A stretch of 63,872 nucleotides of DNA, the filler included. It is 4 parts of 4 records of this genome, joined end to end, with 100 filler letters (N's around TTAATTAATTAA, not from the genome) between each part and the next. Parts side by side here need not be neighbours in the genome. Positions count along the whole stretch, not along the records: positions 34,513 to 55,568 come from SRR20825010_119; 3 more parts are not named here. One strand, 5' to 3'. Shown here piece by piece: positions 1 through 63,872 of the stretch. Made by a program: the position numbers and the translations under genes. Numbering within the stretch: the first letter of the stretch is position 1; each line of letters opens with the position of its first letter. The notes under the pieces were generated by a model that worked only from the letters and a program-made list of their open reading frames with translations, ran no database searches and was not told the origin of the DNA.

Positions 1-119
1 TTTAGGACAAGTTCCTGTTAAAATGCTGTAGAGTTTGTTTCCTTTTTTTAACATTTGCAAAAAGTTTCTACAAAATTACATTTTTGTAGCATTAATTAGT
101 GTAACAATAGTCACCGAAT

Positions 120-2036
120 ATGCTTAATATCCACAATCTCTCCGTTTCTTTTGGAGGAGAATATCTGTTTGAAGAAATATCTTTCCGTTTAAATTCCGGG
201 GATCGAGTTGGTCTAATAGGAAAAAATGGAGCAGGGAAATCTACGCTTTTGAAAATTTTATCAAAGGATATGCCCATAGATTCGGGTACTATAGCCTCTG
301 ATAAGGATCTTAAAATGGGATTTTTGAGACAGGATATCGATTTTGATCTAGGTAGGACGGTGCAGGAAGAGGCGCATCAGGCCTTTGAGGAAATAAAAGC
401 TTTGGAGTTGAGGTTGGACGAGATTAACCATCAGTTGGCAGAACGTACCGACTATGAAAGTGAGGCCTATAATCAATTAATTATAGACTTGAACGATGTA
501 ACCCATCATTATGAGATATTGGGAGGGTACAACTATCAGGGCGAAACCGAAAAAGTATTGTTGGGTCTGGGTTTTAAACGTGAGGATTTTGATCGTAAAA
601 CAGAAACCTTTTCCGGAGGTTGGAGGATGCGGATAGAATTGGCAAAACTTTTGTTACAGAGCAATGACGTGCTCTTGTTGGATGAGCCAACGAACCACCT
701 GGATATAGAATCAATAATTTGGTTGGAAAATTTCCTGAAGAATTATCCAGGGGGTGTAATGATAGTCTCCCACGATAAGATGTTTTTGGATAATGTTACC
801 AATAGGACTATTGAAATTTCATTGGGAAGGATATATGATTACAATAAGCCCTACTCCAAATATTTGGTACTAAGGAACGAAATAAAGCAACAGCAGCTAA
901 ATGCCCAGAAAAACCAAGAGAAGGAAATACAGCAGGCGGAAAGGCTGATTGAAAAGTTCAGGGCCAAATCCACAAAGGCTTCCATGGCACAGTCCCTGAT
1001 CAAGAAGCTCGATAAAATGGAGCGGATAGAGGTTGATGAGGATGACAATAGTGTAATGAACCTAAGATTTCAAATTTCCGTAACCCCTGGTAAAGTTGTA
1101 ACAGAAATAGAAGGTCTGTCCAAGAGTTATGGGGATAACCATGTTTTAAAGAAAATAGACCTATTGATAGAGCGCGACTCCAAGACGGCTTTTGTTGGAC
1201 AAAATGGGCAAGGGAAATCCACTCTCGCTAAAATAATGGTGGGAGATTTGGATCATAAGGGGCATCTAAAATTAGGGCATAATGTTCAAATCGGTTATTT
1301 CGCTCAAAATCAGGCAGAATATTTGGATGGGGAAAAGACTATTTTGGATACCATGATAGATGCGGCCAATGAAAAGAACAGAAGTAAAGTTAGGGACATA
1401 TTAGGGTCTTTTTTATTTAGGGGCGATGAGGTGGAGAAATATGTAAAAGTACTATCCGGAGGTGAGCGGAATAGATTGGCCCTTGCTAAAATGTTACTAC
1501 AGCCCTTTAATGTTTTGGTTATGGATGAGCCAACAAACCATTTGGACATTAAATCCAAGAATGTGCTTAAGCAGGCCCTTCAGAATTTTGATGGAACATT
1601 GATATTGGTGAGTCACGATAGGGATTTTTTGCAAGGCCTTACCAACAAGGTATATGAATTTAAGGATGGTAGCATCAAAGAATATCTTGGGGATATCGAT
1701 TTCTATTTGGAACAGAGGAAAGTTGATGATTTCAGGGCTATAGAAAAGAAGCAAACAGTAGTTCAGAAAAAAGAAAAACCCCAGGAGAAACACATCGATT
1801 TCGAAGATCAAAAAAAGATAAAATCCTTAAAAAATAGGCTCAGTTCAACGGAAAGTGACATTGCCAGCTTAGAAAAAGAGATAGCTGCAATTGATCATGA
1901 CCTACTTATGAATTATGATGCAACAATTGCAAAGGCCAATTTTTTCGATTCCTATCAAAAGAAAAAAAAGAACCTCGAAAGCCTAATGAAAACTTGGGAA
2001 AATATCACTTTGGAACTCGAAGAAATCTCTTTGTAG
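120..2036 (+). CDS. ABC-F family ATP-binding protein (ribosome-associated, YheS/Uup-like)
   Basis: Two ABC domains (GKNGAGKST, FSGGW, LLLDEPTNHLD; GQNGQGKST, LSGGE, MDEPTNHLD), a helical inter-domain linker, a C-terminal coiled coil and no TM helices. Confidence 0.93.
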   Translation: MLNIHNLSVSFGGEYLFEEISFRLNSGDRVGLIGKNGAGKSTLLKILSKDMPIDSGTIASDKDLKMGFLRQDIDFDLGRTVQEEAHQAFEEIKALELRLDEINHQLAERTDYESEAYNQLIIDLNDVTHHYEILGGYNYQGETEKVLLGLGFKREDFDRKTETFSGGWRMRIELAKLLLQSNDVLLLDEPTNHLDIESIIWLENFLKNYPGGVMIVSHDKMFLDNVTNRTIEISLGRIYDYNKPYSKYLVLRNEIKQQQLNAQKNQEKEIQQAERLIEKFRAKSTKASMAQSLIKKLDKMERIEVDEDDNSVMNLRFQISVTPGKVVTEIEGLSKSYGDNHVLKKIDLLIERDSKTAFVGQNGQGKSTLAKIMVGDLDHKGHLKLGHNVQIGYFAQNQAEYLDGEKTILDTMIDAANEKNRSKVRDILGSFLFRGDEVEKYVKVLSGGERNRLALAKMLLQPFNVLVMDEPTNHLDIKSKNVLKQALQNFDGTLILVSHDRDFLQGLTNKVYEFKDGSIKEYLGDIDFYLEQRKVDDFRAIEKKQTVVQKKEKPQEKHIDFEDQKKIKSLKNRLSSTESDIASLEKEIAAIDHDLLMNYDATIAKANFFDSYQKKKKNLESLMKTWENITLELEEISL

Positions 2037-2201
2037 GAAATAAATCCAAGTGGTTGAATTTCTCTCACCACAACTTTTGGCACTTTCACAACAAATATGG
2101 GCCTTTCTAGCTTTTTTCATCGAGTATTTTTGCTGTTTGTCGGACAATAACCTTATTTTGTAGGGTAATTCTTATTCCTTATTTAGGATAAAAGTGAAAA
2201 T

Positions 2202-3080
2202 ATGAGAAAAAGCATGTTTATGCTATTCATGGTTATAATTGGGCAATTTTTGTCCGGGCAGGTTTCTGATCTGGAAAAAAATGCGCTTATAGACCTCTAT
2301 AACAGTGCTAAGGGCGATAACTGGACCAAGGGGTGGGATCTGAATGCCCCGGTTTCTAGCTGGGAGGGTATTACCCTAGAGAACAATAAGGTGGTATCCG
2401 TTAATTTAATGAATAACAATCTTAGGGGGAGCATACCAAATTCCATAGGCGACCTAAAGAATTTAAAGGTATTGAACCTTGCTCTAAATAATATTGGAGG
2501 GAGTATTCCGGAAAGTATAACGGAATTAAGAAAATTGGTTGTACTTAGGTTGGGTAAAAACAAGATAACAGGAGGGATACCTAAAAATATTGGGAGTCTG
2601 GAAAAACTTCTTGTACTGGATCTGTTTTATAATGACCTTTCTGGAGAATTGCCCCAAAGCATGAGTGAGATTAAAAGGCTAAGGGTAATATTGCTTTCCC
2701 ATAACGGATTAAGTGGTTCTATTCCTTTGACCTATGGAAATTTAAAATATTTAGAACGTTTGGAGTTGGGCGATAACAATTTTAGTGGTGAAGTGCCAGA
2801 GAGTCTGGAAAACCTGACCAATCTAAAAATGCTTGTTTTGGCGGAGAACCGATTCCGTGGAGAATTCCCTGAGGATATCTTGAGCCTTCCCAATCTAAAA
2901 TTGGTACAACTTCAAAATAATAGATTTGGCGGAAATGATTTCAGCAACGATGCAGCCAATAATAATTTTGCCCTTTTTGATTTTGATGGAGGTAATCACA
3001 GAAACTTTGATCTTAATAAAATAAATAGTAATAAGGACGTTAGAACGGCTGATACCAGATTTGAGGATAGTTTTAATTAA
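2202..3080 (+). CDS. Secreted leucine-rich repeat protein (plant-type 24-aa LRR)
   Basis: Signal peptide; N-cap ALIDLYNSAKGDNW...WEGIT; repeats LxxLxLxxNxLsGxIPxsigxL; C-terminal RTADTRFED. Confidence 0.9.
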   Translation: MRKSMFMLFMVIIGQFLSGQVSDLEKNALIDLYNSAKGDNWTKGWDLNAPVSSWEGITLENNKVVSVNLMNNNLRGSIPNSIGDLKNLKVLNLALNNIGGSIPESITELRKLVVLRLGKNKITGGIPKNIGSLEKLLVLDLFYNDLSGELPQSMSEIKRLRVILLSHNGLSGSIPLTYGNLKYLERLELGDNNFSGEVPESLENLTNLKMLVLAENRFRGEFPEDILSLPNLKLVQLQNNRFGGNDFSNDAANNNFALFDFDGGNHRNFDLNKINSNKDVRTADTRFEDSFN

Positions 3081-3086
3081 AAGATT

Positions 3087-3998
3087 ATGTATATGATACA
3101 ACAAAAATTACAAAGAGCGTGCTTTTTTGGAGTGATTGTATTTTGTATAGTATTTGCCACTGCGGCAAATGCCATGGTTCCAAAAAGCGAAAAAAACGTG
3201 TTATTGGAACTTTACAAAAGCACCCAAGGCCAAAAATGGAATACTACATGGGATGTTAATGCCCCTGTTGACACCTGGTTTGGTGTGACGGTCCAGAACG
3301 GGCATGTGGTGGATATTAACCTTTTTAGGAATAACCTTGTAGGGAGCCTACCAGAAAGTATAGGGGATTTGAAGCACTTGGTAAATCTAAACCTTGCCTT
3401 CAATACCATAAGTGGGGAAATACCGAAAAGTATAGCCCAGTTAAGTAAATTGGAGGTGTTGAAACTGGAGATGAACAGGTTGGAGGGTGAAATACCATCA
3501 GAAATTGGGAATATGAAATCCTTGGTTAAACTTTCTGCCTTCAATAACTTCTTAAGTGGAAGAATACCCGAAAGTCTTGGAGATATTCAAACATTAAAGG
3601 AGCTTAATTTGTCCAGCAATGAACTTACAGGGCGCATACCTAACTCTTTGGGAGAACTTTCAAAATTGGAGAGTCTGGGACTTTTTGAAAATAAATTGTA
3701 CGGTTCTATCCCTGGTGAATTGGGCAAATTGGGACAATTAAAAGAGCTGGTACTGGCAAATAATGAACTTGGCGGGGAAATTCCCAAAGAGTTTGGGCAA
3801 TTGGGCAGCCTTAAGGTCCTTCAAATTCAGAATAACAATATTTTCTCTTTTGATAATATGGAAGGCATGAATTCCGGTCAGTTCCTTGTCTTTGATTACG
3901 ATAAGGTAGAAGTAGAAAAAGAAAATAAGTATAAGGATTTTGATGTCATTAAAACAAGAATGGCAGATACGAAGTTTGAGGATGAAATGGAGGAATAG
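3087..3998 (+). CDS. Secreted leucine-rich repeat protein (plant-type LRR), paralog of the upstream gene
   Basis: Signal peptide ending ANA; same N-cap and GxIP LRR repeats; C-terminal RMADTKFED. Confidence 0.9.
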   Translation: MYMIQQKLQRACFFGVIVFCIVFATAANAMVPKSEKNVLLELYKSTQGQKWNTTWDVNAPVDTWFGVTVQNGHVVDINLFRNNLVGSLPESIGDLKHLVNLNLAFNTISGEIPKSIAQLSKLEVLKLEMNRLEGEIPSEIGNMKSLVKLSAFNNFLSGRIPESLGDIQTLKELNLSSNELTGRIPNSLGELSKLESLGLFENKLYGSIPGELGKLGQLKELVLANNELGGEIPKEFGQLGSLKVLQIQNNNIFSFDNMEGMNSGQFLVFDYDKVEVEKENKYKDFDVIKTRMADTKFEDEMEE

Positions 3999-4029
3999 TA
4001 ATTACTTAAAAATAAGTTGGTTTGGTTAG

Positions 4030-4059
4030 AAGGAATACAATTTGTATTCCTTTTTTTTT
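4030..4059 (+). terminator. Rho-independent terminator after the LRR pair
   Basis: AAGGAATACAA-T-TTGTATTCCTT inverted repeat running into a T9 tract. Confidence 0.85.
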
Positions 4060-4121
4060 GGATTAATGCCGTATTTCGGAACTTTAAGATACATTTAACA
4101 AGTATCCCTTAAACTAATAGA

Positions 4122-4129
4122 TAGTTTTG
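4122..4129 (+). promoter_or_regulatory. Bacteroidota -7 promoter element for the RND operon
   Basis: TAGTTTTG matches TAnnTTTG, 26 nt before the ATG. Confidence 0.55.
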
Positions 4130-4155
4130 CAGTCAAACCAACTTATAAACCCTAT

Positions 4156-5292
4156 ATGAATTCTAGAAAAATTGCATTATCTATTATTGGGGGCCTCCTA
4201 ATAATAGGCTCCTTTTTTGGTGCAAAATATATTGTCAATAGTAAGACTACTCCAAAGCCACGACCAGAGAAGGTGGTGAAAACGGTTATGGTTGAGACGG
4301 TCAAGAATGGTAATGTGCCAATTATTGTTCCGGCAAACGGAAATCTTGTAGCCAAAAGAAGGGTGGAGCTCTATGCTGAAGTCCAAGGGGTTTTTAAATC
4401 TGGGAACAAACTATTTAAACCAGGACAGGAATATAGGGCGGGAGAAATACTTATAAGGATAGACGCTGCTGAATATTACGCCAACGTTCAATCCTCCAAA
4501 AGTAATTTATACAATTTAATCACTTCCATAATGCCCGATCTTAGATTGGACTATCCGGAGGTATTTGATAAATGGCAATCCTTTCTGGCCAATTTTGATA
4601 TAAATAAAAGTGTTCCTCCCCTTCCGGAAATGAATACGGACAAAGAAAAATATTTTATTTCCGGGCGAGGTATATTGACCAATTACTACACTATAAAAAA
4701 TTTAGAGCAACGTTTGGCCAAGTATACTATTGCGGCACCTTTTAATGGGGTTTTGACCGAAGCATTGGTCACAGAGGGTACCTTGGTCAGGTCTGGGCAA
4801 AAATTGGGAGAATTTATCAATACCAATGATTACGAATTGGAAGTCGCTATTAGCAAGACCTACAGCGATCTATTGAATGTTGGTGAGGTAGTGCAGTTAA
4901 AAAGTATTGATAATAACAAAACCTATCAAGGGAAAGTTACGAGAATTAACGGTCGGGTAGATCTGGCTTCCCAGACCATTACGGCTTTTATAGAGGTGAA
5001 GGATCCGGACCTAAGGGAAGGGATGTACCTAGAGGCCCATCTAAAAGCCAAGGAAGAGCCAGATGCCATTGAAATAAACAGAAGTTTATTGCTAGAAACC
5101 GAACAAATATATGTCGTCAGGGACTCAGTTTTGGATTTGATACCCGTGAAACCGGTTTATTTTTCGGATAACAAAGTAGTATTAAAAGATGTGCCAGACG
5201 GAATAACAATTCTATCCAAACCGGTAATGGGAGCCTATGCTGGAATGTTGGTAAAAGTATATAATGGCCAAGTAACCAACAATCAAAACTAA
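4156..5292 (+). CDS. RND efflux periplasmic adaptor (membrane fusion protein)
   Basis: N-terminal TM anchor; lipoyl-like halves (VELYAEVQG... / TIAAPFNGV); directly precedes an AcrB-family gene. Confidence 0.9.
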   Translation: MNSRKIALSIIGGLLIIGSFFGAKYIVNSKTTPKPRPEKVVKTVMVETVKNGNVPIIVPANGNLVAKRRVELYAEVQGVFKSGNKLFKPGQEYRAGEILIRIDAAEYYANVQSSKSNLYNLITSIMPDLRLDYPEVFDKWQSFLANFDINKSVPPLPEMNTDKEKYFISGRGILTNYYTIKNLEQRLAKYTIAAPFNGVLTEALVTEGTLVRSGQKLGEFINTNDYELEVAISKTYSDLLNVGEVVQLKSIDNNKTYQGKVTRINGRVDLASQTITAFIEVKDPDLREGMYLEAHLKAKEEPDAIEINRSLLLETEQIYVVRDSVLDLIPVKPVYFSDNKVVLKDVPDGITILSKPVMGAYAGMLVKVYNGQVTNNQN

Positions 5293-8200
5293 TGAGGAAT
5301 ATAATAGCCTATTTTATAAAGTACCATGTGGCCGTAAATGTCATAATTGTGGCTTTCATTATTTTTGGTGTAGTAGGGGCGTTATCATTAAAATCTTCAT
5401 ATTTCCCACTTACCGATTCCAAAAACATTAGCATAAATGTAACCTATCCGGGTGCTTCCCCACAAGAAGTGGAGGAAGGTATTGTTCTTAAGATAGAGGA
5501 TAACCTAAAAGGTTTGGAGGGTGTGGACCGGGTTACTTCCACTTCAAGGGAAAACAGCGGTATTATAAATGTTGAGATAGAGAAGGGCAGGGATATAGAC
5601 TTTATGCTCTTGGAAGTTAAAAATGCCGTTGATAGGGTGCCTTCGTTCCCAACGGGTATGGAGCCTTTGGTGGTCTCCAAGTTGGAGGCGGTAAGACAGA
5701 CCATTAGTTTTGCCATAAGTGGTGAAAATATAAGTTTGTCTGCATTGAAGCAGATAGGCAGGCAGGTGGAGAACGATATTAGGGCTATGGAGGGCATCTC
5801 CCAGATCGGAATTACCGGATATCCTGCTGAGGAAATAGAGATTGCGGTGAACGAGAATAGCCTTTTGGCTTATAATGTGTCATTTGACGAGGTAGCCCAA
5901 GCCGTCTCTAATGCCAATATTTTGGTTACCGGGGGTAATATTAAGACTAATGCGGAGGAATTTTTGATCAGGGCCAACAATAGGTCGTATTATGGAAATG
6001 AATTATCAAATGTCATCGTCCGGGCCAATGCGTCCGGACAAACAGTACGCCTCAAGGATGTGGCAGTCATAAGGGATCGGTTTTCGGAAACGCCCAATGC
6101 TACTTATTTTAATGGAAATCTAGCTGTAAATATTGATATCACAAGTACCAATACGGAAGATTTAATAACATCATCCGAAAAGGTAAAGGAATATATAGAG
6201 GAGTATAATCAAAAACATAACAACGTAAAATTGAGTGTGGTCAGTGATCAGTCCGTTACACTAACACAACGTACTCAATTGTTGACCGAAAATGCGATTA
6301 TGGGGATGATTTTGGTACTCATCTTCCTTTCGCTGTTTCTTAATACCAGATTGGCGTTTTGGGTGGCCTTTGGCTTACCAGTAGCATTTTTGGGAATGTT
6401 TGTTTTTGCCGGATTCTTTGATGTAACCATCAATGTTTTGTCCCTTTTTGGAATGATTATCGTAATCGGTATTTTGGTAGATGACGGTATTGTAATCGCC
6501 GAAAACATTTATCAGAACTACGAAAAAGGAAAGCCCCCTATTCAGGCCGCGGTTGATGGTGTTATGGAGGTACTGCCTCCAATTATTTCGGCCATCATTA
6601 CTACCATATTGGCATTTTCTATTTTCCTGTTCTTAGATAGTAGGATCGGCGAATTTTTTGGTGAGGTATCCGTAATCGTGATTCTTACTTTGGTGGTTTC
6701 CTTGGTGGAGGCCTTGATTATTCTACCTGCCCATTTGGCCCATTCAAAAGCTTTACAGCCCTTGGACAATAAGCCTAAAAAGGGAATAGCTAAGGTGTTT
6801 GCAAAATTAAGGGTCATCAATGAATGGGGAGATAAACTTATGGTATGGATGAGGGATAAACTATATGGCCCCGTTCTGCGTTTTTCGCTCCGCTATAAAA
6901 TTCTGATGTTTTCCATATTCGTAATGTTACTGTTTTTAAGTTTCGGTTCCATTGGGGGTGGAATAATCAGAACTGCGTTTTTTCCACGGGTGGCAAGTGA
7001 TCGGGTATCCGTAGACTTGCTTATGCCGAATGGGACCCATGAAAGGGTAACCGATTCCATAATTAGCCTAATTGAGGAAAAGGCCAAAATTGTGGATCAG
7101 GAGCTAACGGAAAAATACTTAAAGGGTACTGGTAAAAAGCTTTTTGAAAACATGATTAGGAAAGTAGGGCCCGGCTCCTCCACGGCCTCGCTGGACATTA
7201 ATCTTTTGCCTGGGGAAGAAAGGCCAGACGAGATACGGTCGGATTTGATTACCAATAGATTGCAGGAACTGGTAGGTCCTGTTATTGGGGTAGAAAGTCT
7301 CATCTATGGTTCTGGGGGTAATTTTGGGGGTAGCCCTGTTTCTGTTTCCCTATTGGGCAATAATATTGTGGAATTAAAAGAGGCCAAAAAGGAGCTTAAA
7401 GCTATTTTGCAGAACAATGCCCTTTTAAAGGATGTTGCGGACAATGATCCTGCAGGAATAAAGGAAATACGGCTGGAGCTGAAGGAGAATGCCTATTTAA
7501 TGGGGCTGGATCTTAGAAGTGTTATGAATCAGGTGCGTGCAGGATTTTTTGGGGCCCAGGCGCAACGTTTTCAACGGGGACAGGATGAAATCCGGGTCTG
7601 GGTGCGTTACGACCGCTCCGATCGCTCGTCCATCAACGATTTGGACGATATGAGGATTAGTACTCCCAGTGGAAGTAAGGTACCCTTAAAGGAAATTGCA
7701 AGTTACGTTATAGTGCGGGGAGATGTGGCTATTAACCATTTGGAGGGTCAGCGCGAAATTCAGGTTTCTGCTGATATTAAAGATGATAAGACTACCAGTG
7801 CCACCGATATTATGAATGAAATAAGGACGGTTATTATGCCGGATATCCACTCTAGGTATCCTACTGTAACTGCATCCTATGAAGGGCAGAACAGAGAAAC
7901 CCAAAAGCTTTTTGGGTCTTTAAAATTTGTGGGCCTTTCCGTTTTGCTGTTGATCTATATTACTATAGCCTTTACCTTCAGGAGTTTTAGTCAACCTCTG
8001 CTCTTGATTATTTTGGTGCCTTTTAGTATCACCGCCGTGGCCTGGGGCCACTGGATCCATGATTTTCCTATCAACGTTTTGTCCATGTTGGGGATTATTG
8101 CCTTAATAGGAATTATGGTAAATGATGGCTTGGTGCTTATTGGAAAATTTAATGGTAATCTTAGGGAAGGAATGAAGTTTGATGATGCCATTTATGAAGC

Positions 8201-8591
8201 CGGTAAATCTAGGTTTAGGGCTATATTTCTTACATCCATTACGACTATTGCCGGTTTGGCACCTTTGTTATTGGAAAAAAGTCGACAAGCACAATTTTTG
8301 AAACCCATGGCTATATCCATTGCCTATGGAATTGGGTATGCGACCGTATTGACCTTATTGATGCTGCCTTTGTTTTTGGCCTTTAGCAATAAAATGAAAG
8401 TTGGTACCAAATGGTTGATCACTGGAAAAAAAGTGACCAAAGAAGAAGTTGAACGGGCAATAAAGGAACAAATGGAAGAAAGCCATATGCAAAATTTTGA
8501 AAAACATGAGCAGAATGGTCATTCTCCGGAAATATCAACTTCGTTAGAGGATGACATCGCAATATCTAACGAATTGGAAGACAAGAATTAA
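5292..8591 (+). CDS. RND efflux permease (AcrB/AcrD/AcrF family)
   Basis: 1099 aa; YPGASPQEVE; TM4 GILVDDGIVIAEN; GIMVNDGLVL; SRFRAIFLTSITT. Confidence 0.95.
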   Translation: MRNIIAYFIKYHVAVNVIIVAFIIFGVVGALSLKSSYFPLTDSKNISINVTYPGASPQEVEEGIVLKIEDNLKGLEGVDRVTSTSRENSGIINVEIEKGRDIDFMLLEVKNAVDRVPSFPTGMEPLVVSKLEAVRQTISFAISGENISLSALKQIGRQVENDIRAMEGISQIGITGYPAEEIEIAVNENSLLAYNVSFDEVAQAVSNANILVTGGNIKTNAEEFLIRANNRSYYGNELSNVIVRANASGQTVRLKDVAVIRDRFSETPNATYFNGNLAVNIDITSTNTEDLITSSEKVKEYIEEYNQKHNNVKLSVVSDQSVTLTQRTQLLTENAIMGMILVLIFLSLFLNTRLAFWVAFGLPVAFLGMFVFAGFFDVTINVLSLFGMIIVIGILVDDGIVIAENIYQNYEKGKPPIQAAVDGVMEVLPPIISAIITTILAFSIFLFLDSRIGEFFGEVSVIVILTLVVSLVEALIILPAHLAHSKALQPLDNKPKKGIAKVFAKLRVINEWGDKLMVWMRDKLYGPVLRFSLRYKILMFSIFVMLLFLSFGSIGGGIIRTAFFPRVASDRVSVDLLMPNGTHERVTDSIISLIEEKAKIVDQELTEKYLKGTGKKLFENMIRKVGPGSSTASLDINLLPGEERPDEIRSDLITNRLQELVGPVIGVESLIYGSGGNFGGSPVSVSLLGNNIVELKEAKKELKAILQNNALLKDVADNDPAGIKEIRLELKENAYLMGLDLRSVMNQVRAGFFGAQAQRFQRGQDEIRVWVRYDRSDRSSINDLDDMRISTPSGSKVPLKEIASYVIVRGDVAINHLEGQREIQVSADIKDDKTTSATDIMNEIRTVIMPDIHSRYPTVTASYEGQNRETQKLFGSLKFVGLSVLLLIYITIAFTFRSFSQPLLLIILVPFSITAVAWGHWIHDFPINVLSMLGIIALIGIMVNDGLVLIGKFNGNLREGMKFDDAIYEAGKSRFRAIFLTSITTIAGLAPLLLEKSRQAQFLKPMAISIAYGIGYATVLTLLMLPLFLAFSNKMKVGTKWLITGKKVTKEEVERAIKEQMEESHMQNFEKHEQNGHSPEISTSLEDDIAISNELEDKN

Positions 8592-9956
8592 ATGGGATAT
8601 AAATATATAATCGCAGGCCTGCTAATTGGTTTTTGCGGAGTTGTAAGTGCTCAGGAGAGGTTATTGTCCAAAGATGCAGCTGTATCATTGGCCTTGGAAA
8701 ACAATTTTGGAATTAAGGTTGCCAAAAATCAGGTGGCCATTGCGGATAATAATGCGGGTATCCTCAACTCTGGTTACTTGCCTTCCCTTACGGGTACAGC
8801 TGGTGCCACGTATAACGAATTGAACAGTAATACGGAGTACCCTGGTCAATTTGAATCCAATGGGAGCCCCAGGCCAGATTTGGAGATCAATGATGCTGAA
8901 TCACAATCCTACAATGCCGCTCTTCGTTTAGACTATACGCTGTTTGATGGTATGGGCAGACTCTATAATTTTAAGCGATTAAAAGAGCAGTATCAATTAT
9001 CAGAATTACAAGCTAGGGAAACCATAGAAAATACTATTCTCCAATTATTTAGTGTGTATTATGAAATTGCCAGGCTCACCGAAAACGAGAATGTTCTAAG
9101 GCAGGCCTTGGAAATTTCCAAAGACCGGATCAAAAGGGCGGAATATTCCTTTGAATATGGACAGAATACAAAATTGGATATCCTTAATGCCCAGGTAGAT
9201 GTTACCAATGATAGTATTAGTTTAATGAACGTTCAGCAGAACTTGGCCAATGCAAAAAGGGATTTAAATGTGGTTCTCGATCAAAATCTCAATGAAATAT
9301 TCGTAGTGGATACCTTGGTGAGTTTTATTCCTAAATTACAGTTGGAGGATTATATTGCCCAATCGAAAGAAAACAATGTGGCCATACTTCAAACAGAGCG
9401 CAATATGGCCATAAACGAGTATGATATTAAGGTCAACAGATCTGGATATCTGCCTACTTTGGGGCTAAGCGGTAGCTATGGGTGGAATTTGAACCAAAGT
9501 GCTGCCACCTCATTTCTTCCGGGACAAATTATACCTGGAAGCAATAGGAACAGTTTAAATTTTGCATTGGGGGCCAGTCTTACATGGAATTTGTTCGATG
9601 GTGGCGGTACAACCGTAAGGGTTAAAAATGCCAAAATAGCCTATGAAAATCAGGAAATATTTAAGGAACAGGTAATACTTGAAGTGGATAGGGATATTTT
9701 AAATGCCTTGGGGATCTATGAGAACAGGTTACAGATATTTAAAATCCAAGAACAGAACGTAGTGACCAACCAAAATAATTTTGAGCGGTCCAAGGAGCAA
9801 TTTCAATTGGGACGTATAACATCCATAGAATTTAGGCAGGCACAAATAAACTTGCTCAACGCCCAGACCAATAAGAATTTGGCCAAATACGATGCCAAGT
9901 TGGCCGAATTACAGCTGTTACAATTAACAGGACAGTTGTTATCGGTAGAATTTTAA
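8592..9956 (+). CDS. TolC-family outer membrane factor
   Basis: Signal peptide; ALENN; two OEP halves (GYLPSL / GYLPTL, LFDG); TAA-ATG junction with the RND gene. Confidence 0.92.
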   Translation: MGYKYIIAGLLIGFCGVVSAQERLLSKDAAVSLALENNFGIKVAKNQVAIADNNAGILNSGYLPSLTGTAGATYNELNSNTEYPGQFESNGSPRPDLEINDAESQSYNAALRLDYTLFDGMGRLYNFKRLKEQYQLSELQARETIENTILQLFSVYYEIARLTENENVLRQALEISKDRIKRAEYSFEYGQNTKLDILNAQVDVTNDSISLMNVQQNLANAKRDLNVVLDQNLNEIFVVDTLVSFIPKLQLEDYIAQSKENNVAILQTERNMAINEYDIKVNRSGYLPTLGLSGSYGWNLNQSAATSFLPGQIIPGSNRNSLNFALGASLTWNLFDGGGTTVRVKNAKIAYENQEIFKEQVILEVDRDILNALGIYENRLQIFKIQEQNVVTNQNNFERSKEQFQLGRITSIEFRQAQINLLNAQTNKNLAKYDAKLAELQLLQLTGQLLSVEF

Positions 9957-10033
9957 TCCAATTATATTCATTTCCAATTGGAGCAAAGCTCTCATTAATA
10001 GCTAGAAAGTTTAAGTAATTAAACTATTGATTC

Positions 10034-10216
10034 ATGTACGAACACTTCTTTCAGTGTCCCTATTGCTGGGAAGAAATATCCATGCTGTTGGATCCTTCCA
10101 TTTCCCGACAGACCTATGTGGAAGATTGTGAGGTTTGTTGTAATCCTATCTCGGTTACACCGGTTTTTGACGAGGGGGAGCTAATTGCATTTGAGGCTTT
10201 GGATATTGGCCAGTAA
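10034..10216 (+). CDS. CPXCG-motif cysteine-rich small protein
   Basis: QCPYCWE ... [12 protein letters not shown], the signature of this family. Confidence 0.88.
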
Positions 10217-10241
10217 TATGTTCGGCAGACCGATTTCCTTT

Positions 10242-10281
10242 AAAAAAAAGACAGTCTAAAAATGTTGGTTTTTAAACTGTC
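10242..10281 (-). terminator. Probable terminator of the M16 peptidase gene (between convergent genes)
   Basis: GACAGTCTAAAAA...TTTTTAAACTGTC imperfect stem with an A8 tract on + (T-tract on -). Confidence 0.6.
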
Positions 10282-10310
10282 CAATTAGAAGCAGGTAAAA
10301 TAGTTTATGC

Positions 10311-13025
10311 TTATTTCTTGTAGTCCCCGGCGTTGATTACCGTCCAATTCTTATAGGGTTTAATGTATTTAAGAATGGCATTGTTGATATCGCTTACAGT
10401 TAGACTCTTCACTTTTTCTTCCAAGTTTTTTTGGAATTCCATGGTGCGATTGTAATAAATGTTGTTGTTTACCAGGCCGGCCAGTTCGGCATCTTTGGCT
10501 CTGGAAACATTTTCCTCCTGCACCCAGCCGTTTACGGCATTCTTCAATTCTTCCTCCGTAATTCCGTCTTTAATAAAACGATCCAATTCCTCCTTAAAGC
10601 CTAATTGTACCTTGTCATAGTTCTCCGGGGCGTATATGGCGTAGAGGTACATGGATGAATTTTGGTCGTCGGCATTGTAATCTGCTTGGAATCCGGCACC
10701 TGCACCATAACTAACGCCGTCCTTCTGTCTTAACCTGTCCGCAATCCTCGAATTAAGAAAACCGCCTCCCAGTATGGTGGCTGCCATATTTAACGCGGCA
10801 TAATCTTCATCCTCTTGGCTAATTTTAACGTTAAGGTTTCCAAGCGTCATAGCATTCTTCTTGTCTGGGGTAAGAATGTCTTCATTTACTTCCGGGGATT
10901 GGGTAAAAGGATCTTTTAGCCTGGCGTAGGTATTTTTGCTCTTGAAGTTGGCATACTCTTTTTGCATATAGGTTTTTATTTGCTCCGGCTGCATATCCCC
11001 TATACCTACCAGAATGGATTTGCCCAAACCATAAAATGCCTTGTGGAAGCTTTTAATGTCCTCTACGGTGATCGCCCTTATGGCGGCCTCCTCTTCCTCA
11101 ACGGTCATGGCATATAAAGGATGTCCCTTTGGAAATGTATTGTTTATTACGGATAGTCTTTTAGAAGCCAAAAATTGTGGTTCTGTCTTATTACTTTCCA
11201 AATATGCCAAGGACTCTGTTTTTAATTTTTCCAATTCCGAGGCCTCGAAGGAAGGGGTTTTGAGCATTTCCGACATTAGGGCCAAAGTGGCCATTAGGTT
11301 TTCTTCGGTAGAAACTACATTGGCATAAACATTCCCATTACTGGCTCTAAAGGATACCGAAGATTTTAGTTTGCTCAATTCGTCCTCGATCTGTTGCCTG
11401 GACTTGGATCGGGTACCCTTATTAAGTAGACTAGCGGTAAAAGAGGGGATAACCCCTTTGTTCTTAAGCGATTCCTCATTTCCGTTTCTAATGCTAAAAC
11501 TAAGTCGGACGGTTTTGCCGCGGTTGCTCTTTTTTATAATACCGTAGGCAATGCCATTGGAAAGTTGGCCTTGGTCCAATCTGGATTGTATGGCATCATA
11601 GGAAACATCGAAGGCCTCACCTGTACCCATGTCCTCCTTGCCTTTATAGTTTGATACAAGGGCATCAAGATTTTGCGTATGTTCAATTTCTATTCTTTCG
11701 GGCTTTTTGGTAGGATTAAATCGGCCTATGGTTCTATTTGTGGTAATCAGGTATTTCTTGGCAACTTCATTTACGGTTTCAAGACTGGCATTTTCAATTC
11801 TATCCCGCTGTATAAATGCCAATCGCCAATCACCAGCACCAATAAATTCGCTCATATAGGTTCCTAAGTAGGAAGAATTTCTAAAAATTTGATCGGTTCG
11901 TTTTAAAAGATTGGCTTTGGCTCGATCCAGTTCCTCTTGGGTTATGGGTGTGGTTTTTACGGCATCCAAAGTTTCCTTTAGTACTTTTTCCACTTCGTCG
12001 GCATTCTTGTCCGAAGGTACATCTACGTTGATATATAAAAAACCCGGTTCTTTGGTAAAAGGGGAGAAAGACCATATAGAGGAGGCTTTATTTGTCTCGA
12101 TCAAGGCTTTGTAGAGCCTTCCCGAGGGTTCGTCTGCCAGTACATCTTCAATAATGGAAATGGCGGCATAATCCTCATGTGAGCCTGCCGGGGTATGGTA
12201 CATGGTGGATACTATCTGTAGATCGCCAACGCGATTGAGATGTACCGTTTTTTCGCCATCCTGTGCCGGTTCCTCGGTATAGGAGTCCCTTAATGGAGTG
12301 GTTGGTTTTTCAATTTTACCAAACTTTTTTTCGATCAAGTCCAGTGTTTTGGCTTCATCGAATTTGCCCGTAACCATTAAAACGGCATTGTCCGGACGGT
12401 AGAATTTTTTATAAAATGCCTGTAGGTTTTCAATGGGAACGCGTTCTATATCGGATCTATTTCCAATAGTGCTGTTACCATAGTTGTGCCATATAAAACC
12501 GGCATTGATAACGTTCTGCATAAGAACACGAGATGGGTCGTTTTCGCCACTTTCAAATTCATTGCGCACCACACTGAATTCTGATTCCAAATCTTTTTTG
12601 GCTATATAGGAATTCACCATACGATCGGCCTCCAGGTCCAAGGCCCAATCCAGGTTTTCATCAGTGGCATTAAAGGTTTCAAAGTAATTGGTCCTGTCGA
12701 ACCAGGTGGTTCCATTGGGTCGCGCACCATGCGAGCTCAACTCTTTGGGAATATCCGGATGGTTGGGGGTACCTTTAAAAACCATGTGTTCCAAAAGGTG
12801 GGCCATGCCTTTTTCTCCGTAACCTTCATGTCTGGACCCTACCAGATAGGTAATGTTGACCGTTATGGTCTGTGACGAATTATCGGGAAATAGAAGTACT
12901 TTAAGGCCATTATCCATTTGGTACTCCGTTATTCCTTCCACAGAGGCTATTTTTTGTAATTGCCCATAGGAAAGACTATTGCAAATCAGGAAGACTAGTA
13001 TAAGAGATATGATTTTTATTCTCAT
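10311..13025 (-). CDS. M16 family zinc peptidase (PqqL-like, insulinase fold)
   Basis: Signal peptide; inverted zincin motif HLLEH; VVRNE; RLRQKDGVSYG in the C-terminal half. Confidence 0.93.
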   Translation of the reverse strand: MRIKIISLILVFLICNSLSYGQLQKIASVEGITEYQMDNGLKVLLFPDNSSQTITVNITYLVGSRHEGYGEKGMAHLLEHMVFKGTPNHPDIPKELSSHGARPNGTTWFDRTNYFETFNATDENLDWALDLEADRMVNSYIAKKDLESEFSVVRNEFESGENDPSRVLMQNVINAGFIWHNYGNSTIGNRSDIERVPIENLQAFYKKFYRPDNAVLMVTGKFDEAKTLDLIEKKFGKIEKPTTPLRDSYTEEPAQDGEKTVHLNRVGDLQIVSTMYHTPAGSHEDYAAISIIEDVLADEPSGRLYKALIETNKASSIWSFSPFTKEPGFLYINVDVPSDKNADEVEKVLKETLDAVKTTPITQEELDRAKANLLKRTDQIFRNSSYLGTYMSEFIGAGDWRLAFIQRDRIENASLETVNEVAKKYLITTNRTIGRFNPTKKPERIEIEHTQNLDALVSNYKGKEDMGTGEAFDVSYDAIQSRLDQGQLSNGIAYGIIKKSNRGKTVRLSFSIRNGNEESLKNKGVIPSFTASLLNKGTRSKSRQQIEDELSKLKSSVSFRASNGNVYANVVSTEENLMATLALMSEMLKTPSFEASELEKLKTESLAYLESNKTEPQFLASKRLSVINNTFPKGHPLYAMTVEEEEAAIRAITVEDIKSFHKAFYGLGKSILVGIGDMQPEQIKTYMQKEYANFKSKNTYARLKDPFTQSPEVNEDILTPDKKNAMTLGNLNVKISQEDEDYAALNMAATILGGGFLNSRIADRLRQKDGVSYGAGAGFQADYNADDQNSSMYLYAIYAPENYDKVQLGFKEELDRFIKDGITEEELKNAVNGWVQEENVSRAKDAELAGLVNNNIYYNRTMEFQKNLEEKVKSLTVSDINNAILKYIKPYKNWTVINAGDYKK

Positions 13026-13186
13026 GACAGTGTAGTTTTTTGATATTCAATAATACAAAAATTAATAGGTGTTTTAGGGGTTATAACCTTAGAAATTTTG
13101 AGTTTTGGAGGTATATTACGTCATATGGATGGCTCTTTAGAAAAATTGTAATATTTTTAGCCCATCAACCTAAACTAATTTATCAA

Positions 13187-14218
13187 ATGCTAAAACTTAC
13201 CTCTAGATTATTTAATCTGCATCTATTTAATTTTCTTTCACTATGTTTCTTGTTGATTTCCTTGCAGTCCTGTAAATCGGCACAGGCGGTTGTGGCCGAA
13301 ACGGATAACAAAACATCCGTAAGCGAGGCCTTTACTGAGAAAATTCCGGCTACCGATATTTCTTTTGATATGGTATTGATACCCGAAGGGACATTTATGA
13401 TGGGAAGCCCTGAAAACCAAGTAAACAGAAAGGCCGATGAAGGGCCAATGAAGACTGTGGAATTGGATGCCTTTTATATGGGGAAATATGAACTGGGTTG
13501 GGAGGTTTTTGAGCTTTTCTTTAAGCAGAATAAAAATTTGTTCGAGAACTTGGAAGCTGACAAGTTAAAAGGCATAGATGCCATTACAAGGCCCAGTCCT
13601 CCCTACGAGGATCCTTCCTATGGTATGGGAAAGGTTGGGTATCCTGCCATAAGTATGTCCGCGTATTCCGCCTTGGTATTCTGTAAGTGGTTGAGTACCG
13701 TTACAGGCAGGTTCTATAGATTGCCAACAGAAGCGGAATGGGAATACGCCGCCAAAGCCGGGACCAATACGGCCTATTCCTTTGGTGATGATATTTCCAA
13801 AATTGATGAATATGCCGTGTATTATAAAAACTCCGATAATCATTATGCCAAGGTGGGCAGCAAACTGCCAAATCCTTGGGGATTGTATGATATGCACGGA
13901 AATGTCTCGGAATGGACCTTGGATGAATACAAGGAAAATGCCTTGGCTATTACCGAATCCAAGAACCCTTGGGTAAAACCTACCGTAATACATCCCAGGG
14001 TAATCAAAGGAGGGTCTTGGGACGATGACGCAAAGACACTTAGGTCGTCTGCCAGGATCGCGTCCAGCTTAAAATTACAAAAAAGGGATCCACAGATCCC
14101 AAAAAGTTTTTGGTGGAACACGGATTCCAACTTTATTGGATTTAGATTGGTGAGTCCTAAAGTTCAGCCTTCAAAAGAGGAGCAAAAACAGTTTTGGCAA
14201 ATTGTGCTGGACGAGTAG
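13187..14218 (+). CDS. FGE-sulfatase (SUMF1/EgtB/PvdO) domain lipoprotein
   Basis: Lipobox LQSC; FMMGS, RLPTEAEWEYAA, NPWGLYDMHGNVSEW, KGGSW, GFRLV; start placed at ATG 13187. Confidence 0.88.
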   Translation: MLKLTSRLFNLHLFNFLSLCFLLISLQSCKSAQAVVAETDNKTSVSEAFTEKIPATDISFDMVLIPEGTFMMGSPENQVNRKADEGPMKTVELDAFYMGKYELGWEVFELFFKQNKNLFENLEADKLKGIDAITRPSPPYEDPSYGMGKVGYPAISMSAYSALVFCKWLSTVTGRFYRLPTEAEWEYAAKAGTNTAYSFGDDISKIDEYAVYYKNSDNHYAKVGSKLPNPWGLYDMHGNVSEWTLDEYKENALAITESKNPWVKPTVIHPRVIKGGSWDDDAKTLRSSARIASSLKLQKRDPQIPKSFWWNTDSNFIGFRLVSPKVQPSKEEQKQFWQIVLDE

Positions 14219-14264
14219 GAACAACCGGAGAAACCTTTTGAAAACAAATCATTAAATTTAGCAC

Positions 14265-14813
14265 ATGAAAAATACACTGTTCATACTATTATCATTTCTG
14301 GTTTTAGCCGGTTATGCCCAAGAATCATATACGCTGTCCAAAGAAAGTGTCCTCAAAATTAATGGTTCGTCTACCATTCACGATTGGACCGTAACGGCCA
14401 ATTCAATGAAGGGATCCATGAAAGTGAAGGCTGGTGTTGTAAATAATCTCTTGTTTCAAGTGGAGGTGGCCCAAATTAAAAGTGAACGTGGGGCGGCGAT
14501 GGATAAAAAGATGCATGCTGCACTGAAGATGGAAGAGCATCCTGAAGTGTCCTTTAAATTTCAGGAAATAAAGAAAACCGCCGATTCGGAAAATACTTTT
14601 AAGATTCATGGGATGCTTAATATTGCCGGTGTTGAAAAAGCAGTGGAAATAACATCGGAATTTCAGGAAGTTGGCGGGAAATATATGTTAAAGGGAAGCA
14701 AGGAGATAAAATTACAGGATTACAATATGGAGCCGCCAACGGCAATGTTCGGTCAAATAATAGTGGGCGATAATGTTACTATCGATTTCGATTTGGTCTT
14801 TGCCAAAGGATAG
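14265..14813 (+). CDS. YceI-like lipid/isoprenoid-binding protein
   Basis: Signal peptide; GSSTIHDW; HPEVSF; GMLNIAGVEK; DYNMEPP, typical of Bacteroidota YceI proteins. Confidence 0.85.
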   Translation: MKNTLFILLSFLVLAGYAQESYTLSKESVLKINGSSTIHDWTVTANSMKGSMKVKAGVVNNLLFQVEVAQIKSERGAAMDKKMHAALKMEEHPEVSFKFQEIKKTADSENTFKIHGMLNIAGVEKAVEITSEFQEVGGKYMLKGSKEIKLQDYNMEPPTAMFGQIIVGDNVTIDFDLVFAKG

Positions 14814-14927
14814 GGTTGCCTACTCCAGATATTTGGATTGGCTCTTTTATTGATTTTATATTTCTGGATTTATTTGTTTTGTGATAATCCTTGGTTCTGA
14901 AATGTATGGGTGGGCGCGTGTGCAATA

Positions 14928-15797
14928 TTATTTTTGCAATCGCTCTTCCCTAAAAATTCCGGGCGTTACCCCAGTATGACCCTTAAAGATCCTATTGAAA
15001 TAGGAGAGATTTTCCAATCCCACTTTTTCTGCAATTTGCTTCAAGGAATTGTTGGTGGAAAGCAATAGCAATTGTGCTCTTTCTATACGTTTGGATTGAA
15101 TGTATTTATTGGGGCGCATGCCAAAACTTTCATTGAAGACCCTTGAAAAATAATCTGTATTTAGATGGCAAAAGTCGGCCAGCTGCTTCACGGTCAAATT
15201 TTCGTGGAGATTTTCATGGATATAGTTTAAGACCATACCAAATTCTTTTTTCACATTACTCTTAGTGGATTGGGTGTTCATATCCTTTATAAACCTGGAT
15301 ATCAATATCTCCAAAATGGCATGGGTTTCCATATAGGCCGAAGGACTTAATTCTTCGTTCCTCTTTTCAAAATCCATCAAGGTGGGTCTGTTGTCATATA
15401 CTTTTGGGTTGTTATTTTCCAACTGCCTATTCGGATTTAGTTCCAACAAGCGCTTAAAATAATACAAGTCCATTGGATTGGCTTTTGACTCGAAAATAAA
15501 ACTACTAAAATTAAATATGGAATAGCCATTTTTTATCTCTTCCAAACAACTGATATAATATTGTTCGTGATATTCATCACATTTGTATCTGCCAAAGGTA
15601 TAGCTTGGGATGATGTATATATGCCCAGGTTTCAATTCAATTGCTTCATTGCTGTGATAAACCATGGCGCTTCCCTCAGTAATGTAATATAGTCTGATGA
15701 ATGGGCTAATAACATCATCATAATCCCACAGGGGACCAAGTTTTGCATAACCTACATTCAATAGGGCTAATTTTAGGGATTGAAGAATTTTGGACAT
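14928..15797 (-). CDS. AraC family transcriptional regulator
   Basis: N-terminal cupin and C-terminal double HTH (IAEKVGLENLSYFNRIFKGHTGVTPGIFR). Confidence 0.93.
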   Translation of the reverse strand: MSKILQSLKLALLNVGYAKLGPLWDYDDVISPFIRLYYITEGSAMVYHSNEAIELKPGHIYIIPSYTFGRYKCDEYHEQYYISCLEEIKNGYSIFNFSSFIFESKANPMDLYYFKRLLELNPNRQLENNNPKVYDNRPTLMDFEKRNEELSPSAYMETHAILEILISRFIKDMNTQSTKSNVKKEFGMVLNYIHENLHENLTVKQLADFCHLNTDYFSRVFNESFGMRPNKYIQSKRIERAQLLLLSTNNSLKQIAEKVGLENLSYFNRIFKGHTGVTPGIFREERLQK

Positions 15798-15976
15798 AGC
15801 TCAGTTTTTTGTCGGATTTAGAACAGTATTAATCAATATATGTTTATCCAAAAACCGATTAATTCACGACTAATTTAATAAATTTTATAGTAAGGAATAG
15901 GTTTGGGCAGGATGTTAATGTCGGAAATGTGCAATACTTAAACTGATTTGGACCTGCGTTATGAATCCTTAAATTT

Positions 15977-15984
15977 TATCTTTG
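15977..15984 (+). promoter_or_regulatory. Bacteroidota -7 promoter element for the DUF1553 operon
   Basis: TATCTTTG matches TAnnTTTG, 27 nt before the ATG. Confidence 0.55.
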
Positions 15985-16011
15985 AAAAGGTAGCAAATAG
16001 ATAGGTCGAAT

Positions 16012-19000
16012 ATGGTAATAATTAAGAAGCTTTTAATTTTCACTTGGGTTTTATTATTTTTTTCCTGTGGAGGTCCGGAAATACCTGAATTGGTATCTTT
16101 TGAATATGATAAATTACCTAAGAAAGTGGATTTCAATCTACATGTAAAGCCCATTCTTTCGGATAAATGTTTTATATGCCATGGCCCCGATAAGGCTAAA
16201 ATAAAGGCCGACCTTCAATTGCATACTCCTGAAGCTGCCTATAAGGAGCTGAAGGAATCTCCAGGAAAATTTGCCTTAAAGCCTGGGAATTTAAATAAAA
16301 GTGAGGTTTTCCACAGAATTATGTCAGATGACCCCAACTATGTAATGCCGGAACCGGATTCCCATCTTTCGTTATCCGATCATGAGAAGGCAATCTTGAT
16401 AAAATGGATAGAGCAGGGCGCCGAGTATAAAGATCATTGGGCTTTTATAAAGCCGAAAGAATACGATGTCCCAAAAGTCCAGGATAAGGCAGGTCTGGTA
16501 CAAAATCCTATCGACAATTTTGTTTTGGCACGTTTGGAGCAGGATAAATTAGAGTTCTCTCCAAAAGCGGACAAAGAATTATTGTTGAGAAGACTTTATC
16601 TGGATCTGACGGGATTACCGCCAACTTTGGAGGAGATGGATTCTTTTATGGAAGATCCTTCTCCCGAGGCTTACGAAAAGGTAGTGGACAAATTATTGGA
16701 CTCTCCGCACTACGGAGAGCAAATGGCCTTGGATTGGATGGACTTGTCGAGGTTTGCGGATACTCACGGATATAGTGTTGACAGATATCGGGATATGTCC
16801 CCTTGGCGTGATTGGGTTATTGATGCCTTCAATAAAAATATGTCCTATGAACAGTTTATAACCTGGCAAATGGCAGGTGATCTTATTGAAAATCCTACTC
16901 GAGAAACTATTTTGGCAACAGCCTTCAACCGTGTTCATCCGCAAAATATGGAGGGGGGTATTGTAAGTGAAGAGTTTCTGGTAGAATATGCAGTAGACCG
17001 GGCAAGTACGGCCGGGCAAGCCTTTATGGGGTTAACCGTAGCCTGTGCCAGATGCCACGATCATAAATATGACCCTATATCACATAAGGATTTTTATGAA
17101 CTCACAAGTTTTTTCAATAATGTGAACGAATCGGGGCAGATTTCTTGGAATGATGCCACTCCGGTTCCAACCTTAATGTTGACCACCGAAGAGGAGGAAA
17201 AGGTACTGTCCTATATGGAAAGTTTAATTGAAGAAACCGAAGGGGAGATCAAAAAAATGGAAGAGGAGGAAGTGGCTGTCAATTTTGATAAATGGCTATT
17301 GGAAGAGCAATACCAATCCTTAGATATAAAAATTCCTTCAAACGGATTAAAAGCTTATTTCAATCTAAATGATCAAAGTTTGCAAAATGTCATCAACCCA
17401 AAGCATAGGGGAACCATGAAGCGGGAAGGTACGGAAGGACAAAAAATAAATCTATCCGAAGGAAAACAGGGCAAAGGAGTATTGTTGGATGGAGATACTT
17501 GGCTTGATTTGAGAAAGACAGCTGTTTTCGGAAGAAATGATGCCTTCAGTATAGGCCTATGGGCAAATATACCCTCGAATATCGAGAATGGGAACATTTT
17601 CCACAAGGGCGATGGAGCCATTTTGTACAATTGGCGCGGCTATCATCTAAAGATTGTGGACAATAAATTGGAACTCATGATGGCGCATACGGCACCCAAT
17701 AATGCCATTGTAGAGCTTACAAAAGAAGGGTTTCCCAGGGATGAATGGGTGCATTTTGCCATCACTTATGATGGTTCAAGCAAGGCCGAAGGTTATAGGT
17801 TGTTTGTTAATGGTAAGGAGATGGAGACCACTGTGGAAACGGATAATCTGTACAAGGACATTTTATTTAGGAATAACAATGAACCAGGCTTGCAATTGGG
17901 GGCAAGATTAAGGGGTAAAGGGATAAAAGGAGCTGTGGTAGATGAGATAAGGGTGTATGATAGGGATTTGTCTGCCGTGGAGGTTATGCAACTTGCCAAT
18001 AATCCTCTACTAAATGAATTGCTAAAAAGGGAGAAAGCAAGTCTTGCTTCCAATGATAAAAAATTACTGCAGGAGCACTATTTGAAGTCGGTTTCCCAAG
18101 CCACCAAATTACAGCACCATAAACTGGCAGAATTACGCAAGAGTTATGTGGATAGTGTAGAAAAGGTAAAAGAGGTAATGGTCATGGAGGAAACTCCTGA
18201 ACCGGTGCCGTCCTACATTTTGGATAGGGGAGTGTATAACGCCAGGGGAGAGGAAGTGTTTCCCAATACCCCTAAAGCTATTTTACCCATGCCCGAGGAT
18301 TATCCAAAAAACCGATTGGGATTTGCCCAATGGTTGTTTCATGAGGACCATCCCCTTACTGCAAGAGTGGCGGTGAATAGGTTTTGGCAACATTACTTTG
18401 GGTATGGCCTGGTAAAGACTTCGGAAGATTTTGGGAATCAGGGCGAAATGCCAAGTCACCCCAAATTACTGGATTGGCTGGCCTTGGAATTTAGAGATTC
18501 GGGATGGGATGTTAAGGCATTTCAAAAATTGATAGTGATGTCGCATACCTATCAACAATCTTCCATGGTAAGTGAGGAATTGATGGAAATGGATATCGAC
18601 AACAGACTTTTGGCAAGAGGACCTTCCAAAAGGCTATCCGGAGAGATGCTGCGCGATAATGCCCTGGCCAGTTCCGGATTGCTGAACAAAACCATAGGAG
18701 GGGAAAGTGTAAGTCCGTACCAACCGGAAGGGCTATGGAGGGTGAACAACGCTACCTACAGGCAGGATACCGGGGATAAACTTTACCGAAGAAGTATGTA
18801 CACCATATGGAAACGTTCCGTGCCCCATCCTACTTTGGCTACCTTTGATGCTCCAGCGCGGGATGTATGTACCATTCAGCGACAGGAGACCAATACCCCG
18901 CTTCAGGCTTTGGTATTGCTGAATGATCCAACTTATATTGAAGCATCTAGGGTCTTGGGCAAGTGTATGAGCGATTTGGGAGATTTAAAATTGGCCATCT

Positions 19001-19236
19001 CCAATGTTTTTAGGCGGCTTACCGGGAGGAAAATTAAGGAGGATGAGCTGCAATTGCTGGTTGAACTTCAGGAGAATGAATATAAGAAATTTGCGGCCAA
19101 CTTGGAAAGAACAAAAGGATGGCTGAATACAGGTGAATTTAAATTGGAGAATGGTGATGATAAGGCTTTGGTTGCTGCCAATGCCGTGGTGGCCAACACC
19201 ATTATGAATGCTGACGCCTGTATTACTAAAAGATAA
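16012..19236 (+). CDS. Planctomycete-type cytochrome c / DUF1549 / LamG / DUF1553 lipoprotein
   Basis: Lipobox FFSC; CFICH and CARCH haem motifs; LLRRLYLDLTGLPP (DUF1549); concanavalin/LamG insert (WVHFAITYDG, VDEIRVYDR); ARVAVNRFWQ and NTPLQALVLLN (DUF1553). Confidence 0.92.
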   Translation: MVIIKKLLIFTWVLLFFSCGGPEIPELVSFEYDKLPKKVDFNLHVKPILSDKCFICHGPDKAKIKADLQLHTPEAAYKELKESPGKFALKPGNLNKSEVFHRIMSDDPNYVMPEPDSHLSLSDHEKAILIKWIEQGAEYKDHWAFIKPKEYDVPKVQDKAGLVQNPIDNFVLARLEQDKLEFSPKADKELLLRRLYLDLTGLPPTLEEMDSFMEDPSPEAYEKVVDKLLDSPHYGEQMALDWMDLSRFADTHGYSVDRYRDMSPWRDWVIDAFNKNMSYEQFITWQMAGDLIENPTRETILATAFNRVHPQNMEGGIVSEEFLVEYAVDRASTAGQAFMGLTVACARCHDHKYDPISHKDFYELTSFFNNVNESGQISWNDATPVPTLMLTTEEEEKVLSYMESLIEETEGEIKKMEEEEVAVNFDKWLLEEQYQSLDIKIPSNGLKAYFNLNDQSLQNVINPKHRGTMKREGTEGQKINLSEGKQGKGVLLDGDTWLDLRKTAVFGRNDAFSIGLWANIPSNIENGNIFHKGDGAILYNWRGYHLKIVDNKLELMMAHTAPNNAIVELTKEGFPRDEWVHFAITYDGSSKAEGYRLFVNGKEMETTVETDNLYKDILFRNNNEPGLQLGARLRGKGIKGAVVDEIRVYDRDLSAVEVMQLANNPLLNELLKREKASLASNDKKLLQEHYLKSVSQATKLQHHKLAELRKSYVDSVEKVKEVMVMEETPEPVPSYILDRGVYNARGEEVFPNTPKAILPMPEDYPKNRLGFAQWLFHEDHPLTARVAVNRFWQHYFGYGLVKTSEDFGNQGEMPSHPKLLDWLALEFRDSGWDVKAFQKLIVMSHTYQQSSMVSEELMEMDIDNRLLARGPSKRLSGEMLRDNALASSGLLNKTIGGESVSPYQPEGLWRVNNATYRQDTGDKLYRRSMYTIWKRSVPHPTLATFDAPARDVCTIQRQETNTPLQALVLLNDPTYIEASRVLGKCMSDLGDLKLAISNVFRRLTGRKIKEDELQLLVELQENEYKKFAANLERTKGWLNTGEFKLENGDDKALVAANAVVANTIMNADACITKR

Positions 19237-19269
19237 AAAGTTAAAGATAGCAGAATTAAATAGGAGGAT

Positions 19270-20781
19270 ATGTGCGATCATCATGATAAATTAAGATCTA
19301 ATAATCGGGATCTTCAGAGCATCGAAAAACAATGGGATAGAAGGGAGTTCTTTAAAAAGACCTCCCTTGGTATTGGGGCCATGGCCCTTGGTTCCCTATT
19401 GAATACGGAAAAGATGTGGAGTGCTGTGGATCCAGCCTCTGCCCAAAGGAATTCCTTGAATGCCTTCACTAAAAATAAATTGGGTTTGCCCCATCATCTG
19501 CCAAAAGCAAAGCGCATAGTGTACCTTTTTCAAAGTGGTGGTCCTTCGCAATTGGATCTTTTCGATTACAAGCCTAAGCTAAAGGATATGTTTGGTAAGG
19601 ACTTGCCAGATTCCATAAGGGCCGGGCAGCGGCTTACTGGGATGAGCGCCGATCAAACGGCCTTTCCCATTGCCGCATCAACCCTAAATTTTAAGCAGTA
19701 TGGGGAATCTAGGGCGTGGGTCAGTGATGCAATGCCCTATTTGTCCGAGGTTGTGGATGATCTTTGCTTTATTAAGGGAATGCATACCGATGCCATTAAC
19801 CATGATCCGGCAATAACCTTTTTTCAAACCGGAAGTCAACAGCCGGGGAGACCATCCATAGGTTCCTGGATCAGCTACGGATTAGGGTCGGACAATGATA
19901 ATTTGCCTACTTTTATTTCCTTGGTTTCCAAAAATGGTTCTGGGCAGCCCTTGTACTCCCGTTTATGGGGCAACGGCTTTTTACCTACAGAACATCAGGG
20001 GGTACAGTTCCGATCGGGCAAGGACCCGGTACTTTATTTGGGAGACCCTGAGAATTATGATGGAAATGACCGTCGACAAATGCTGGATTATTTGAAAAAA
20101 TTGAATGGGATGGCCTATGACGCCTTTGGAGATCCCGAAATCAATGCTAGGATAGCACAGTATGAAATGGCCTATAGAATGCAGACCTCCGTACCCGAGG
20201 TAACGGATACCTCGGACGAGCCCGACCATATTTTTGATATGTACGGTCCCGATAGTAGAAACCCCGGAACTTATGCGGCAAATTGTTTGATGGCCCGTAA
20301 ATTATTGGAAAAGGATGTGAAATTTGTTCAATTATACCATCAAGGTTGGGATCAACATGGCAATTGCCCAGGGGGAGTAAAATATCAGAGCAAAAATACA
20401 GATCAGGGAACCGCGGCCTTGATAAAGGATTTAAAACAACGGGGCATGCTGGAAGATACCTTGGTGGTGTGGGGCGGAGAGTTTGGACGTACAGTCTATT
20501 CCCAAGGTCAGCTCACTGAAACGAACTACGGACGTGACCACCATCCGAAGGCCTTTACCATGTTCATGGCAGGGGCAGGGGTGAAACCGGGATTCACCTA
20601 TGGCGAGACCGATGATTTTGGCTATAACATTATCAAAGATCCAGTACATACCCACGATTTTCAGGCTACCTTATTGCATTTATTTGGAATAGATCACGAA
20701 AGATTGACCTATAAACATCAAGGACGTAGGTTTAGACTTACTGATGTACATGGGGATGTGGTGAAAGATATTCTTACTTGA
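19270..20781 (+). CDS. DUF1501 family protein, Tat-exported
   Basis: DRREFFKK twin-arginine signal; GGPSQLDLFDYKP; GWDQH; WGGEFGRT; GRDHH. Confidence 0.92.
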   Translation: MCDHHDKLRSNNRDLQSIEKQWDRREFFKKTSLGIGAMALGSLLNTEKMWSAVDPASAQRNSLNAFTKNKLGLPHHLPKAKRIVYLFQSGGPSQLDLFDYKPKLKDMFGKDLPDSIRAGQRLTGMSADQTAFPIAASTLNFKQYGESRAWVSDAMPYLSEVVDDLCFIKGMHTDAINHDPAITFFQTGSQQPGRPSIGSWISYGLGSDNDNLPTFISLVSKNGSGQPLYSRLWGNGFLPTEHQGVQFRSGKDPVLYLGDPENYDGNDRRQMLDYLKKLNGMAYDAFGDPEINARIAQYEMAYRMQTSVPEVTDTSDEPDHIFDMYGPDSRNPGTYAANCLMARKLLEKDVKFVQLYHQGWDQHGNCPGGVKYQSKNTDQGTAALIKDLKQRGMLEDTLVVWGGEFGRTVYSQGQLTETNYGRDHHPKAFTMFMAGAGVKPGFTYGETDDFGYNIIKDPVHTHDFQATLLHLFGIDHERLTYKHQGRRFRLTDVHGDVVKDILT

Positions 20782-20826
20782 TGCAAAAAGTAAAAACATG
20801 TTGGCTGTATTTTTTAAAAATTAGGA

Positions 20827-22221
20827 ATGGAAAGTAACGTACCGGATTTTATATTGTTTTTAGGTAGATTTCACCCACTAGTGGTGCATTTGCCCATTGG
20901 ATTTTTAATTTTTGCCTTTATCTTGGAACTTTATGGGCGTTGGAAAAGGGATTTCGCGGTTTCCATGGCAATTGAATTTGCCTTGTTGGGTGGAGCCATA
21001 AGTGCCGCTGTAGCCAGTGTCTTGGGGTATATGCTCTCCTTGAGCGGGGACTATGAGCAGGATATGTTGGATACTCATTTTTGGTTTGGAATAGCAACTA
21101 CTCTGGTCGCATTTCTAGCATGGTCCATTCTTTCGGGCAAGCTTCATATACCAAAATTAAATGGTTTAAAGGCCAATATAGTTGGTCTGACCCTTGTGGT
21201 TATTTTGGTGGCTATTACCGGTCATTATGGGGGTAATTTGACCCATGGAAGCGATTATTTGGTAAAATATGCCCCATTTGGAAGAACGGAAAAGGTGGTA
21301 TTGCCGCCAATCGATAAACTGGAGGAAGCTGCGGTCTACGATTATTTGGTAAATCCTATTTTGGAAACCAAGTGCAATAGTTGCCATAATTCCAGCAAGA
21401 AAAAGGGAGGACTCTCCTTTCAGGATTCCGTTGCTATCAAAAAAGGAGGTAAGAATGGGGAGGTTTTTATAGCTGGAAATGTTGCTAAGTCCGAGATGGT
21501 TAGACGTACAATGCTGGATCCCCACCATGAGGATTATATGCCTCCTGAAGGTAAGACTCCCCTTACTGATGAGGAGAAATCAATTTTGTCCTTCTGGATA
21601 GAAAAGGCCAATGCTGACTTTAAGATAAAAATGGGGGATTTGGAAACTCCTGAAGAGATAACGAGTATTGCCTCTAACATGTTGGGCTTGGAAGATGTGA
21701 CCGGTAAAAGCGGAATACCCTTGCCTAAAGTGAGCCAAATAAATGAGGAAATATTGAAGGGTATTACGGGAGAAGGGTTCAAAGTTCGGGAATTAATATT
21801 TGAATCCGGTCTGTACGAGGTTGTGCTGCCCCCTCATTTTATTAGTTTCGGAAACAGCAATGAATTGGACGGAAAGCTGGAAAAGCTTCTTCCCATGAAG
21901 GACAACATTATCTGGCTTTCCCTCAAGGACAATGATGTGCAGGACAGGCATTTAAAAACCATCGGTCAATTTAAAAACCTTCAAAAAGTTGAGCTAGAAA
22001 AAAATCCGATAACAGACGTAGGTATTTCTGAAATTACAGGGATTCAAAGTATAACGGGCCTTAATCTATATCAGACTAAAATTACCGCATCCAGTTTTGA
22101 GAATTTTATAAAAATGAAAGGATTGGAACGGGTATACGCTTGGGGAACAGCAATAACCGAAGATGAGGTGGCAAGTTTTGCCAAAAAAGAAAATCGACCC
22201 TCCATAATAATGGGGATGTAA
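20827..22221 (+). CDS. Membrane protein: DUF2231-like 4-TM domain, planctomycete cytochrome c and LRR
   Basis: HPLVVHLPIG, HFWFG and GHYGGNLTHG in the TM region; CNSCH...MPP; C-terminal LxxLxLxxNxIxD repeats. Confidence 0.85.
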   Translation: MESNVPDFILFLGRFHPLVVHLPIGFLIFAFILELYGRWKRDFAVSMAIEFALLGGAISAAVASVLGYMLSLSGDYEQDMLDTHFWFGIATTLVAFLAWSILSGKLHIPKLNGLKANIVGLTLVVILVAITGHYGGNLTHGSDYLVKYAPFGRTEKVVLPPIDKLEEAAVYDYLVNPILETKCNSCHNSSKKKGGLSFQDSVAIKKGGKNGEVFIAGNVAKSEMVRRTMLDPHHEDYMPPEGKTPLTDEEKSILSFWIEKANADFKIKMGDLETPEEITSIASNMLGLEDVTGKSGIPLPKVSQINEEILKGITGEGFKVRELIFESGLYEVVLPPHFISFGNSNELDGKLEKLLPMKDNIIWLSLKDNDVQDRHLKTIGQFKNLQKVELEKNPITDVGISEITGIQSITGLNLYQTKITASSFENFIKMKGLERVYAWGTAITEDEVASFAKKENRPSIIMGM

Positions 22222-22310
22222 TGACGGTATTTAGTTTATTTCAAGATATATTATGCACTATTAAAGATGTTAAAACTATGAAATAGCCCTTATAATATGA
22301 TAGTTCCTTC

Positions 22311-22357
22311 ATGAGACAAAAAATTAGCATAGTATTAATTTTATTGGGCCTGGTGGC
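22311..22357 (+). CDS. 5' fragment of a probably exported protein, truncated by the contig end
   Basis: ATG followed by MRQKISIVLILLGLV, signal-peptide-like, running into the N spacer. Confidence 0.4.
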
Positions 22358-22457
22358 NNNNNNNNNNNNNNNNNNNNNNNNNNNNNNNNNNNNNNNNNNN
22401 NTTAATTAATTAANNNNNNNNNNNNNNNNNNNNNNNNNNNNNNNNNNNNNNNNNNNN
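22358..22457. other. Artificial contig spacer
   Basis: N44-TTAATTAATTAA-N44 (stops in all six frames); composition changes across it. Confidence 0.98.
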
Positions 22458-25400
22458 TCAGGATCAGTTGCTCCATAAATTTTTGATGTAACCTGACTAG
22501 TAATGGTTAGTGATGCTTTAGTTACAAGCAGGGTTTGTTGTACATTTTTGGCTGAATTTGTTTGATTATTACCCGCTTGTGATGCCGTTATTGTTGTACT
22601 CCCTGCTTTTAATATAGTAGCTTGATTGCCTGATATTGTTACTATATCTGGATCTGTAGCTGTATAAGTTACGGTAAGTCCTTGATCAGTTTTTTCATCT
22701 CCTAAGGTAAAAGTAGCATCCCCATATGTTTTTGTTGGAATGCTTGGAAAAGAAATAGTCTGATTTGTCTTAATGGGTCCCATAAAAGAACTTTCTTTTG
22801 AAATTCCCATAATAATTCCATCATTTGGAGAGACCTCAAAACTGATATATTTTCCAGTATCTACCGTTTGTAACGTATAGTTGTTGGTAGTAGCTCCAGA
22901 TATTACAGTTTTTCCATTCCCTAATTTATCCTCAGACCTATACCAAGTATAGGTAGAACCATTCTCTACATCTCCGTCTGCATCTGTATATGTATAAATT
23001 CCTGTTAGCTGTTCTCCAATAGTGGGCATCCCACTAATGGCAACATTACTAACTGTTGGGGTCTCATTGGTATTTTTGATACTCGTAGCTGTTGTTAAAG
23101 CTCCTATATTTCCTGCTAAATCTTCTAATACTACAGAAAGTGTTATAGTTCCATCTGCTAAACTGCTTAAATCGACCCCTGTAATTTGTTCTTTGAGGTT
23201 GCTTATAGTTCCTGAACCACTGATAGCTATACCACCTTCTGAGCTTGAAAAAGTATAGCTATACTTAGTAGCTATTTCTGCTCCTTCAAAAGTAAAACTA
23301 ACTACATCTTGATTTGCTCTATTAATTGGATGCTGATCTATAGCTACAGTATAACCATTAGGCGCCGTTTTATCTAACGTAGAAGCATTATCTGAGACCA
23401 AACTTCCAGTGTTTCCACTTTTATCTGTTAAAGAAACCTTTACCGATAAGATGCCGTCCTGCAAACTACTAACATCTAATTTTATAGTCTCCGTTCCATT
23501 CGTTATTGTTTGTGCATTTGTTATGGTTGCAGTATTACCATCACCACTACTAGAGACTTCATAATACATTTCTGTATTTTGTTCAGCATTAGAAATAGTG
23601 AAGGAAGCTTCCTGAGCTTCTAAATTATTAATCATTATATCATCCCAATCAACAAGGTATCCCGTAGGAGGTAATACATCTTTTTCTACTTTGTCTGTTA
23701 CATTATTTCCTTTATTATTAGCATTATCTGTTAAGAATGCAGACAAAGTAATAGTGCCATCATTTAAACTACTCAAATCAATTCCAGTAATTTGTTCTGT
23801 TGCCGTAATTACTGTACCAGACCCCGTAATATTAGTCCCTCCTCCTGTACTTGAAAACGTATAGTCATAACTACTACCTATCTCAGCACCTGAAAAAGTG
23901 AAGCTAATGGTATTTTGATTTGTGGAGAAAATAGGGTCTTGATCTATTGAAACACTATATCCACTAGGTTTTATACCGTCAATTTCCAATTCTTTATTAG
24001 CTCCCAAAGAGTTGGCTGTTCCTGGAGTTGGTAAGGTTAAAATTGCATCTAAAGAATTTCCTCCCTTTATAGACCCTGCGTTTAAAGTTAAGGCATTTGT
24101 AGATAAATAATCTAAATCATTGCTTGTATCTCCCTCCTGAATAGTGTAATTAAAAATTAAAGAATTACTACCACTTCCACTTATATAATCAATCAAATGG
24201 TTTGTAGCCCCAGATGCTAATGTTAATTGTGGTGTACCAGTTACAGAAACTTCTTTACTAAAATCTATCTGAATTTCAATAACATCACTTTCCCCATAAA
24301 GTCCATTTGGGGTAGAAGATGTTACATTAGTTACAGCAGGTGGAATCGCTTCAATAGTAATTGGGATAGTTTTAGTATTGGTTTGTGCTCCTCCTTCTCC
24401 AGTATTACCCAGATCGTTTGCCTCAATAGCTAAGCTAGCCGATCCAGAATAATTTATAGTGGGGGTGAATAATATATCGTCTAAAGCCAAATTTATGTCA
24501 TTTTGTGAGCCTTCAAAAGTCATTGTCGCATCTGTAGTACCATCACCAACAGAAAAAACTAGTCCTGTTGTAGAACTAAGCGTTATAGTCCCATTTGTTC
24601 CACTAAGACTGACTTGAATAGGAGAAGTGCCAGCATCTGCATCAGAAATGCTTATACCAGATAACGACTCTGGGGCATTCTCTGTAATTAAAACAGAAGC
24701 AGGTGTATTTATCTCAGGTGCTTTGTTTAGGTTAATTACTTCAAGATTAAAAGAAGGTAAAGAAGATTTTAAATCCCCATCATAAACAGAAATAATTAAA
24801 CTAGCATATAAACCAATGTTACTTTCCGAGGGAGTTCCATACAACCTACCTGTTGACCTATCAAAACTTGCCCAAGAAGGCTTATTAATGATACTAAAAG
24901 ATAATTCATCTCCCTCCACATCTGAAGCAGTTGGAGTAAAGGAATAAGGTGATTGCTCTATTGCAATTTTATTAGGCGTTCCACCAATAATGGGTGCATC
25001 ATTTACAGATATTATATCAAAGGTTACAGACGCTCTATTTGAATTGCTCATACCATTATTGCTGACAAATGAAATGGAACCAGCATTGACTCCATATAAA
25101 TTTGAAGAAGGTTGGAATTTAGCTAAATCTAGAGCTGTATTTATGTTTGCTAAAGTTCCAGCCGCCGTAAAGCTATCTGACCCATTTCCATCTCCTCCAA
25201 AAGTAATTCCAGAAGTTCCAAGCGTTAATGTCCCACCAGTAACTGTAAAAGTAACTGTCTGATCTCTCCCATTTGCATCAGAAATTTGAATATTATCCGC
25301 TAGTTCTACCTCTGTATCTTCTTGAACTACAGGCGTTGTTGGAGCAATGGCTACTGACGGCGGTATTTCATCATCAGAAGAGATTATTATATCATCTATC

Positions 25401-25972
25401 CAAAAATTGTAATTAGCTGGAAAAGAAATACTGACGGAAGTAACCTTCAAATCTTTCGTAATAGTATGGATGGAAGTAGTAGAATATCCTGAACCTAAAG
25501 AAGTATTATCATTAAATGTTTCTGTAGTTCCGTCGGTTTTATAAAAAGTAATTGTATAAAGTGGAGGAAGCGTTACCCCATCAATATCTGCATAGCTATT
25601 TATAGCCTCTTCTTTAATCCAAAATCCAAAAAAATTAAAAGGGTTTCCATCTACACGTTCTAAAGTAAATGAATCGCCACCAGCAGACGGCTTTTTTAAA
25701 CATGCGGTCCCACCATTTCCTTCGGAAGTTTTATACTCAAAGCTTCCATTTCCTCCTGTTGTAAGTACATAATCAATCCCAGCAATGGTGATGGTTGCTT
25801 CGGTATTCCAGGACCAATCGGGAGTAGGAAGAGGATTTGTAATTGTTGGCGGTATAGAAAAATCATATTTGTTTTGTGCCTCTGTAACACAAATAATTCC
25901 CAATAAAAATACAATTGTTAGTAACTTACGATTGCCCAAAATTGTGGCTATCGAATTAACAAAAATAGACAT
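22458..25972 (-). CDS. Large surface adhesin with Ig/cadherin-like, putative-Ig and MBG-like domains (3' end truncated)
   Basis: Signal peptide; T/S/G-rich beta repeats; PSWASFDRSTGRLYGTP (He_PIG-like); three ~100-aa Ig repeats; TKTYGD / SKIYGATDP MBG-type starts. Confidence 0.85.
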
Positions 25973-26066
25973 AGTTAGTAGTTTAAGTTGGTTTATAAAA
26001 AGAATCCTCTTTATAAAGAAACCTAACAAAAACTATAAAATAAATAGCTTTGCTTGGTTTCAATCA

Positions 26067-26113
26067 CAAAACTACAATACCATCAAGGAGGGAAAAATAA
26101 GTACCCCTACGTA
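26067..26113 (-). promoter_or_regulatory. Adhesin promoter: TAnnTTTG -7 box plus a TACGTA-N4-TACTTA repeat (candidate response-regulator site)
   Basis: On the minus strand, TACGTAGGGGTACTTA (26113-26098) lies 23 nt before TAGTTTTG (26074-26067). Confidence 0.55.
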
Positions 26114-26128
26114 GCGATATGACTACAA

Positions 26129-26758
26129 CTATATAAAGCTATCTATGTTTTTTTGTACCCATAGTACTAAAGAATGCGAACTACTATTTAAATTTAATTT
26201 TTTCACCACATTACTGCGGTGTTTTTCTACAGTTCGTTTGGAGAGAAATAAACTATCTGCAATCTCTTTAGAAGTCATATTTTTAGCTATTAACCTAAGT
26301 ATTTTCACTTCTGAAACCGTTAAGTCTTTTATTGTATGATTTTTAGGATTAAATAAGTCAGTATTTCTTATAGTAGAACTTACATACTGTTCATCTAATA
26401 AAAGTGTGTCAATACATGTTAATAGTTCTGACAAGGCATCGTCTTTTAGAATATAACCATCAATATACTTTCCAATTTGCTTCAGTATATCTTCACTTTT
26501 ATGTAAAGACAATATAATTATTTTTGTAGCAAATTGTTTTCTTTTTGATTCTCTTGCAACTTCAATCCCATTTAAAATTGGCATATCCATATCTAAAATA
26601 GCAAAATCTGGTTGTTCTTTACATAGTAGATTATAAGCCTCATTCCCATTAGTAGCTACCCCTTTTATAATAAATCCCTTTTTACTCAAAAAGGTTGAGT
26701 TCCCTTCTAGTATTAGAGGATGATCATCTGCTAAAATAAATGATACTGTACTATTCAT
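26129..26758 (-). CDS. NarL/LuxR-family response regulator
   Basis: LADDHP, ILDMDMP, YILK receiver motifs; LTVSE...IADSLFLSKRTVEKHRSN HTH. Confidence 0.94.
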   Translation of the reverse strand: MNSTVSFILADDHPLILEGNSTFLSKKGFIIKGVATNGNEAYNLLCKEQPDFAILDMDMPILNGIEVARESKRKQFATKIIILSLHKSEDILKQIGKYIDGYILKDDALSELLTCIDTLLLDEQYVSSTIRNTDLFNPKNHTIKDLTVSEVKILRLIAKNMTSKEIADSLFLSKRTVEKHRSNVVKKLNLNSSSHSLVLWVQKNIDSFI

Positions 26759-28844
26759 GTTTCGGAACCTTTAAATGTACTAAAGTACCGTTGTTTAATG
26801 TGCTTGTAATTTCTAATGAGGCATTTATTATTGCTGATCTCCCTCGCATAGTTTTCATTCCTAGAGAATTACTTAAATTTTTATATTTAGAAACCACAAA
26901 GCCTTTCCCGTTATCCTTTACAAAAAAGTTTATATAATTAACATCAGCTTTTATATCTAAAAAACAAGCTTTGGCTTCTGAGTGTTTTATAACATTATTT
27001 AGTGCTTCTTGTATAATCCTAAAAATCTGTAAATGTTTCTCAATATCTATAGTTGAGACTAAATTTTCTTCTTCATTAATTTCTTCTGAAAAAAAGATAG
27101 CTGTATTTTGTTGTAAAACTTTTATGGTGTTTTTAAGAGATGCTAATAAACCTATTTTTTCAAATTTATATGGGTGAAGGTTTTGAGAAATATCTCTAAT
27201 CCCTTTAATTGTATTGTCTACTACCGAAACATCTTCATTTTGATCTTTAAGTAAAAATTTATTTTTAATTACTAAGAGATTTTGGCCAATACTATCATGC
27301 AAATTACTCGCTATATCTTTACGTTCTTTTTCTATTGAAAAGAAAAGATTTTCATAAAACTCCTTTTGAAGCTTTTGATTTCGTTTTTGAAATGCTCTAG
27401 AGCGAAGAAGATAAATTACCAAAAAAATACTAATCAAAGAAATACCACCTATAAGTATCCATTGCGATTTAAGCTTGTTTTTAGCTCCTAAAAGAGAAAT
27501 ATATTGCTTTTGTTCTGCAATTTCTAAATCTTTTTTTTGCAATTCAAATTTATTCTGAACATAAGCAAAACGTTTTCTTGAAGTGCTCTTTTGAATTGAG
27601 TCCTTCAAAGTCATATAATTTTTAAAATGCGATAATGATTTATTTATATTTCCAATTTCCTCGTAGTTTTGTGCTAATAAAAATTCATAAGCTAATATAT
27701 TTTCTGGTTCTCTAGCTTGTTTTACCGTTTCAAATACATCTAATAAATAGGCTACCGATCTTTTATAATTTCCATGAGCATAAGTATTCTGACCTATGGC
27801 TAACGTATAATAAGTGTTTAAAAAAGCATTCCTCTGTTCATGCTCCATTAATCCTTTCAATTTTTTTAAATGCGCATCAGATTCTTTCAATAAGTTATGC
27901 CGTGCAAATATATAGGTAGCACAAGCTCTCATAAGTATTTCTATTACTTGTTTTGATTCTGATGCCATTTGATCTGCCAATAACAACGCCTGTCTAGTAT
28001 GGTAAAGTTCTTTATCAATGGCATTTTGAGAAGTTGCTTCAATGGCGGCAGTAATATGAGCCATAACAACTACTTCAACCTCACTAATTTTATTTTTCCA
28101 TAAAAAAATAGGGTTACGAGCTTCAGCAGCCTCATCAAACAATCCATTATTTCCCAAGAGTCTACTTAAACCGTTTTGAGACCACAAAAAAGAAATTGTA
28201 TCTTTTTGCTTCAGAAAAATTTCTGAGGCCCTCTTAAAATAAGTAACACTCTTTATTAAATTATTTACTTTAGAACTATTTTCACCTGCTTTTAAATAGA
28301 GGTACGCATATTTTTCAATTACGGAATCTTTTTTTGGCTCTAAAACCGTTAAGGCTTTGTCTATAATTTGTAGTGAAGTTTCATACTTTTCTAAATAGGT
28401 TGCAGCTTCTGCATAGGCTATATAATATTTAGCCACCTCTTGGATATCGGTAATTTTTGAAATGTTTTGTTCAAATAGCTGTAATGAATCGTAAATAGTT
28501 TTATGATTCATCTCATAATAAATATCGTAATTTGCTAGATAGTTTAAAATTATAATTGCAGATTTCCAATCTTTATTTTTTTTCGAAACTATTAAAAAGT
28601 CTCTTAAAGATTTTATAGCAGCTGGACTATTTGTATACGAATCTGATTTTATTTTAGAAACTACTTGTTCAAGGTTCTCTTGTAAGGTTTGAAAACGATC
28701 TTTATCTGTAGCTGTTTGTTGTACCTTCTCTTGAGCAAAACAAAAAATAGTTGATAGCACTAGAAGAAAACAAAGAGTTCTTTTTAATCTTTGTTTGCAT
28801 TTATACGTAAAACTAAATAAATATCCTCCGAGGAGTATAAACAT
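26751..28844 (-). CDS. TPR-type sensor histidine kinase (HisKA_3 / HATPase_c)
   Basis: Helical periplasmic domain, one TM, ERKDIASNLHDSIGQ, QEALNNVIKHS, DNGKGF, GMKTMRGR; start uncertain. Confidence 0.9.
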   Translation of the reverse strand: MFILLGGYLFSFTYKCKQRLKRTLCFLLVLSTIFCFAQEKVQQTATDKDRFQTLQENLEQVVSKIKSDSYTNSPAAIKSLRDFLIVSKKNKDWKSAIIILNYLANYDIYYEMNHKTIYDSLQLFEQNISKITDIQEVAKYYIAYAEAATYLEKYETSLQIIDKALTVLEPKKDSVIEKYAYLYLKAGENSSKVNNLIKSVTYFKRASEIFLKQKDTISFLWSQNGLSRLLGNNGLFDEAAEARNPIFLWKNKISEVEVVVMAHITAAIEATSQNAIDKELYHTRQALLLADQMASESKQVIEILMRACATYIFARHNLLKESDAHLKKLKGLMEHEQRNAFLNTYYTLAIGQNTYAHGNYKRSVAYLLDVFETVKQAREPENILAYEFLLAQNYEEIGNINKSLSHFKNYMTLKDSIQKSTSRKRFAYVQNKFELQKKDLEIAEQKQYISLLGAKNKLKSQWILIGGISLISIFLVIYLLRSRAFQKRNQKLQKEFYENLFFSIEKERKDIASNLHDSIGQNLLVIKNKFLLKDQNEDVSVVDNTIKGIRDISQNLHPYKFEKIGLLASLKNTIKVLQQNTAIFFSEEINEEENLVSTIDIEKHLQIFRIIQEALNNVIKHSEAKACFLDIKADVNYINFFVKDNGKGFVVSKYKNLSNSLGMKTMRGRSAIINASLEITSTLNNGTLVHLKVPKHE

Positions 28845-29135
28845 TCTATTTTTTTTAATTAGTACCTCAAAACCATCCCTAAATGGAATGAAGTAAAATT
28901 ACTGAACATTTATTATTTATAGTAAAAGTTAAACAAAAGTTAAGTGAAAAAATTAAATGGACACTTCTTCAAAAGGTTTTTGTTATGATATACTATACTG
29001 AAACCATCGCCTATTTCTGGATATTAATAAATTTCTCTGATTAGATCCCACATAAATTTTAAGCCCTTTAATTCTGATAGGGCAATTTCATCAGCTGTCA
29101 TCTTCTTGGTAATTAACTTATACACTTTTAAGCTA

Positions 29136-29485
29136 CTACTTTCTTAGCGCATTACAAATTGAATTCAAAAAATTAACCTGATTCCCTTTATTGCTTTCAT
29201 AAATGAAGTTTTTTGAACTTTCGCTCTCATATTTTGTAAAATCACCTATGATAGTTATAGGCATACGATATTGAGAAAATTTTTGAAGAATGTCTCCCGC
29301 CATCTTGTTTTTTAAGTCAAAAAGTCTGGCGTAATATTTTTTTGATGAATAATTATTTTATCAAAACCTCGGTAATAAAGATTGCCCAACAAATCCAAAG
29401 CACCATCAGTGTTTTGAATTATTACTTCATTGGAAATAACTTCTGCAATTTTTATTTCATTTAAATTATGTTCTTTAATCTCCAT
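29136..29485 (-). pseudogene. DUF4180 family protein with a 1-nt frameshift
   Basis: MEIKEH...NITPDF then a stop; adding one T to the T5 run (29319-29323) gives FFDLKNKMAGDILQKFSQYRM...FIYESNKGNQVNF...LRK*. Confidence 0.85.
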
Positions 29486-29537
29486 TTTATTTATTATATA
29501 ATACACTCCGCTAGCAATGGTTTAAGCAAGTATCCCT

Positions 29538-29894
29538 TTAGATTTCATTCAATTTAACCTGTTTTTTAATCAGTTTTTTTATTTCTGACGTTGGTACTTT
29601 TTGATCAAACTTAATTTGGATGGTCTTCTTACCCGTTTTATATCCTTTTTCTTCGAGGACTTTACGGATATCTTCGGTTAATGAATCGATGCCAAAGCTC
29701 ACGTGTTTTTTAGCCAGTGAGAACCCAGCAAGAATTCCATTATACTTATAGATAGGAACATTCCAACTGATTCCGCCTTCTGCATTTGGAACAGTAATTT
29801 CTATGAGTTTTTTAAGAGACCTCATTACCTCCTGCGATTCCTCCAGAGAAGCATTTATAAACTCGTCAACAATTGTTGGTTTAAAGTCTTTCAT
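29538..29894 (-). CDS. DUF1801 (YdhG-like) family protein
   Basis: VDEFI...ISWNVPIY...AKKHVSF...GKKTIQI pattern. Confidence 0.8.
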   Translation of the reverse strand: MKDFKPTIVDEFINASLEESQEVMRSLKKLIEITVPNAEGGISWNVPIYKYNGILAGFSLAKKHVSFGIDSLTEDIRKVLEEKGYKTGKKTIQIKFDQKVPTSEIKKLIKKQVKLNEI

Positions 29895-29895
29895 T

Positions 29896-30279
29896 TTAAT
29901 TCTGAATTAGCTTCCTACTATTTGGTCTAAAATACCAAGAAATAATTGTTAATGCTACTAATAAAATAGGACCGAAAAGGGTGATAATTTCATCTCCAAC
30001 TATTAAATGTGAAATGGCAGCCCCCGTCATTGCAAAAAAGAATCCAGCATAAGCCCATTCTTTTAGTAACGGAAGTTTAGGGAGTAAAACTGCTATAGTT
30101 CCTAAAATTTTCCAAACACCAAGAATGGTTAGTAAATAGGTAGGAAAACCTAATGCGTTAATGACTTCAACTTCTTCTTCCAGCTTTATTAACTGTACAA
30201 TCCCTGTGGATACCATTCCTAAAGCAAGCCAAATCGTGGCGATCCAATAGATTATTTTGTTGCGTTTTGTTGCGCCCAT
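29896..30279 (-). CDS. DoxX-like membrane protein
   Basis: Four TM helices; LGFPTY; LKEWAYAGFFF; SHL. Confidence 0.88.
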   Translation of the reverse strand: MGATKRNKIIYWIATIWLALGMVSTGIVQLIKLEEEVEVINALGFPTYLLTILGVWKILGTIAVLLPKLPLLKEWAYAGFFFAMTGAAISHLIVGDEIITLFGPILLVALTIISWYFRPNSRKLIQN

Positions 30280-30281
30280 AA

Positions 30282-30752
30282 TTACTTATTTAAATTATTT
30301 ATAATATCTTCTAATCGCTGATGCGCCATATCAAGACCAATAGCAAAAGGTTTCTTTAATAACTCGTTTCTAATTTCAACCGATTTAAAAATGATATGCA
30401 TTGTTAATTTGCTTGTATCATTTGTAATGGTTTTAAAATTCAAAAATTCGAGTTGTGGGGGAAAAGAAAACACATCCATTTCAAACGTTCTAACAATCAT
30501 TTCATTGGGTATAAACGTGTGAAATGTACCCTTACCGCTAAACATAAGATCTCCTTTAGGACTTCGTGTTTCAAAATGATACTTCCCATATTCCTTAAAC
30601 TCAAAGTGCACTAACTTGGTTCCCATCCATTTTTCAAACAATACTTTATCTTTATAAGCTGTAAAAAGAGATTCCACAGGCAAATCAAACTCCCTTGTTA
30701 TAAGTAATTCCTGTTTCCCCTCTTCCGCTGTAATTTTTGTTTTCTGTTCCAT
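30282..30752 (-). CDS. SRPBCC/AHSA1 domain protein
   Basis: ITREFDLPVESLFTAY...KWMG; IVRTFE; follows the ArsR gene. Confidence 0.85.
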   Translation of the reverse strand: MEQKTKITAEEGKQELLITREFDLPVESLFTAYKDKVLFEKWMGTKLVHFEFKEYGKYHFETRSPKGDLMFSGKGTFHTFIPNEMIVRTFEMDVFSFPPQLEFLNFKTITNDTSKLTMHIIFKSVEIRNELLKKPFAIGLDMAHQRLEDIINNLNK

Positions 30753-30799
30753 TGTTTATTTTGTTTTGATTGATGCTTTTTACTCACTGATTGTTCATT

Positions 30800-31129
30800 T
30801 TATTCTTTGCCTTCGTGAATCTTTGATTTCATAACAGCTTCCAAGGTATTAAAGCGGTCGTCCCACATTTTCCTAAAAGGCTCAATAAAATCAGCTATTT
30901 GTTTCATCCCATCGGGATTTAATTGGTAATAAATCTCTCTCCCCTTTTGTTCTTGTTCCAATAATTCACATTCGGTAAGAATTTGAATGTGCTTGGAAAT
31001 GGTTTGCCTAGAATAGTTAAAGTTTTCTGCAATTGCACTTGGTGTCATAGCACTTGCTGCAACCAATGTAACTATTGTTCTCCTTGTTGGGTCGGCTATG
31101 GCTTGAAAAACATCCCTTCTTAATTTCAT
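30800..31129 (-). CDS. ArsR/SmtB family transcriptional regulator
   Basis: [35 protein letters not shown] at 31129. Confidence 0.92.
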
Positions 31130-31131
31130 AA

Positions 31132-31175
31132 TGCAGTTATTTGACTGCAAATATAAGTGCAGTTATTTAGTTGCG
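31132..31175 (-). promoter_or_regulatory. Tandem palindromic operators flanking a TATATTTG -7 promoter box
   Basis: TGCAGTTATTTGACTGCA (31132-31149) and TGCAGTTATTTAGTTGCG (31158-31175) directly upstream of the ArsR ATG. Confidence 0.75.
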
Positions 31176-31288
31176 CAATATTTTAAAAGGAAAAGTACTT
31201 TCTAAATTATGTTTTGAGGTACGAGCGAACGAAAAGAAACTACGGTAGGCAAATAGATGTACGGTAAATAATAGTCTTTATCATCTTA

Positions 31289-31537
31289 CTAAATTATAAG
31301 TTCTATTTTAATATTGTTTAATTTTCCAAAGTTGAGAACTCCTAATATGTCAATAGAGTTATTACTTTCAATCCTTAATACTTTATCACAATCTTCTAAA
31401 TCGAAATTGATTTGGTAATCGGAATATAACTGATTAAGATCAGACACTATTTGGTTTGCCAATTGTTGATTGTTTACGCTAGTTTTGAAAATCTCAACTA
31501 TGGCTTGTGGTGTCTTTATAGGTTCATTAACTTTCAT
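31289..31537 (-). CDS. Conserved small Bacteroidota protein (FKT...NFDLEDCDKVLR)
   Basis: 82 aa; recognisable motif of an uncharacterised family. Confidence 0.7.
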   Translation of the reverse strand: MKVNEPIKTPQAIVEIFKTSVNNQQLANQIVSDLNQLYSDYQINFDLEDCDKVLRIESNNSIDILGVLNFGKLNNIKIELII

Positions 31538-31599
31538 TTTCTTCAGGTCTCATAATTATAAAAGCATCTTGTTTTTATAATGATTACTTTGGAAATGAT

Positions 31600-31977
31600 T
31601 TATACTTCCATACAATACGAGGTTATGCTTTTTATTTTTTCTCCTTTTGCACTTTGAAAGACATAAAAATCTGAAAACGCATATTTTTTTCCGTTTACCA
31701 TTGTCATCCATCCATTTGCTGCACCTTCTTTACCGTGAGATAAGATTTGGTCTAATTTCAATTCAGATGCTTTTACGGCTTGCATTTCTTCTAATTCTTT
31801 TACAAAATTTTCCTTTCCTTCAATTTTTTTATCCCCAATAACATTCCATACTATGTCATCTGTTACATTTTTAGTTAAAAAGGCAACATTTCCTTCAGCA
31901 AAAGCAATATTATATTGTTTTAAAAATTCCATTTTAGGTGAGTTCCCACAGTTTGGGCTTGATACTATTTTAGTCAT
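31600..31977 (-). CDS. SnoaL-like / NTF2 family protein
   Basis: NCGNSPK; VTDDIVWNVIG...GKE; HGKEGAANG. Confidence 0.8.
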   Translation of the reverse strand: MTKIVSSPNCGNSPKMEFLKQYNIAFAEGNVAFLTKNVTDDIVWNVIGDKKIEGKENFVKELEEMQAVKASELKLDQILSHGKEGAANGWMTMVNGKKYAFSDFYVFQSAKGEKIKSITSYCMEV

Positions 31978-31994
31978 TTTTATCGCTTTTAACC

Positions 31995-32411
31995 TTACAT
32001 ATTCTCATTATACAATAAGTTAAATTTATGTCCATCTGGGTCGGTAAAAACACAAACATAAAAGCCATTATCATCATAAAAAGCTTTTCTGTCTTTATTA
32101 GAATCGAATAAAATTTCACCTCCTGCCCTGTATATTTCAGTTACACAATGGTTGTATTCTTCTTTGCTTTCTACAGCCATAGAAAACATTACTTCATTAC
32201 CTTTTTTTAAATCTGCAGATTTGCTTTCCAGACTCGACTCAAACTTTTCTTTTTTGAAAAAGTGAATCACAAAATTATCAAGACCAAAAAAGAAGCTTAC
32301 CAAATTATTTGATGGGCTTCCATTTAACTGAAAACCTAAAGTTTGATAAAACACTTTAGTTTGTTCAATACTTTCTACACCAAGGTTTGCCCAAATTTGT
32401 TTTGTTTTCAT
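31995..32411 (-). CDS. VOC (glyoxalase-like) family protein
   Basis: IWANLGV...FYQTLGF; FTDPDGHKFN. Confidence 0.85.
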   Translation of the reverse strand: MKTKQIWANLGVESIEQTKVFYQTLGFQLNGSPSNNLVSFFFGLDNFVIHFFKKEKFESSLESKSADLKKGNEVMFSMAVESKEEYNHCVTEIYRAGGEILFDSNKDRKAFYDDNGFYVCVFTDPDGHKFNLLYNENM

Positions 32412-32495
32412 ATTATCTTATTTGTATAAACCATTAGCTACATCCACGTCCTGAATCTGCTAATCTTTTCTCCTCAAGGTGTTTAAGAAAAAAAA

Positions 32496-32894
32496 TTACT
32501 CCAAATTCAGTTGCCAAGAAACCCCAAATCTATCCTCTACAAAAGCAAATTGTTTACTAAACCCATAGCTATCCAAAGGCATTTTTACATCCCCATTTTC
32601 TGATAGTTTTGCATAAAGATGTTCAATTTCCTCTTTTGTGTTACATTCCACCCAACTTGAAACTGCAGGAGTAAAACTCCATTCGTGTTTAATAAAACTG
32701 TCGCTACATATAAACGGCGTTCCATTGAGTTCAAAAATTGCTTTTACAATTGTTCCTTCCAATCCCGGGCCATCTTTACCGTAACGCTGTACATTAATTA
32801 CTTTGGAATTATCGAACAGTTCTACATAAAAATTCATTGCTTCTTCAGCGTTGTTTCCCTGAAATGTTAGAAAAGTGGTGATTTGCTGTTTCAT
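32496..32894 (-). CDS. VOC family protein (PhnB / 3-demethylubiquinone-9 methyltransferase-like)
   Basis: FLTFQGNNAEEAMNFY; FTPAVS; EDRFGVSWQL. Confidence 0.88.
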   Translation of the reverse strand: MKQQITTFLTFQGNNAEEAMNFYVELFDNSKVINVQRYGKDGPGLEGTIVKAIFELNGTPFICSDSFIKHEWSFTPAVSSWVECNTKEEIEHLYAKLSENGDVKMPLDSYGFSKQFAFVEDRFGVSWQLNLE

Positions 32895-32915
32895 AGGTTT
32901 GTTTTAAACATAGGT

Positions 32916-33311
32916 TTAATTTTCGCAATACGTTTTTAATCGCAACAAAAACATCGCCCAATTATAATTACACCAACCGTAAAATTCGGTGCGTTTTTTC
33001 CAATTATAATGTTTTAACCTTAACGTTGTGGTATTGTTTTTTTCAGTCAGCTCAAAAGACACTTTGGTTCCAATCCACTCTTTATCAGAAGCCGTACATT
33101 CCCACACAATTTTGTTGTTTTCTACAAGCTCAATAATTTTAAACTTTGTGATATACCCTTCGTCAAAATCAAATTCATTAATAAAACCAACTTCAGGTTT
33201 CACTTTTAGTTTTTTTGTCCACACTTGGCCTAATCCTTCTTCTGAAGTTAGTGTTTTATAAACCCTTGCTTTAGGTGCTTTTATGTAATTAATATGTTCT
33301 ATGCTTTCCAT
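32916..33311 (-). CDS. SRPBCC domain protein
   Basis: IKAPKARVYKTL...VWT; EWIGTKVSF; WAMFLLRLKTYCE. Confidence 0.85.
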   Translation of the reverse strand: MESIEHINYIKAPKARVYKTLTSEEGLGQVWTKKLKVKPEVGFINEFDFDEGYITKFKIIELVENNKIVWECTASDKEWIGTKVSFELTEKNNTTTLRLKHYNWKKRTEFYGWCNYNWAMFLLRLKTYCEN

Positions 33312-33321
33312 ATTTATCTAT

Positions 33322-33705
33322 TTAATTCATTGAATGAAATCCAATAGAATTTCCTTCGGTATCCTTGATAATGGAAACAAATCCGTGTTCTCCAATGGCC
33401 ATTTTGGGTTGTATAATTTCAGCTCCATTTTCAACAGCTCTATTTTCTAATACTTTACAATCCTCACAACCAAAATAAACGAGACTTCCATTAGTAGAAG
33501 GTTTTACTGCTTCCATTTTTACCAAAGCACCAGCTGCACCATAATGTTCCATATCGTTCGGGAAGCCCTTCATCTGAACAGATGGATTTGTTGGATCGCT
33601 CATAGCCTCCATTGAAATTTGAAGTACTTTTTCGTAAAACTTTGCAGCTCTATCCATATCATTTACGTATATCTCGAACCACACTGAAGGATTAAATTTT
33701 TTCAT
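33322..33705 (-). CDS. VOC family protein
   Basis: WFEIYVNDMDRAAKFY; DTEGNSIGFHS. Confidence 0.88.
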   Translation of the reverse strand: MKKFNPSVWFEIYVNDMDRAAKFYEKVLQISMEAMSDPTNPSVQMKGFPNDMEHYGAAGALVKMEAVKPSTNGSLVYFGCEDCKVLENRAVENGAEIIQPKMAIGEHGFVSIIKDTEGNSIGFHSMN

Positions 33706-33768
33706 CCTTTGATTTTTTTAATTGATAGTATAACAAAAATGAAAAAAGGAGATCAAAAAAAACTTGTC

Positions 33769-34362
33769 CTATGGCAAGTTTTCTGCTTTAGACATCACTT
33801 CTTTTCTTATCCTACTCAAAGACGTGTCCGTAATTCCTAAATATGTAGCAATGTATTTTAAAGGTACTTCTTTAATAATTTCTGATTTTTCTTGTACCAA
33901 GTTTAAATATTTTTGCGAAGCACTCTGAGTGTGCATTGTAACGGCACGATGCTTTGCCATAAAAAGCTGGTGAGACATCCAAGTGCGACCCCATTCTGTA
34001 AAACCATCTATAGTGCTATACAAATTTTGAAAATCGTTAAACTCAATTTTATAGACTTCACAATCCGTTAAAGCTTGAATGGTTTCTTTTGAAGGAATAC
34101 GAAGAAATAAAGAAGCTACTTCAATTAAAATATCATTAGGGCTAAAAAAGTCAGTTGTAATTTCATTTCCTTTATAATCAATAACATACGATCGGAATAA
34201 ACCTTTTTTTATAAGATAATATTCGTTGCTTATTTTTCCTTCACTGAGAATGGTATCATTTTTAAGAAACTCAACTTTTGTATGGGCATCAATAATGCTT
34301 GTATAGTCTTCCTTTTGAATGTTGGGGTGGTTGTATGTTTTTTCAAAGAAATCAGTTTTCAT
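33769..34362 (-). CDS. Crp/Fnr family cNMP-binding regulator
   Basis: LSEGKIS...GLFRSY; PLKYIATYLGITDTSLSRIR. Confidence 0.9.
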   Translation of the reverse strand: MKTDFFEKTYNHPNIQKEDYTSIIDAHTKVEFLKNDTILSEGKISNEYYLIKKGLFRSYVIDYKGNEITTDFFSPNDILIEVASLFLRIPSKETIQALTDCEVYKIEFNDFQNLYSTIDGFTEWGRTWMSHQLFMAKHRAVTMHTQSASQKYLNLVQEKSEIIKEVPLKYIATYLGITDTSLSRIRKEVMSKAENLP

Positions 34363-34412
34363 AAAATTATGCTTTTGTATCGTTAATGTCCGAGTAAAAA
34401 TACAAGACCACT

Positions 34413-34512
34413 NNNNNNNNNNNNNNNNNNNNNNNNNNNNNNNNNNNNNNNNNNNNTTAATTAATTAANNNNNNNNNNNNNNNNNNNNNNNNNNNNNNNN
34501 NNNNNNNNNNNN
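34413..34512. other. Artificial contig spacer
   Basis: N44-TTAATTAATTAA-N44; abrupt change from AT-rich to GC-rich sequence. Confidence 0.98.
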
Positions 34513-34574
34513 TGAGCCGTTGGCGTTAGCCACGGTTTTCACGCGCAACTGCGGCAAGCGCCCAAGCGGCTCAC
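34513..34574. repeat. REP/REPIN-like inverted palindrome pair at the contig edge
   Basis: TGAGCCGTTGGCGTTAGCCACGGTT ... AACTGCGGCAAGCGCCCAAGCGGCTCAC; the arms are imperfect inverted copies and each folds into its own hairpin. Confidence 0.75.
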
Positions 34575-34607
34575 ATGGTTGTGCCCGAACACTCCTGCCG
34601 TCGTGCT

Positions 34608-35189
34608 TCAAAACGGTGGGGCGACCAACGGCGACGATGCGGTCATCCCTCGCGTCATCGCGGGGGCTTTAACCGGACGAGCCGGCGAGTCTTTGCGAGT
34701 GTAGTTTTCCTTGACCGGTGCTGGCCTGGAAGCGGCTGGCTTTTTGGCCTGTTGCTTCAGCACACGACTTTCGTCGGGAATGATCCGCAACTCCAAACCG
34801 GCCAAGTCTTTTTCCTGCATCGCTTTCACCTCACGGGCGAGAGCGATTCGATCTCGCCGGGTGGCTTCAAAGGATCGCGAAACGATCTTCTTTGGCGACG
34901 TGCCGCCTTTCTCATACAAAGCGATTCGCAATCGCCCATCGGTCAAGAACTCTTTGCTGGACCCGACATAAAACTGCCGCCAAGATTTCGATTCTTTGTC
35001 GTAAGCGGTCAGCAAATAGCGTGAACGCTGAGTCAGCGGACGACGCAGGTATTCTTCGGGCGTGATCGGGTCCGCAATCAAATCGCGAACCTCGCGAATT
35101 TGAAGGTATCGACGACGGAACGTTGTGTTGGATTCGACCAACGTTGAATCGGGATAGGTCAGCTCGATTTCTGTATCTGGTTTGAACAT
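34608..35189 (-). CDS. Hypothetical protein with a WYL/SH3-like N-terminal domain
   Basis: GGAG SD before ATG 35189; IELTYP...RRR...RYLLTAYDKESKSWRQFY resembles the WYL core; P/A/K-rich tail. Confidence 0.6.
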   Translation of the reverse strand: MFKPDTEIELTYPDSTLVESNTTFRRRYLQIREVRDLIADPITPEEYLRRPLTQRSRYLLTAYDKESKSWRQFYVGSSKEFLTDGRLRIALYEKGGTSPKKIVSRSFEATRRDRIALAREVKAMQEKDLAGLELRIIPDESRVLKQQAKKPAASRPAPVKENYTRKDSPARPVKAPAMTRGMTASSPLVAPPF

Positions 35190-35434
35190 GGTTTGTCTCC
35201 TTCGGGACCGAGGAAGCATTGGCTCAGAAACATTGGCCTCTCAGTGCGCCTTGCATTGCATTGTTCGCGAGTGCCCGGACACGTTTGGTCAAAATGCTGG
35301 AATTTGAGCGATTCACTTACTCACTCAGCGATTTCCGGTCCGGTTTGTTCCGCTCGCGGAAACTTTGCGGCACCTCGCCAAACGCGTTTGCTAGAATGGG
35401 CACATCCCGCCTACTCCCCCGCCTGAGTTCACCC

Positions 35435-36880
35435 ATGATTCGCATTTTCCGTCATGCCGGTTTGTCACGTCCGTCAAAATGGATGTGCGGAATCGCCCGC
35501 ACCAACCAGTGCCGCGACGATCAGCACCGCATCACCCAAAGCGACACCCACCAAAACCGATCGCTTCTGTGCGGATTCTTGATTGTGACATTGGCAATCC
35601 CAACGATTGGGCTGGCTGAATCATGGCCGCAATTCCGAGGGCCACGAGGTGACGGTATCGTCACCAAAGGCAATCCACCGGTTCAGTTCGGCGAAGACAA
35701 AAACCTCACTTGGAAGTCCGATCTGGAAGGAAAGGCTTGGTCCTCACCCGTCATCGCTGACGGAACGATTTGGTTGACCTCCGCTGTGGAGATTGTTCCC
35801 ACGGAAGACGAACGCGTGGACTTGTTAAGAAAAACCGATAATGAAGAACGACAGTTCAAACAACTCGCGATCGCGAAAGCCATCGAACTGAAAGTCTTCG
35901 CGGTTGATCTTGAAACTGGGCAATTGAAACAAACGATTGAGCTGACCACCGTTGAACAGCCCGATGCAATTCATTCACTCAACAGCTACGCATCGCCGAC
36001 ACCGGTGATCGATGGCAATCGCCTTCTTTGCCACTTCGGAACCTTTGGAACGTTCTGCCTTGATCGGACCGACGGCAAATTGATCTGGGAGCGGACGTTG
36101 CCGCTGAAGCACGCCGTGGGCCCGGGCAGCTCGCCCATCGTTCACGATGGGAAAGTGATCCTGATTCAGGACGGACTGGAGCGGCAATATGTGATCGCCC
36201 TGAACGCGGAAACTGGTTCGACGGAATGGGAAACCGATCGCCCGCCAATGGACGCACCCACCGGTGATCAGAAGAAAGCCTACTGCACCCCCATTGTCGT
36301 TACCGACTCAAACGGTCGTGAGCAATTGCTTTGCATGGGTTCGCAGTGGATGGTTTCGTACAACGCAAAAACGGGCGAAGAGTTTTGGCGTCTCTATCAT
36401 GGCAAAGGATTCTCTGTTGTTCCTCGCCCCATCTTCGATGGCAATGCGGTCTACTTCTCGACCGGGTTTGGCAAACCACAACTCTGGGCGGCAAAGGTCG
36501 ATGGTTCCGGTGACGTCACCGACTCTCATGTGCTGTGGACGGTGAAGAAGAGCATCCCAGCGAAGCCGTCACCAATCGCCGTCGATAGATTGCTATTCGT
36601 GGTCGACGACAACGGAGTCGCATCCTGCATCGACAGCGAGGACGGCACCAACGTTTGGTCCAAACGCTTGGGCGGAAAGTTTTCTGCCTCACCGATAATG
36701 GCAAACGGCCGAATGTACTTTTGTAATCATGACGGCGAGGTATTTGTCATCAAACCCGGCACGGAGTGTGACATCGAAGTGACCAATCAGATCGACGGAC
36801 AAATCATGGCATCCCCCGCCGTGATCGGCGATGCTTTGATTTTGCGAACCGCGACGTCGCTTTACCGATTCGATCGGTAA
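35435..36880 (+). CDS. PQQ-like beta-propeller protein (planctomycete BamB-like family)
   Basis: ESWPQFRGPRGDG after a signal segment; repeated SSP/TP blades and G-x-x-x-W docking motifs; start uncertain. Confidence 0.88.
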   Translation: MIRIFRHAGLSRPSKWMCGIARTNQCRDDQHRITQSDTHQNRSLLCGFLIVTLAIPTIGLAESWPQFRGPRGDGIVTKGNPPVQFGEDKNLTWKSDLEGKAWSSPVIADGTIWLTSAVEIVPTEDERVDLLRKTDNEERQFKQLAIAKAIELKVFAVDLETGQLKQTIELTTVEQPDAIHSLNSYASPTPVIDGNRLLCHFGTFGTFCLDRTDGKLIWERTLPLKHAVGPGSSPIVHDGKVILIQDGLERQYVIALNAETGSTEWETDRPPMDAPTGDQKKAYCTPIVVTDSNGREQLLCMGSQWMVSYNAKTGEEFWRLYHGKGFSVVPRPIFDGNAVYFSTGFGKPQLWAAKVDGSGDVTDSHVLWTVKKSIPAKPSPIAVDRLLFVVDDNGVASCIDSEDGTNVWSKRLGGKFSASPIMANGRMYFCNHDGEVFVIKPGTECDIEVTNQIDGQIMASPAVIGDALILRTATSLYRFDR

Positions 36881-36919
36881 AGAGAGCGAAGAAAGAATCA
36901 GATCAATGAGCTGGTCAGC

Positions 36920-37114
36920 TCAGTTTGGCTTGGCGACCGGGGTGACTCGTTTCGCCTTGCAATTGTTTTCTTCCAGGCGACGGGCCGTTTCTTCGCGATA
37001 GAGCTGGGTCGTCGTTTCGTGAGCTTCGCCTGACTCTTGCTTGCGATTGAGCAGTTTGCTCGCGATGACGGGGTGTGTGAAACCGTGAACAGTTTGGATG
37101 AATGCAGGATTCAT
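36920..37114 (-). CDS. Small hypothetical protein (64 aa)
   Basis: MNPAFIQ... with plausible codon use; no family recognised. Confidence 0.4.
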   Translation of the reverse strand: MNPAFIQTVHGFTHPVIASKLLNRKQESGEAHETTTQLYREETARRLEENNCKAKRVTPVAKPN

Positions 37115-37577
37115 TGGATCGAAATCTAAGTTTGCTTTGAGACTGAAGTGAATGTTTGCCGAGAGTGTTTGTTCTCTCAGCGGTGACAATGCCTGTAAAA
37201 AGATGCACGTCGCGTGCCGAAGACGAACAAAAATGCATCGGATACGTGACAACGAGTGTGCCGCGGCCAGATCACCAGCATTGCCATCCGGTGGATCGGG
37301 CAAAGATCCAGAGCCCAGAGGGCGCACAATGTTTCGGTTGTATCGATCAGATGAGACAAAACGGGCAAGAAGCTGCCCGGTCCTCGGATCGCATCAAAAT
37401 GACTCTCGGATCGCTTCGAACAAGGGTTCTACGGCCTAGGAATGAGAACCGATCACGCAAACAGCCATGTTTTCGTGATCAAGTTCCTTTGCCCCATGAC
37501 CCTCTAAACTTTGAATCGCGATATGAAGACGGGTTTGTTTTCATCGCGTCGATTTCAAAGGAATGCGTTCCAAATGG

Positions 37578-38168
37578 ATGGATGAACCATCACGCCAGGA
37601 TTCGTTCGCCGAGCGTTCCCTCACTCTGCTCGGTTCATTTGAGTACCAAGTGCTTCAATTGCGAACGATGAGCGATCCTCTGGATGCCACTTTTCTAGGC
37701 AGGGCTCTCACCGTGATTCAGTCCATTCGCATGGACGCTGCCGATTTGGAATTGGTGACGATCGCGGCGAACGCTCGCGACATTCAAACATCGTTGCAGC
37801 AGATCGCCGAACGGGAACAGTCGCCCGGAACGGAAGCGGTCGGAAAAATTCTGCGGAAAACACATCGTCTGCGGCAATTGATCGAAGCAAGCACCGACGA
37901 TTCGAATTTGCCGGATGCCCGCAAAACCACCCAGAACGCGGGAATGGATAAAACACCAGCCCCAAAACGACTCCGCCCCCAATTCACGGTTCCGCCCGCG
38001 GCCAAGCGACTCGAAGATCTGATGGGCGAAATCTTGCTCCGCCTCGATGACTGCTTGGCGGTGGAACCGAAGTCACCCGACGATACCGCACCCACCGGAG
38101 TCTCCGATTTGACATCACCCGGCGATGAAGAATCAGAGATTCCAAACGATGATGTGATCGAAAGGTGA
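37578..38168 (+). CDS. Hypothetical helical protein, possibly Hpt-like
   Basis: Amphipathic helices; fills the gap upstream of pyrG; acidic tail. Confidence 0.6.
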   Translation: MDEPSRQDSFAERSLTLLGSFEYQVLQLRTMSDPLDATFLGRALTVIQSIRMDAADLELVTIAANARDIQTSLQQIAEREQSPGTEAVGKILRKTHRLRQLIEASTDDSNLPDARKTTQNAGMDKTPAPKRLRPQFTVPPAAKRLEDLMGEILLRLDDCLAVEPKSPDDTAPTGVSDLTSPGDEESEIPNDDVIER

Positions 38169-38365
38169 AAATCGTGGACGAATGGAGGCTCGGCCTTGTC
38201 TCCTCCTCCGAATCGCCCAGCCCTGTTTTTGTGGGGATTTGTGGACGGAACAGGCGTCTGGAATTGCATCCCAACACCCTCTAGCGGGTCTTCTCGCGAC
38301 AATCCCCCGCAATCGAACGATCGGGTCGTCAACGCCGCTTCCGAAAACATTCCATCACGGTATGA

Positions 38366-40030
<1,665 letters not shown>

Positions 40031-40068
40031 ACCGATACAGTCTCCTCCCCCTCTTTACCTGATTTGCC

Positions 40069-40497
40069 ATGACAAACTCTGATCCAAAAGAAAACGAAAC
40101 AGACGAGTCGCCTCAAATCGTGGTGGACTCGGATTGGAAAGAACAAGTCGCCAAAGAGAAAGAAACTCTGGCCAACCAAACCGAAACTGAGTCCAGCAGC
40201 GATTCTGTGGCTGAAACCAAAGAAGCCGCCGCTGAATCCGCGGGATCCAAGCTCCCACCGGCCAGTTTCGAAGTTTTGGTGTCAATGTTGTTCACACAGG
40301 GAATGAGCTCACTGGGCCAGATCCCCATGCCGGGCCAAGAAGAAGGCCGTGTCGACAAACCGATGGCGAAACACTCCATCGACACGCTCGAAGTGTTGTC
40401 GGAAAAGACCAAAGGCAACTTGTCCGACGACGAATCGAAGATGTTGACCGAAGCCACGCACGCGTTGAGGATGGCCTACGTCAGCACACGCGGTTAG
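40069..40497 (+). CDS. DUF1844 family protein
   Basis: VDSDWKEQV; LPPASF; LGQIP; AKHSIDTLEVLSEKTKGNL; LRMAYV. Confidence 0.85.
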   Translation: MTNSDPKENETDESPQIVVDSDWKEQVAKEKETLANQTETESSSDSVAETKEAAAESAGSKLPPASFEVLVSMLFTQGMSSLGQIPMPGQEEGRVDKPMAKHSIDTLEVLSEKTKGNLSDDESKMLTEATHALRMAYVSTRG

Positions 40498-40548
40498 AGT
40501 GAAACGCTGGTTTCTCGGATTCGCTTCTCGAACTCGCTATCTGCTGCC

Positions 40549-43500
40549 ATGCCATCCACCGATCGAACACCGTTGTTCGGCCAATCGCGTTTCCTCCGCG
40601 TCGCTGGTTTGTTGCTAGCGATCATCGCGGCCTCGAACTGGCCGGCGCATCGCCTGGTTGCTCAGGATGAGCCTGTCGAAGATTCCGCGGCTGTTGCTCT
40701 GTATGCAGACGCGGCAAACTTCCAAACCAACGGTGCGATCGGATTGGCGGTCGATACGTGGAGGAAATTCCTGAAGGAATACCCGAGCAGCCCGCTGGCG
40801 TCCAAAGCATCGCACTACCTGGGCGTTTGCTACATGCAACAGGACACGCCCGATCTGAAAGCTGCTGCCGAAGCCTTCAAAACCGCGCTCGAAGACACCA
40901 AATACGACCTTCGCGAAGAAAGCTTGTCCAACCGAGGTTGGTGCCTTTACGCCGCTGCCGGAACAGGCGAAGAAGCGGATCCAAAATTGCTCCGCGAATC
41001 AATCGCGACCTACGACACGCTGATCAAAGAAATCCCTGATTCGCGGTTGCTCGACCGAGCGTACTTCTATCGAGGTGAAGCCCAGTATGCACTCGGTGAA
41101 TTGGACAAGGCCATCGAGTCCTACAACGCGATGATGAAACTTGATGACATCGCGAGTTCCGCATTGCGGTGCGATGCCCTCTACGCTCGAGGCGTCGCGT
41201 TGGAGGAACAAAAAAACTACGACCAAGCCCAATCGTCTTACCAACAATTGCTCCAGGCATGCGCCGACTCGGACTTGGTAGTCGATGTCGAGATCCGCAT
41301 GGGCGACATGCATTTGTTGCAGGGCGAAATGCACAAAGCCGTCGAGCGTTTCGACTCGGTCGCAACCAATGCAGACGCTACCGCGGAAGACAAGGCTTAC
41401 TCTTTTTTCCGCCAAGGCTACGCCTACGCCCAAGACGGTGATCCAACGAAAGCGTCCGCGTCATACGAAAAGCTTCTGACACAATTCCCTCAATCGCCTT
41501 ACGCTGCCGCGGCCACCTTGGCTTCCGCTCAAACGCTCTATCAAGCAGGAGACCTTCCGGGCGCCGCTTCGCGATTCCGCGACGTCCTCCAAGGGACGGA
41601 CCCTGTCGCCGCAACCGAATCGGCACACTGGCTGGCCCGAATTGATTTGGGCGTCGCCAACCGCGATCCATCCAAGACAGCAGAAGCGGCCAAATCGGCC
41701 TACGATGTCGCATCAGAATTGCTTGCCAAAGGTCCTCACGGAAGCTTCGCCGTCGCTCTCAAACTGGATGCGGCGGAAGCATTGTCATTGCAACCAGACC
41801 GATTGAACGATGCTTTTGAACAATACCAATCCATCGCAAGCGAACATTCGGACCATCCCCTCGCACCACGCGCGCTCTACAACGCGGCATTCGTTGCACT
41901 TCAACTTGGGAACACCGAACAAGCCGTGAAGCTGGCTGATTCGTTCGAATCGAAGTTCTCGAGTGATCCGCTCGCACCGGATGCTTTGTTCGTCGGTGCG
42001 GAGGCTTTGCTCGCGTCCGGCGAGGCATCTTCCGCGGCGGAGCGTTACCAATCATTGATTGATGACGCCAAACACCGTGATCACCCGCAGCGCGCAACCT
42101 GGATTTTACGTGGGGCAACGGCTTGGAAAGCAGCCGGCGAACCTACAAAGACAGCCAAGTTGGTTCGTGAAAATTTGGAGGCGATGAATACGCCGGAGCA
42201 GAAGGCCGAGGCATTGCTGCTGGCTGGCCAAGCAGAACTGTCCAGCGGCGATGCAGCTCAAGCCGCCAAAACATTTCAGGCCAGCCGAGAGGCTGCGCCA
42301 CAGTGGGCTCGTTCGGACGAAGCTTTCCTGATGGCCGGTCAATCGCAATTGACCGCAGGAAATCGCGAGGCGGCGGAGGGTATTTGGAAAGAGCTCATTC
42401 GCAGCAATGGCGAAAGTCGCATGGCTGACCAAGCCCGATACAAACTGGGGCAATTGGCCAACGGCGAACAGCAATACGCTGCCGCAATCGAATACTTTGA
42501 ACCGATCCTGGCATCCAAACGGGATGCTGGCTTATTGCCGTTTGCCCGCTATGCCAAAGGCATGGCCGAACTGCAATCACAACAACACGAGCGTGCCGCC
42601 GAGTCTTTCTCAGAGCTGATCGACCAGAACCCCGATCACACGTTGAGCGACGATGCGCTGCTCTCGCGAGGGATTGCTTATCGACATCTGAATCGCGAGG
42701 CCGATTCGCGAAACGACTTGAACGCGTACTTGGATTCGAAGCCAACCGGCAACAACCTTGGACATGCCTTGTACGAACTGGCGTTGTTGGACCAAAACGC
42801 ATCGCAAACGGTTCAAGCGGCTGAATCCTTGCAACGGATCGTCGATGAAGTCCCTGACTATCCCGACATGGACAAGGTGCTTTACGAACTCGGTTGGTCA
42901 CTCCGCGAAAGCGGAAAGGATGATCAAGCCCTCACCAAGTTTGAACAACTGATCGCGAAATACCCGGACAACGCCTTGGTCGCCGACGCGGCCTACTTTG
43001 TCGGACAAGATCACTATCGCAATTCGAAATGGGGCGACGCGGCGGACGCATTTCAAATCGCAGCCGACAAATCCAATGACTTGGACTTGAAAGAAAAATC
43101 GCTGTATCGGTTGGGGTGGTGCTTTTACAAGCAACAAAAGTACGCCGAAGCGGAAGCCGCCTTCAAACGTCAATACGTCGAAGTCCAGCAGGGCGGTTTG
43201 CTGCTGGATTCAATGATGATGATTGGCGAATCTCGCTTCAAACAGGAACAGTACGAAACGGCTCTGCGGGCTTACACCAAGGCACGCGAGAAGATTGAAG
43301 CCGACAATGATTCCGCGAAAACGGTCCGTGACAAAGCCGAACGGCAGGTTCGCGAATTGATCCTGCTGCACGGAGGGCAAAGTGCAGCCCAATTGGGTCA
43401 ATATGAGGACGCGATCGGATGGTACGACGCTCTCCGAGAAAGATTCCCGGCCACAACCTATCTTCCCCAAGTGTTCTATGAGATCGGATTCGCCGCCCAA

Positions 43501-43890
43501 AACGCGGGAGACGACGAAAAGGCATTGAAATTCTATTCCGAGGTCGCGGACAATTTCCGAAGCGAAATTGCCGCTCGGGCTCGGTTCATGATGGGTGAAA
43601 TTCACTTCGCGAACAAAACGTTCGACAAAGCGATTCCAGAATTTCAGCGAGTCATGTTTGGATTTGGGGCGGACAAGGCGGACCCAGTCATCAAGAATTG
43701 GCAAGCCAAGAGCGGGTTTGAAGCGGGTCGGTGTGCGGAACTGCTCCAGCAGTCAGCGCAAACGGATGCTGCCAAAGCAAAGGCAGCCAAGTTCGCCAAG
43801 GATTTTTACCAGTACGTGATCGATCAACACCCCGGGCACGAATTGGCCGCCAAGGCCAAGCAGCGGGCGGAGGCACTGAAAGCACCGTGA
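40549..43890 (+). CDS. Large periplasmic TPR protein (CpoB/BamD-type repeats)
   Basis: Signal peptide; many TPRs with xxxYPxSxxxxxAxYxxG turns over about 1070 aa. Confidence 0.9.
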   Translation: MPSTDRTPLFGQSRFLRVAGLLLAIIAASNWPAHRLVAQDEPVEDSAAVALYADAANFQTNGAIGLAVDTWRKFLKEYPSSPLASKASHYLGVCYMQQDTPDLKAAAEAFKTALEDTKYDLREESLSNRGWCLYAAAGTGEEADPKLLRESIATYDTLIKEIPDSRLLDRAYFYRGEAQYALGELDKAIESYNAMMKLDDIASSALRCDALYARGVALEEQKNYDQAQSSYQQLLQACADSDLVVDVEIRMGDMHLLQGEMHKAVERFDSVATNADATAEDKAYSFFRQGYAYAQDGDPTKASASYEKLLTQFPQSPYAAAATLASAQTLYQAGDLPGAASRFRDVLQGTDPVAATESAHWLARIDLGVANRDPSKTAEAAKSAYDVASELLAKGPHGSFAVALKLDAAEALSLQPDRLNDAFEQYQSIASEHSDHPLAPRALYNAAFVALQLGNTEQAVKLADSFESKFSSDPLAPDALFVGAEALLASGEASSAAERYQSLIDDAKHRDHPQRATWILRGATAWKAAGEPTKTAKLVRENLEAMNTPEQKAEALLLAGQAELSSGDAAQAAKTFQASREAAPQWARSDEAFLMAGQSQLTAGNREAAEGIWKELIRSNGESRMADQARYKLGQLANGEQQYAAAIEYFEPILASKRDAGLLPFARYAKGMAELQSQQHERAAESFSELIDQNPDHTLSDDALLSRGIAYRHLNREADSRNDLNAYLDSKPTGNNLGHALYELALLDQNASQTVQAAESLQRIVDEVPDYPDMDKVLYELGWSLRESGKDDQALTKFEQLIAKYPDNALVADAAYFVGQDHYRNSKWGDAADAFQIAADKSNDLDLKEKSLYRLGWCFYKQQKYAEAEAAFKRQYVEVQQGGLLLDSMMMIGESRFKQEQYETALRAYTKAREKIEADNDSAKTVRDKAERQVRELILLHGGQSAAQLGQYEDAIGWYDALRERFPATTYLPQVFYEIGFAAQNAGDDEKALKFYSEVADNFRSEIAARARFMMGEIHFANKTFDKAIPEFQRVMFGFGADKADPVIKNWQAKSGFEAGRCAELLQQSAQTDAAKAKAAKFAKDFYQYVIDQHPGHELAAKAKQRAEALKAP

Positions 43891-44846
43891 GATTTCTTTC
43901 CAACGACCGCCGACGACAGCGCACGACATTGGTCATCGCTATCCTGTGGGCCGCATTGTTGATCACCGCAGTACCGGGACAGTTCTTGTCGCAATCCGTG
44001 TCGGCTCAGGACGCTGCGGAACCGGCGGGTGCGACCGAGGGCATCGTCGATGCTTCTGACATCCAGTCGGTCATGAACGATGAACCGATTCAACAACCAG
44101 GATCTGACCAACCATCAGGAATCGATTTGCTGTCGTTGATCGCTCGCGGCGGTCGCTTCATGATTCCGATCGGATTGATGAGCATGTTGGTTGTGACGTT
44201 GTCGGTTGAGCGAACCCTGTCGCTACGCACTGAAAAGATCCTGCCACGGTCGCTCGTCAATCAGATCAGCGACTTGGCAGCGACGCACGAAACGTTTCCA
44301 CCCAGCACCGCACAAGAGATTTGTGTTGAAAACCCTTCGCCGGCCGCTCGTGTGATATCGGCGATGCTGATGCGAACCGGTCAACCACTCGGCGACATTG
44401 AACGGACCGCCAGCGATGCCCTGCAACGCGAAGCGGATCGTTACGCCGGCCCCGTTCGTTGGCTGACACTCGCCGCGGCCGCGACGCCGTTGATGGGGCT
44501 GCTCGGAACGGTGTGGGGCATGATCGTTGCCTTCCATGAATCGAGCACACTGACGGCAGATCGCAGCCGCAGCGAACAATTGTCAGAAGGGATTTACACC
44601 GCACTGGTGACCACCCTGGCTGGACTGGCCGTTGCAATTCCCGCCGCTATTTTGGCTCAGTATCTCGAGAACCGCATTGCAAAATTGTTCCATCGCATTG
44701 AGGAGATGGCATTCGTCATCGCTCCGGGATTGGTGCGGTTCGTCGGTCGATCTCGAATGGATGCCGAAGGACAACTGCGTCCACTTGATAATGGTGCGCC
44801 ACCGCCGATGGCCATTCATTCGCCGCCTCCCGTCACCACTTCGTGA
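43887..44846 (+). CDS. MotA/TolQ/ExbB proton channel protein
   Basis: GTG start overlapping the TPR stop (GTGA); PLMGLLGTVWGMI; GIYTALVTTLAGLAVAIP; N-terminal signal/extension. Confidence 0.93.
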   Translation: MRFLSNDRRRQRTTLVIAILWAALLITAVPGQFLSQSVSAQDAAEPAGATEGIVDASDIQSVMNDEPIQQPGSDQPSGIDLLSLIARGGRFMIPIGLMSMLVVTLSVERTLSLRTEKILPRSLVNQISDLAATHETFPPSTAQEICVENPSPAARVISAMLMRTGQPLGDIERTASDALQREADRYAGPVRWLTLAAAATPLMGLLGTVWGMIVAFHESSTLTADRSRSEQLSEGIYTALVTTLAGLAVAIPAAILAQYLENRIAKLFHRIEEMAFVIAPGLVRFVGRSRMDAEGQLRPLDNGAPPPMAIHSPPPVTTS

Positions 44847-44852
44847 TCGATC

Positions 44853-45275
44853 ATGGCTGTTCAACTCAAACGATCCAACGTCGCCGGGACACTCAGTCTG
44901 ACCCCGTTGATCGACGTGGTTTTCCTGTTGCTGATCTTCTTTCTGGTCACCAGCGAGTTTGAAGATGAGGAACGTCAGCTCGACATTGTGCTGCCATCGG
45001 CAACCAGCGCCGTGCCAATGACTAGTAAACCTCGCGAGGTCGTCGTTGATATCGACGCTGATGGAACGGTCTTCCTCCGCGGGAAAGCTACCCCGCTGAA
45101 AGAGCTCGAACTACTGCTGCAAAAAGCGGTCGCGAGCAACCCGACCAACCAAACGGTCGTGATCCGCGCCGACCAGAACACCAGCTTTCAGCCGGTCGTG
45201 AATGTGATGGATGTGTGCAATCGCACCGGTGTGAGCGACTACTCGGTTTCCACCAAAGATGGGCCGGCAGGCTGA
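44853..45275 (+). CDS. ExbD/TolR family protein
   Basis: LTPLIDVVFLLLIFF with the essential Asp; VVIRAD; VVNVMD. Confidence 0.95.
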   Translation: MAVQLKRSNVAGTLSLTPLIDVVFLLLIFFLVTSEFEDEERQLDIVLPSATSAVPMTSKPREVVVDIDADGTVFLRGKATPLKELELLLQKAVASNPTNQTVVIRADQNTSFQPVVNVMDVCNRTGVSDYSVSTKDGPAG

Positions 45276-48021
45276 TCAATTGAGTAAAGACCCTAACCTA
45301 TTTGACGAGATCTCAGATCCCGATGACGAGCGCATGTGGCCACTCGACGTCGCGTTGATTTCGTTGACCGGTCTGATTCTTTACATCATCTTGGGTTATC
45401 TGTCGTTTGATGACCCACGTCCGATGTACAACGCGTGGACCTACGTGATTGCGGTGCCTTTGATTGGTGCTGTGTCCGCATTCACGTTGCACCAGATCGC
45501 GTCGAAATACGTTCAGAAGTCGTTTCAGCTCGGTTTCCTCTTCAGCATCTTCGTGCACTTGTTGTTGGTCGTATTGGCGGTGCAGTGGATGATCTTTCCA
45601 CACTACTTCCCCGAGGCATTTGCCGGGGTGAAGCCGGACCGATCTCCGATCCGCAAAACGGTTCCTGAATACCTGTTTCAAAAGCCAGACGAATCCAACG
45701 CGGTGACTCCCGATTGGTCGCAACCCGTCGACGCAGAAACAACGTCGCAGGTCATCCCTCTCGAACAACGACAGATGCCGCCGGTGAAACGTTCGGCACC
45801 TCGACTGGAAGTTCCGCGTCCCAACGCAGAGCAACCGCGAGAACCAGAAAAGTTTTTGATGGAACGCGTGCAGCCAGAAATGGCAAAGCCACAACCATCC
45901 GACTCGCCTTCCCGGTTGGCTCGACGTCGCCAACCAACCGAGCCTGCTCCTCAATCGCAATCGGCACCGCGAGCACCCGAGATTGATACGTCGGTGGCAC
46001 CATCGGCGGATCAATCGCCGACAGAGAAATCAACGTCCGCGGCGGCAAAACGACAGCGCAGCGGAGCGTCGATCGCCACGTCGGCTGATATGGCGCCGAC
46101 ACCCAGCCGCGATCCGGCGCCGGCGCCCGTGCCGACAATGCGTGCGATGGCGGAATCGTTGCCGACGGTTGGATCGGCAGGGATTGCCCGCGAACGAAGC
46201 CAACGCCAAAGACCGACCAGGCAATCCGCGGCGGGAGCCGCTCCAACTCCGCCGACCGTTTCGATCGCGAAGATCGAGGTCGACGCCGAGCGGATGCTTA
46301 CACCAGAACTCGCACCTGTTCAGCGAACCAGCCAAGCGGTGGGCGCAAACGTGACACTGTCACCGGGTGAATCCGCCATGGCGGCACTCGACAATGCTCC
46401 GACGACGGGGCAGGGCGATCTACCGCAAGCTGCTCGCTTGGCCACGATGGCGGGAATCCCGGATGCCACCAATCAAGCACTCAGCCGGCCTCGATCAGCC
46501 AAACGACGAAGCGTTGGACAACGAAGCGGTTCGACGGGACCGGGGCCTGATTCGGGGGCGATTGCAGCGATGCTGGCTGATGCTTCGGCTGACAACACTG
46601 ATGCAGAAGCATCCGACGCAGCCACGGATCGCGACCTCAGCGATGACGCTCGCTCACGCGACTCAGCCCGCAACACGGAGTCTTCACTGAACGAATTGGC
46701 GATGACCGCGGATCCGGTCTTCGACCTGAACGCCCCGGAAGGTCCGGCCGGGCTATCCGTTGAACGAGCCGAAAAGGCCGGTATTGTCCCATCCGATGAA
46801 CCGGTGGAAATCGCGGCTTTGGACCTTACCCGTGGCCCACGCCAACGACGTGATGTCGGGGGCCCGGTCACACCGGCGGGATTGTCAATCGCAGCCGTGG
46901 AGCAATTCAGCCGGCGAGTCCAACGCACCAACGGTGGCGCCGCACCAGCTCCCGCCGGGATGGTCGGCCCAGCCACGGAAGAAGCCATCGAGCTTGGCCT
47001 CGCCTATCTCGCTTCCTTGCAAAACGAAGACGGCAGCTGGTCCCTTCAAGGGCACGGTGAAGCGGTGATGCTGCAATCTGACACCGCCGCAACTGGCATG
47101 TGCTTGTTGGCGTATCAAGGTGCTGGCTACACACACCGCCAACATCAATACGCACCGGTTGTCGCCAAAGGACTGAAATTCCTGATCGATAACCAACGCA
47201 CTAATGGTGATTTGTATCGCCGAGAGAACCCGTTGAGCGATCAAAACGTCGCGTTCTATTCGCACGGCATTGCATCGTTGGCGATGTGCGAAGCGTACGG
47301 CATGACACAAGACAGCGAACTGCGTGAACCGGCTCAGATGTGCCTCAACTACATCGAAGCAACACAGCATAAACAACGCGGTGGATGGCGATACACACCG
47401 CAAGTCAGCAGTGATACGAGCGTCACCGGTTGGATGATGATGGCACTCAAAAGCGGCGAGCTGTCTGGCCTGGATGTTGAACCGGACACCTATGCCGGAA
47501 TCAATCGCTGGTTGGAACTGGCCAAAGCCAGCCCCACGGAACGCGACCGATACCGATACAACCCGTTCGCTCCCAACACTCCCGCACAAGCGCACGGACG
47601 ACGCCCATCGCCCACAATGACTGCGGTCGGAATTTTGATGCGAATGTACTCGGGTTGGAGCCGGGAGAATGAAGACATGCAGTCAGCAGCCGACTACATC
47701 GCTAAGTTCCCGCCCAGCATCGGAACGAATCGGGCGCCACAACGAGACACCTATTACTGGTACTACGCCACTCAGGTCATGTTCCACATGGGCGGCGAGC
47801 ACTGGGACAACTGGAATCAATACCTCAATCCAGTCCTGATCGACAGCCAGATCAAACGAGGACCGGAAGCGGGCAGTTGGGATCCTGAATTGCCCGTGCC
47901 GGATCGATGGAGTGCACATGGCGGACGCTTGTACGTCACCGCCATGAACCTACTGAATCTGGAAGTCTACTACCGGCATTTGCCGATCTACGAAGAAACC
48001 GGCGCTCAACCAGAGTTCTAA
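45259..48021 (+). CDS. Membrane-anchored protein with a TonB/TolA-like TM, a Pro-rich linker and a C-terminal prenyltransferase/squalene-cyclase-like alpha/alpha barrel
   Basis: Three N-terminal TM segments, the last FSIFVHLLL; long P/A/R/S linker; QW-like repeats (QNEDGSW, QRTNGDL, QHKQRGGW, QIKRGPEAGSW). Confidence 0.85.
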   Translation: MGRQADQLSKDPNLFDEISDPDDERMWPLDVALISLTGLILYIILGYLSFDDPRPMYNAWTYVIAVPLIGAVSAFTLHQIASKYVQKSFQLGFLFSIFVHLLLVVLAVQWMIFPHYFPEAFAGVKPDRSPIRKTVPEYLFQKPDESNAVTPDWSQPVDAETTSQVIPLEQRQMPPVKRSAPRLEVPRPNAEQPREPEKFLMERVQPEMAKPQPSDSPSRLARRRQPTEPAPQSQSAPRAPEIDTSVAPSADQSPTEKSTSAAAKRQRSGASIATSADMAPTPSRDPAPAPVPTMRAMAESLPTVGSAGIARERSQRQRPTRQSAAGAAPTPPTVSIAKIEVDAERMLTPELAPVQRTSQAVGANVTLSPGESAMAALDNAPTTGQGDLPQAARLATMAGIPDATNQALSRPRSAKRRSVGQRSGSTGPGPDSGAIAAMLADASADNTDAEASDAATDRDLSDDARSRDSARNTESSLNELAMTADPVFDLNAPEGPAGLSVERAEKAGIVPSDEPVEIAALDLTRGPRQRRDVGGPVTPAGLSIAAVEQFSRRVQRTNGGAAPAPAGMVGPATEEAIELGLAYLASLQNEDGSWSLQGHGEAVMLQSDTAATGMCLLAYQGAGYTHRQHQYAPVVAKGLKFLIDNQRTNGDLYRRENPLSDQNVAFYSHGIASLAMCEAYGMTQDSELREPAQMCLNYIEATQHKQRGGWRYTPQVSSDTSVTGWMMMALKSGELSGLDVEPDTYAGINRWLELAKASPTERDRYRYNPFAPNTPAQAHGRRPSPTMTAVGILMRMYSGWSRENEDMQSAADYIAKFPPSIGTNRAPQRDTYYWYYATQVMFHMGGEHWDNWNQYLNPVLIDSQIKRGPEAGSWDPELPVPDRWSAHGGRLYVTAMNLLNLEVYYRHLPIYEETGAQPEF

Positions 48022-48023
48022 CT

Positions 48024-49481
48024 TCAGCGTGATGCGGGTCGTCCGCCACGTCCGCGATTGTTCTTCGAACCGCCGGACTTGCCAGCTTCGCTGCCGGCTG
48101 ACTTGCGTCCCACCGTGCTTCCGCGGCCACTGACGCTGCCTTCGGCTCGCCCGCGACGGCGACGACCACCGGGCTTGGATCCTCCACCCGTACCACCTTG
48201 AGCTCCCGAGCCAGAACGCGAGCGACCACCGCCGCTTCGTCCGCCGCCGCCAGAGCGACCTCCAGAACGCGAGCTTGCTTTGTCGCCGGATTCCGGATCT
48301 TGCAACGGCCGTGGTTGGCAACCGGGCAACCCCGTCGCGACGGGAATTTGCAGTTTGATCTCTCGCTCAATCGCGGTGAAGAACTTGGTCTCATGACCAC
48401 CACAGAACATCACCGTCTCGCCTTCGCGTCCCGCCCGCCCCGTCCGGCCAATCCGGTGAACATAGGCTTCGGGAGTGTTGGGCGTGTCGTAGTTGATCAC
48501 GGTTTGGATGCCATCGATGTCGATCCCGCGAGCGGCCACATCGGTTGCCACCAAAACATCGAGTTCATCGTTTTTGAACTTGTTCAGCGTCCGAACACGG
48601 TTGGCTTGAGTCTTGTTGCCGTGAATCGCCGCGGCTTTCACACCGGCTTTAACCAATCGCCTAGCAACCGCATCGGCACCGTGCTTGGTGCGAGTGAAAA
48701 CCAACGTTGAACCGGTGGCCTTCGTTTCGATGAAGTGATTGAGCAATCGCGGCTTGTCGGCTTGAGCGACAAAACAAATCGATTGTTCAATTCGTTCGAC
48801 CGTGGGCTTCTGCGGTGCGATTTGAATGGTGACTGGATCGACCAAAATTTCGTCGGCCAGTTTACGAATGGGTCCCGGCATGGTCGCCGAGAACAGCAGA
48901 TTCTGTCGATCGCGAGGCAGAAACTTCAGGATGCGTTTGACGTCGGGCAGAAACCCCATGTCGAGCATGTGATCAGCTTCGTCGAGAACCAGGATTTCAA
49001 CGTCCTTCAAATCGATGAAACCTTGGTTGACCAAATCCAACAATCGACCGGGCGTGGCAACCAGCGTGTCGACGCCAGATTGCAATTCACGAACTTGCGG
49101 GTTTTGGTTGACACCTCCGAAAATGACCGTGCTGCGTAGCCGGGTCTTTTTGCCGTAGATTCGAAAATTTGCTTCGATTTGGGCGGACAACTCACGAGTT
49201 GGCGAAAGCACCAACGTGCGGATGGGTCGTCGCCCGGGACGTCCACCACGACGCTTGGATGGCTCACGGCGTTCCTGGTCGTCCTCCCACATGATCTGCA
49301 GGATCGGTAAAGCAAACGCGGCCGTTTTGCCAGTGCCGGTTTGAGCGGCACCGAGAACATCGTTGCCGTCGAGGATTTCGGGGATGGATTGAGCTTGGAT
49401 GGGGGTCGGAGTTTCGTAGCCGGCTTGCTCGAGGCCTTGCAGCAAAGGGCCAGTCAGCCCCAGATCTTCAAATTTGTTCAA
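48024..49481 (-). CDS. DEAD-box RNA helicase (RhlE-like)
   Basis: PTPIQ, AQTGTGKT, PTREL, TPGRL, DEAD, SAT, ARGID, HRIGRTGRAG; G/R-rich tail; probable TTG start at 49481. Confidence 0.93.
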   Translation of the reverse strand: MNKFEDLGLTGPLLQGLEQAGYETPTPIQAQSIPEILDGNDVLGAAQTGTGKTAAFALPILQIMWEDDQERREPSKRRGGRPGRRPIRTLVLSPTRELSAQIEANFRIYGKKTRLRSTVIFGGVNQNPQVRELQSGVDTLVATPGRLLDLVNQGFIDLKDVEILVLDEADHMLDMGFLPDVKRILKFLPRDRQNLLFSATMPGPIRKLADEILVDPVTIQIAPQKPTVERIEQSICFVAQADKPRLLNHFIETKATGSTLVFTRTKHGADAVARRLVKAGVKAAAIHGNKTQANRVRTLNKFKNDELDVLVATDVAARGIDIDGIQTVINYDTPNTPEAYVHRIGRTGRAGREGETVMFCGGHETKFFTAIEREIKLQIPVATGLPGCQPRPLQDPESGDKASSRSGGRSGGGGRSGGGRSRSGSGAQGGTGGGSKPGGRRRRGRAEGSVSGRGSTVGRKSAGSEAGKSGGSKNNRGRGGRPASR

Positions 49482-49792
49482 AACAGGGTCCAAGGTGGGA
49501 ATCGAATCACGCGGAGCGTGAGCCGTGCAATCAGCGAGCCCGTTGAACCACTTCCTGGTCGCTCTAGAACTCGCCCCAGGACCAAGATGGTGTTCCCCTC
49601 GTTCACAACCATGTGAGCGATACAGGGACCCAATGAACCCGGATGCGTTGACCGCCAAGTCGCGAAAAAAATCGTCGCGGGCGGTTTGTTGCAAAAGACT
49701 AGCTATCCGCCCTCAAAAGTCCATTGCAAATCGGCTTTCACACGCTGGAATGCGAGTTTCTGCCCCCCAGCAATCCGATGACGGAGATTCTG

Positions 49793-50194
49793 TCACTTCC
49801 CCAATCGTCCAAGGACCGATCGAGCCCGTTTGGCGGCCGACGCGAGTGCGTCGGCACTGGTGTCGGCGAGTTCTTGAAGGACTTTGGCAGTGGACGCATC
49901 GATCTGAGGCAATCGCCCGAGCATTGTAGCGGTCCAGTAAAGCTGATCAGACGCCAGAGGACTCCAGCTTTCACCGTCCTCGCCTTCGTACAACACCGTC
50001 TCCAACAATCCGGCCATCTCTTCTTCCTCATCTGCGGTCGGCTCAACTGATCCCGACAAAACCTCCGCTGCCCAAGTCCGAACCTCTTCGTCGTCCGATT
50101 GCAAAGCGAGTAGACAATCGACAGTCTTTCCATGGACGTTTTCTTGACGAGCCAATGACTCCAGCTCGCTCAGGGACAATTCGTTCTCGCTCAT
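49793..50194 (-). CDS. Hypothetical HEAT-repeat-like protein
   Basis: LQSDDEEVRTWAAEVL and YWTATMLGRL helical pairs; directly after glcF. Confidence 0.65.
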   Translation of the reverse strand: MSENELSLSELESLARQENVHGKTVDCLLALQSDDEEVRTWAAEVLSGSVEPTADEEEEMAGLLETVLYEGEDGESWSPLASDQLYWTATMLGRLPQIDASTAKVLQELADTSADALASAAKRARSVLGRLGK

Positions 50195-50204
50195 CAAGGT
50201 CGCT

Positions 50205-51530
50205 TCAGTTCAAGATTGGATTGGGTGAAGGGGATTCATTCAGACAAGCACTGAGAAACTCCATCGTGTGCATGACCCGCGGGGCCGGATGGGCTTCGGT
50301 CGCCATCGAATTCAGATGTGTCTGCAACTGCGTCAAACAACCGATGTTGCCGCTGACCACAATCGGGGCTCCCGTTGCCATCACGGCCTTGGCTTTCCGA
50401 CGCCCAAGTTCATCCGCGGTATCGGGTTGATCCAAGTTGTAAGTTCCGGCTGAGCCGCAACACAAGTGCGCCTCCGCCACATCCACCAGCTCCACATCCG
50501 GCACCCGGCGAAGCAACTCACGCGGTTGCACTCGCACGCCTTGGGCGTTGGCCAAATGGCAGGCGTCGTGGTAGGCCACTCGCACAATGGCCTCGCCCTC
50601 GTGGACCAAGGCAGGTCGCTTCAGCCGAAGCCGATCGGCGTGTTCGCAGACCACCACCGACACGTCCTTGACTATGCCGGCCAGATCACTGGCCTGTGAC
50701 TCGATGTCGGTGCCACGCAAGATCATGCCGTATTCCTGCATGCCCGATCCGCAACCGGCCGCGTTGGTCACAACCGCATCGAAAGACTGCTGATCACCCG
50801 CAAACACTCGCACGTTATTGCGAGCGAACTTGGCCGCACGATCACCATCACCGACGTGCCAGGCAAGCGACCCACAGCAACTCTGTTGAGTCGGCACGAC
50901 CACTTCCAAACCAATGTGCCGCAGCACATGAATTGTGGCTTCATTGATTTGAGGTGCCAGGACTTGTTGAGCACACCCGGCCAGCAACGCGACCCGGCCG
51001 ACCTGGTCTCCCATCGGTGCGTAGCGCGGCTGCAGCTCTTTCGCGGCGGGCAAGGTTTCCGGCAACAACTCCAACATCGGCCGCAACACCGGTGGCACCA
51101 AGGCGGAGAGTTTCTTGCCGATCATTCCCATCCGTGCCGCGAGGCGAAAGCGATTGGGATACGGCAGCGTTTGAGCGGTCAACCAACGTTGCAACCTTTG
51201 TGGCCAAGCCACGGTGGTGCGTTCTCGAACAAGCGATCGATACGGACTGAGCAGATGTCGGTACGAAACACCCGATGGGCAAGCGGGCTCGCACGCCAAA
51301 CAACCCAAGCACGCGTCCAAGTGTGGTGCGGCTTTGTCGGCCGGCATCGCCCCTTCCAACACTTCCTTCATCAAAATGATGCGACCGCGAGGTGAATCGG
51401 ACTCTCGCTGCAACACGTCATAGGTCGGGCATGCCGACAAACAAAAGCCACAACGAATGCAAGTGCTGACAGCTTCCGCCATCGCATCCGCATTAGGACC
51501 AGAACTTTCCAAGGGAATGTCATGTTGCAT
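50205..51530 (-). CDS. glcF: Glycolate oxidase iron-sulfur subunit
   Basis: CIRCGFCLSACP, CLGCLACEPACP, CCG domains, YHDACHL, CCGSAGTYN. Confidence 0.92.
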   Translation of the reverse strand: MQHDIPLESSGPNADAMAEAVSTCIRCGFCLSACPTYDVLQRESDSPRGRIILMKEVLEGAMPADKAAPHLDACLGCLACEPACPSGVSYRHLLSPYRSLVRERTTVAWPQRLQRWLTAQTLPYPNRFRLAARMGMIGKKLSALVPPVLRPMLELLPETLPAAKELQPRYAPMGDQVGRVALLAGCAQQVLAPQINEATIHVLRHIGLEVVVPTQQSCCGSLAWHVGDGDRAAKFARNNVRVFAGDQQSFDAVVTNAAGCGSGMQEYGMILRGTDIESQASDLAGIVKDVSVVVCEHADRLRLKRPALVHEGEAIVRVAYHDACHLANAQGVRVQPRELLRRVPDVELVDVAEAHLCCGSAGTYNLDQPDTADELGRRKAKAVMATGAPIVVSGNIGCLTQLQTHLNSMATEAHPAPRVMHTMEFLSACLNESPSPNPILN

Positions 51531-51535
51531 GGCGA

Positions 51536-52768
51536 TCAAGCCTCCCGGCGTTTTGTGTGCGATCGCTCGCCGAACTGAAACGGTGCAAAGCGTCCACGCG
51601 GATCGATCGCCTTGGCCACTCGCATGACCACTTCGTCATGCCGCCACATCCCCATTTGTGTTCCGTGCGTCGAAGAATCACCTGCGTTGAGCACCAAACC
51701 GGCCAGTCCATGCTCGATCAACCATGAGTCCAAAACTTGTAGGTCGCCGGAACCTGTGACGAACAGGACATTGCCGGCCAAGCCGAAGTGCATCCTCCAA
51801 CCACGCTCAGTCAACTCACTGGGAAACGTCTGAACGACGGTTTCAATTTGTCGCGGAGTCATCGGAATTCGAACCGCGACATCTCCTTCGACATGCAACA
51901 GTTTCGACCACGACTTTTCGGCATGGTCTTCGGACAGCCTTCGCGTATCCGCCTCGCCCACATTGCGTTGAACACGATCCATGATGGACTCTGCCACCGC
52001 CTGCGGTCCGGGCACTTTCAACACGATGGACCAATCATCGGGATCAGTCATTCCAGGCTGGCACAACTCAATCGCATCCAATTCCACCGGCAGGCGGGTC
52101 AGCGTTTGCATGTGCATGGTTGCTGACGCAAGGTCGCGGCATCTGACGACCCAAGTTTGCGGCTCGATCGATTGAGGAAAGACCTTGAAGGTCAATCGAG
52201 TCAGCACTCCCAATCGACCAAGACTTCCGACCATCAGTTTGGGAAAATCAAACCCAGCCGCGTTCTTGACCACCGGCGCGCCGGTATGCACTTCGTTGCC
52301 CAAACCATCCAGGAAGGATGCGGCGAGAATGAAGTCGCGTAGTCCCCCGTATCTCCATCGACCAGGGCCGCTCCATCCCGAAGCAACGCAGCCACCAATG
52401 GTTGCACCCAATTTGGCTCTCGGTGGATCAAAGGGCAGAGCCTGACCATTTGCCGAAAGCGCAGCCATGATCTCTTCCAACGGCGTTCCTGAGGCGACCG
52501 AGATGGTGAACTCGGACGGGTCGTACTGAAGGATGCCCGAAAGCTTCCGCGTGGAATAACGCCGCGCAGTGATGCTTGCTGATTCAGTCTTCTCGGTGCG
52601 GTTCACACGAGACAAACCTGGCTTGCTGCATCGCCCCACAGGGATCAGATGATCGCCGCCCGAGGAAGCGTTCCAATCGCGAATCAGATCGGCCCAGTGC
52701 TGGACTGATTCGGGAGCCTCGATGTTGTCCGTCGTTGCAGACGCAGGATTGGATTCCATGTCACTCAC
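51536..52768 (-). CDS. glcE: Glycolate oxidase FAD-binding subunit
   Basis: LPFDPP, ATIGGCVASG, GAPVVKNAAGFDFPKLMVGSLG. Confidence 0.9.
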   Translation of the reverse strand: MSDMESNPASATTDNIEAPESVQHWADLIRDWNASSGGDHLIPVGRCSKPGLSRVNRTEKTESASITARRYSTRKLSGILQYDPSEFTISVASGTPLEEIMAALSANGQALPFDPPRAKLGATIGGCVASGWSGPGRWRYGGLRDFILAASFLDGLGNEVHTGAPVVKNAAGFDFPKLMVGSLGRLGVLTRLTFKVFPQSIEPQTWVVRCRDLASATMHMQTLTRLPVELDAIELCQPGMTDPDDWSIVLKVPGPQAVAESIMDRVQRNVGEADTRRLSEDHAEKSWSKLLHVEGDVAVRIPMTPRQIETVVQTFPSELTERGWRMHFGLAGNVLFVTGSGDLQVLDSWLIEHGLAGLVLNAGDSSTHGTQMGMWRHDEVVMRVAKAIDPRGRFAPFQFGERSHTKRREA

Positions 52769-54202
52769 GGAAGATCACTCCCGCTTTTTCCAACGGATGC
52801 AATCCAGACGTGGCCAGGGCAGGGGACTCCGCATCGGGAAACATCTTGCCGCGATTGCAAATCTCATGCGGGTCCATTTCCGCTCGCACGCGGTGCATCA
52901 AATCGATCGTGGGTTCGTCAAACATCTCAGCAAATACGCCACGTTTCTCAATCCCCACCCCGTGTTCGCCGGTGATGGAACCGCCCATCTCGATGCACAG
53001 CCGAAGGATCGAATGAGCGAACTCATTGGCCTTGTCAAAGGCCCCTGGGATCTTCCCGTCGTACATGATCAGTGGGTGCAAGTTGCCGTCGCCAGCGTGA
53101 AAAACATTGGCAACCGGCACGCCACATTCCTGACTCATCGCTTCGATTCGCTCGAGAGCTTCGCCCAAGCAACGCCGGGGAACGACACCGTCCTGCACGA
53201 TGAAGTCAGGGCTGAGCCGTCCCGCCGCTGAGAACACGGATTTGCGACCTTTCCATATCGCCAATCGTTCGGCATCGTTGGCAGCAATCTCGACCGCCGA
53301 GGGATGAGTGCTGGCGATCACTTCGGCCAAGATTTCCTTTTCCATCGCAACGCGTTCGGCGGAACCTTCCAGTTCGACAATCAACACGCTGTTGGCATTC
53401 TTGGGATAGCCACAGGCCACGGCGGCTTCGGCGGCGCGAATCGACATCGCGTCCATGATCTCCATCGCCCCCGGCAACAGATTCGCGGCAATGATCGCAC
53501 CAACCGCATTCCCGGCCGCGCGAATGTCGTCGTAACCCACCAAGACGGTATGAAAGACTTCTGGCAAAGGCAGCAATCGCAATGTGGCCTGCAACGCGAT
53601 TCCCAACATGCCTTCGTTGCCACAAATGAAACCGGTGGAATCCGGCCCGGCATGCTCCAACGAAGATCCACCGATGCTGGTCACGGTCCCATCGCCCAGG
53701 ACCACATCCATCGCCAAGGTGTGCCCGGCGGTCATGCCGTATTTCAAACAGTGAGCGCCACCGGAATTGAACGCGATGTTGCCACCGATCGTGCACACCG
53801 ATTGGCTGGACGGATCCGGTGCAAAGTACAACCCGTGTGGGCGAGCAGCCTGAGAAACGGCGAGGTTCACCACCCCGCACTGGACCGTCGCGGTTCGCTC
53901 AACGGGATCAACGTGCAAGATTCGGTTCAGCCGATTCAGCGCGATCACAATCCCATCGCGATGTGGCATCGCGCCACCGGACAACCCCGTGCCGCTGCCT
54001 CGAGCGACCACCGGCACGTGATGTTCGTAACACCACCGTACCGCAGACACGACCTCGTCGGCGGTCTCGGGAAAGACCACCCCGCGAGGTCGAGCGGTGT
54101 ACGCGAGCAACCCGTCTGATTCAAAAGCAGCCTGGGCTGCCGGATCGGTTCGAAACCGATCGGCAGGAAACAGCTCTGCCAAACCAGTCAGGTCGCTGGG
54201 AT

Positions 54203-54206
<4 letters not shown>
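52761..54206 (-). CDS. glcD: Glycolate oxidase subunit
   Basis: [43 protein letters not shown]. Confidence 0.92.
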
Positions 54207-55336
<1,130 letters not shown>

Positions 55337-55498
55337 TCGTTGTTGAGGGGGAAGAAGGAGATTGACGTAGATGGAGGGCAGACGCCCTTCCGCCACAAAA
55401 TTGAGTTTGGCAGAAGGACAATCCATTTTCGCAAGTTACATGGAACATTTGGCAGCGTGGCGAAAGCCGTCGCTTGATCAAGTGGTTCACACAAAAAA

Positions 55499-55568
55499 TC
55501 ACAAGCCGACGCGTGACGGCCTGTTGGTTGAGGCGAGTTCACAACCCGACGCGTGAGCGAGGGACCCA
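55499..55568. repeat. REP-like repeat copies at the contig edge
   Basis: TCACAAGCCGACGCGTGA and TCACAACCCGACGCGTGA(GCGAGGGA) 40 bp apart. Confidence 0.6.
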
Positions 55569-55668
55569 NNNNNNNNNNNNNNNNNNNNNNNNNNNNNNNN
55601 NNNNNNNNNNNNTTAATTAATTAANNNNNNNNNNNNNNNNNNNNNNNNNNNNNNNNNNNNNNNNNNNN
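55569..55668. other. Artificial contig spacer
   Basis: N44-TTAATTAATTAA-N44. Confidence 0.98.
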
Positions 55669-56304
55669 AGTACCTTTTACCGTACCTGATACTTTTGACA
55701 CCCCGATTCTTCGTTTGTAACGCACTGGTACTTCGATATATGACATTTTTTTTCTCAAAATTTTCAATTGCATTTCCACTGTCCAGCCATAAGTGGTGTC
55801 CTGCATTCTTAATTCTTTGAGCTTTTCATATTTTATCGCCCTAAAAGGTCCTAGATCCGTAAATTTTGACCTAAAAAACAATCGCATTAAAAATGTGGCC
55901 AATTGGTTCCCAAAAACCTGCTGTGGGGTCATGGAACCAGGTTCGCGAAGTGATTTTTTTCGCGCTCCCACCACAAAATCGATGTCATTTTCCAAAATTG
56001 GGGCGACAATCTTATCCAATTCCTCTGGATAATCTGAATAATCTCCGTCGATAAATACGATGATGTCGGGTGTTTTAGATCGTTCGGATATGTAATTTAA
56101 TCCTCTTAAACAGGCGAACCCATAGCCCTTGCGGTTTTCCGTGATTACAGTGGCGCCAGCTTTTTCTGCATTGGCTACGGTATCGTCTTCGGAACCGTTG
56201 TCCACGACCACAATTTCGGACACATGGTCGGGAATTTCCGAGACCACCAAACCAATGGAATCTCCTTCGTTGATCGCTGGGATGATGACCTTGATATCCG
56301 CCAT
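55669..56304 (-). CDS. Glycosyltransferase family 2 (DPM-synthase-like), 3' end truncated
   Basis: IIPAINE, VVDNGS, FIDGD, TDLGPFRAI, RIGVSK. Confidence 0.92.
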
Positions 56305-56396
56305 TGGTCAGATGTTGTTTTGGTTAGTGTTAGAGCTCGCCAAAACTAAAATTTTCCAAGGATATTTGATTGAAAATCTTCAAAAAGAAGGGAAAT

Positions 56397-58007
56397 CTAT
56401 TTTTTGTTCACCAATGTCATCAGGTCCACATCATTGCCCAACAGCACTTGATTGCTATCGATTCTACCTTCCAACGGACCGTTTTCCAGTTTAAGGACGC
56501 CCCGTGGACAAACTGCCGAGCAAATTCCACATCCCACACAGCTCGACCGAACGATGTTCTCTCCTTTCTGGGCGTAGGCCCGCACATCGATGCCCATTTC
56601 GCAGTATACCGAACAGTTGCCACAAGAAATACATTGCCCACCATTGGTGGTAATTCTGAACCTGGAAAACAATTTCTGCTGAAACCCTAAAATGGCGGCC
56701 ATGGGGCAACCGAAGCGGCACCACACCCTGCTCCCAAAGATGGGGTAGAACCCTGTTCCGATGACTCCAGAAAAAATGCTTCCGATCAAGAAAGAGTACG
56801 ATTTACGAAGTGTTTCGGATTTAAAAAGAAAAATTTGTCCGTCCCCGCTAAAAAAATGAAACCCGATCAGCGCTATAATGATCACAAAATAACCGATGGC
56901 TCCGTACTGCGCATCTTTCTGGAGTTGATTTCTTTTAAAAATCATGGCCCAACCGAACACCAAGGTCAGTAAAACGGCCACCCCGATTAAAAAAGAGCTC
57001 TTGGTCAGCCAATATTTACTGGTATCCGTTCCCAAGTAGGAATAAATGACCGCGGTGGTCATCAAAGTCACAAAAACTACGACACTGTGCACCACCCAGC
57101 GTTCTACTTTCCATGCAAATGTAGATTTATCGCTCAACTGCCTGAATGAATCCCCAGCGGTTTCTGCCAATCCACCACACCCGCAGACCCAAGAGCAGTA
57201 CCATCTTTTACCATATTTGTAGGTAAGGATGGGAGTTATCACAAAAATGGAGAGGATGCCAAAGATCAATAGGGCAAAACCGATTTCCCCCGAACTTAAA
57301 AACGCTTTAATGCGATACCCTTCAAAATTATAATAGTTGAGCGGCCAAATATTTTTGAGGTCGTAATAAGGCAAACTGCCCCCGTCCAAAATTTTATCGC
57401 CGTTCAAACGGGCCATCAATTCTGGGATGATGAACGCAAAAGCGGTTTGAAAGAACATGACGCTCCAAGTGCGCAACCTTTCGTATCGGTTATGGCGATA
57501 TTTCCAAAGGAACTTGATGCCAAAGGCCAAAATGGCCACCGTATAAAGTGTGCCGTAAACAAACCACTGACTGGCGGGGTTGCCGCTCAAAAATTTACTG
57601 AGCGGGTCAAAAAGCCCAATAACCCCTTTATTGTCGCCATCGTTCACCAGACCGAGATATTCAGGATAAAAATAGAGTACAATGTAGAAACCTGTCAAGG
57701 ACAAACCTGCCACCCATCCCCATAAACCGCGACTGGAAATCGACTTGAACCAAACACCATCATTTTTGATCCCAGGGATTTTTTTGGAATAGGCATCCCA
57801 GGAAAACCAAACAATCCCGACGGTGATAGCCAAAAGAGACAAGGTCAACCATAAGGTCCTATTCGGAAAATTGACATTGAAAACGGCCAAAAGCAGAATG
57901 CCCAGCCCAGATAATCCCAAAAAGACAGCGAGTTTTTGACTTATGCTCAAACTTTTTGGTGGTTCGCCTGTCAGGGCCATGCTTTTATGATAGGTTTGAC
58001 TGTTCAT
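56397..58007 (-). CDS. Polytopic membrane ferredoxin (NapH/MauN-like 4Fe-4S binding protein)
   Basis: Multiple TMs; CSWVCGCG, CRFGCP; CISCGNCSVYC and CVGCGICSAVCP. Confidence 0.88.
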   Translation of the reverse strand: MNSQTYHKSMALTGEPPKSLSISQKLAVFLGLSGLGILLLAVFNVNFPNRTLWLTLSLLAITVGIVWFSWDAYSKKIPGIKNDGVWFKSISSRGLWGWVAGLSLTGFYIVLYFYPEYLGLVNDGDNKGVIGLFDPLSKFLSGNPASQWFVYGTLYTVAILAFGIKFLWKYRHNRYERLRTWSVMFFQTAFAFIIPELMARLNGDKILDGGSLPYYDLKNIWPLNYYNFEGYRIKAFLSSGEIGFALLIFGILSIFVITPILTYKYGKRWYCSWVCGCGGLAETAGDSFRQLSDKSTFAWKVERWVVHSVVVFVTLMTTAVIYSYLGTDTSKYWLTKSSFLIGVAVLLTLVFGWAMIFKRNQLQKDAQYGAIGYFVIIIALIGFHFFSGDGQIFLFKSETLRKSYSFLIGSIFSGVIGTGFYPIFGSRVWCRFGCPMAAILGFQQKLFSRFRITTNGGQCISCGNCSVYCEMGIDVRAYAQKGENIVRSSCVGCGICSAVCPRGVLKLENGPLEGRIDSNQVLLGNDVDLMTLVNKK

Positions 58008-58114
58008 TGTTTGTTGTTTCTTTGTTCTGATATTTTCGAATGGGACATGACCTCTCCAGTTTTTCGTACAATTTAAACTCTTTAATAAACCATTAACCCT
58101 GAGCCATCAACCAA

Positions 58115-59464
58115 TCAATTCAGTTGGAAGATGCGTTTTAGGTTTTTCTTTTTCGGGTTGATGGATTTTCCGAAATTGGAATTGTATTTCGACACGATCT
58201 GAGGTTCAAAACTTTTATAAAACTCAGGGTCGAAATTGGCGTCTCTAAGATGTTCCATCACATAATCAATGGTTCTTTTTTCACTGAGCCATCTATCAAA
58301 AACTTCGTGCCGCAAACGAATGCCAAAGGTGTTGATGCCCAACACAGTTTCAGAATCCTTATCAAACGCAATGGTGATACAAAGTTTTTCTTTGGAATGT
58401 CTCCAATGGAAATGGGCCTCGTTTTCTTTTTTCTTTCTCTCTGGGAACACCCAACCATAGGTTTGGTACTCAATGTCCAGAAACTTGGCGGAGTTGAACC
58501 AGTGTCCGGGGTTGTATTCCATTCGATTGCCACAAATGGTCTGGGCCAGGGTTTCGCCCATCATACGGCCCGTGTACCAAACAGCTTCAATGGGGCGTCG
58601 ATTTCCAATGGCTTCGTGCTGTTCCGCACAATCGCCAATGGCGTATACGTGTTCAACATTTGTCTCCAAAAACCGATTTACCTTTACTCCTCTACCTAAT
58701 TCTATATCCGAGTCTTTCAAAAAATCAATATTTGGGGTAACACCTGTGGTCAATCCCACCAAGTCACATTCAATTTCTTCTCCAGTTTCGGCCAGTGTCA
58801 CGGATTTTACCCTTCCATTTTCATCAGGATTGATTTGCTTGAGCGAAGCACCTAACCGCAAATCAATATGGTGCTCGTGGATATGTTCGTTGATCATTTC
58901 TGATTCGCCAGAAGGCAAAACACTGTTCCAAAAGCTGTTTTCACGAACCAAAAAAGTCACTGGGATATCACGAGTACGTAGCATTTCGGCCAATTCGATG
59001 CCAATAAGCCCACCACCAATGATCACTGCCCGTTTGCAAACCTTGTTATTGGGTGCGTTGTCTTCCAGCAGTTCCAGGTCTTGTTTGGAATAAAGCCCTT
59101 GAACGCCATCCAAATCCTGTCCGGGCCAACCGAATTTATTGGGTTTGGATCCTGTGGCAATAATCAATTTATCGTAGTCGAGGTCTGGAGCACCATCAAG
59201 ATGAAGCAATTTTTCTTGGGTGTTGACCTTGGTCACGTACGCTTGTACCAAATCTATTCGGTTCTTTTTCCAGAAGTGGTTCTCGTAGGGTTGGGTATGC
59301 TCAAACCTCATGTGGCCCATGTACACATACATCAAAGCTGTTCGGGAGAAAAAGTACTCGGATTCTGCGGAAACAATGGTGATTTTTTTGTCGGAAAGCT
59401 TTCGAATGTGCCTTGCAGCGGTTACACCTGCAATTCCATTTCCAATAATGACAATGTGCTCCAT
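58115..59464 (-). CDS. NAD(P)/FAD-dependent oxidoreductase
   Basis: IIGNGIAG, LIIATGS, IIGGGLIGIE, VYAIGDC. Confidence 0.92.
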   Translation of the reverse strand: MEHIVIIGNGIAGVTAARHIRKLSDKKITIVSAESEYFFSRTALMYVYMGHMRFEHTQPYENHFWKKNRIDLVQAYVTKVNTQEKLLHLDGAPDLDYDKLIIATGSKPNKFGWPGQDLDGVQGLYSKQDLELLEDNAPNNKVCKRAVIIGGGLIGIELAEMLRTRDIPVTFLVRENSFWNSVLPSGESEMINEHIHEHHIDLRLGASLKQINPDENGRVKSVTLAETGEEIECDLVGLTTGVTPNIDFLKDSDIELGRGVKVNRFLETNVEHVYAIGDCAEQHEAIGNRRPIEAVWYTGRMMGETLAQTICGNRMEYNPGHWFNSAKFLDIEYQTYGWVFPERKKKENEAHFHWRHSKEKLCITIAFDKDSETVLGINTFGIRLRHEVFDRWLSEKRTIDYVMEHLRDANFDPEFYKSFEPQIVSKYNSNFGKSINPKKKNLKRIFQLN

Positions 59465-59592
59465 GGGTTGGGTTTGATTGTTCTATGTGTCGAGGTTTAT
59501 CGTAAAAACTTAACAGAAAGATGAAATTTAATAAGAATTTGGCGGTCGGATGATGTTTTAAAATGATTATTTTTAAAGCGTTCGCAATCATT

Positions 59593-60606
59593 ATGAAAAA
59601 GCTGATTTATTTATGTGTGCTTGTTTTTGCCTCTTGCGCAACTAGCAAGTTTGATAAAGTCAATGGTGTCAGTTTTGTCGCCTCGGGGGAGGAAGTCGCC
59701 CAACACCATATCGACCCCGTTCTTAAAGTGGGCGCCAATTATGCCGCCGTGATGCCGTTTGGATTCATTAGGGATTTGGATTCCCCCGAACTGATTTTTA
59801 ATACGGATAGGCAATGGTATGGTGAGCGCAGGGAAGGAGCAAAGCAGTACATAGAAAAGTTGCATCAAAATGGGGTAAGCGTGATGGTAAAACCCCAAAT
59901 ATGGATTTTTGATGGTCAATTTACTGGTAACATGAAAATGCCTTCAGAAGAAGATTGGGAAAAACTGGAAGCATCCTACGAAGCATTTATTCTACTTTAT
60001 GCCGAGATGGCGGAAGAAACCCAAAGCGACATATTTTGTATAGGAACTGAGCTAAAAACCTTTGTGAACGAACGGCCTGGGTTTTGGAACGATCTTATTA
60101 AAAAGGTAAGAGAAGTGTACACGGGCAAGATTACCTATGCCGCCAACTGGGACGAGTATGCAAAAACACCTTTTTGGTCGGATTTGGATTTTATTGGTGT
60201 GAACGCCTATTTTCCGCTTTGCGAACGGGAAAACCCTACGATAGAAACGCTAACGGAAGGTTGGCAACCCTGGAAGACCAAAATGCGGGAACTTGCCAAA
60301 CAGGAAGATAAACCTATTCTTTTTACAGAGTTTGGGTACCGAAGCATGGATTTTACGGGCAAAAAGCCTTGGTTGGTGGACCGTAACCAAATGAATGTGA
60401 ACCTCAAGGCACAAGCCGATGCCACACAGGTTCTTTTTAATGAGTTCTGGAGCGAGGATTGGTTTGCCGGGGGATTTGTCTGGAAATGGTTCATGCAGCA
60501 CGATCAAGTTGGCGGACATGCGGACAATCGATTTACGCCCCAAAATAAGCCAGCGGAATCCATCATTAGAAGGCAGTACACCCAGGTCAAAAAATCAAGT
60601 CTTTAA
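59593..60606 (+). CDS. Glycoside hydrolase family 113-like TIM-barrel lipoprotein
   Basis: Lipobox FASC; KPQIW, IGTEL, YAANWD, NAYFPL, FTEFGY. Confidence 0.78.
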   Translation: MKKLIYLCVLVFASCATSKFDKVNGVSFVASGEEVAQHHIDPVLKVGANYAAVMPFGFIRDLDSPELIFNTDRQWYGERREGAKQYIEKLHQNGVSVMVKPQIWIFDGQFTGNMKMPSEEDWEKLEASYEAFILLYAEMAEETQSDIFCIGTELKTFVNERPGFWNDLIKKVREVYTGKITYAANWDEYAKTPFWSDLDFIGVNAYFPLCERENPTIETLTEGWQPWKTKMRELAKQEDKPILFTEFGYRSMDFTGKKPWLVDRNQMNVNLKAQADATQVLFNEFWSEDWFAGGFVWKWFMQHDQVGGHADNRFTPQNKPAESIIRRQYTQVKKSSL

Positions 60607-60706
60607 GAACAAGTAAAGGTTTGTCGGAAATTTTGGACTAATTCGTAACCATGCTATATGTTTTTTCCCCATATTTGCAATACATCCCACCCAAAAACAT
60701 ACAGTA

Positions 60707-61639
60707 ATGAAACTAAAATTATCCCTTCTTTTTTGGGTATGGGCCTGTACATTTATGTTGGGACAGGAAAGTACCTATTACAATGTGGTTGCCGAGCAGG
60801 GCGACGGTATTTTTTCGCTGCTGCGCAAACAAGGTCTTGACCCTGCCAAACACTACGGGGAGTTTTTGGAATTGAATTCTGATAAAATAACGGAAGGTAC
60901 TGCCCTCAAACTGGGTGAAGCGTACAGGGTTCCTTATGCGGATGATTCCTTAAAGAAAACTGGGGTAATGGTCGAGACGGTAAAAGACTCTGAAGCCCCT
61001 ATTTTTGATAAGGAACTGGCTGAAATGTCCCTTAAAAGTGATAAGCTGAAAGATGCTGTATACTATCTTATTGCTGAGAATATCTCTGGAACGGAGAATG
61101 GTTTTGTGAATGATGTTACACAACGTATTGCAGGAGAATTGATGTTGAATGGAGCCCATGTGTATGTCATGGGTGATGACTTGTTACGTGACTCTGAAGA
61201 CGAAGGAATTTCGGTAGACAATACTTTTGGGGACTATGTACAGGTCATCAATAAAAGATACATAAAGAATACTGGAAAATACCAACGGGTTTTGTTGATT
61301 CGGGCTGAAAATGTAATCGAGACTGGTAATATGGCAGTGGCTGTGTACCATTATGATAAAAGTGCCCAAGGCCAGCGTTTTGCAGAGAATATACAGAATG
61401 TGTTTAAGGAGAACAACGTTTCCAGTACTACCATTGATGAATCCAGTTTGGTTTTTGAGGACAAAAACAGCTTATATTTGGCTACAAACATTCTTCCCGC
61501 CATCAGTATAATGACGATAGAGAACACGAGTCGGACATCAAAAAGCAAGATATCACTCAAACCAAACAAAAAAGAATTTGCCGATCTAATTAGTAATGGC
61601 ATTATTAATGATTATGTTGATTTAGAATTTGAGAATTAA
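60707..61639 (+). CDS. LysM-like plus degenerate Amidase_3-fold protein
   Basis: Colinear with the downstream amidase (AEQGDGIFSLLR; LKDAVYYLI; NTGKYQR; LPA) but lacks its His/Glu residues. Confidence 0.75.
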   Translation: MKLKLSLLFWVWACTFMLGQESTYYNVVAEQGDGIFSLLRKQGLDPAKHYGEFLELNSDKITEGTALKLGEAYRVPYADDSLKKTGVMVETVKDSEAPIFDKELAEMSLKSDKLKDAVYYLIAENISGTENGFVNDVTQRIAGELMLNGAHVYVMGDDLLRDSEDEGISVDNTFGDYVQVINKRYIKNTGKYQRVLLIRAENVIETGNMAVAVYHYDKSAQGQRFAENIQNVFKENNVSSTTIDESSLVFEDKNSLYLATNILPAISIMTIENTSRTSKSKISLKPNKKEFADLISNGIINDYVDLEFEN

Positions 61640-62662
61640 ATGAGACTTAATTGGTTTACGCCATTGCTGGGCGTTTTGTTTATATTTCAGTCCACCTTAT
61701 GGGGCCAAGAGGATTTTCCCAAAGTCATGGCGGAAGAAGGTGATGGTATTTATTCGTTACTGCGAAGACACGGGGTGAGCCCAACAAAACACTACAACAA
61801 CTTTGTGAAACTAAATGCAGAGGATTTGGGCGAGGATGAATCCTTGATTTTGGGCAGGCATTATATGCTGCCCGATACTTTGGAAACAAAAACGGTTGAA
61901 ACGGTGGAAGAGGGAATCACGTACTCCATTTTTGGGGAGGATTTTAAAAAAGTAGATAAGGCAAGTTCGCGCTTAAAGAACACCGTGTATTATTTGATTT
62001 CTGGCCATGGTGGCCCCGACCCGGGAGCCATAGAAAAACATAATGGAAAATTGATAGCTGAAGATGAATATGCCTACGATGTGACCTTGCGATTGGCCCG
62101 CGAGCTTATATCCCACGGGGCGGAAGTACATATCATTGTCCAAGACGGAAACGATGGCATTAGGGACAAAAGAATCCTTGAACTGGATACGGACGAAACT
62201 GTTCAATCACAGCCTATCCCGCTAGACCAATTGGAGCGTTTGAAGCAACGTACCAAAGCTGTCAATGATCTATATACAAAGAATACGGGTAAATATCAAC
62301 GTCTTTTGGTCACCCATGTGGATAGTAGGGGCGAGGGTACCAATATTGATGTATTTTTCTACCATCACGAAAAGAGTACCAACGGAAAAAGGCTTGCGGA
62401 AAGCATTCACCAGACATTTTTGAGGAAGTACAAAAAATTCCAGCCCAACCGATTGTACAACGGTACCTTTATGGAAAGAAGCAGTTTGTACGTAGTTAAA
62501 AACACGCTTCCGGCCATGGCTTACATTGAAATAGGCAACATCAGAAACAAAAAGGACCAACGTAGAATCCTGGACCCCGATAACCGACAGGCATTGGCCA
62601 AATGGATTTCCGAGGGGATTTTATTGGATTATGAATCTCCTAAAGAAGCTATTTCAAAATAA
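61640..62662 (+). CDS. N-acetylmuramoyl-L-alanine amidase (Amidase_3) with a LysM-like N-terminus
   Basis: SGHGGPDPG, EDE, THVDS and YIEIGN metal/catalytic motifs. Confidence 0.9.
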   Translation: MRLNWFTPLLGVLFIFQSTLWGQEDFPKVMAEEGDGIYSLLRRHGVSPTKHYNNFVKLNAEDLGEDESLILGRHYMLPDTLETKTVETVEEGITYSIFGEDFKKVDKASSRLKNTVYYLISGHGGPDPGAIEKHNGKLIAEDEYAYDVTLRLARELISHGAEVHIIVQDGNDGIRDKRILELDTDETVQSQPIPLDQLERLKQRTKAVNDLYTKNTGKYQRLLVTHVDSRGEGTNIDVFFYHHEKSTNGKRLAESIHQTFLRKYKKFQPNRLYNGTFMERSSLYVVKNTLPAMAYIEIGNIRNKKDQRRILDPDNRQALAKWISEGILLDYESPKEAISK

Positions 62663-62663
62663 A

Positions 62664-63629
62664 CTAGCAACACCCGCCACCGTTGTAGTGGTATGTACTT
62701 TCACTTATAAAGATTTCATCCGAAGCACTAGCCAAGGCAGCAGCTGTTTTGTCACATACCGCCAAAGGTTGGTTTTGTAGTAGTACATGTCCCTTCTTAT
62801 CATCAAAATATGCCTCGTCTCCAAAATAAATAGCTGTTTTTCCCGTAAAAACGCAGGGACCATCGGCTGGCATCGGGTCTTTTATGGCGGCTATTTCGAT
62901 GGATTCAATATGAATGAGCTCTTTGGTGGGGTAATGGTTCGGCGATAACACCCTGTACGATCGTTTGCCTCTGATTTCTATGGTGCCAAAACCGGCATCC
63001 GTCAACACTTTTACATAATCTTTCAAGGGAATGCTACCGCTCAGACATTGTGCCCTCAAGCGGTCATCGTTGCGCAGCTCGCCGCTCATGGGCTGCTCGC
63101 AAATGGGATCGCTCATCACCAATCTTCCGTGAGGCTTCAGTACGCGGTACATTTCGGAAACGGCTTTTTTAAGGTCATCTATCTTAAAAATATTGAAAAG
63201 GCAATTCTGTGCTGCCACGTCGATACTTTCATCCTCCACGGGAAGGTTCAATGCATCACCTTTCACCAAATTCACGTATTCGCTCTTGAACCAATCGTTT
63301 TCTTCTTCGGCTATTTTGAAGTTCTTTCGGGAAGCCTCCAACATCTCATCTACGGAATCCACCCCGGTTACACCACCCATCTGTCTGGAAAAATAAGAGA
63401 ATTGCAGCAGTTCCATTCCGCCTCCTACACCAACATATAGAATTTTGGGATTGTTGACCAAATCCTGTGCGGAAACGGTGCTTCCACAGCCATAGTTCAT
63501 CTCTTGCATGATCTTGGGAATGGAAAGCCCGGGGAACTGCCAAATGGGGTTGGTGGTGCAGCAAAGCCCCACATCGGGTGTTAGGGCCGCTTGTTTGTAT
63601 AGGTCTTGGGTGGCGTCTAAATAGCTCAT
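62664..63629 (-). CDS. arsM: Arsenite methyltransferase, cyanobacterial/arsenosugar-associated ArsM type
   Basis: GLCC, MNYGCG, LYVGVGGG, AQNCLFNIF, RAQCLSG, AVCDKT and terminal GGGCC, as recalled for Synechocystis ArsM; ATG 63629 overlaps the PNP stop. Confidence 0.85.
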   Translation of the reverse strand: MSYLDATQDLYKQAALTPDVGLCCTTNPIWQFPGLSIPKIMQEMNYGCGSTVSAQDLVNNPKILYVGVGGGMELLQFSYFSRQMGGVTGVDSVDEMLEASRKNFKIAEEENDWFKSEYVNLVKGDALNLPVEDESIDVAAQNCLFNIFKIDDLKKAVSEMYRVLKPHGRLVMSDPICEQPMSGELRNDDRLRAQCLSGSIPLKDYVKVLTDAGFGTIEIRGKRSYRVLSPNHYPTKELIHIESIEIAAIKDPMPADGPCVFTGKTAIYFGDEAYFDDKKGHVLLQNQPLAVCDKTAAALASASDEIFISESTYHYNGGGCC

Positions 63630-63872
63630 AGTTCTTTGATTAGTTCTTTGAATAGTTTGATCATTTTGGGTTCCGTTTGCCCTGCAATCTTCAAAATTTC
63701 CTGTACTTCGACAGGTTGCAGGTTGTCGGGGTCGCATTCATCGGTCAATACCGATACCGCTACAATGGGTAGTCGTAAATGATTCGCAACAATTACCTCG
63801 GGGACGGTGCTCATTCCCACGGCGTCGGCACCCATGATCTTGAGCATTCGGTATTCTGCCTTGGTTTCCAGT
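63626..63872 (-). CDS. Purine nucleoside phosphorylase (trimeric PNP/MTAP family), 3' part only
   Basis: LETKAEY, GADAVGMSTVPE, SVLTD; runs off the window end. Confidence 0.9.
   Translation of the reverse strand, partial: LETKAEYRMLKIMGADAVGMSTVPEVIVANHLRLPIVAVSVLTDECDPDNLQPVEVQEILKIAGQTEPKMIKLFKELIKEL

Follow-up and report, generated by a model that had tools for sequence, protein, structure and literature searches.

A conserved four-gene cluster of Pirellulales with a candidate pmf-driven force transducer ending in an (alpha/alpha)6 toroid

To our knowledge, no route other than TonB and TolA was known until 2025 for the action of ExbB/TolQ-type motors on the outer envelope. According to PMC12204202, both proteins carry the SHLS motif (S-x3-H-x6-L-x3-S) in a single N-terminal TM helix, and the vWA-ended transducers reported there (Williams-Jones et al. 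2025) occur in PVC bacteria, Bacteroidetes and Proteobacteria. The same paper places the genes of the PVC transducers next to and downstream of TPR-tolQ-tolR-tolR genes, and their products have a TM of the SHLS type together with a motor box (PMC12204202). The locus analysed here had been presented in a first-pass annotation as an undescribed pmf-driven envelope machine. Our literature search found no paper on a barrel-type transducer of this kind. The word undescribed has to be qualified, since the vWA-ended transducers of PVC bacteria are analogous to it (PMC12204202).

The locus belongs to a stretch of 63,872 nucleotides, which was analysed as a whole and is called the window below. It comprises four genes of the plus strand spanning positions 40549-48021, whose features are as follows.

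40549..43890, plus strand: gene 1, TPR protein of 1113 aa (TPR Pfam matches)
43887..44846, plus strand: gene 2, ExbB/TolQ/MotA-family proton-channel subunit, 319 aa counted from the GTG (PF01618)
44853..45275, plus strand: gene 3, ExbD/TolR-family subunit of 140 aa, with D21 as the TM Asp (PF02472)
45259..48021, plus strand: gene 4, candidate force transducer of 920 aa (TM anchor, linker and toroid, from hydropathy, AF2 and the family alignment)
45337..45606, plus strand: three TM helices of gene 4 (AF2 and hydropathy), the basic TM2-TM3 loop being predicted cytoplasmic
45544..45558, plus strand: S96-x3-H100 in TM3, proposed motor-docking motif (alignment conservation)
45619..46884, plus strand: disordered Ala/Pro/Ser/Arg-rich linker, residues ~121-542 (AF2 pLDDT and composition)
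45661..45672, plus strand: V135-P136-E137-Y138, candidate motor box (conserved juxtamembrane motif, 151-sequence alignment)
46969..48000, plus strand: QW-repeat (alpha/alpha)6 toroid, residues ~571-914 (AF2, Foldseek and family matches)

The ORF scan matched the layout given earlier, and the genes are tightly packed, as had been claimed. The GTG at 43887 overlaps the stop codon of the TPR gene as GTGA, as read from the sequence, and a gap of 6 bp separates the ExbB-like gene from the ExbD gene. The longest ORF for the ExbB-like gene opens at 43731, and the start at 43887 gives its product a signal-peptide-like N-terminus. With the ATG at 45259 as its start, gene 4 overlaps the ExbD gene by 17 nt; the ATG at 45334 (M26), at which several orthologues begin, is another possible start and leaves a gap of 58 nt after the ExbD gene.

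The family numbers 12,221 representatives at 50% identity (E<=1e-3), and its few named matches from distant clades all come from Planctomycetota. The earlier reading had been staked on four-gene synteny and on the co-occurrence of the barrel gene with exbBD, and both hold: among the 55 Pirellulales loci whose upstream sequence reaches 5500 nt or more, 53 have TPR, ExbB and ExbD genes upstream of the barrel gene and in the same orientation, and TPR, ExbB and ExbD also occur in eight of the nine loci with 1500-5500 nt. The outer flanks vary, pyrG and DUF1844 being found in close relatives only, while the DEAD helicase and glcF never recur. Since these flanks are not conserved, the conserved unit is the set of four genes, and because both the arrangement and the TM motif of gene 4 recur across the family, we regard them as beyond chance. 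Exceptions were seen in L079 and L077, where the barrel gene has no motor genes upstream (the neighbours were identified for L079, and L077 was judged by tblastn only), and in L058, where an FG-GAP/TPR-like gene stands in place of the TPR gene. The only further neighbour picked out by a scan for conserved genes is a divergent sugar-nucleotide epimerase/dehydratase gene, which precedes the TPR gene at 35 of 80 loci and is absent from the window. The neighbourhood scan found no conserved gene for an outer-membrane, cell-wall or peptidoglycan-binding partner, and none of the four proteins matched the PADLOC defence models, which include Zorya-type motors.

The product of gene 1 matches TPR_6 (3e-53), TPR_16 (5e-52) and TPR_2 above the Pfam cut-offs, and also a YfiO/BamD-like model (2.9e-25). 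The TIGR02795 (YbgF/CpoB) model hits it at 4e-77 (256.5 versus a cut-off of 90.1) by way of 12 repeated stretches. Gene 1 is thus built from CpoB/YbgF-like (also BamD-like) TPR units, CpoB itself, which has a single TPR domain, is periplasmic and is encoded in a tol-pal operon (263 positions in the full-length NCBIfam model), being about a quarter of its 1113 aa. A signal-peptide-like segment was recognised by eye at the N-terminus, which has no lipobox Cys, and neither tolB nor pal lies in the cluster. The protein is predicted to be secreted and is probably a periplasmic scaffold.

Judging from their sequences, genes 2 and 3 are members of the ExbB/TolQ and ExbD/TolR families with the key residues retained. 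The gene 2 protein matches PF01618 (MotA_ExbB) at 1.6e-24 (86.5 bits versus a cut-off of 22.9), and its best solved relatives are TolQ (2.4e-7) and ExbB (1.8e-5) in the comparison with PDB sequences. Its segments GLLGTVWGM (with GTVWG) and ALVTTLAGLAVAIPA (TT..GL..AIPA) pair with their counterparts in solved TolQ, so that the channel Thr-bearing TM2 and TM3 segments are kept, and its signal-peptide-like N-terminus is accompanied by a periplasmic extension. All NCBIfam equivalogs, MotA included, score far under their cut-offs on gene 2 (TolQ, 54.3 versus 221; ExbB, 34.4 versus 206), which is assigned on this basis to the MotA/TolQ/ExbB family and to neither the TolQ nor the ExbB orthologue group. 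The gene 3 protein matches PF02472 (ExbD) at 1.6e-31 (109.5 bits versus 25.4); all 29 of the orthologues compared keep its TM aspartate D21, and its profile finds ExbD (3e-17) and TolR (1.5e-8) among the solved structures.

Gene 4 had been credited with one TM helix, FSIFVHLLL, bearing an S-x3-H motif. The motif is where it was said to be (S96, 45544; H100, 45556), but it occupies the third of three TM helices, placed at 31-49, 59-77 and 90-108 by the hydropathy scan and at 27-47, 59-84 and 87-116 by AF2 (pLDDT 75-88). Of its two residues, the histidine is conserved, and serine is only the commonest small residue at its position. An alignment of 34 loci shows the His in 33, the exception being L051, where Asn replaces it and the motor genes are still present; the Ser position holds S in 22, G in eight, C in three and A in one. 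Among 151 representatives, 141 of which aligned (10 gaps), the His column contains H112, N25 and D2, and the Ser column S111, C18, G7 and A3. Where SHLS has L and S, at H+7 and H+11, gene 4 has A107 and M111. About 20 residues past TM3 lies the VPEY segment, the columns of which show, in 151 sequences, P in 104, E/D/Q in 129, and Y in 105 plus F in 13. As for topology, loop 2 (TM2-TM3) has on average 2.64 K+R versus 0.61 D+E, and loop 1 has 0.96 versus 1.45 (137 sequences). By the positive-inside rule, this charge bias predicts an N-in, C-out protein with the barrel in the periplasm, and not in the cytoplasm, a location that would have spoken against the first-pass annotation.

A profile of region 26-180 of gene 4 retrieved neither TonB nor TolA from the PDB sequences at E<=10. 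The full-length profile did match TolA (5.4e-9), a match that we discounted for its bias of 42 and an aligned length made up mostly of low-complexity linker. A word search for shorter proteins sharing the anchor, such as vWA transducers (shared 5-residue words, which distant anchors could escape), gave 10 matches, none with a Pfam family; the source labels three of them partial, and the others are probably fragments as well.

The Pro/Ala/Arg-rich linker of several hundred residues was borne out as a stretch of ~420-450 aa, nearly all of which (residues 121-542) has an AF2 pLDDT below 50, residues 115-565 being composed of 16% A, 12% P, 10% S and 9% R. Its length is highly variable, since the proteins of the family (best 150 members) span 516-2293 aa, always with the barrel at the C-terminus.

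The barrel, reported from about position 46980, begins near residue 571 (~46969). The AF2 model of residues 529-920 is all-alpha, with a pLDDT of 91.5 and a pTM of 0.91, and QW-type repeats open at residues 579 and 637 (regex). These repeats align with those of squalene-hopene and oxidosqualene cyclases, and a profile search finds triterpene cyclases among the PDB sequences at 2.5e-4 to 5e-4. The barrel had been labelled prenyltransferase/SHC-like. In 32 family members (E<=0.01), SQHop_cyclase_C was matched by 32 (best 5.9e-11) and the prenyltransferase model PF00432 (Prenyltrans) by just one (0.0029), with Pec_lyase matched by 30 (best 1.5e-7), GH88 by 14 (best 7e-6), LANC_like by 12 and GlcNAc 2-epimerase by one. 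For the gene 4 protein of the window, every toroid Pfam match lies under its gathering score (17.2-20.4 bits versus 26.1 in the case of SQHop_cyclase_C). Foldseek put the single-domain SHC-like structure 8paj on top, with glucose/cellobiose 2-epimerases, AprG and GH76 level with the cyclases; the TM-scores of 0.5-0.58 are alike for cyclases, sugar epimerases and GH76. The toroid belongs to the six-hairpin clan, and its likeness to named families is at clan level.

DxDD and DDxxD are the motifs that define the terpene cyclase classes. A regex search for DxDD, DDxxD and CxEQ found none of them in the toroid, the sole D.DD match being at residue 20, in the N-terminus, and the nearest sequence to the thioester (TED) CxEQ motif of alpha-2-macroglobulin/complement is CEAY (residues 677-680). 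Neither TonB_C (PF03544 or PF13103; E<=0.01) nor a vWA domain was found by Pfam in gene 4, the C-terminus of which is the all-alpha toroid. Invariant Trp, Tyr, His, Asp and Arg are abundant in the toroid, which is conserved more strongly than any other part of the module (identities to the distant clade of 55-59% for the barrel, 40-49% for ExbB and 31-38% for TPR); such very high conservation would equally fit an enzyme. Because the cyclase motifs are missing and the matches to glycan-active six-hairpin families are nearly as wide, a glycan or protein is more likely than a lipid as the toroid ligand.

From these data we propose, with a confidence slightly above even, that the four genes make up an envelope module conserved in Pirellulales, in which gene 4 is a TonB/TolA-like transducer of force, driven by the pmf, whose effector domain is new. 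By analogy, we infer that gene 4 works like TonB or TolA, yet belongs to neither family. The label of TonB/TolA-like transducer used in the first-pass annotation is upheld by the module, by the histidine and by the anchor-linker-domain architecture, but does not extend to the number of TM helices or to sequence homology with TonB or TolA. In the mechanism that we envisage, ExbB and ExbD would form a 5:2 pmf-driven motor, on the pentamer rim of which TM3 of gene 4 would dock through its His, with the VPEY segment contacting the periplasmic domains of ExbD. The motor would pull or re-orient the linker, which would span the wide planctomycete periplasm, and the toroid would hold or remodel a partner at the cell wall or the outer membrane. 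The TPR protein could play the part that CpoB has for TolA, that of a scaffold or adaptor.

The conservation of the toroid also bears on another explanation, possible though on the unlikely side, in which gene 4 is an enzyme or a lectin of the periplasm, tethered to the membrane, with envelope or imported glycans as its targets, and in which its position or gating is controlled by the motor and the TPR protein; its activity would be lyase-, hydrolase- or epimerase-like, and no force would pass to a distant partner. The matches to Pec_lyase (30/32), GH88 (14/32) and GlcNAc 2-epimerase (1/32), the rank of 2-epimerases, AprG and GH76 beside the cyclases in Foldseek, the wealth of invariant Trp/Tyr/His/Asp/Arg in the most conserved part of the module, and the epimerase/dehydratase gene at 35 of 80 loci all point this way. 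However, the catalytic residues of these families could not be mapped on the toroid, the Pfam matches of the window protein are all under the gathering scores, and the epimerase neighbour is missing from the window; nor would an enzyme obviously need a linker of 300 to more than 1500 residues, or a motor. The first-pass annotation had named a lipid or protein substrate; its specific version, in which the toroid is a prenyltransferase- or cyclase-like catalytic domain, powered by the pmf and working on a lipid substrate, we now hold to be highly improbable. The QW repeats, the triterpene cyclase matches (2.5e-4 to 5e-4), SQHop_cyclase_C in 32/32 members and 8paj as the top structural match are what would be expected of such a domain, but neither DxDD nor DDxxD is present, PF00432 is reached by 1/32 members at 0.0029, and the TM-scores are only 0.5-0.58. 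Moreover, the toroid is predicted to be periplasmic, past a long hydrophilic linker and away from a membrane-embedded substrate. With a likeness at clan level and none of the catalytic motifs, a lipid or prenyl substrate has no specific support.

It is also conceivable, though very unlikely, that the gene order is conserved while gene 4 is uncoupled from the motor, ExbB and ExbD serving a transducer encoded elsewhere. This would account for L079 and L077, in which the barrel gene lacks adjacent motor genes, and for the failure to detect TonB/TolA homology. Against it, the order holds in 53/55 loci and persists in lineages where every flanking gene has been replaced, the gene spacing suggests translational coupling, the His-bearing TM is conserved, and the cluster contains no other transducer candidate.

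Returning to gene 4 as a force transducer, what it might energise can be sketched only tentatively. A doubtful extension is that of a planctomycete-specific pmf-driven trans-envelope machine, in which the long variable tether would let a glycan- or fibre-gripping toroid cross the enlarged periplasm, supplying energy to a process for which no motor is known in these bacteria. Candidate processes are the active import of intact macromolecules to the periplasm and the press-stud contacts of the outer and cytoplasmic membranes at crateriform structures, both of which are described for planctomycetes, without a known mechanism, in PMC5394234. In Planctopirus limnophila, the Plim_3131-3134 cluster has low Tn-seq insertion indices in the PMC10632474 supplement; if this cluster is the same module, the module may be essential. 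With its ~12,000 clusters at 50% identity, the family is a large one, and the phylum in which it occurs has a poorly understood envelope, with crateriform structures, a widened periplasm and the uptake of macromolecules among its features; the module offers a concrete, genetically tractable candidate for the delivery of energy to the planctomycete outer envelope.

Similarly to TonB, gene 4 stands beside an ExbB/ExbD-family motor and combines an S-x3-H TM with a periplasmic linker rich in Pro and a globular domain at the C-terminus, in what is predicted to be the same N-in, C-out topology, the small residue-x3-His of TM3 lying at a depth in the TM comparable to that of S16/H20 of TonB. It differs from TonB in having no TonB_C domain, no detectable homology and three TM helices instead of one, and no gene for a TonB-dependent receptor was found near the cluster. 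With the TolA/TolQ-TolR/CpoB system, the module shares TolQ as the best solved relative of its ExbB, CpoB-like TPR units and a linker-rich partner; in contrast, gene 4 lacks the TolA C-terminal domain and has three TM helices where TolA has one, and the cluster contains neither TolB nor Pal.

The effector domain has its own relatives. Class II terpene cyclases (squalene-hopene cyclase, MstE, 8paj) resemble gene 4 in their QW repeats and in the fold of their alpha/alpha toroid, a likeness that stays at clan level (TM-scores 0.5-0.58) and does not extend to DxDD; unlike them, the gene 4 toroid is a single domain that ends a periplasmic tether. The glycan-active six-hairpin families (PL10 Pec_lyase, GH88, GH76, AGE-type 2-epimerases) have the same fold and a Pfam and Foldseek similarity comparable to that of the cyclases, none of them reaching its gathering score on the window protein.

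According to PMC12204202, the vWA-ended transducers share with the present module the gene order TPR, tolQ/exbB-like, tolR/exbD-like and transducer, and both occur in Planctomycetes. In that source, the effector is a vWA domain, and here it is an (alpha/alpha)6 toroid; the vWA modules have a heterologous pair of tolR-like genes versus one ExbD gene here; the linker is ~100 aa long there versus ~450 aa here, and up to ~1700 in relatives; and the three-helix anchor of gene 4 is unlike that of the vWA transducers (PMC12204202). The vWA-ended transducers showed that the effector domain is exchangeable; if our proposal is true, gene 4 would represent a third effector type, the (alpha/alpha)6 toroid, carried on a different, three-helix anchor.

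The four-gene arrangement described in the first-pass annotation was confirmed by ORF calling, as four closely spaced open reading frames lie at 40549-48021 on the + strand:

40549-43890, + strand: gene 1, 1113 aa, nearly all TPR units (TPR_6, TPR_16 and YfiO/BamD-like matches)
43887 (GTG start), + strand: gene 2, MotA/TolQ/ExbB family (PF01618, 1.6e-24)
44853-45275, + strand: gene 3, ExbD/TolR family (PF02472, 1.6e-31)
45259-48021, + strand: gene 4, 920 aa, the ATG start at 45259 giving a 17-nt overlap with gene 3
45544 and 45556, + strand: S96 and H100 of FSIFVHLLL in the third TM helix of the gene 4 protein (translation)

The gene 1 protein scored 3e-53 with TPR_6, 5e-52 with TPR_16 and 2.9e-25 with the YfiO/BamD-like model in a Pfam-type domain scan, matched the YbgF/CpoB model (NCBIfam) in 12 stretches, and has an N-terminus that, judged by eye from the translation, resembles a signal peptide devoid of a lipobox cysteine. 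Gene 2 most plausibly begins at the GTG listed, which forms a GTGA overlap with the gene 1 stop. Its product scored nowhere near the cut-offs of the TolQ, ExbB and MotA equivalog models (NCBIfam); its best solved relatives among the PDB sequences are TolQ (2.4e-7) and ExbB (1.8e-5), with both channel segments aligned. The TM aspartate of the gene 3 protein is invariant in the alignment (29/29 orthologues).

The gene 4 protein, whose nearest database relative is 99% identical, could also start at ATG 45334, the position where several orthologues begin. Its FSIFVHLLL helix is present as first described, not as the only TM helix but as the third of three (residues 27-47, 59-84 and 87-116; hydropathy scan and AF2 in agreement). 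The stretch 121-542 is predicted to lack order from its AF2 pLDDT (below 50), the linker composition over residues 115-565 being 16% A, 12% P, 10% S and 9% R, and residues 529-920 are modelled as an all-alpha toroid (pLDDT 91.5, pTM 0.91; 65-sequence alignment). Among 137 aligned family members the most basic segment is the TM2-TM3 loop (mean K+R of 2.64 versus D+E of 0.61), and the TM1-TM2 loop is slightly acidic by the same type of count. With this charge pattern, the positive-inside rule suggests that TM3 runs from inside to outside and that the linker and toroid are periplasmic, in agreement with the earlier reading.

A phmmer search of 1.84 billion cluster representatives brought up a gene 4 family with 12,221 members at E ≤ 1e-3, of which 3,917 remain at E ≤ 1e-30, and all matches with a named source are from Planctomycetota. 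The best 150 of the 12,221 range from 516 to 2293 aa; the toroid is C-terminal in every one, and the differences in length fall in the linker. The first 190 residues of P0004 (the window's gene 4 protein) were aligned with these 150 relatives (151 rows, 10 of them gapped at the motif position). The Ser column of the TM3 motif reads S111, C18, G7 and A3, and the His column H112, N25, D2, Y1 and Q1. Two basic residues and a Gln are conserved before TM3, and a V-P-E-Y motif lies about 20 residues past it (P in 104 rows, E/D/Q in 129, Y in 105 plus F in 13). At the level of aligned loci, the proposed S-x3-H conservation held for the His (33/34, the exception, L051, having Asn and still possessing the motor genes) and in part for the Ser, the small residue preceding the His being S22, G8, C3 and A1. 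In TonB, the change of His20 to Asn is reportedly tolerated with function kept; if so, this would fit the H/N pattern of the gene 4 family.

The neighbours of 80 related loci from a genome scan (Pirellulales-type planctomycetes or unclassified Planctomycetota MAGs) were sought by tblastn with the window proteins, scoring TPR, ExbB and ExbD genes upstream on the same strand. The expected synteny was recovered in these loci: all three genes occur in 53 of the 55 loci with at least 5500 nt upstream (exceptions L058 and L079) and in eight of the nine with 1500-5500 nt (exception L077), the other 16 (<1500 nt) having too little sequence for judging. L058 keeps the usual order, except that the TPR gene is replaced by one (381-4178) for a 1265-aa protein of FG-GAP repeats that matches TPR models weakly; ExbB, ExbD and a 1694-aa barrel protein follow. 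At L079 (barrel gene 8456-11104; 882 aa, three TM helices, S-x3-H retained) TPR, ExbB and ExbD are absent upstream, and the neighbours encode an EEP-family protein, a nitroreductase and an HtrA-like protease. The three-TM barrel gene of L077 (match at 4517-5611) likewise has no TPR, ExbB or ExbD upstream; both barrel genes are complete and may be orphan copies or paralogues. As the flanking pyrG and DUF1844 genes recur in close relatives only, and the DEAD helicase and glcF genes that lie downstream at none of the related loci (tblastn), the conserved unit is exactly the four genes. Identity of the distant clade to the window is 55-59% for the toroid, 36-55% for ExbD, 40-49% for ExbB, 31-38% for TPR and 27-44% for the anchor (the N-terminal TM helices of gene 4).

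In 35/80 loci, five of the distant clade included, the TPR gene is directly preceded by a divergent gene for an NAD-dependent sugar-nucleotide epimerase/dehydratase (for instance L007:2371-3366, - strand), which is absent from the window and gives a weak hint of a link between the module and envelope polysaccharide synthesis.

The GC content shifts abruptly at about 34,500 and 55,500 (0.53-0.60 between, 0.29-0.45 outside), the four-gene set lying wholly within the high-GC block, and the window may consist of several joined contigs, possibly of different organisms. The low-GC flanks also carry planctomycete-type genes (PSCyt1/PSCyt2/PSD1 and DUF1501, 16012-20781). Two further features are:

29896-34362, - strand: run of small genes after a cNMP-binding regulator gene, in an AT-rich part (GC about 0.3)
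35219-36880: PQQ_2/BamB-like beta-propeller gene where the high-GC block begins, and upstream of pyrG

The run encodes DoxX_2, two AHSA1/SRPBCC, one SnoaL-like and three glyoxalase/VOC-type proteins, and resembles a cluster for stress response or detoxification, unconnected with the module. The PQQ_2/BamB-like gene, which was left out of the tblastn query set, shows no sign of module membership.

The toroid belongs to the six-hairpin clan and carries QW repeats. Its model gave 83 Foldseek matches in the PDB at E ≤ 1e-3 (TM-scores 0.5-0.58), including the single-domain SHC-like 8paj, glucose and cellobiose 2-epimerases, AprG, the class II cyclase MstE, GH76 mannanases and SHC itself, and in the ESM Atlas it neighbours clusters of planctomycete and verrucomicrobial proteins that show the same mixture of families. 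A toroid-only profile reached triterpene cyclases at 2.5e-4 to 5e-4 via the QW repeats. When 32 family members were scanned singly with Pfam, SQHop_cyclase_C matched 32, Pec_lyase 30, SQHop_cyclase_N 16, GH88 14, LANC_like 12 and Prenyltrans 1, and a motif scan found no DxDD, DDxxD or CxEQ within the toroid. The cyclase- or prenyltransferase-like effector acting on a lipid is thus not upheld: no feature of the toroid points to cyclase or prenyltransferase activity, so that a lipid substrate lacks specific support.

As the most likely mechanism, in which we place a little more trust than doubt, we propose that an ExbB/ExbD-type motor would transmit force in a TonB/TolA-like manner to the periplasmic toroid, through the His-bearing third TM helix and the long disordered tether of the gene 4 protein, with the TPR protein as a scaffold. 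The main rival, in which the gene 4 protein would be a lectin or glycan-active enzyme on a tether, appears rather unlikely; the GH76, GH88 and Pec_lyase matches of the toroid speak for it. Boedeker et al. (2017; PMC5394234, available text) describe an enlarged planctomycete periplasm, press-stud contacts at crateriform structures, and dextran actively taken into the periplasm by an unknown route.

Four genes that may be counterparts of the window genes are of interest in the available parts of a P. limnophila Tn-seq study (PMC10632474). Plim_3131 (COG0811), Plim_3133 (COG0848) and Plim_3134 have low insertion indices (0.006-0.018), Plim_3134 being listed as unknown with the Planctomycetia column alone non-zero (supplement), and Plim_0306 (COG1657, 'squalene cyclase'), two genes away from a PulG-type pseudopilin gene, has an index of 0.005. 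All four are listed in the Fig. S3 source table, which we take to be the essential-gene set.

The earlier interpretation holds in its broad lines, although several of its details are wrong or unproven. In its architecture, helix motif, topology and genomic setting the gene 4 protein is TonB/TolA-like. Sequence searches do not support homology: an anchor-only profile did not find TonB/TolA among PDB sequences at E ≤ 10, and the Pfam and NCBIfam scans found no TonB_C or TolA C-terminal domain in the four proteins. A TolA match of the full-length family profile (5.4e-9) was rejected, its bias being 42 and its alignment mostly linker. Compared with the SHLS motif of TonB/TolA (S-x3-H-x6-L-x3-S, as in the available text of PMC12204202), the L and second S are A107 and M111 in the gene 4 protein. 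Full-text literature searches yielded no description of a barrel-type transducer, and the available text of PMC12204202 (Williams-Jones et al. 2025) makes no mention of a squalene-cyclase-like or prenyltransferase-like domain. It does describe vWA-ended transducers that carry an SHLS-type TM helix and a motor box, and the four-gene system is akin to known transducers, not categorically new.

What the first reader, a model, noticed from the sequence alone, without database searches (positions are those of the whole stretch)
62664..63872. ArsM coupled to an Asp-type nucleoside phosphorylase: possible de-adenylation step of arsenosugar biosynthesis
Seen: the PNP stop overlaps the arsM start (ATGA, 63626-63629), and the PNP reads SVLTD (Asp codon 63740-63742). 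Established: cyanobacterial ArsM and the radical SAM enzyme ArsS make 5'-deoxy-5'-dimethylarsinoyl-adenosine (DDMAA). In trimeric PNPs, Asn at this position selects 6-oxopurines, whereas Asp (MTAP, human N243D) favours adenine nucleosides. Inference: this PNP may convert DDMAA to dimethylarsinoyl-ribose-1-phosphate, a donor for arsenosugar or arsenolipid formation in a heterotrophic flavobacterium. Caveat: housekeeping Bacteroidota PNPs may also carry TD.
Basis: partly seen in the sequence, partly recalled or inferred. Interest (0 to 1): 0.8.

Follow-up and report, generated by a model that had tools for sequence, protein, structure and literature searches.

The report
Nucleoside phosphorylase inside arsenosugar gene cluster
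A purine nucleoside phosphorylase gene is fused stop-to-start to an arsenic methyltransferase gene inside a conserved bacterial arsenic-sugar gene cluster, which makes it a strong, still untested candidate for the unknown enzyme that removes adenine from the pathway's intermediate.

Summary
The window ends with the last 81 codons of a trimeric-type PNP. Its TGA overlaps the ATG of an ArsM that matches NCBI's arsenosugar-type model (564 bits, cut-off 400). The PNP reads SVLTD.

Across 80 Flavobacteriaceae arsM loci, 77 carry this PNP. The usual order is peroxidase-like > ArsS > rhodanese > TIGR04282 > PNP > ArsM > DUF547 > TIGR04283. TIGR04282, PNP and ArsM are the most constant members.

In proteobacterial plasmid clusters (Burkholderia, Cupriavidus, Acinetobacter) an MTAP-family phosphorylase stands beside TIGR04282 and TIGR04283 instead. 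This recurrence is the strongest support for a phosphorolysis step on an adenine nucleoside, most plausibly DDMAA.

The Asp argument alone is weak, because two of three housekeeping Bacteroidales PNPs also read TD. However, all 75 linked PNPs also replace the ribose-site His with Ile/Val and a Phe with Leu.

Against it: this window and its nearest relatives keep only TIGR04282-PNP-ArsM. No ArsS or TIGR04283 lies nearby, and no ArsS was found for the nearest named species. Three other ArsS clusters have no phosphorylase. Whether this is the cell's only PNP could not be tested, and no assay exists.

Verdict: partly supported, unpublished in the literature searched, and directly testable.

The parts
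63626..63872 (-). C-terminal 81 codons plus stop of a trimeric (NP-I) purine nucleoside phosphorylase; the gene runs off the window end
   Evidence: PRK08202, E 6.8e-27, profile positions 195-273 of 274; closest solved structures are 4lna and 4m1e; 98.8% identical to the full-length 271-aa PNP of locus L001.
62664..63629 (-). arsM, arsenosugar-type arsenite methyltransferase (321 aa)
   Evidence: NF038099 AsSugarArsM, 564.3 bits (cut-off 400), profile positions 1-321 of 321; homologues are named 'arsenosugar biosynthesis arsenite methyltransferase ArsM' in Muricauda/Flagellimonas.
63626..63629 (-). ATGA: the PNP stop TGA overlaps the arsM start ATG (translational coupling)
   Evidence: sequence. 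The same 4-base overlap occurs in 19 of 73 related loci.
63740..63742 (-). Asp codon at the base-specificity position (human PNP Asn243; numbering recalled)
   Evidence: Asp in 75 of 75 cluster-linked PNPs. Also Asp in 2 of 3 housekeeping Bacteroidales PNPs.
63704..63706 (-). Val codon at the position of the ribose-site His (NHEEV motif; human His257, numbering recalled)
   Evidence: aligned to the His of 8swt and 8swu. Ile in 67 and Val in 8 of 75 linked PNPs. His in Prevotella, Phocaeicola, Listeria and E. coli XapA.
63866..63871 (-). Leu-Glu in place of the Phe-Glu of ordinary trimeric PNPs (human Phe200-Glu201; numbering recalled)
   Evidence: Leu in 75 of 75 and Glu in 75 of 75 linked PNPs. 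Phe or Tyr in the 5 housekeeping PNPs compared.

Best explanation
The PNP is the adenine-removing enzyme of an arsenosugar-type pathway.

Inferred steps: this PNP cleaves DDMAA with phosphate into adenine and 5-deoxy-5-dimethylarsinoyl-alpha-D-ribose-1-phosphate. The CofC-like TIGR04282 protein encoded just upstream activates that sugar phosphate with a nucleotide. The family-2 (inverting) glycosyltransferase TIGR04283 then passes it to an acceptor, giving a beta-riboside.

Shown here: gene identities, gene order, translational coupling, residue pattern, purifying selection, and the recurrence of a phosphorylase in unrelated clusters. Not shown: any enzyme activity.

In this window's own lineage only TIGR04282-PNP-ArsM remain together. 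There the pathway may be split across the genome or incomplete.
For: 1. ArsM is the arsenosugar type.
2. By tblastn, 77 of 80 Flavobacteriaceae arsM loci hold the PNP. In 73 loci a PNP ORF lies upstream on the same strand, and in 66 it is the direct neighbour of arsM.
3. The neighbours are TIGR04169 peroxidase-like, ArsS (TIGR04167), a rhodanese, TIGR04282, DUF547 and TIGR04283.
4. TIGR04282 lies directly upstream of the PNP in 68 of 75 loci, mostly with overlapping stop and start.
5. PNP (77 of 80 by tblastn; 75 by ORF cluster) and TIGR04282 (77 of 80) accompany ArsM more often than ArsS does (48 of 80).
6. The link survives rearrangement: in the two rearranged loci L061 (Polaribacter ponticola) and L070 (Polaribacter sp.), rhodanese-TIGR04282-PNP moved as a block to the other side of arsM.
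7. On plasmids, an MTAP-family phosphorylase sits with TIGR04283 and TIGR04282. In Burkholderia glumae and B. thailandensis the order is MTAP > TIGR04283 > TIGR04282. In Cupriavidus it is TIGR04283 > TIGR04282 > MTAP. In Acinetobacter the MTAP lies two genes away.
8. All 75 linked PNPs have Asp at the Asn243 position, Leu for Phe200, and Ile/Val for the ribose-site His. The phosphate and ribose residues are kept. The five housekeeping PNPs compared lack the last two changes.
9. Asn to Asp turns a trimeric PNP towards adenosine (PMC5074518, passages read).
10. TIGR04282 matches DUF2064/CofC and PDB 3cgx, 'putative nucleotide-diphospho-sugar transferase'.
11. dN/dS is about 0.02 for both PNP and ArsM in this lineage.
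Against: 1. No ArsS, TIGR04282 or TIGR04283 lies in the 63 kb of the window.
2. The nearest loci (L001, L002, L031) show only TIGR04282 > PNP > ArsM within 10 kb either side.
3. Two ArsS searches list no ArsS for Muricauda oceani, M. brasiliensis, Muricauda sp. HICW, Muricauda sp. NFXS6 or [Muricauda] lutisoli. ArsS from other genera with lower scores is listed. Cluster members could not be listed, so hidden members remain possible.
4. TD also occurs in housekeeping Bacteroidales PNPs.
5. Glu at the Glu201 position is kept. The strongly adenosine-directed human enzyme carried Glu201Gln as well.
6. The ArsS clusters of Hymenobacter, Pseudanabaena and Thiodictyon have no phosphorylase nearby.
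7. Other, unrelated neighbours are also fairly syntenic within the family: cluster 6 occurs in 54 of 80 loci. Adjacency inside one family is therefore weak on its own.
8. It could still be the cell's only PNP.
9. There is no biochemistry.
Confidence: 0.55

Rival explanations
1. Housekeeping purine salvage. This is the ordinary, perhaps only, PNP of these flavobacteria. It cleaves adenosine, inosine and guanosine, and sits beside arsM through inherited gene order without taking part in arsenic chemistry.
For: The full-length orthologue passes the general PNP model (346.8 bits, cut-off 218) and even TIGR01700 (304.4 bits, cut-off 293.35). TD is found in housekeeping Bacteroidales PNPs that sit in housekeeping contexts such as lpxK-PNP-thiL. 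The gene stays under strong constraint in a lineage where ArsS is not nearby. Some unrelated neighbours are also conserved across the 80 loci.
Against: The PNP stays inside the cluster through rearrangements and is translationally coupled on both sides. Plasmid-borne clusters of Proteobacteria carry their own MTAP-family phosphorylase. The ribose-site His is lost in 75 of 75 linked PNPs.
Confidence: 0.2
2. By-product clearance. The phosphorylase removes inhibitory adenine nucleosides left by the SAM enzymes of the cluster: 5'-deoxyadenosine from abortive ArsS turnover, or methylthioadenosine-like compounds. It does not process the pathway intermediate.
For: MTAP-family enzymes take its place in proteobacterial clusters. 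Losing the His that lines the ribose site fits 5'-deoxy substrates. That MTAP enzymes accept 5'-deoxyadenosine is recalled, not taken from a call.
Against: The tightest partners are TIGR04282 and ArsM, not ArsS. PNP is present in 77 of 80 loci against 48 for ArsS, and it is kept where ArsS is not local. In Burkholderia the MTAP shares an operon with the two transferase-like genes, while ArsS lies about 6 kb away in another operon. ArsS puts the deoxyadenosyl group into its product.
Confidence: 0.15
3. Arsenate reduction by arsenolysis. The PNP uses arsenate instead of phosphate, and the unstable ribose-1-arsenate is reduced by thiols. This would supply arsenite to ArsM.
For: Mammalian PNP reduces arsenate in vitro with a dithiol (passages of PMC12608789). 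A PHO4-family phosphate transporter follows arsM in 8 of 80 loci and occurs in the Acinetobacter and Cupriavidus clusters.
Against: The same review says it is unknown whether the reaction occurs in vivo. This reading does not explain the altered ribose pocket or the coupling to TIGR04282.
Confidence: 0.05

Closest known systems
Trimeric purine nucleoside phosphorylase (NP-I family; PunA / human PNP type). Nearest solved structure: PDB 4lna.
   Same: Same fold family and profile. Phosphate- and ribose-binding residues are conserved in 75 of 75. 4lna matches the full-length orthologue at E 1.7e-89 and shares the EFH, QLET and TD.C.PD motifs and the aliphatic residue at the His position.
   Different: It has Asp instead of Asn at the specificity position, Leu instead of Phe, and Ile/Val instead of the ribose-site His. 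It is encoded inside an arsenic gene cluster. No published function was found for 4lna or 4m1e. One search found only one paper, which used 4m1e as a modelling template.
S-methyl-5'-thioadenosine phosphorylase (MTAP / MtnP)
   Same: It belongs to the same superfamily. Both have Asp at the equivalent position and an aliphatic residue (Ala or Val) where PNP has His. MTAP genes occupy the corresponding place in the Burkholderia, Cupriavidus and Acinetobacter clusters.
   Different: The window's protein is not an MTAP by profile: TIGR01694 scores 97.8 bits against a cut-off of 274.85 for the full-length orthologue. It keeps the Glu that MTAPs replace with Ser.
ArsM/ArsS steps of cyanobacterial arsenosugar biosynthesis (Xue et al. 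2019; Cheng et al. 2021)
   Same: The ArsM subfamily is the same, and ArsS is present in 48 of 80 related loci. ArsS makes DDMAA (review passages).
   Different: Those studies cover the steps up to DDMAA. A 2026 preprint still says only that the adenine 'can then be removed'. The Pseudanabaena plasmid cluster has no phosphorylase beside arsM and arsS. The 2019 paper itself is not held.
Asn-to-Asp variants of trimeric PNPs (human N243D; K. lactis N256D)
   Same: The same residue change occurs at the same position. The K. lactis variant prefers adenosine over inosine.
   Different: Those are engineered point mutants. Here the Asp is natural, invariant and accompanied by further pocket changes.

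Membership tests
Trimeric PNP (NF006054 PRK08202 / TIGR01697) | Profile score above the curated cut-off | tested here: met
   The full-length orthologue L001:9189-10004 scores 346.8 bits (cut-off 218). The window's 81-aa fragment scores 94.6 bits, below the cut-off only because it is truncated.
Trimeric PNP (NF006054 PRK08202 / TIGR01697) | Phosphate- and ribose-site residues (GTG/GSG loop, Arg, His, Tyr, Asn-Ala, Met-Ser; human numbering recalled) | tested here: met
   Invariant in 75 of 75 linked PNPs at L001 positions 28-30, 80, 82, 84, 111-112 and 210-211.
Trimeric PNP, 6-oxopurine-specific subtype (TIGR01700) | Asn at the base-specificity position (human Asn243) | tested here: not met
   Asp in the window and in 75 of 75 linked PNPs. 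The TIGR01700 score nevertheless just passes (304.4 bits against 293.35).
Trimeric PNP | Homotrimeric assembly | not tested
   Inferred only from similarity to solved trimeric-class PNPs.
MTAP (TIGR01694) | Profile score above the curated cut-off | tested here: not met
   97.8 bits against 274.85 for the full-length orthologue; 47.3 bits for the window fragment.
MTAP (TIGR01694) | Asp at the specificity position and a non-polar residue in place of the 5'-OH-binding His | tested here: met
   Asp in 75 of 75 and Ile/Val in 75 of 75. The three cluster-linked MTAPs have Asp and Ala/Val at the aligned columns.
Arsenosugar-type ArsM (NF038099) | Profile score above the curated cut-off, aligned end to end | tested here: met
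   564.3 bits against 400, profile positions 1-321 of 321.
Arsenosugar biosynthesis gene cluster (ArsS + ArsM + TIGR04282 + TIGR04283) | ArsS (TIGR04167) encoded with ArsM | tested here: not met
   None in the window. None within 10 kb in the nearest loci L001, L002 and L031. Present in 48 of 80 related loci. The rest of the source genome could not be searched.
Arsenosugar biosynthesis gene cluster (ArsS + ArsM + TIGR04282 + TIGR04283) | TIGR04282 and TIGR04283 genes present | tested here: inconclusive
   TIGR04282 lies directly upstream of the PNP in L001 with a 4-base overlap, but that position is beyond the window end. TIGR04283 is absent from the window: the GT2 at 55621-56304 scores 33.2 bits against 182. 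It is also absent from L001, L002 and L031.
DDMAA phosphorylase (proposed activity, no family yet) | Phosphorolysis of 5'-deoxy-5'-dimethylarsinoyl-adenosine | not testable with these tools
   Needs an enzyme assay.

The most novel reading that the evidence does not exclude
TIGR04282, the phosphorylase and TIGR04283 together encode the missing second half of arsenosugar biosynthesis. DDMAA is phosphorolysed to an arsenoribose-1-phosphate, activated as a nucleotide sugar, and transferred with inversion to give beta-arsenoribosides or arsenolipids. If so, marine heterotrophic Flavobacteriaceae and plasmid-bearing Proteobacteria, not only algae and cyanobacteria, make these compounds.
Probability: 0.35. 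Interest if true: 0.8.

Novelty: new variant of a known kind. Interest (0 to 1): 0.62.

Why it matters
Arsenosugars are the main arsenic compounds of marine algae and seafood. Only the steps up to DDMAA have enzymes assigned. A 2026 preprint still describes adenine removal without naming an enzyme.

This finding names a concrete candidate for that step and, through its operon partners, candidates for the two steps after it. All can be expressed and assayed with existing methods. It also points to abundant marine heterotrophs as possible producers, which would change how the marine arsenic cycle is drawn.

Two solved but uncharacterised structures (4lna, 4m1e) appear to belong to the same PNP subtype, so structural work could start at once.

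Tried and rejected
- **Window scan for partner genes.** All large ORFs were scanned for ArsS, TIGR04282 and TIGR04283 and none was found. The GT2 at 55621-56304 was considered as TIGR04283 and rejected (33.2 bits against 182).
- **Cross-phylum context.** Contexts from other phyla therefore came from the plasmid collection.
- **Rhodanese as an Acr2-type arsenate reductase.** Its conserved loop reads CS.G.RS, which is not the C-X5-R loop I recall for that type. I dropped the idea.
- **Window flavoprotein 58115-59464 as an orthologue of the FAD oxidoreductases in proteobacterial clusters.** Identity is only 22% (E 2e-4 and 2e-5), which is superfamily-level likeness.
- **Cluster member lists.** The listing of cluster members, meant to reveal species hidden inside ArsS clusters, is switched off.
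- **The protein-atlas search.** It returned only 'PNP, Bacteroidota'.
- **Literature.** The 2019 arsenosugar paper is not held. Searches were mostly noise. Searches found no paper linking a nucleoside phosphorylase or MTAP to arsenosugar synthesis. Most subscription journals are not covered.
- **Not done.**
  - A wide PNP phylogeny.
  - A search for a second PNP, DeoD or MtnN in the source genome.
  - A check of the gene context of 4lna and 4m1e.
  - The closed collections metagenome contigs and viral contigs were not searched.
Full report
**1. The observation**

On the minus strand the window ends with an open frame of 81 codons, LETKAEY...SVLTDECDP...KELIKEL. Its TGA (63628-63626) overlaps the ATG (63629-63627) of the next gene, and the Asp codon of SVLTD is 63742-63740.

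The fragment matches the C-terminal end of the trimeric PNP model PRK08202 (E 6.8e-27, profile positions 195-273 of 274). It matches MTAP models far more weakly.

The downstream gene (62664-63629, 321 aa) matches NF038099, 'arsenosugar biosynthesis arsenite methyltransferase ArsM', end to end at 564.3 bits against a cut-off of 400. Its closest relatives (87-100% identity) are so named in Muricauda, Flagellimonas and Allomuricauda.

**2. Surroundings in the window**

I scanned 38 further large ORFs plus the 9 nearest ones against NCBIfam. None is ArsS (TIGR04167), TIGR04282 or TIGR04283. The family-2 glycosyltransferase at 55621-56304 reaches only 33.2 bits on TIGR04283 (cut-off 182).

Downstream of arsM lie two convergent amidase-like paralogues, a glycosidase-like gene, a flavoprotein, a membrane 4Fe-4S protein and that glycosyltransferase. 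Everything upstream of the PNP fragment lies beyond the window end.

**3. Related loci**

A search of 1.84 billion cluster representatives showed that the arsenosugar-type ArsM family is small at the 50% identity level. Of the seven full-length forms I scanned, four pass the NF038099 cut-off.

The best 80 were kept, and all are Flavobacteriaceae at 77-95% identity. The source genome itself is not among them. L001, [Muricauda] lutisoli, is the closest.

tblastn with the window's PNP fragment found exactly one PNP in 77 of the 80 loci. In two of these, L061 (Polaribacter ponticola) and L070 (Polaribacter sp.), it lies about 3.6 kb downstream of arsM. In the rest it lies just upstream on the same strand.

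Three loci have no PNP. In two (L060, L065) the contig ends 72 and 241 bases after arsM, and they show the arrangement seen in L061 and L070, where the PNP lies downstream. Only L072 clearly lacks it within 10 kb.

**4. The cluster**

I called ORFs in all 80 loci, clustered them and annotated representatives. The recurrent order is:

TIGR04169 peroxidase-like > ArsS (TIGR04167, 443.8 bits) > rhodanese (NF045521) > TIGR04282 (DUF2064/CofC-like) > PNP > ArsM > sometimes a fatty-acid hydroxylase > DUF547 > TIGR04283 (family-2 glycosyltransferase).

| Gene | Loci holding it by ORF cluster, of 80 |
|---|---|
| ArsM | 80 |
| TIGR04282 | 77 |
| PNP | 75 (77 by tblastn) |
| DUF547 | 67 |
| TIGR04283 | 60 |
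| Rhodanese | 59 |
| ArsS | 48 |
| Peroxidase-like | 46 |
| Fatty-acid hydroxylase | 25 |
| PHO4 transporter | 8 |

Some loci are cut by contig ends, so these counts are lower bounds.

- TIGR04282 is the direct upstream neighbour of the PNP in 68 of 75 loci, mostly with overlapping stop and start. In the other 7 a T9SS-tail protein is inserted between them.
- The PNP is the direct upstream neighbour of ArsM in 66 loci.
- The 4-base overlap seen in the window occurs in 19 of 73 loci.
- In L001 all three genes overlap by 4 bases: 8533-9192, 9189-10004, 10001-10966.

A caution applies. One unrelated neighbour (cluster 6) is also present in 54 of 80 loci. Gene order is thus fairly stable in this family, and adjacency within it is not independent evidence 80 times over.

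**5. Evidence from other phyla**

tblastn with a flavobacterial ArsS against the plasmid collection found 54 records: 49 Burkholderia, and one each of Hymenobacter, Pseudanabaena, Cupriavidus, Acinetobacter and Candidatus Thiodictyon.

| Lineage | Cluster content near ArsS | Phosphorylase nearby? |
|---|---|---|
| B. glumae, B. thailandensis | Operon: hypothetical > S-methyl-5'-thioadenosine phosphorylase > TIGR04283 > TIGR04282 > FAD oxidoreductase, about 6 kb from ArsS | Yes (MTAP) |
| Cupriavidus sp. KK10 (unannotated record; ORFs and NCBIfam run by me) | One tight same-strand array: phosphate/sulfate-permease-like, ArsM-like methyltransferase, peroxidase-related, ArsS, FAD oxidoreductase, a 242-aa protein, TIGR04283, TIGR04282, MTAP (276.2 bits on TIGR01694), a second radical SAM | Yes (MTAP) |
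| Acinetobacter portensis | ArsS, TVP38/FAD oxidoreductase, DUF547, TIGR04283, TIGR04282, methyltransferase, phosphate transporter, then a convergent mtnP | Yes (MTAP) |
| Hymenobacter | DUF547, TIGR04283, epimerase, SDR, ArsS | No |
| Pseudanabaena | Mercuric-reductase-like, ArsM, TVP38, ArsS | No |
| Ca. Thiodictyon | GT2, sterol desaturase family, ArsS, TIGR04282 | No |

A tblastn with the Burkholderia MTAP found 75 plasmid records. They again include 49 Burkholderia, Acinetobacter and Cupriavidus, the last with MTAP 3.6 kb from ArsS.

So a trimeric-class nucleoside phosphorylase stands with TIGR04282 and TIGR04283 in four lineages. The gene orders differ and two subfamilies are involved: PNP type in Flavobacteriaceae, MTAP type in Proteobacteria. 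In three other lineages it is absent from the neighbourhood. I regard the recurrence, with a paralogue taking the same place, as the strongest support for a pathway role.

**6. The residue argument**

In an alignment of the 75 linked PNPs, the window fragment and three cluster-linked MTAPs:

- Asp is invariant (75 of 75) in the motif L-T-D-E-C-D-P.
- The Glu equivalent to human Glu201 is invariant.
- The preceding residue is Leu in 75 of 75.
- The position aligned with the His of the NHEEV motif is Ile (67) or Val (8).
- Phosphate- and ribose-site residues are invariant.

Human numbering, and the contact of His257 with the 5'-hydroxyl, are recalled. The K. lactis paper lists the equivalent His among ribose-site residues.

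Housekeeping PNPs from Prevotella nigrescens (between lpxK and a thiamine-phosphate kinase gene) and Phocaeicola massiliensis read TD. Parabacteroides, Listeria and E. coli XapA read TN.

| Feature | 75 linked PNPs | 5 housekeeping PNPs |
|---|---|---|
| Specificity position (human Asn243) | Asp 75/75 | Asp in 2, Asn in 3 |
| Human Phe200 position | Leu 75/75 | Phe or Tyr in all 5 |
| Ribose-site His (human His257) | Ile 67, Val 8 | His in 4 of 5; Parabacteroides aligns ambiguously |
| Residue before the phosphate-loop His | Phe 75/75 | Gly in all 5 |

The linked PNPs thus form a recognisable subtype with a less polar 5' pocket, as in MTAP (Ala/Val at that column in the three cluster MTAPs). 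That fits a 5'-substituted adenosine.

The solved structures 4lna and 4m1e share the subtype signature. 8swt resembles the Phocaeicola enzyme, and 8swu is an Asn/His type. 4m1e is from Planctomyces limnophilus. That 4lna is from Spirosoma linguale is recalled.

Asn to Asp shifts trimeric PNPs to adenosine. K. lactis N256D prefers adenosine over inosine, and human N243D is quoted at 5000-fold (passages). The strongly adenosine-directed human enzyme also carried Glu201Gln, which the present proteins lack.

**7. This window's own lineage**

The nearest loci (L001, L002, L031) show only TIGR04282 > PNP > ArsM, followed by the same convergent amidase-like genes as in the window. No ArsS, rhodanese, DUF547 or TIGR04283 lies within 10 kb either side.

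The wider Muricauda-like group (L003-L025) keeps rhodanese > TIGR04282 > PNP > ArsM > DUF547 > TIGR04283 but has no local ArsS.

ArsS can lie elsewhere in a genome:

- Muriicola marianensis ArsS is reported on a contig of 2,389,011 bases, the length of the contig that carries L025.
- Five ArsM/ArsS pairs share longest-contig lengths: 1,056,177; 1,015,693; 3,283,220; 3,642,629; 3,715,669.

However, two ArsS searches, one with a Croceivirga ArsS and one with a profile of Flagellimonas ArsS, name only the following in this genus group: Allomuricauda sp. ARW1Y1, an 'unclassified Allomuricauda' entry, a Flagellimonas sp., one F. marinaquae assembly and F. allohymeniacidonis.

They name none of M. 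oceani, M. brasiliensis, Muricauda sp. HICW, Muricauda sp. NFXS6 or M. lutisoli, whose ArsM is 95-98% identical to the window's. Lower-scoring ArsS from other genera is listed.

The three genes are not decaying:

- dN/dS is 0.02 for ArsM (window against L001, L002).
- dN/dS is 0.007-0.023 for the PNP fragment.
- dN/dS is 0.021-0.023 for the full PNP among L001, L002 and L031. Synonymous sites are near saturation.
- The relative protein rates of PNP and TIGR04282 against ArsM are not raised in this lineage (3 pairs).

**8. Mechanism**

Established: ArsS adenosylates dimethylarsenite to DDMAA (review passages; citation of Cheng et al. 2021 seen). Nucleoside phosphorylases give alpha-D-ribose-1-phosphate (abstract listed).

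Inferred: the PNP phosphorolyses DDMAA. TIGR04282 matches DUF2064 and CofC, PDB 3cgx 'putative nucleotide-diphospho-sugar transferase', and, in the Cupriavidus copy, F420 CofC at E 8.7e-14. It would make a nucleotide-activated arsenoribose. TIGR04283 is a family-2 glycosyltransferase; that this family inverts configuration is established knowledge, not tested here. It would transfer the sugar to give a beta-riboside. That natural arsenosugars have the beta configuration is recalled.

The fatty-acid hydroxylase, the Mpo1-like protein and DUF547 hint at a lipid acceptor. The PHO4 transporter may bring in arsenate. Neither point was tested.

**9. Rivals**

I weigh three rivals:

- Housekeeping PNP: 0.2.
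- Clearance of 5'-deoxyadenosine-like by-products: 0.15.
- Arsenate reduction by arsenolysis, known for mammalian PNP in vitro: 0.05.

**10. Novelty**

All the gene families are known, and NCBI already names ArsS, ArsM, TIGR04282, TIGR04283 and the peroxidase-like protein as arsenosugar-associated. The PNP is not so named.

Seven literature searches found no paper tying a nucleoside phosphorylase or MTAP to arsenosugar synthesis. A 2026 preprint says only that the adenine 'can then be removed'. The key 2019 paper and most subscription journals could not be read, so prior mention cannot be excluded.

I class the finding as a new variant of a known kind. My confidence in the proposed role is moderate, and lower for this particular genome.

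Noticed in passing
window 22358-22457, 34413-34512, 55569-55668: There are three pairs of 44-base N runs, each pair separated by 12 bases. They look like masked elements. The third pair cuts the start of the glycosyltransferase ORF at 55621-56304.
   Followed up: no
window 60707-61639 and 61640-62662 (+): Two adjacent paralogous amidase-like genes (weak CwlD match for the second) run convergently into arsM. Their stop (62660-62662) and the arsM stop (62664-62666) are one base apart, which leaves no room for a terminator. The pair recurs in L001, L002, L017, L020 and L031.
   Followed up: partly
window 55621-59464 (-); loci L001-L079: A block of flavoprotein disulfide-reductase-like (58115-59464), membrane NapH-like 4Fe-4S protein (56397-58007) and family-2 glycosyltransferases lies within 10 kb of arsM in about 40 of 80 loci. 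FAD oxidoreductases also sit in the proteobacterial and Pseudanabaena clusters, but they share only 22% identity with the window's flavoprotein.
   Followed up: partly
protein P0122 (673 aa); loci such as L037:14116-14847: In P0122 a calcineurin-like metallophosphoesterase domain is fused to the N-terminus of an arsenosugar-type ArsM. A separate metallophosphatase gene lies near TIGR04283 in 13 of 80 loci, on the opposite strand. This hints at a phosphatase step.
   Followed up: partly
L029:11123-12226 and 7 other loci; L084, L086: A PHO4-family phosphate transporter directly follows arsM in 8 of 80 flavobacterial loci. It also occurs in the Acinetobacter and Cupriavidus clusters. It may serve arsenate uptake.
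   Followed up: no
PDB 4lna and 4m1e: Two structural-genomics PNP structures share the subtype signature of the cluster-linked PNPs: EFH, QLET, TD.C.PD, and Leu at the His position. Whether their genes lie in arsenosugar clusters was not checkable here.
   Followed up: partly
L085 and L087 (Burkholderia plasmids), L086 (Cupriavidus): These clusters carry a second radical SAM protein, TrsS-like at 107 bits and below its cut-off, together with DUF547, a YiiX-like cysteine hydrolase and thioredoxin/CcdA genes. The product there may differ from cyanobacterial arsenosugars.
   Followed up: no
window 29896-34362 (-): A run of eight small same-strand ORFs (125-197 aa) has no NCBIfam match at E 1e-25.
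   Followed up: no
loci L047, L053, L055, L056, L061, L070, L077: A roughly 240-aa protein with a T9SS C-terminal sorting domain is inserted between TIGR04282 and the PNP in 7 loci.
   Followed up: no
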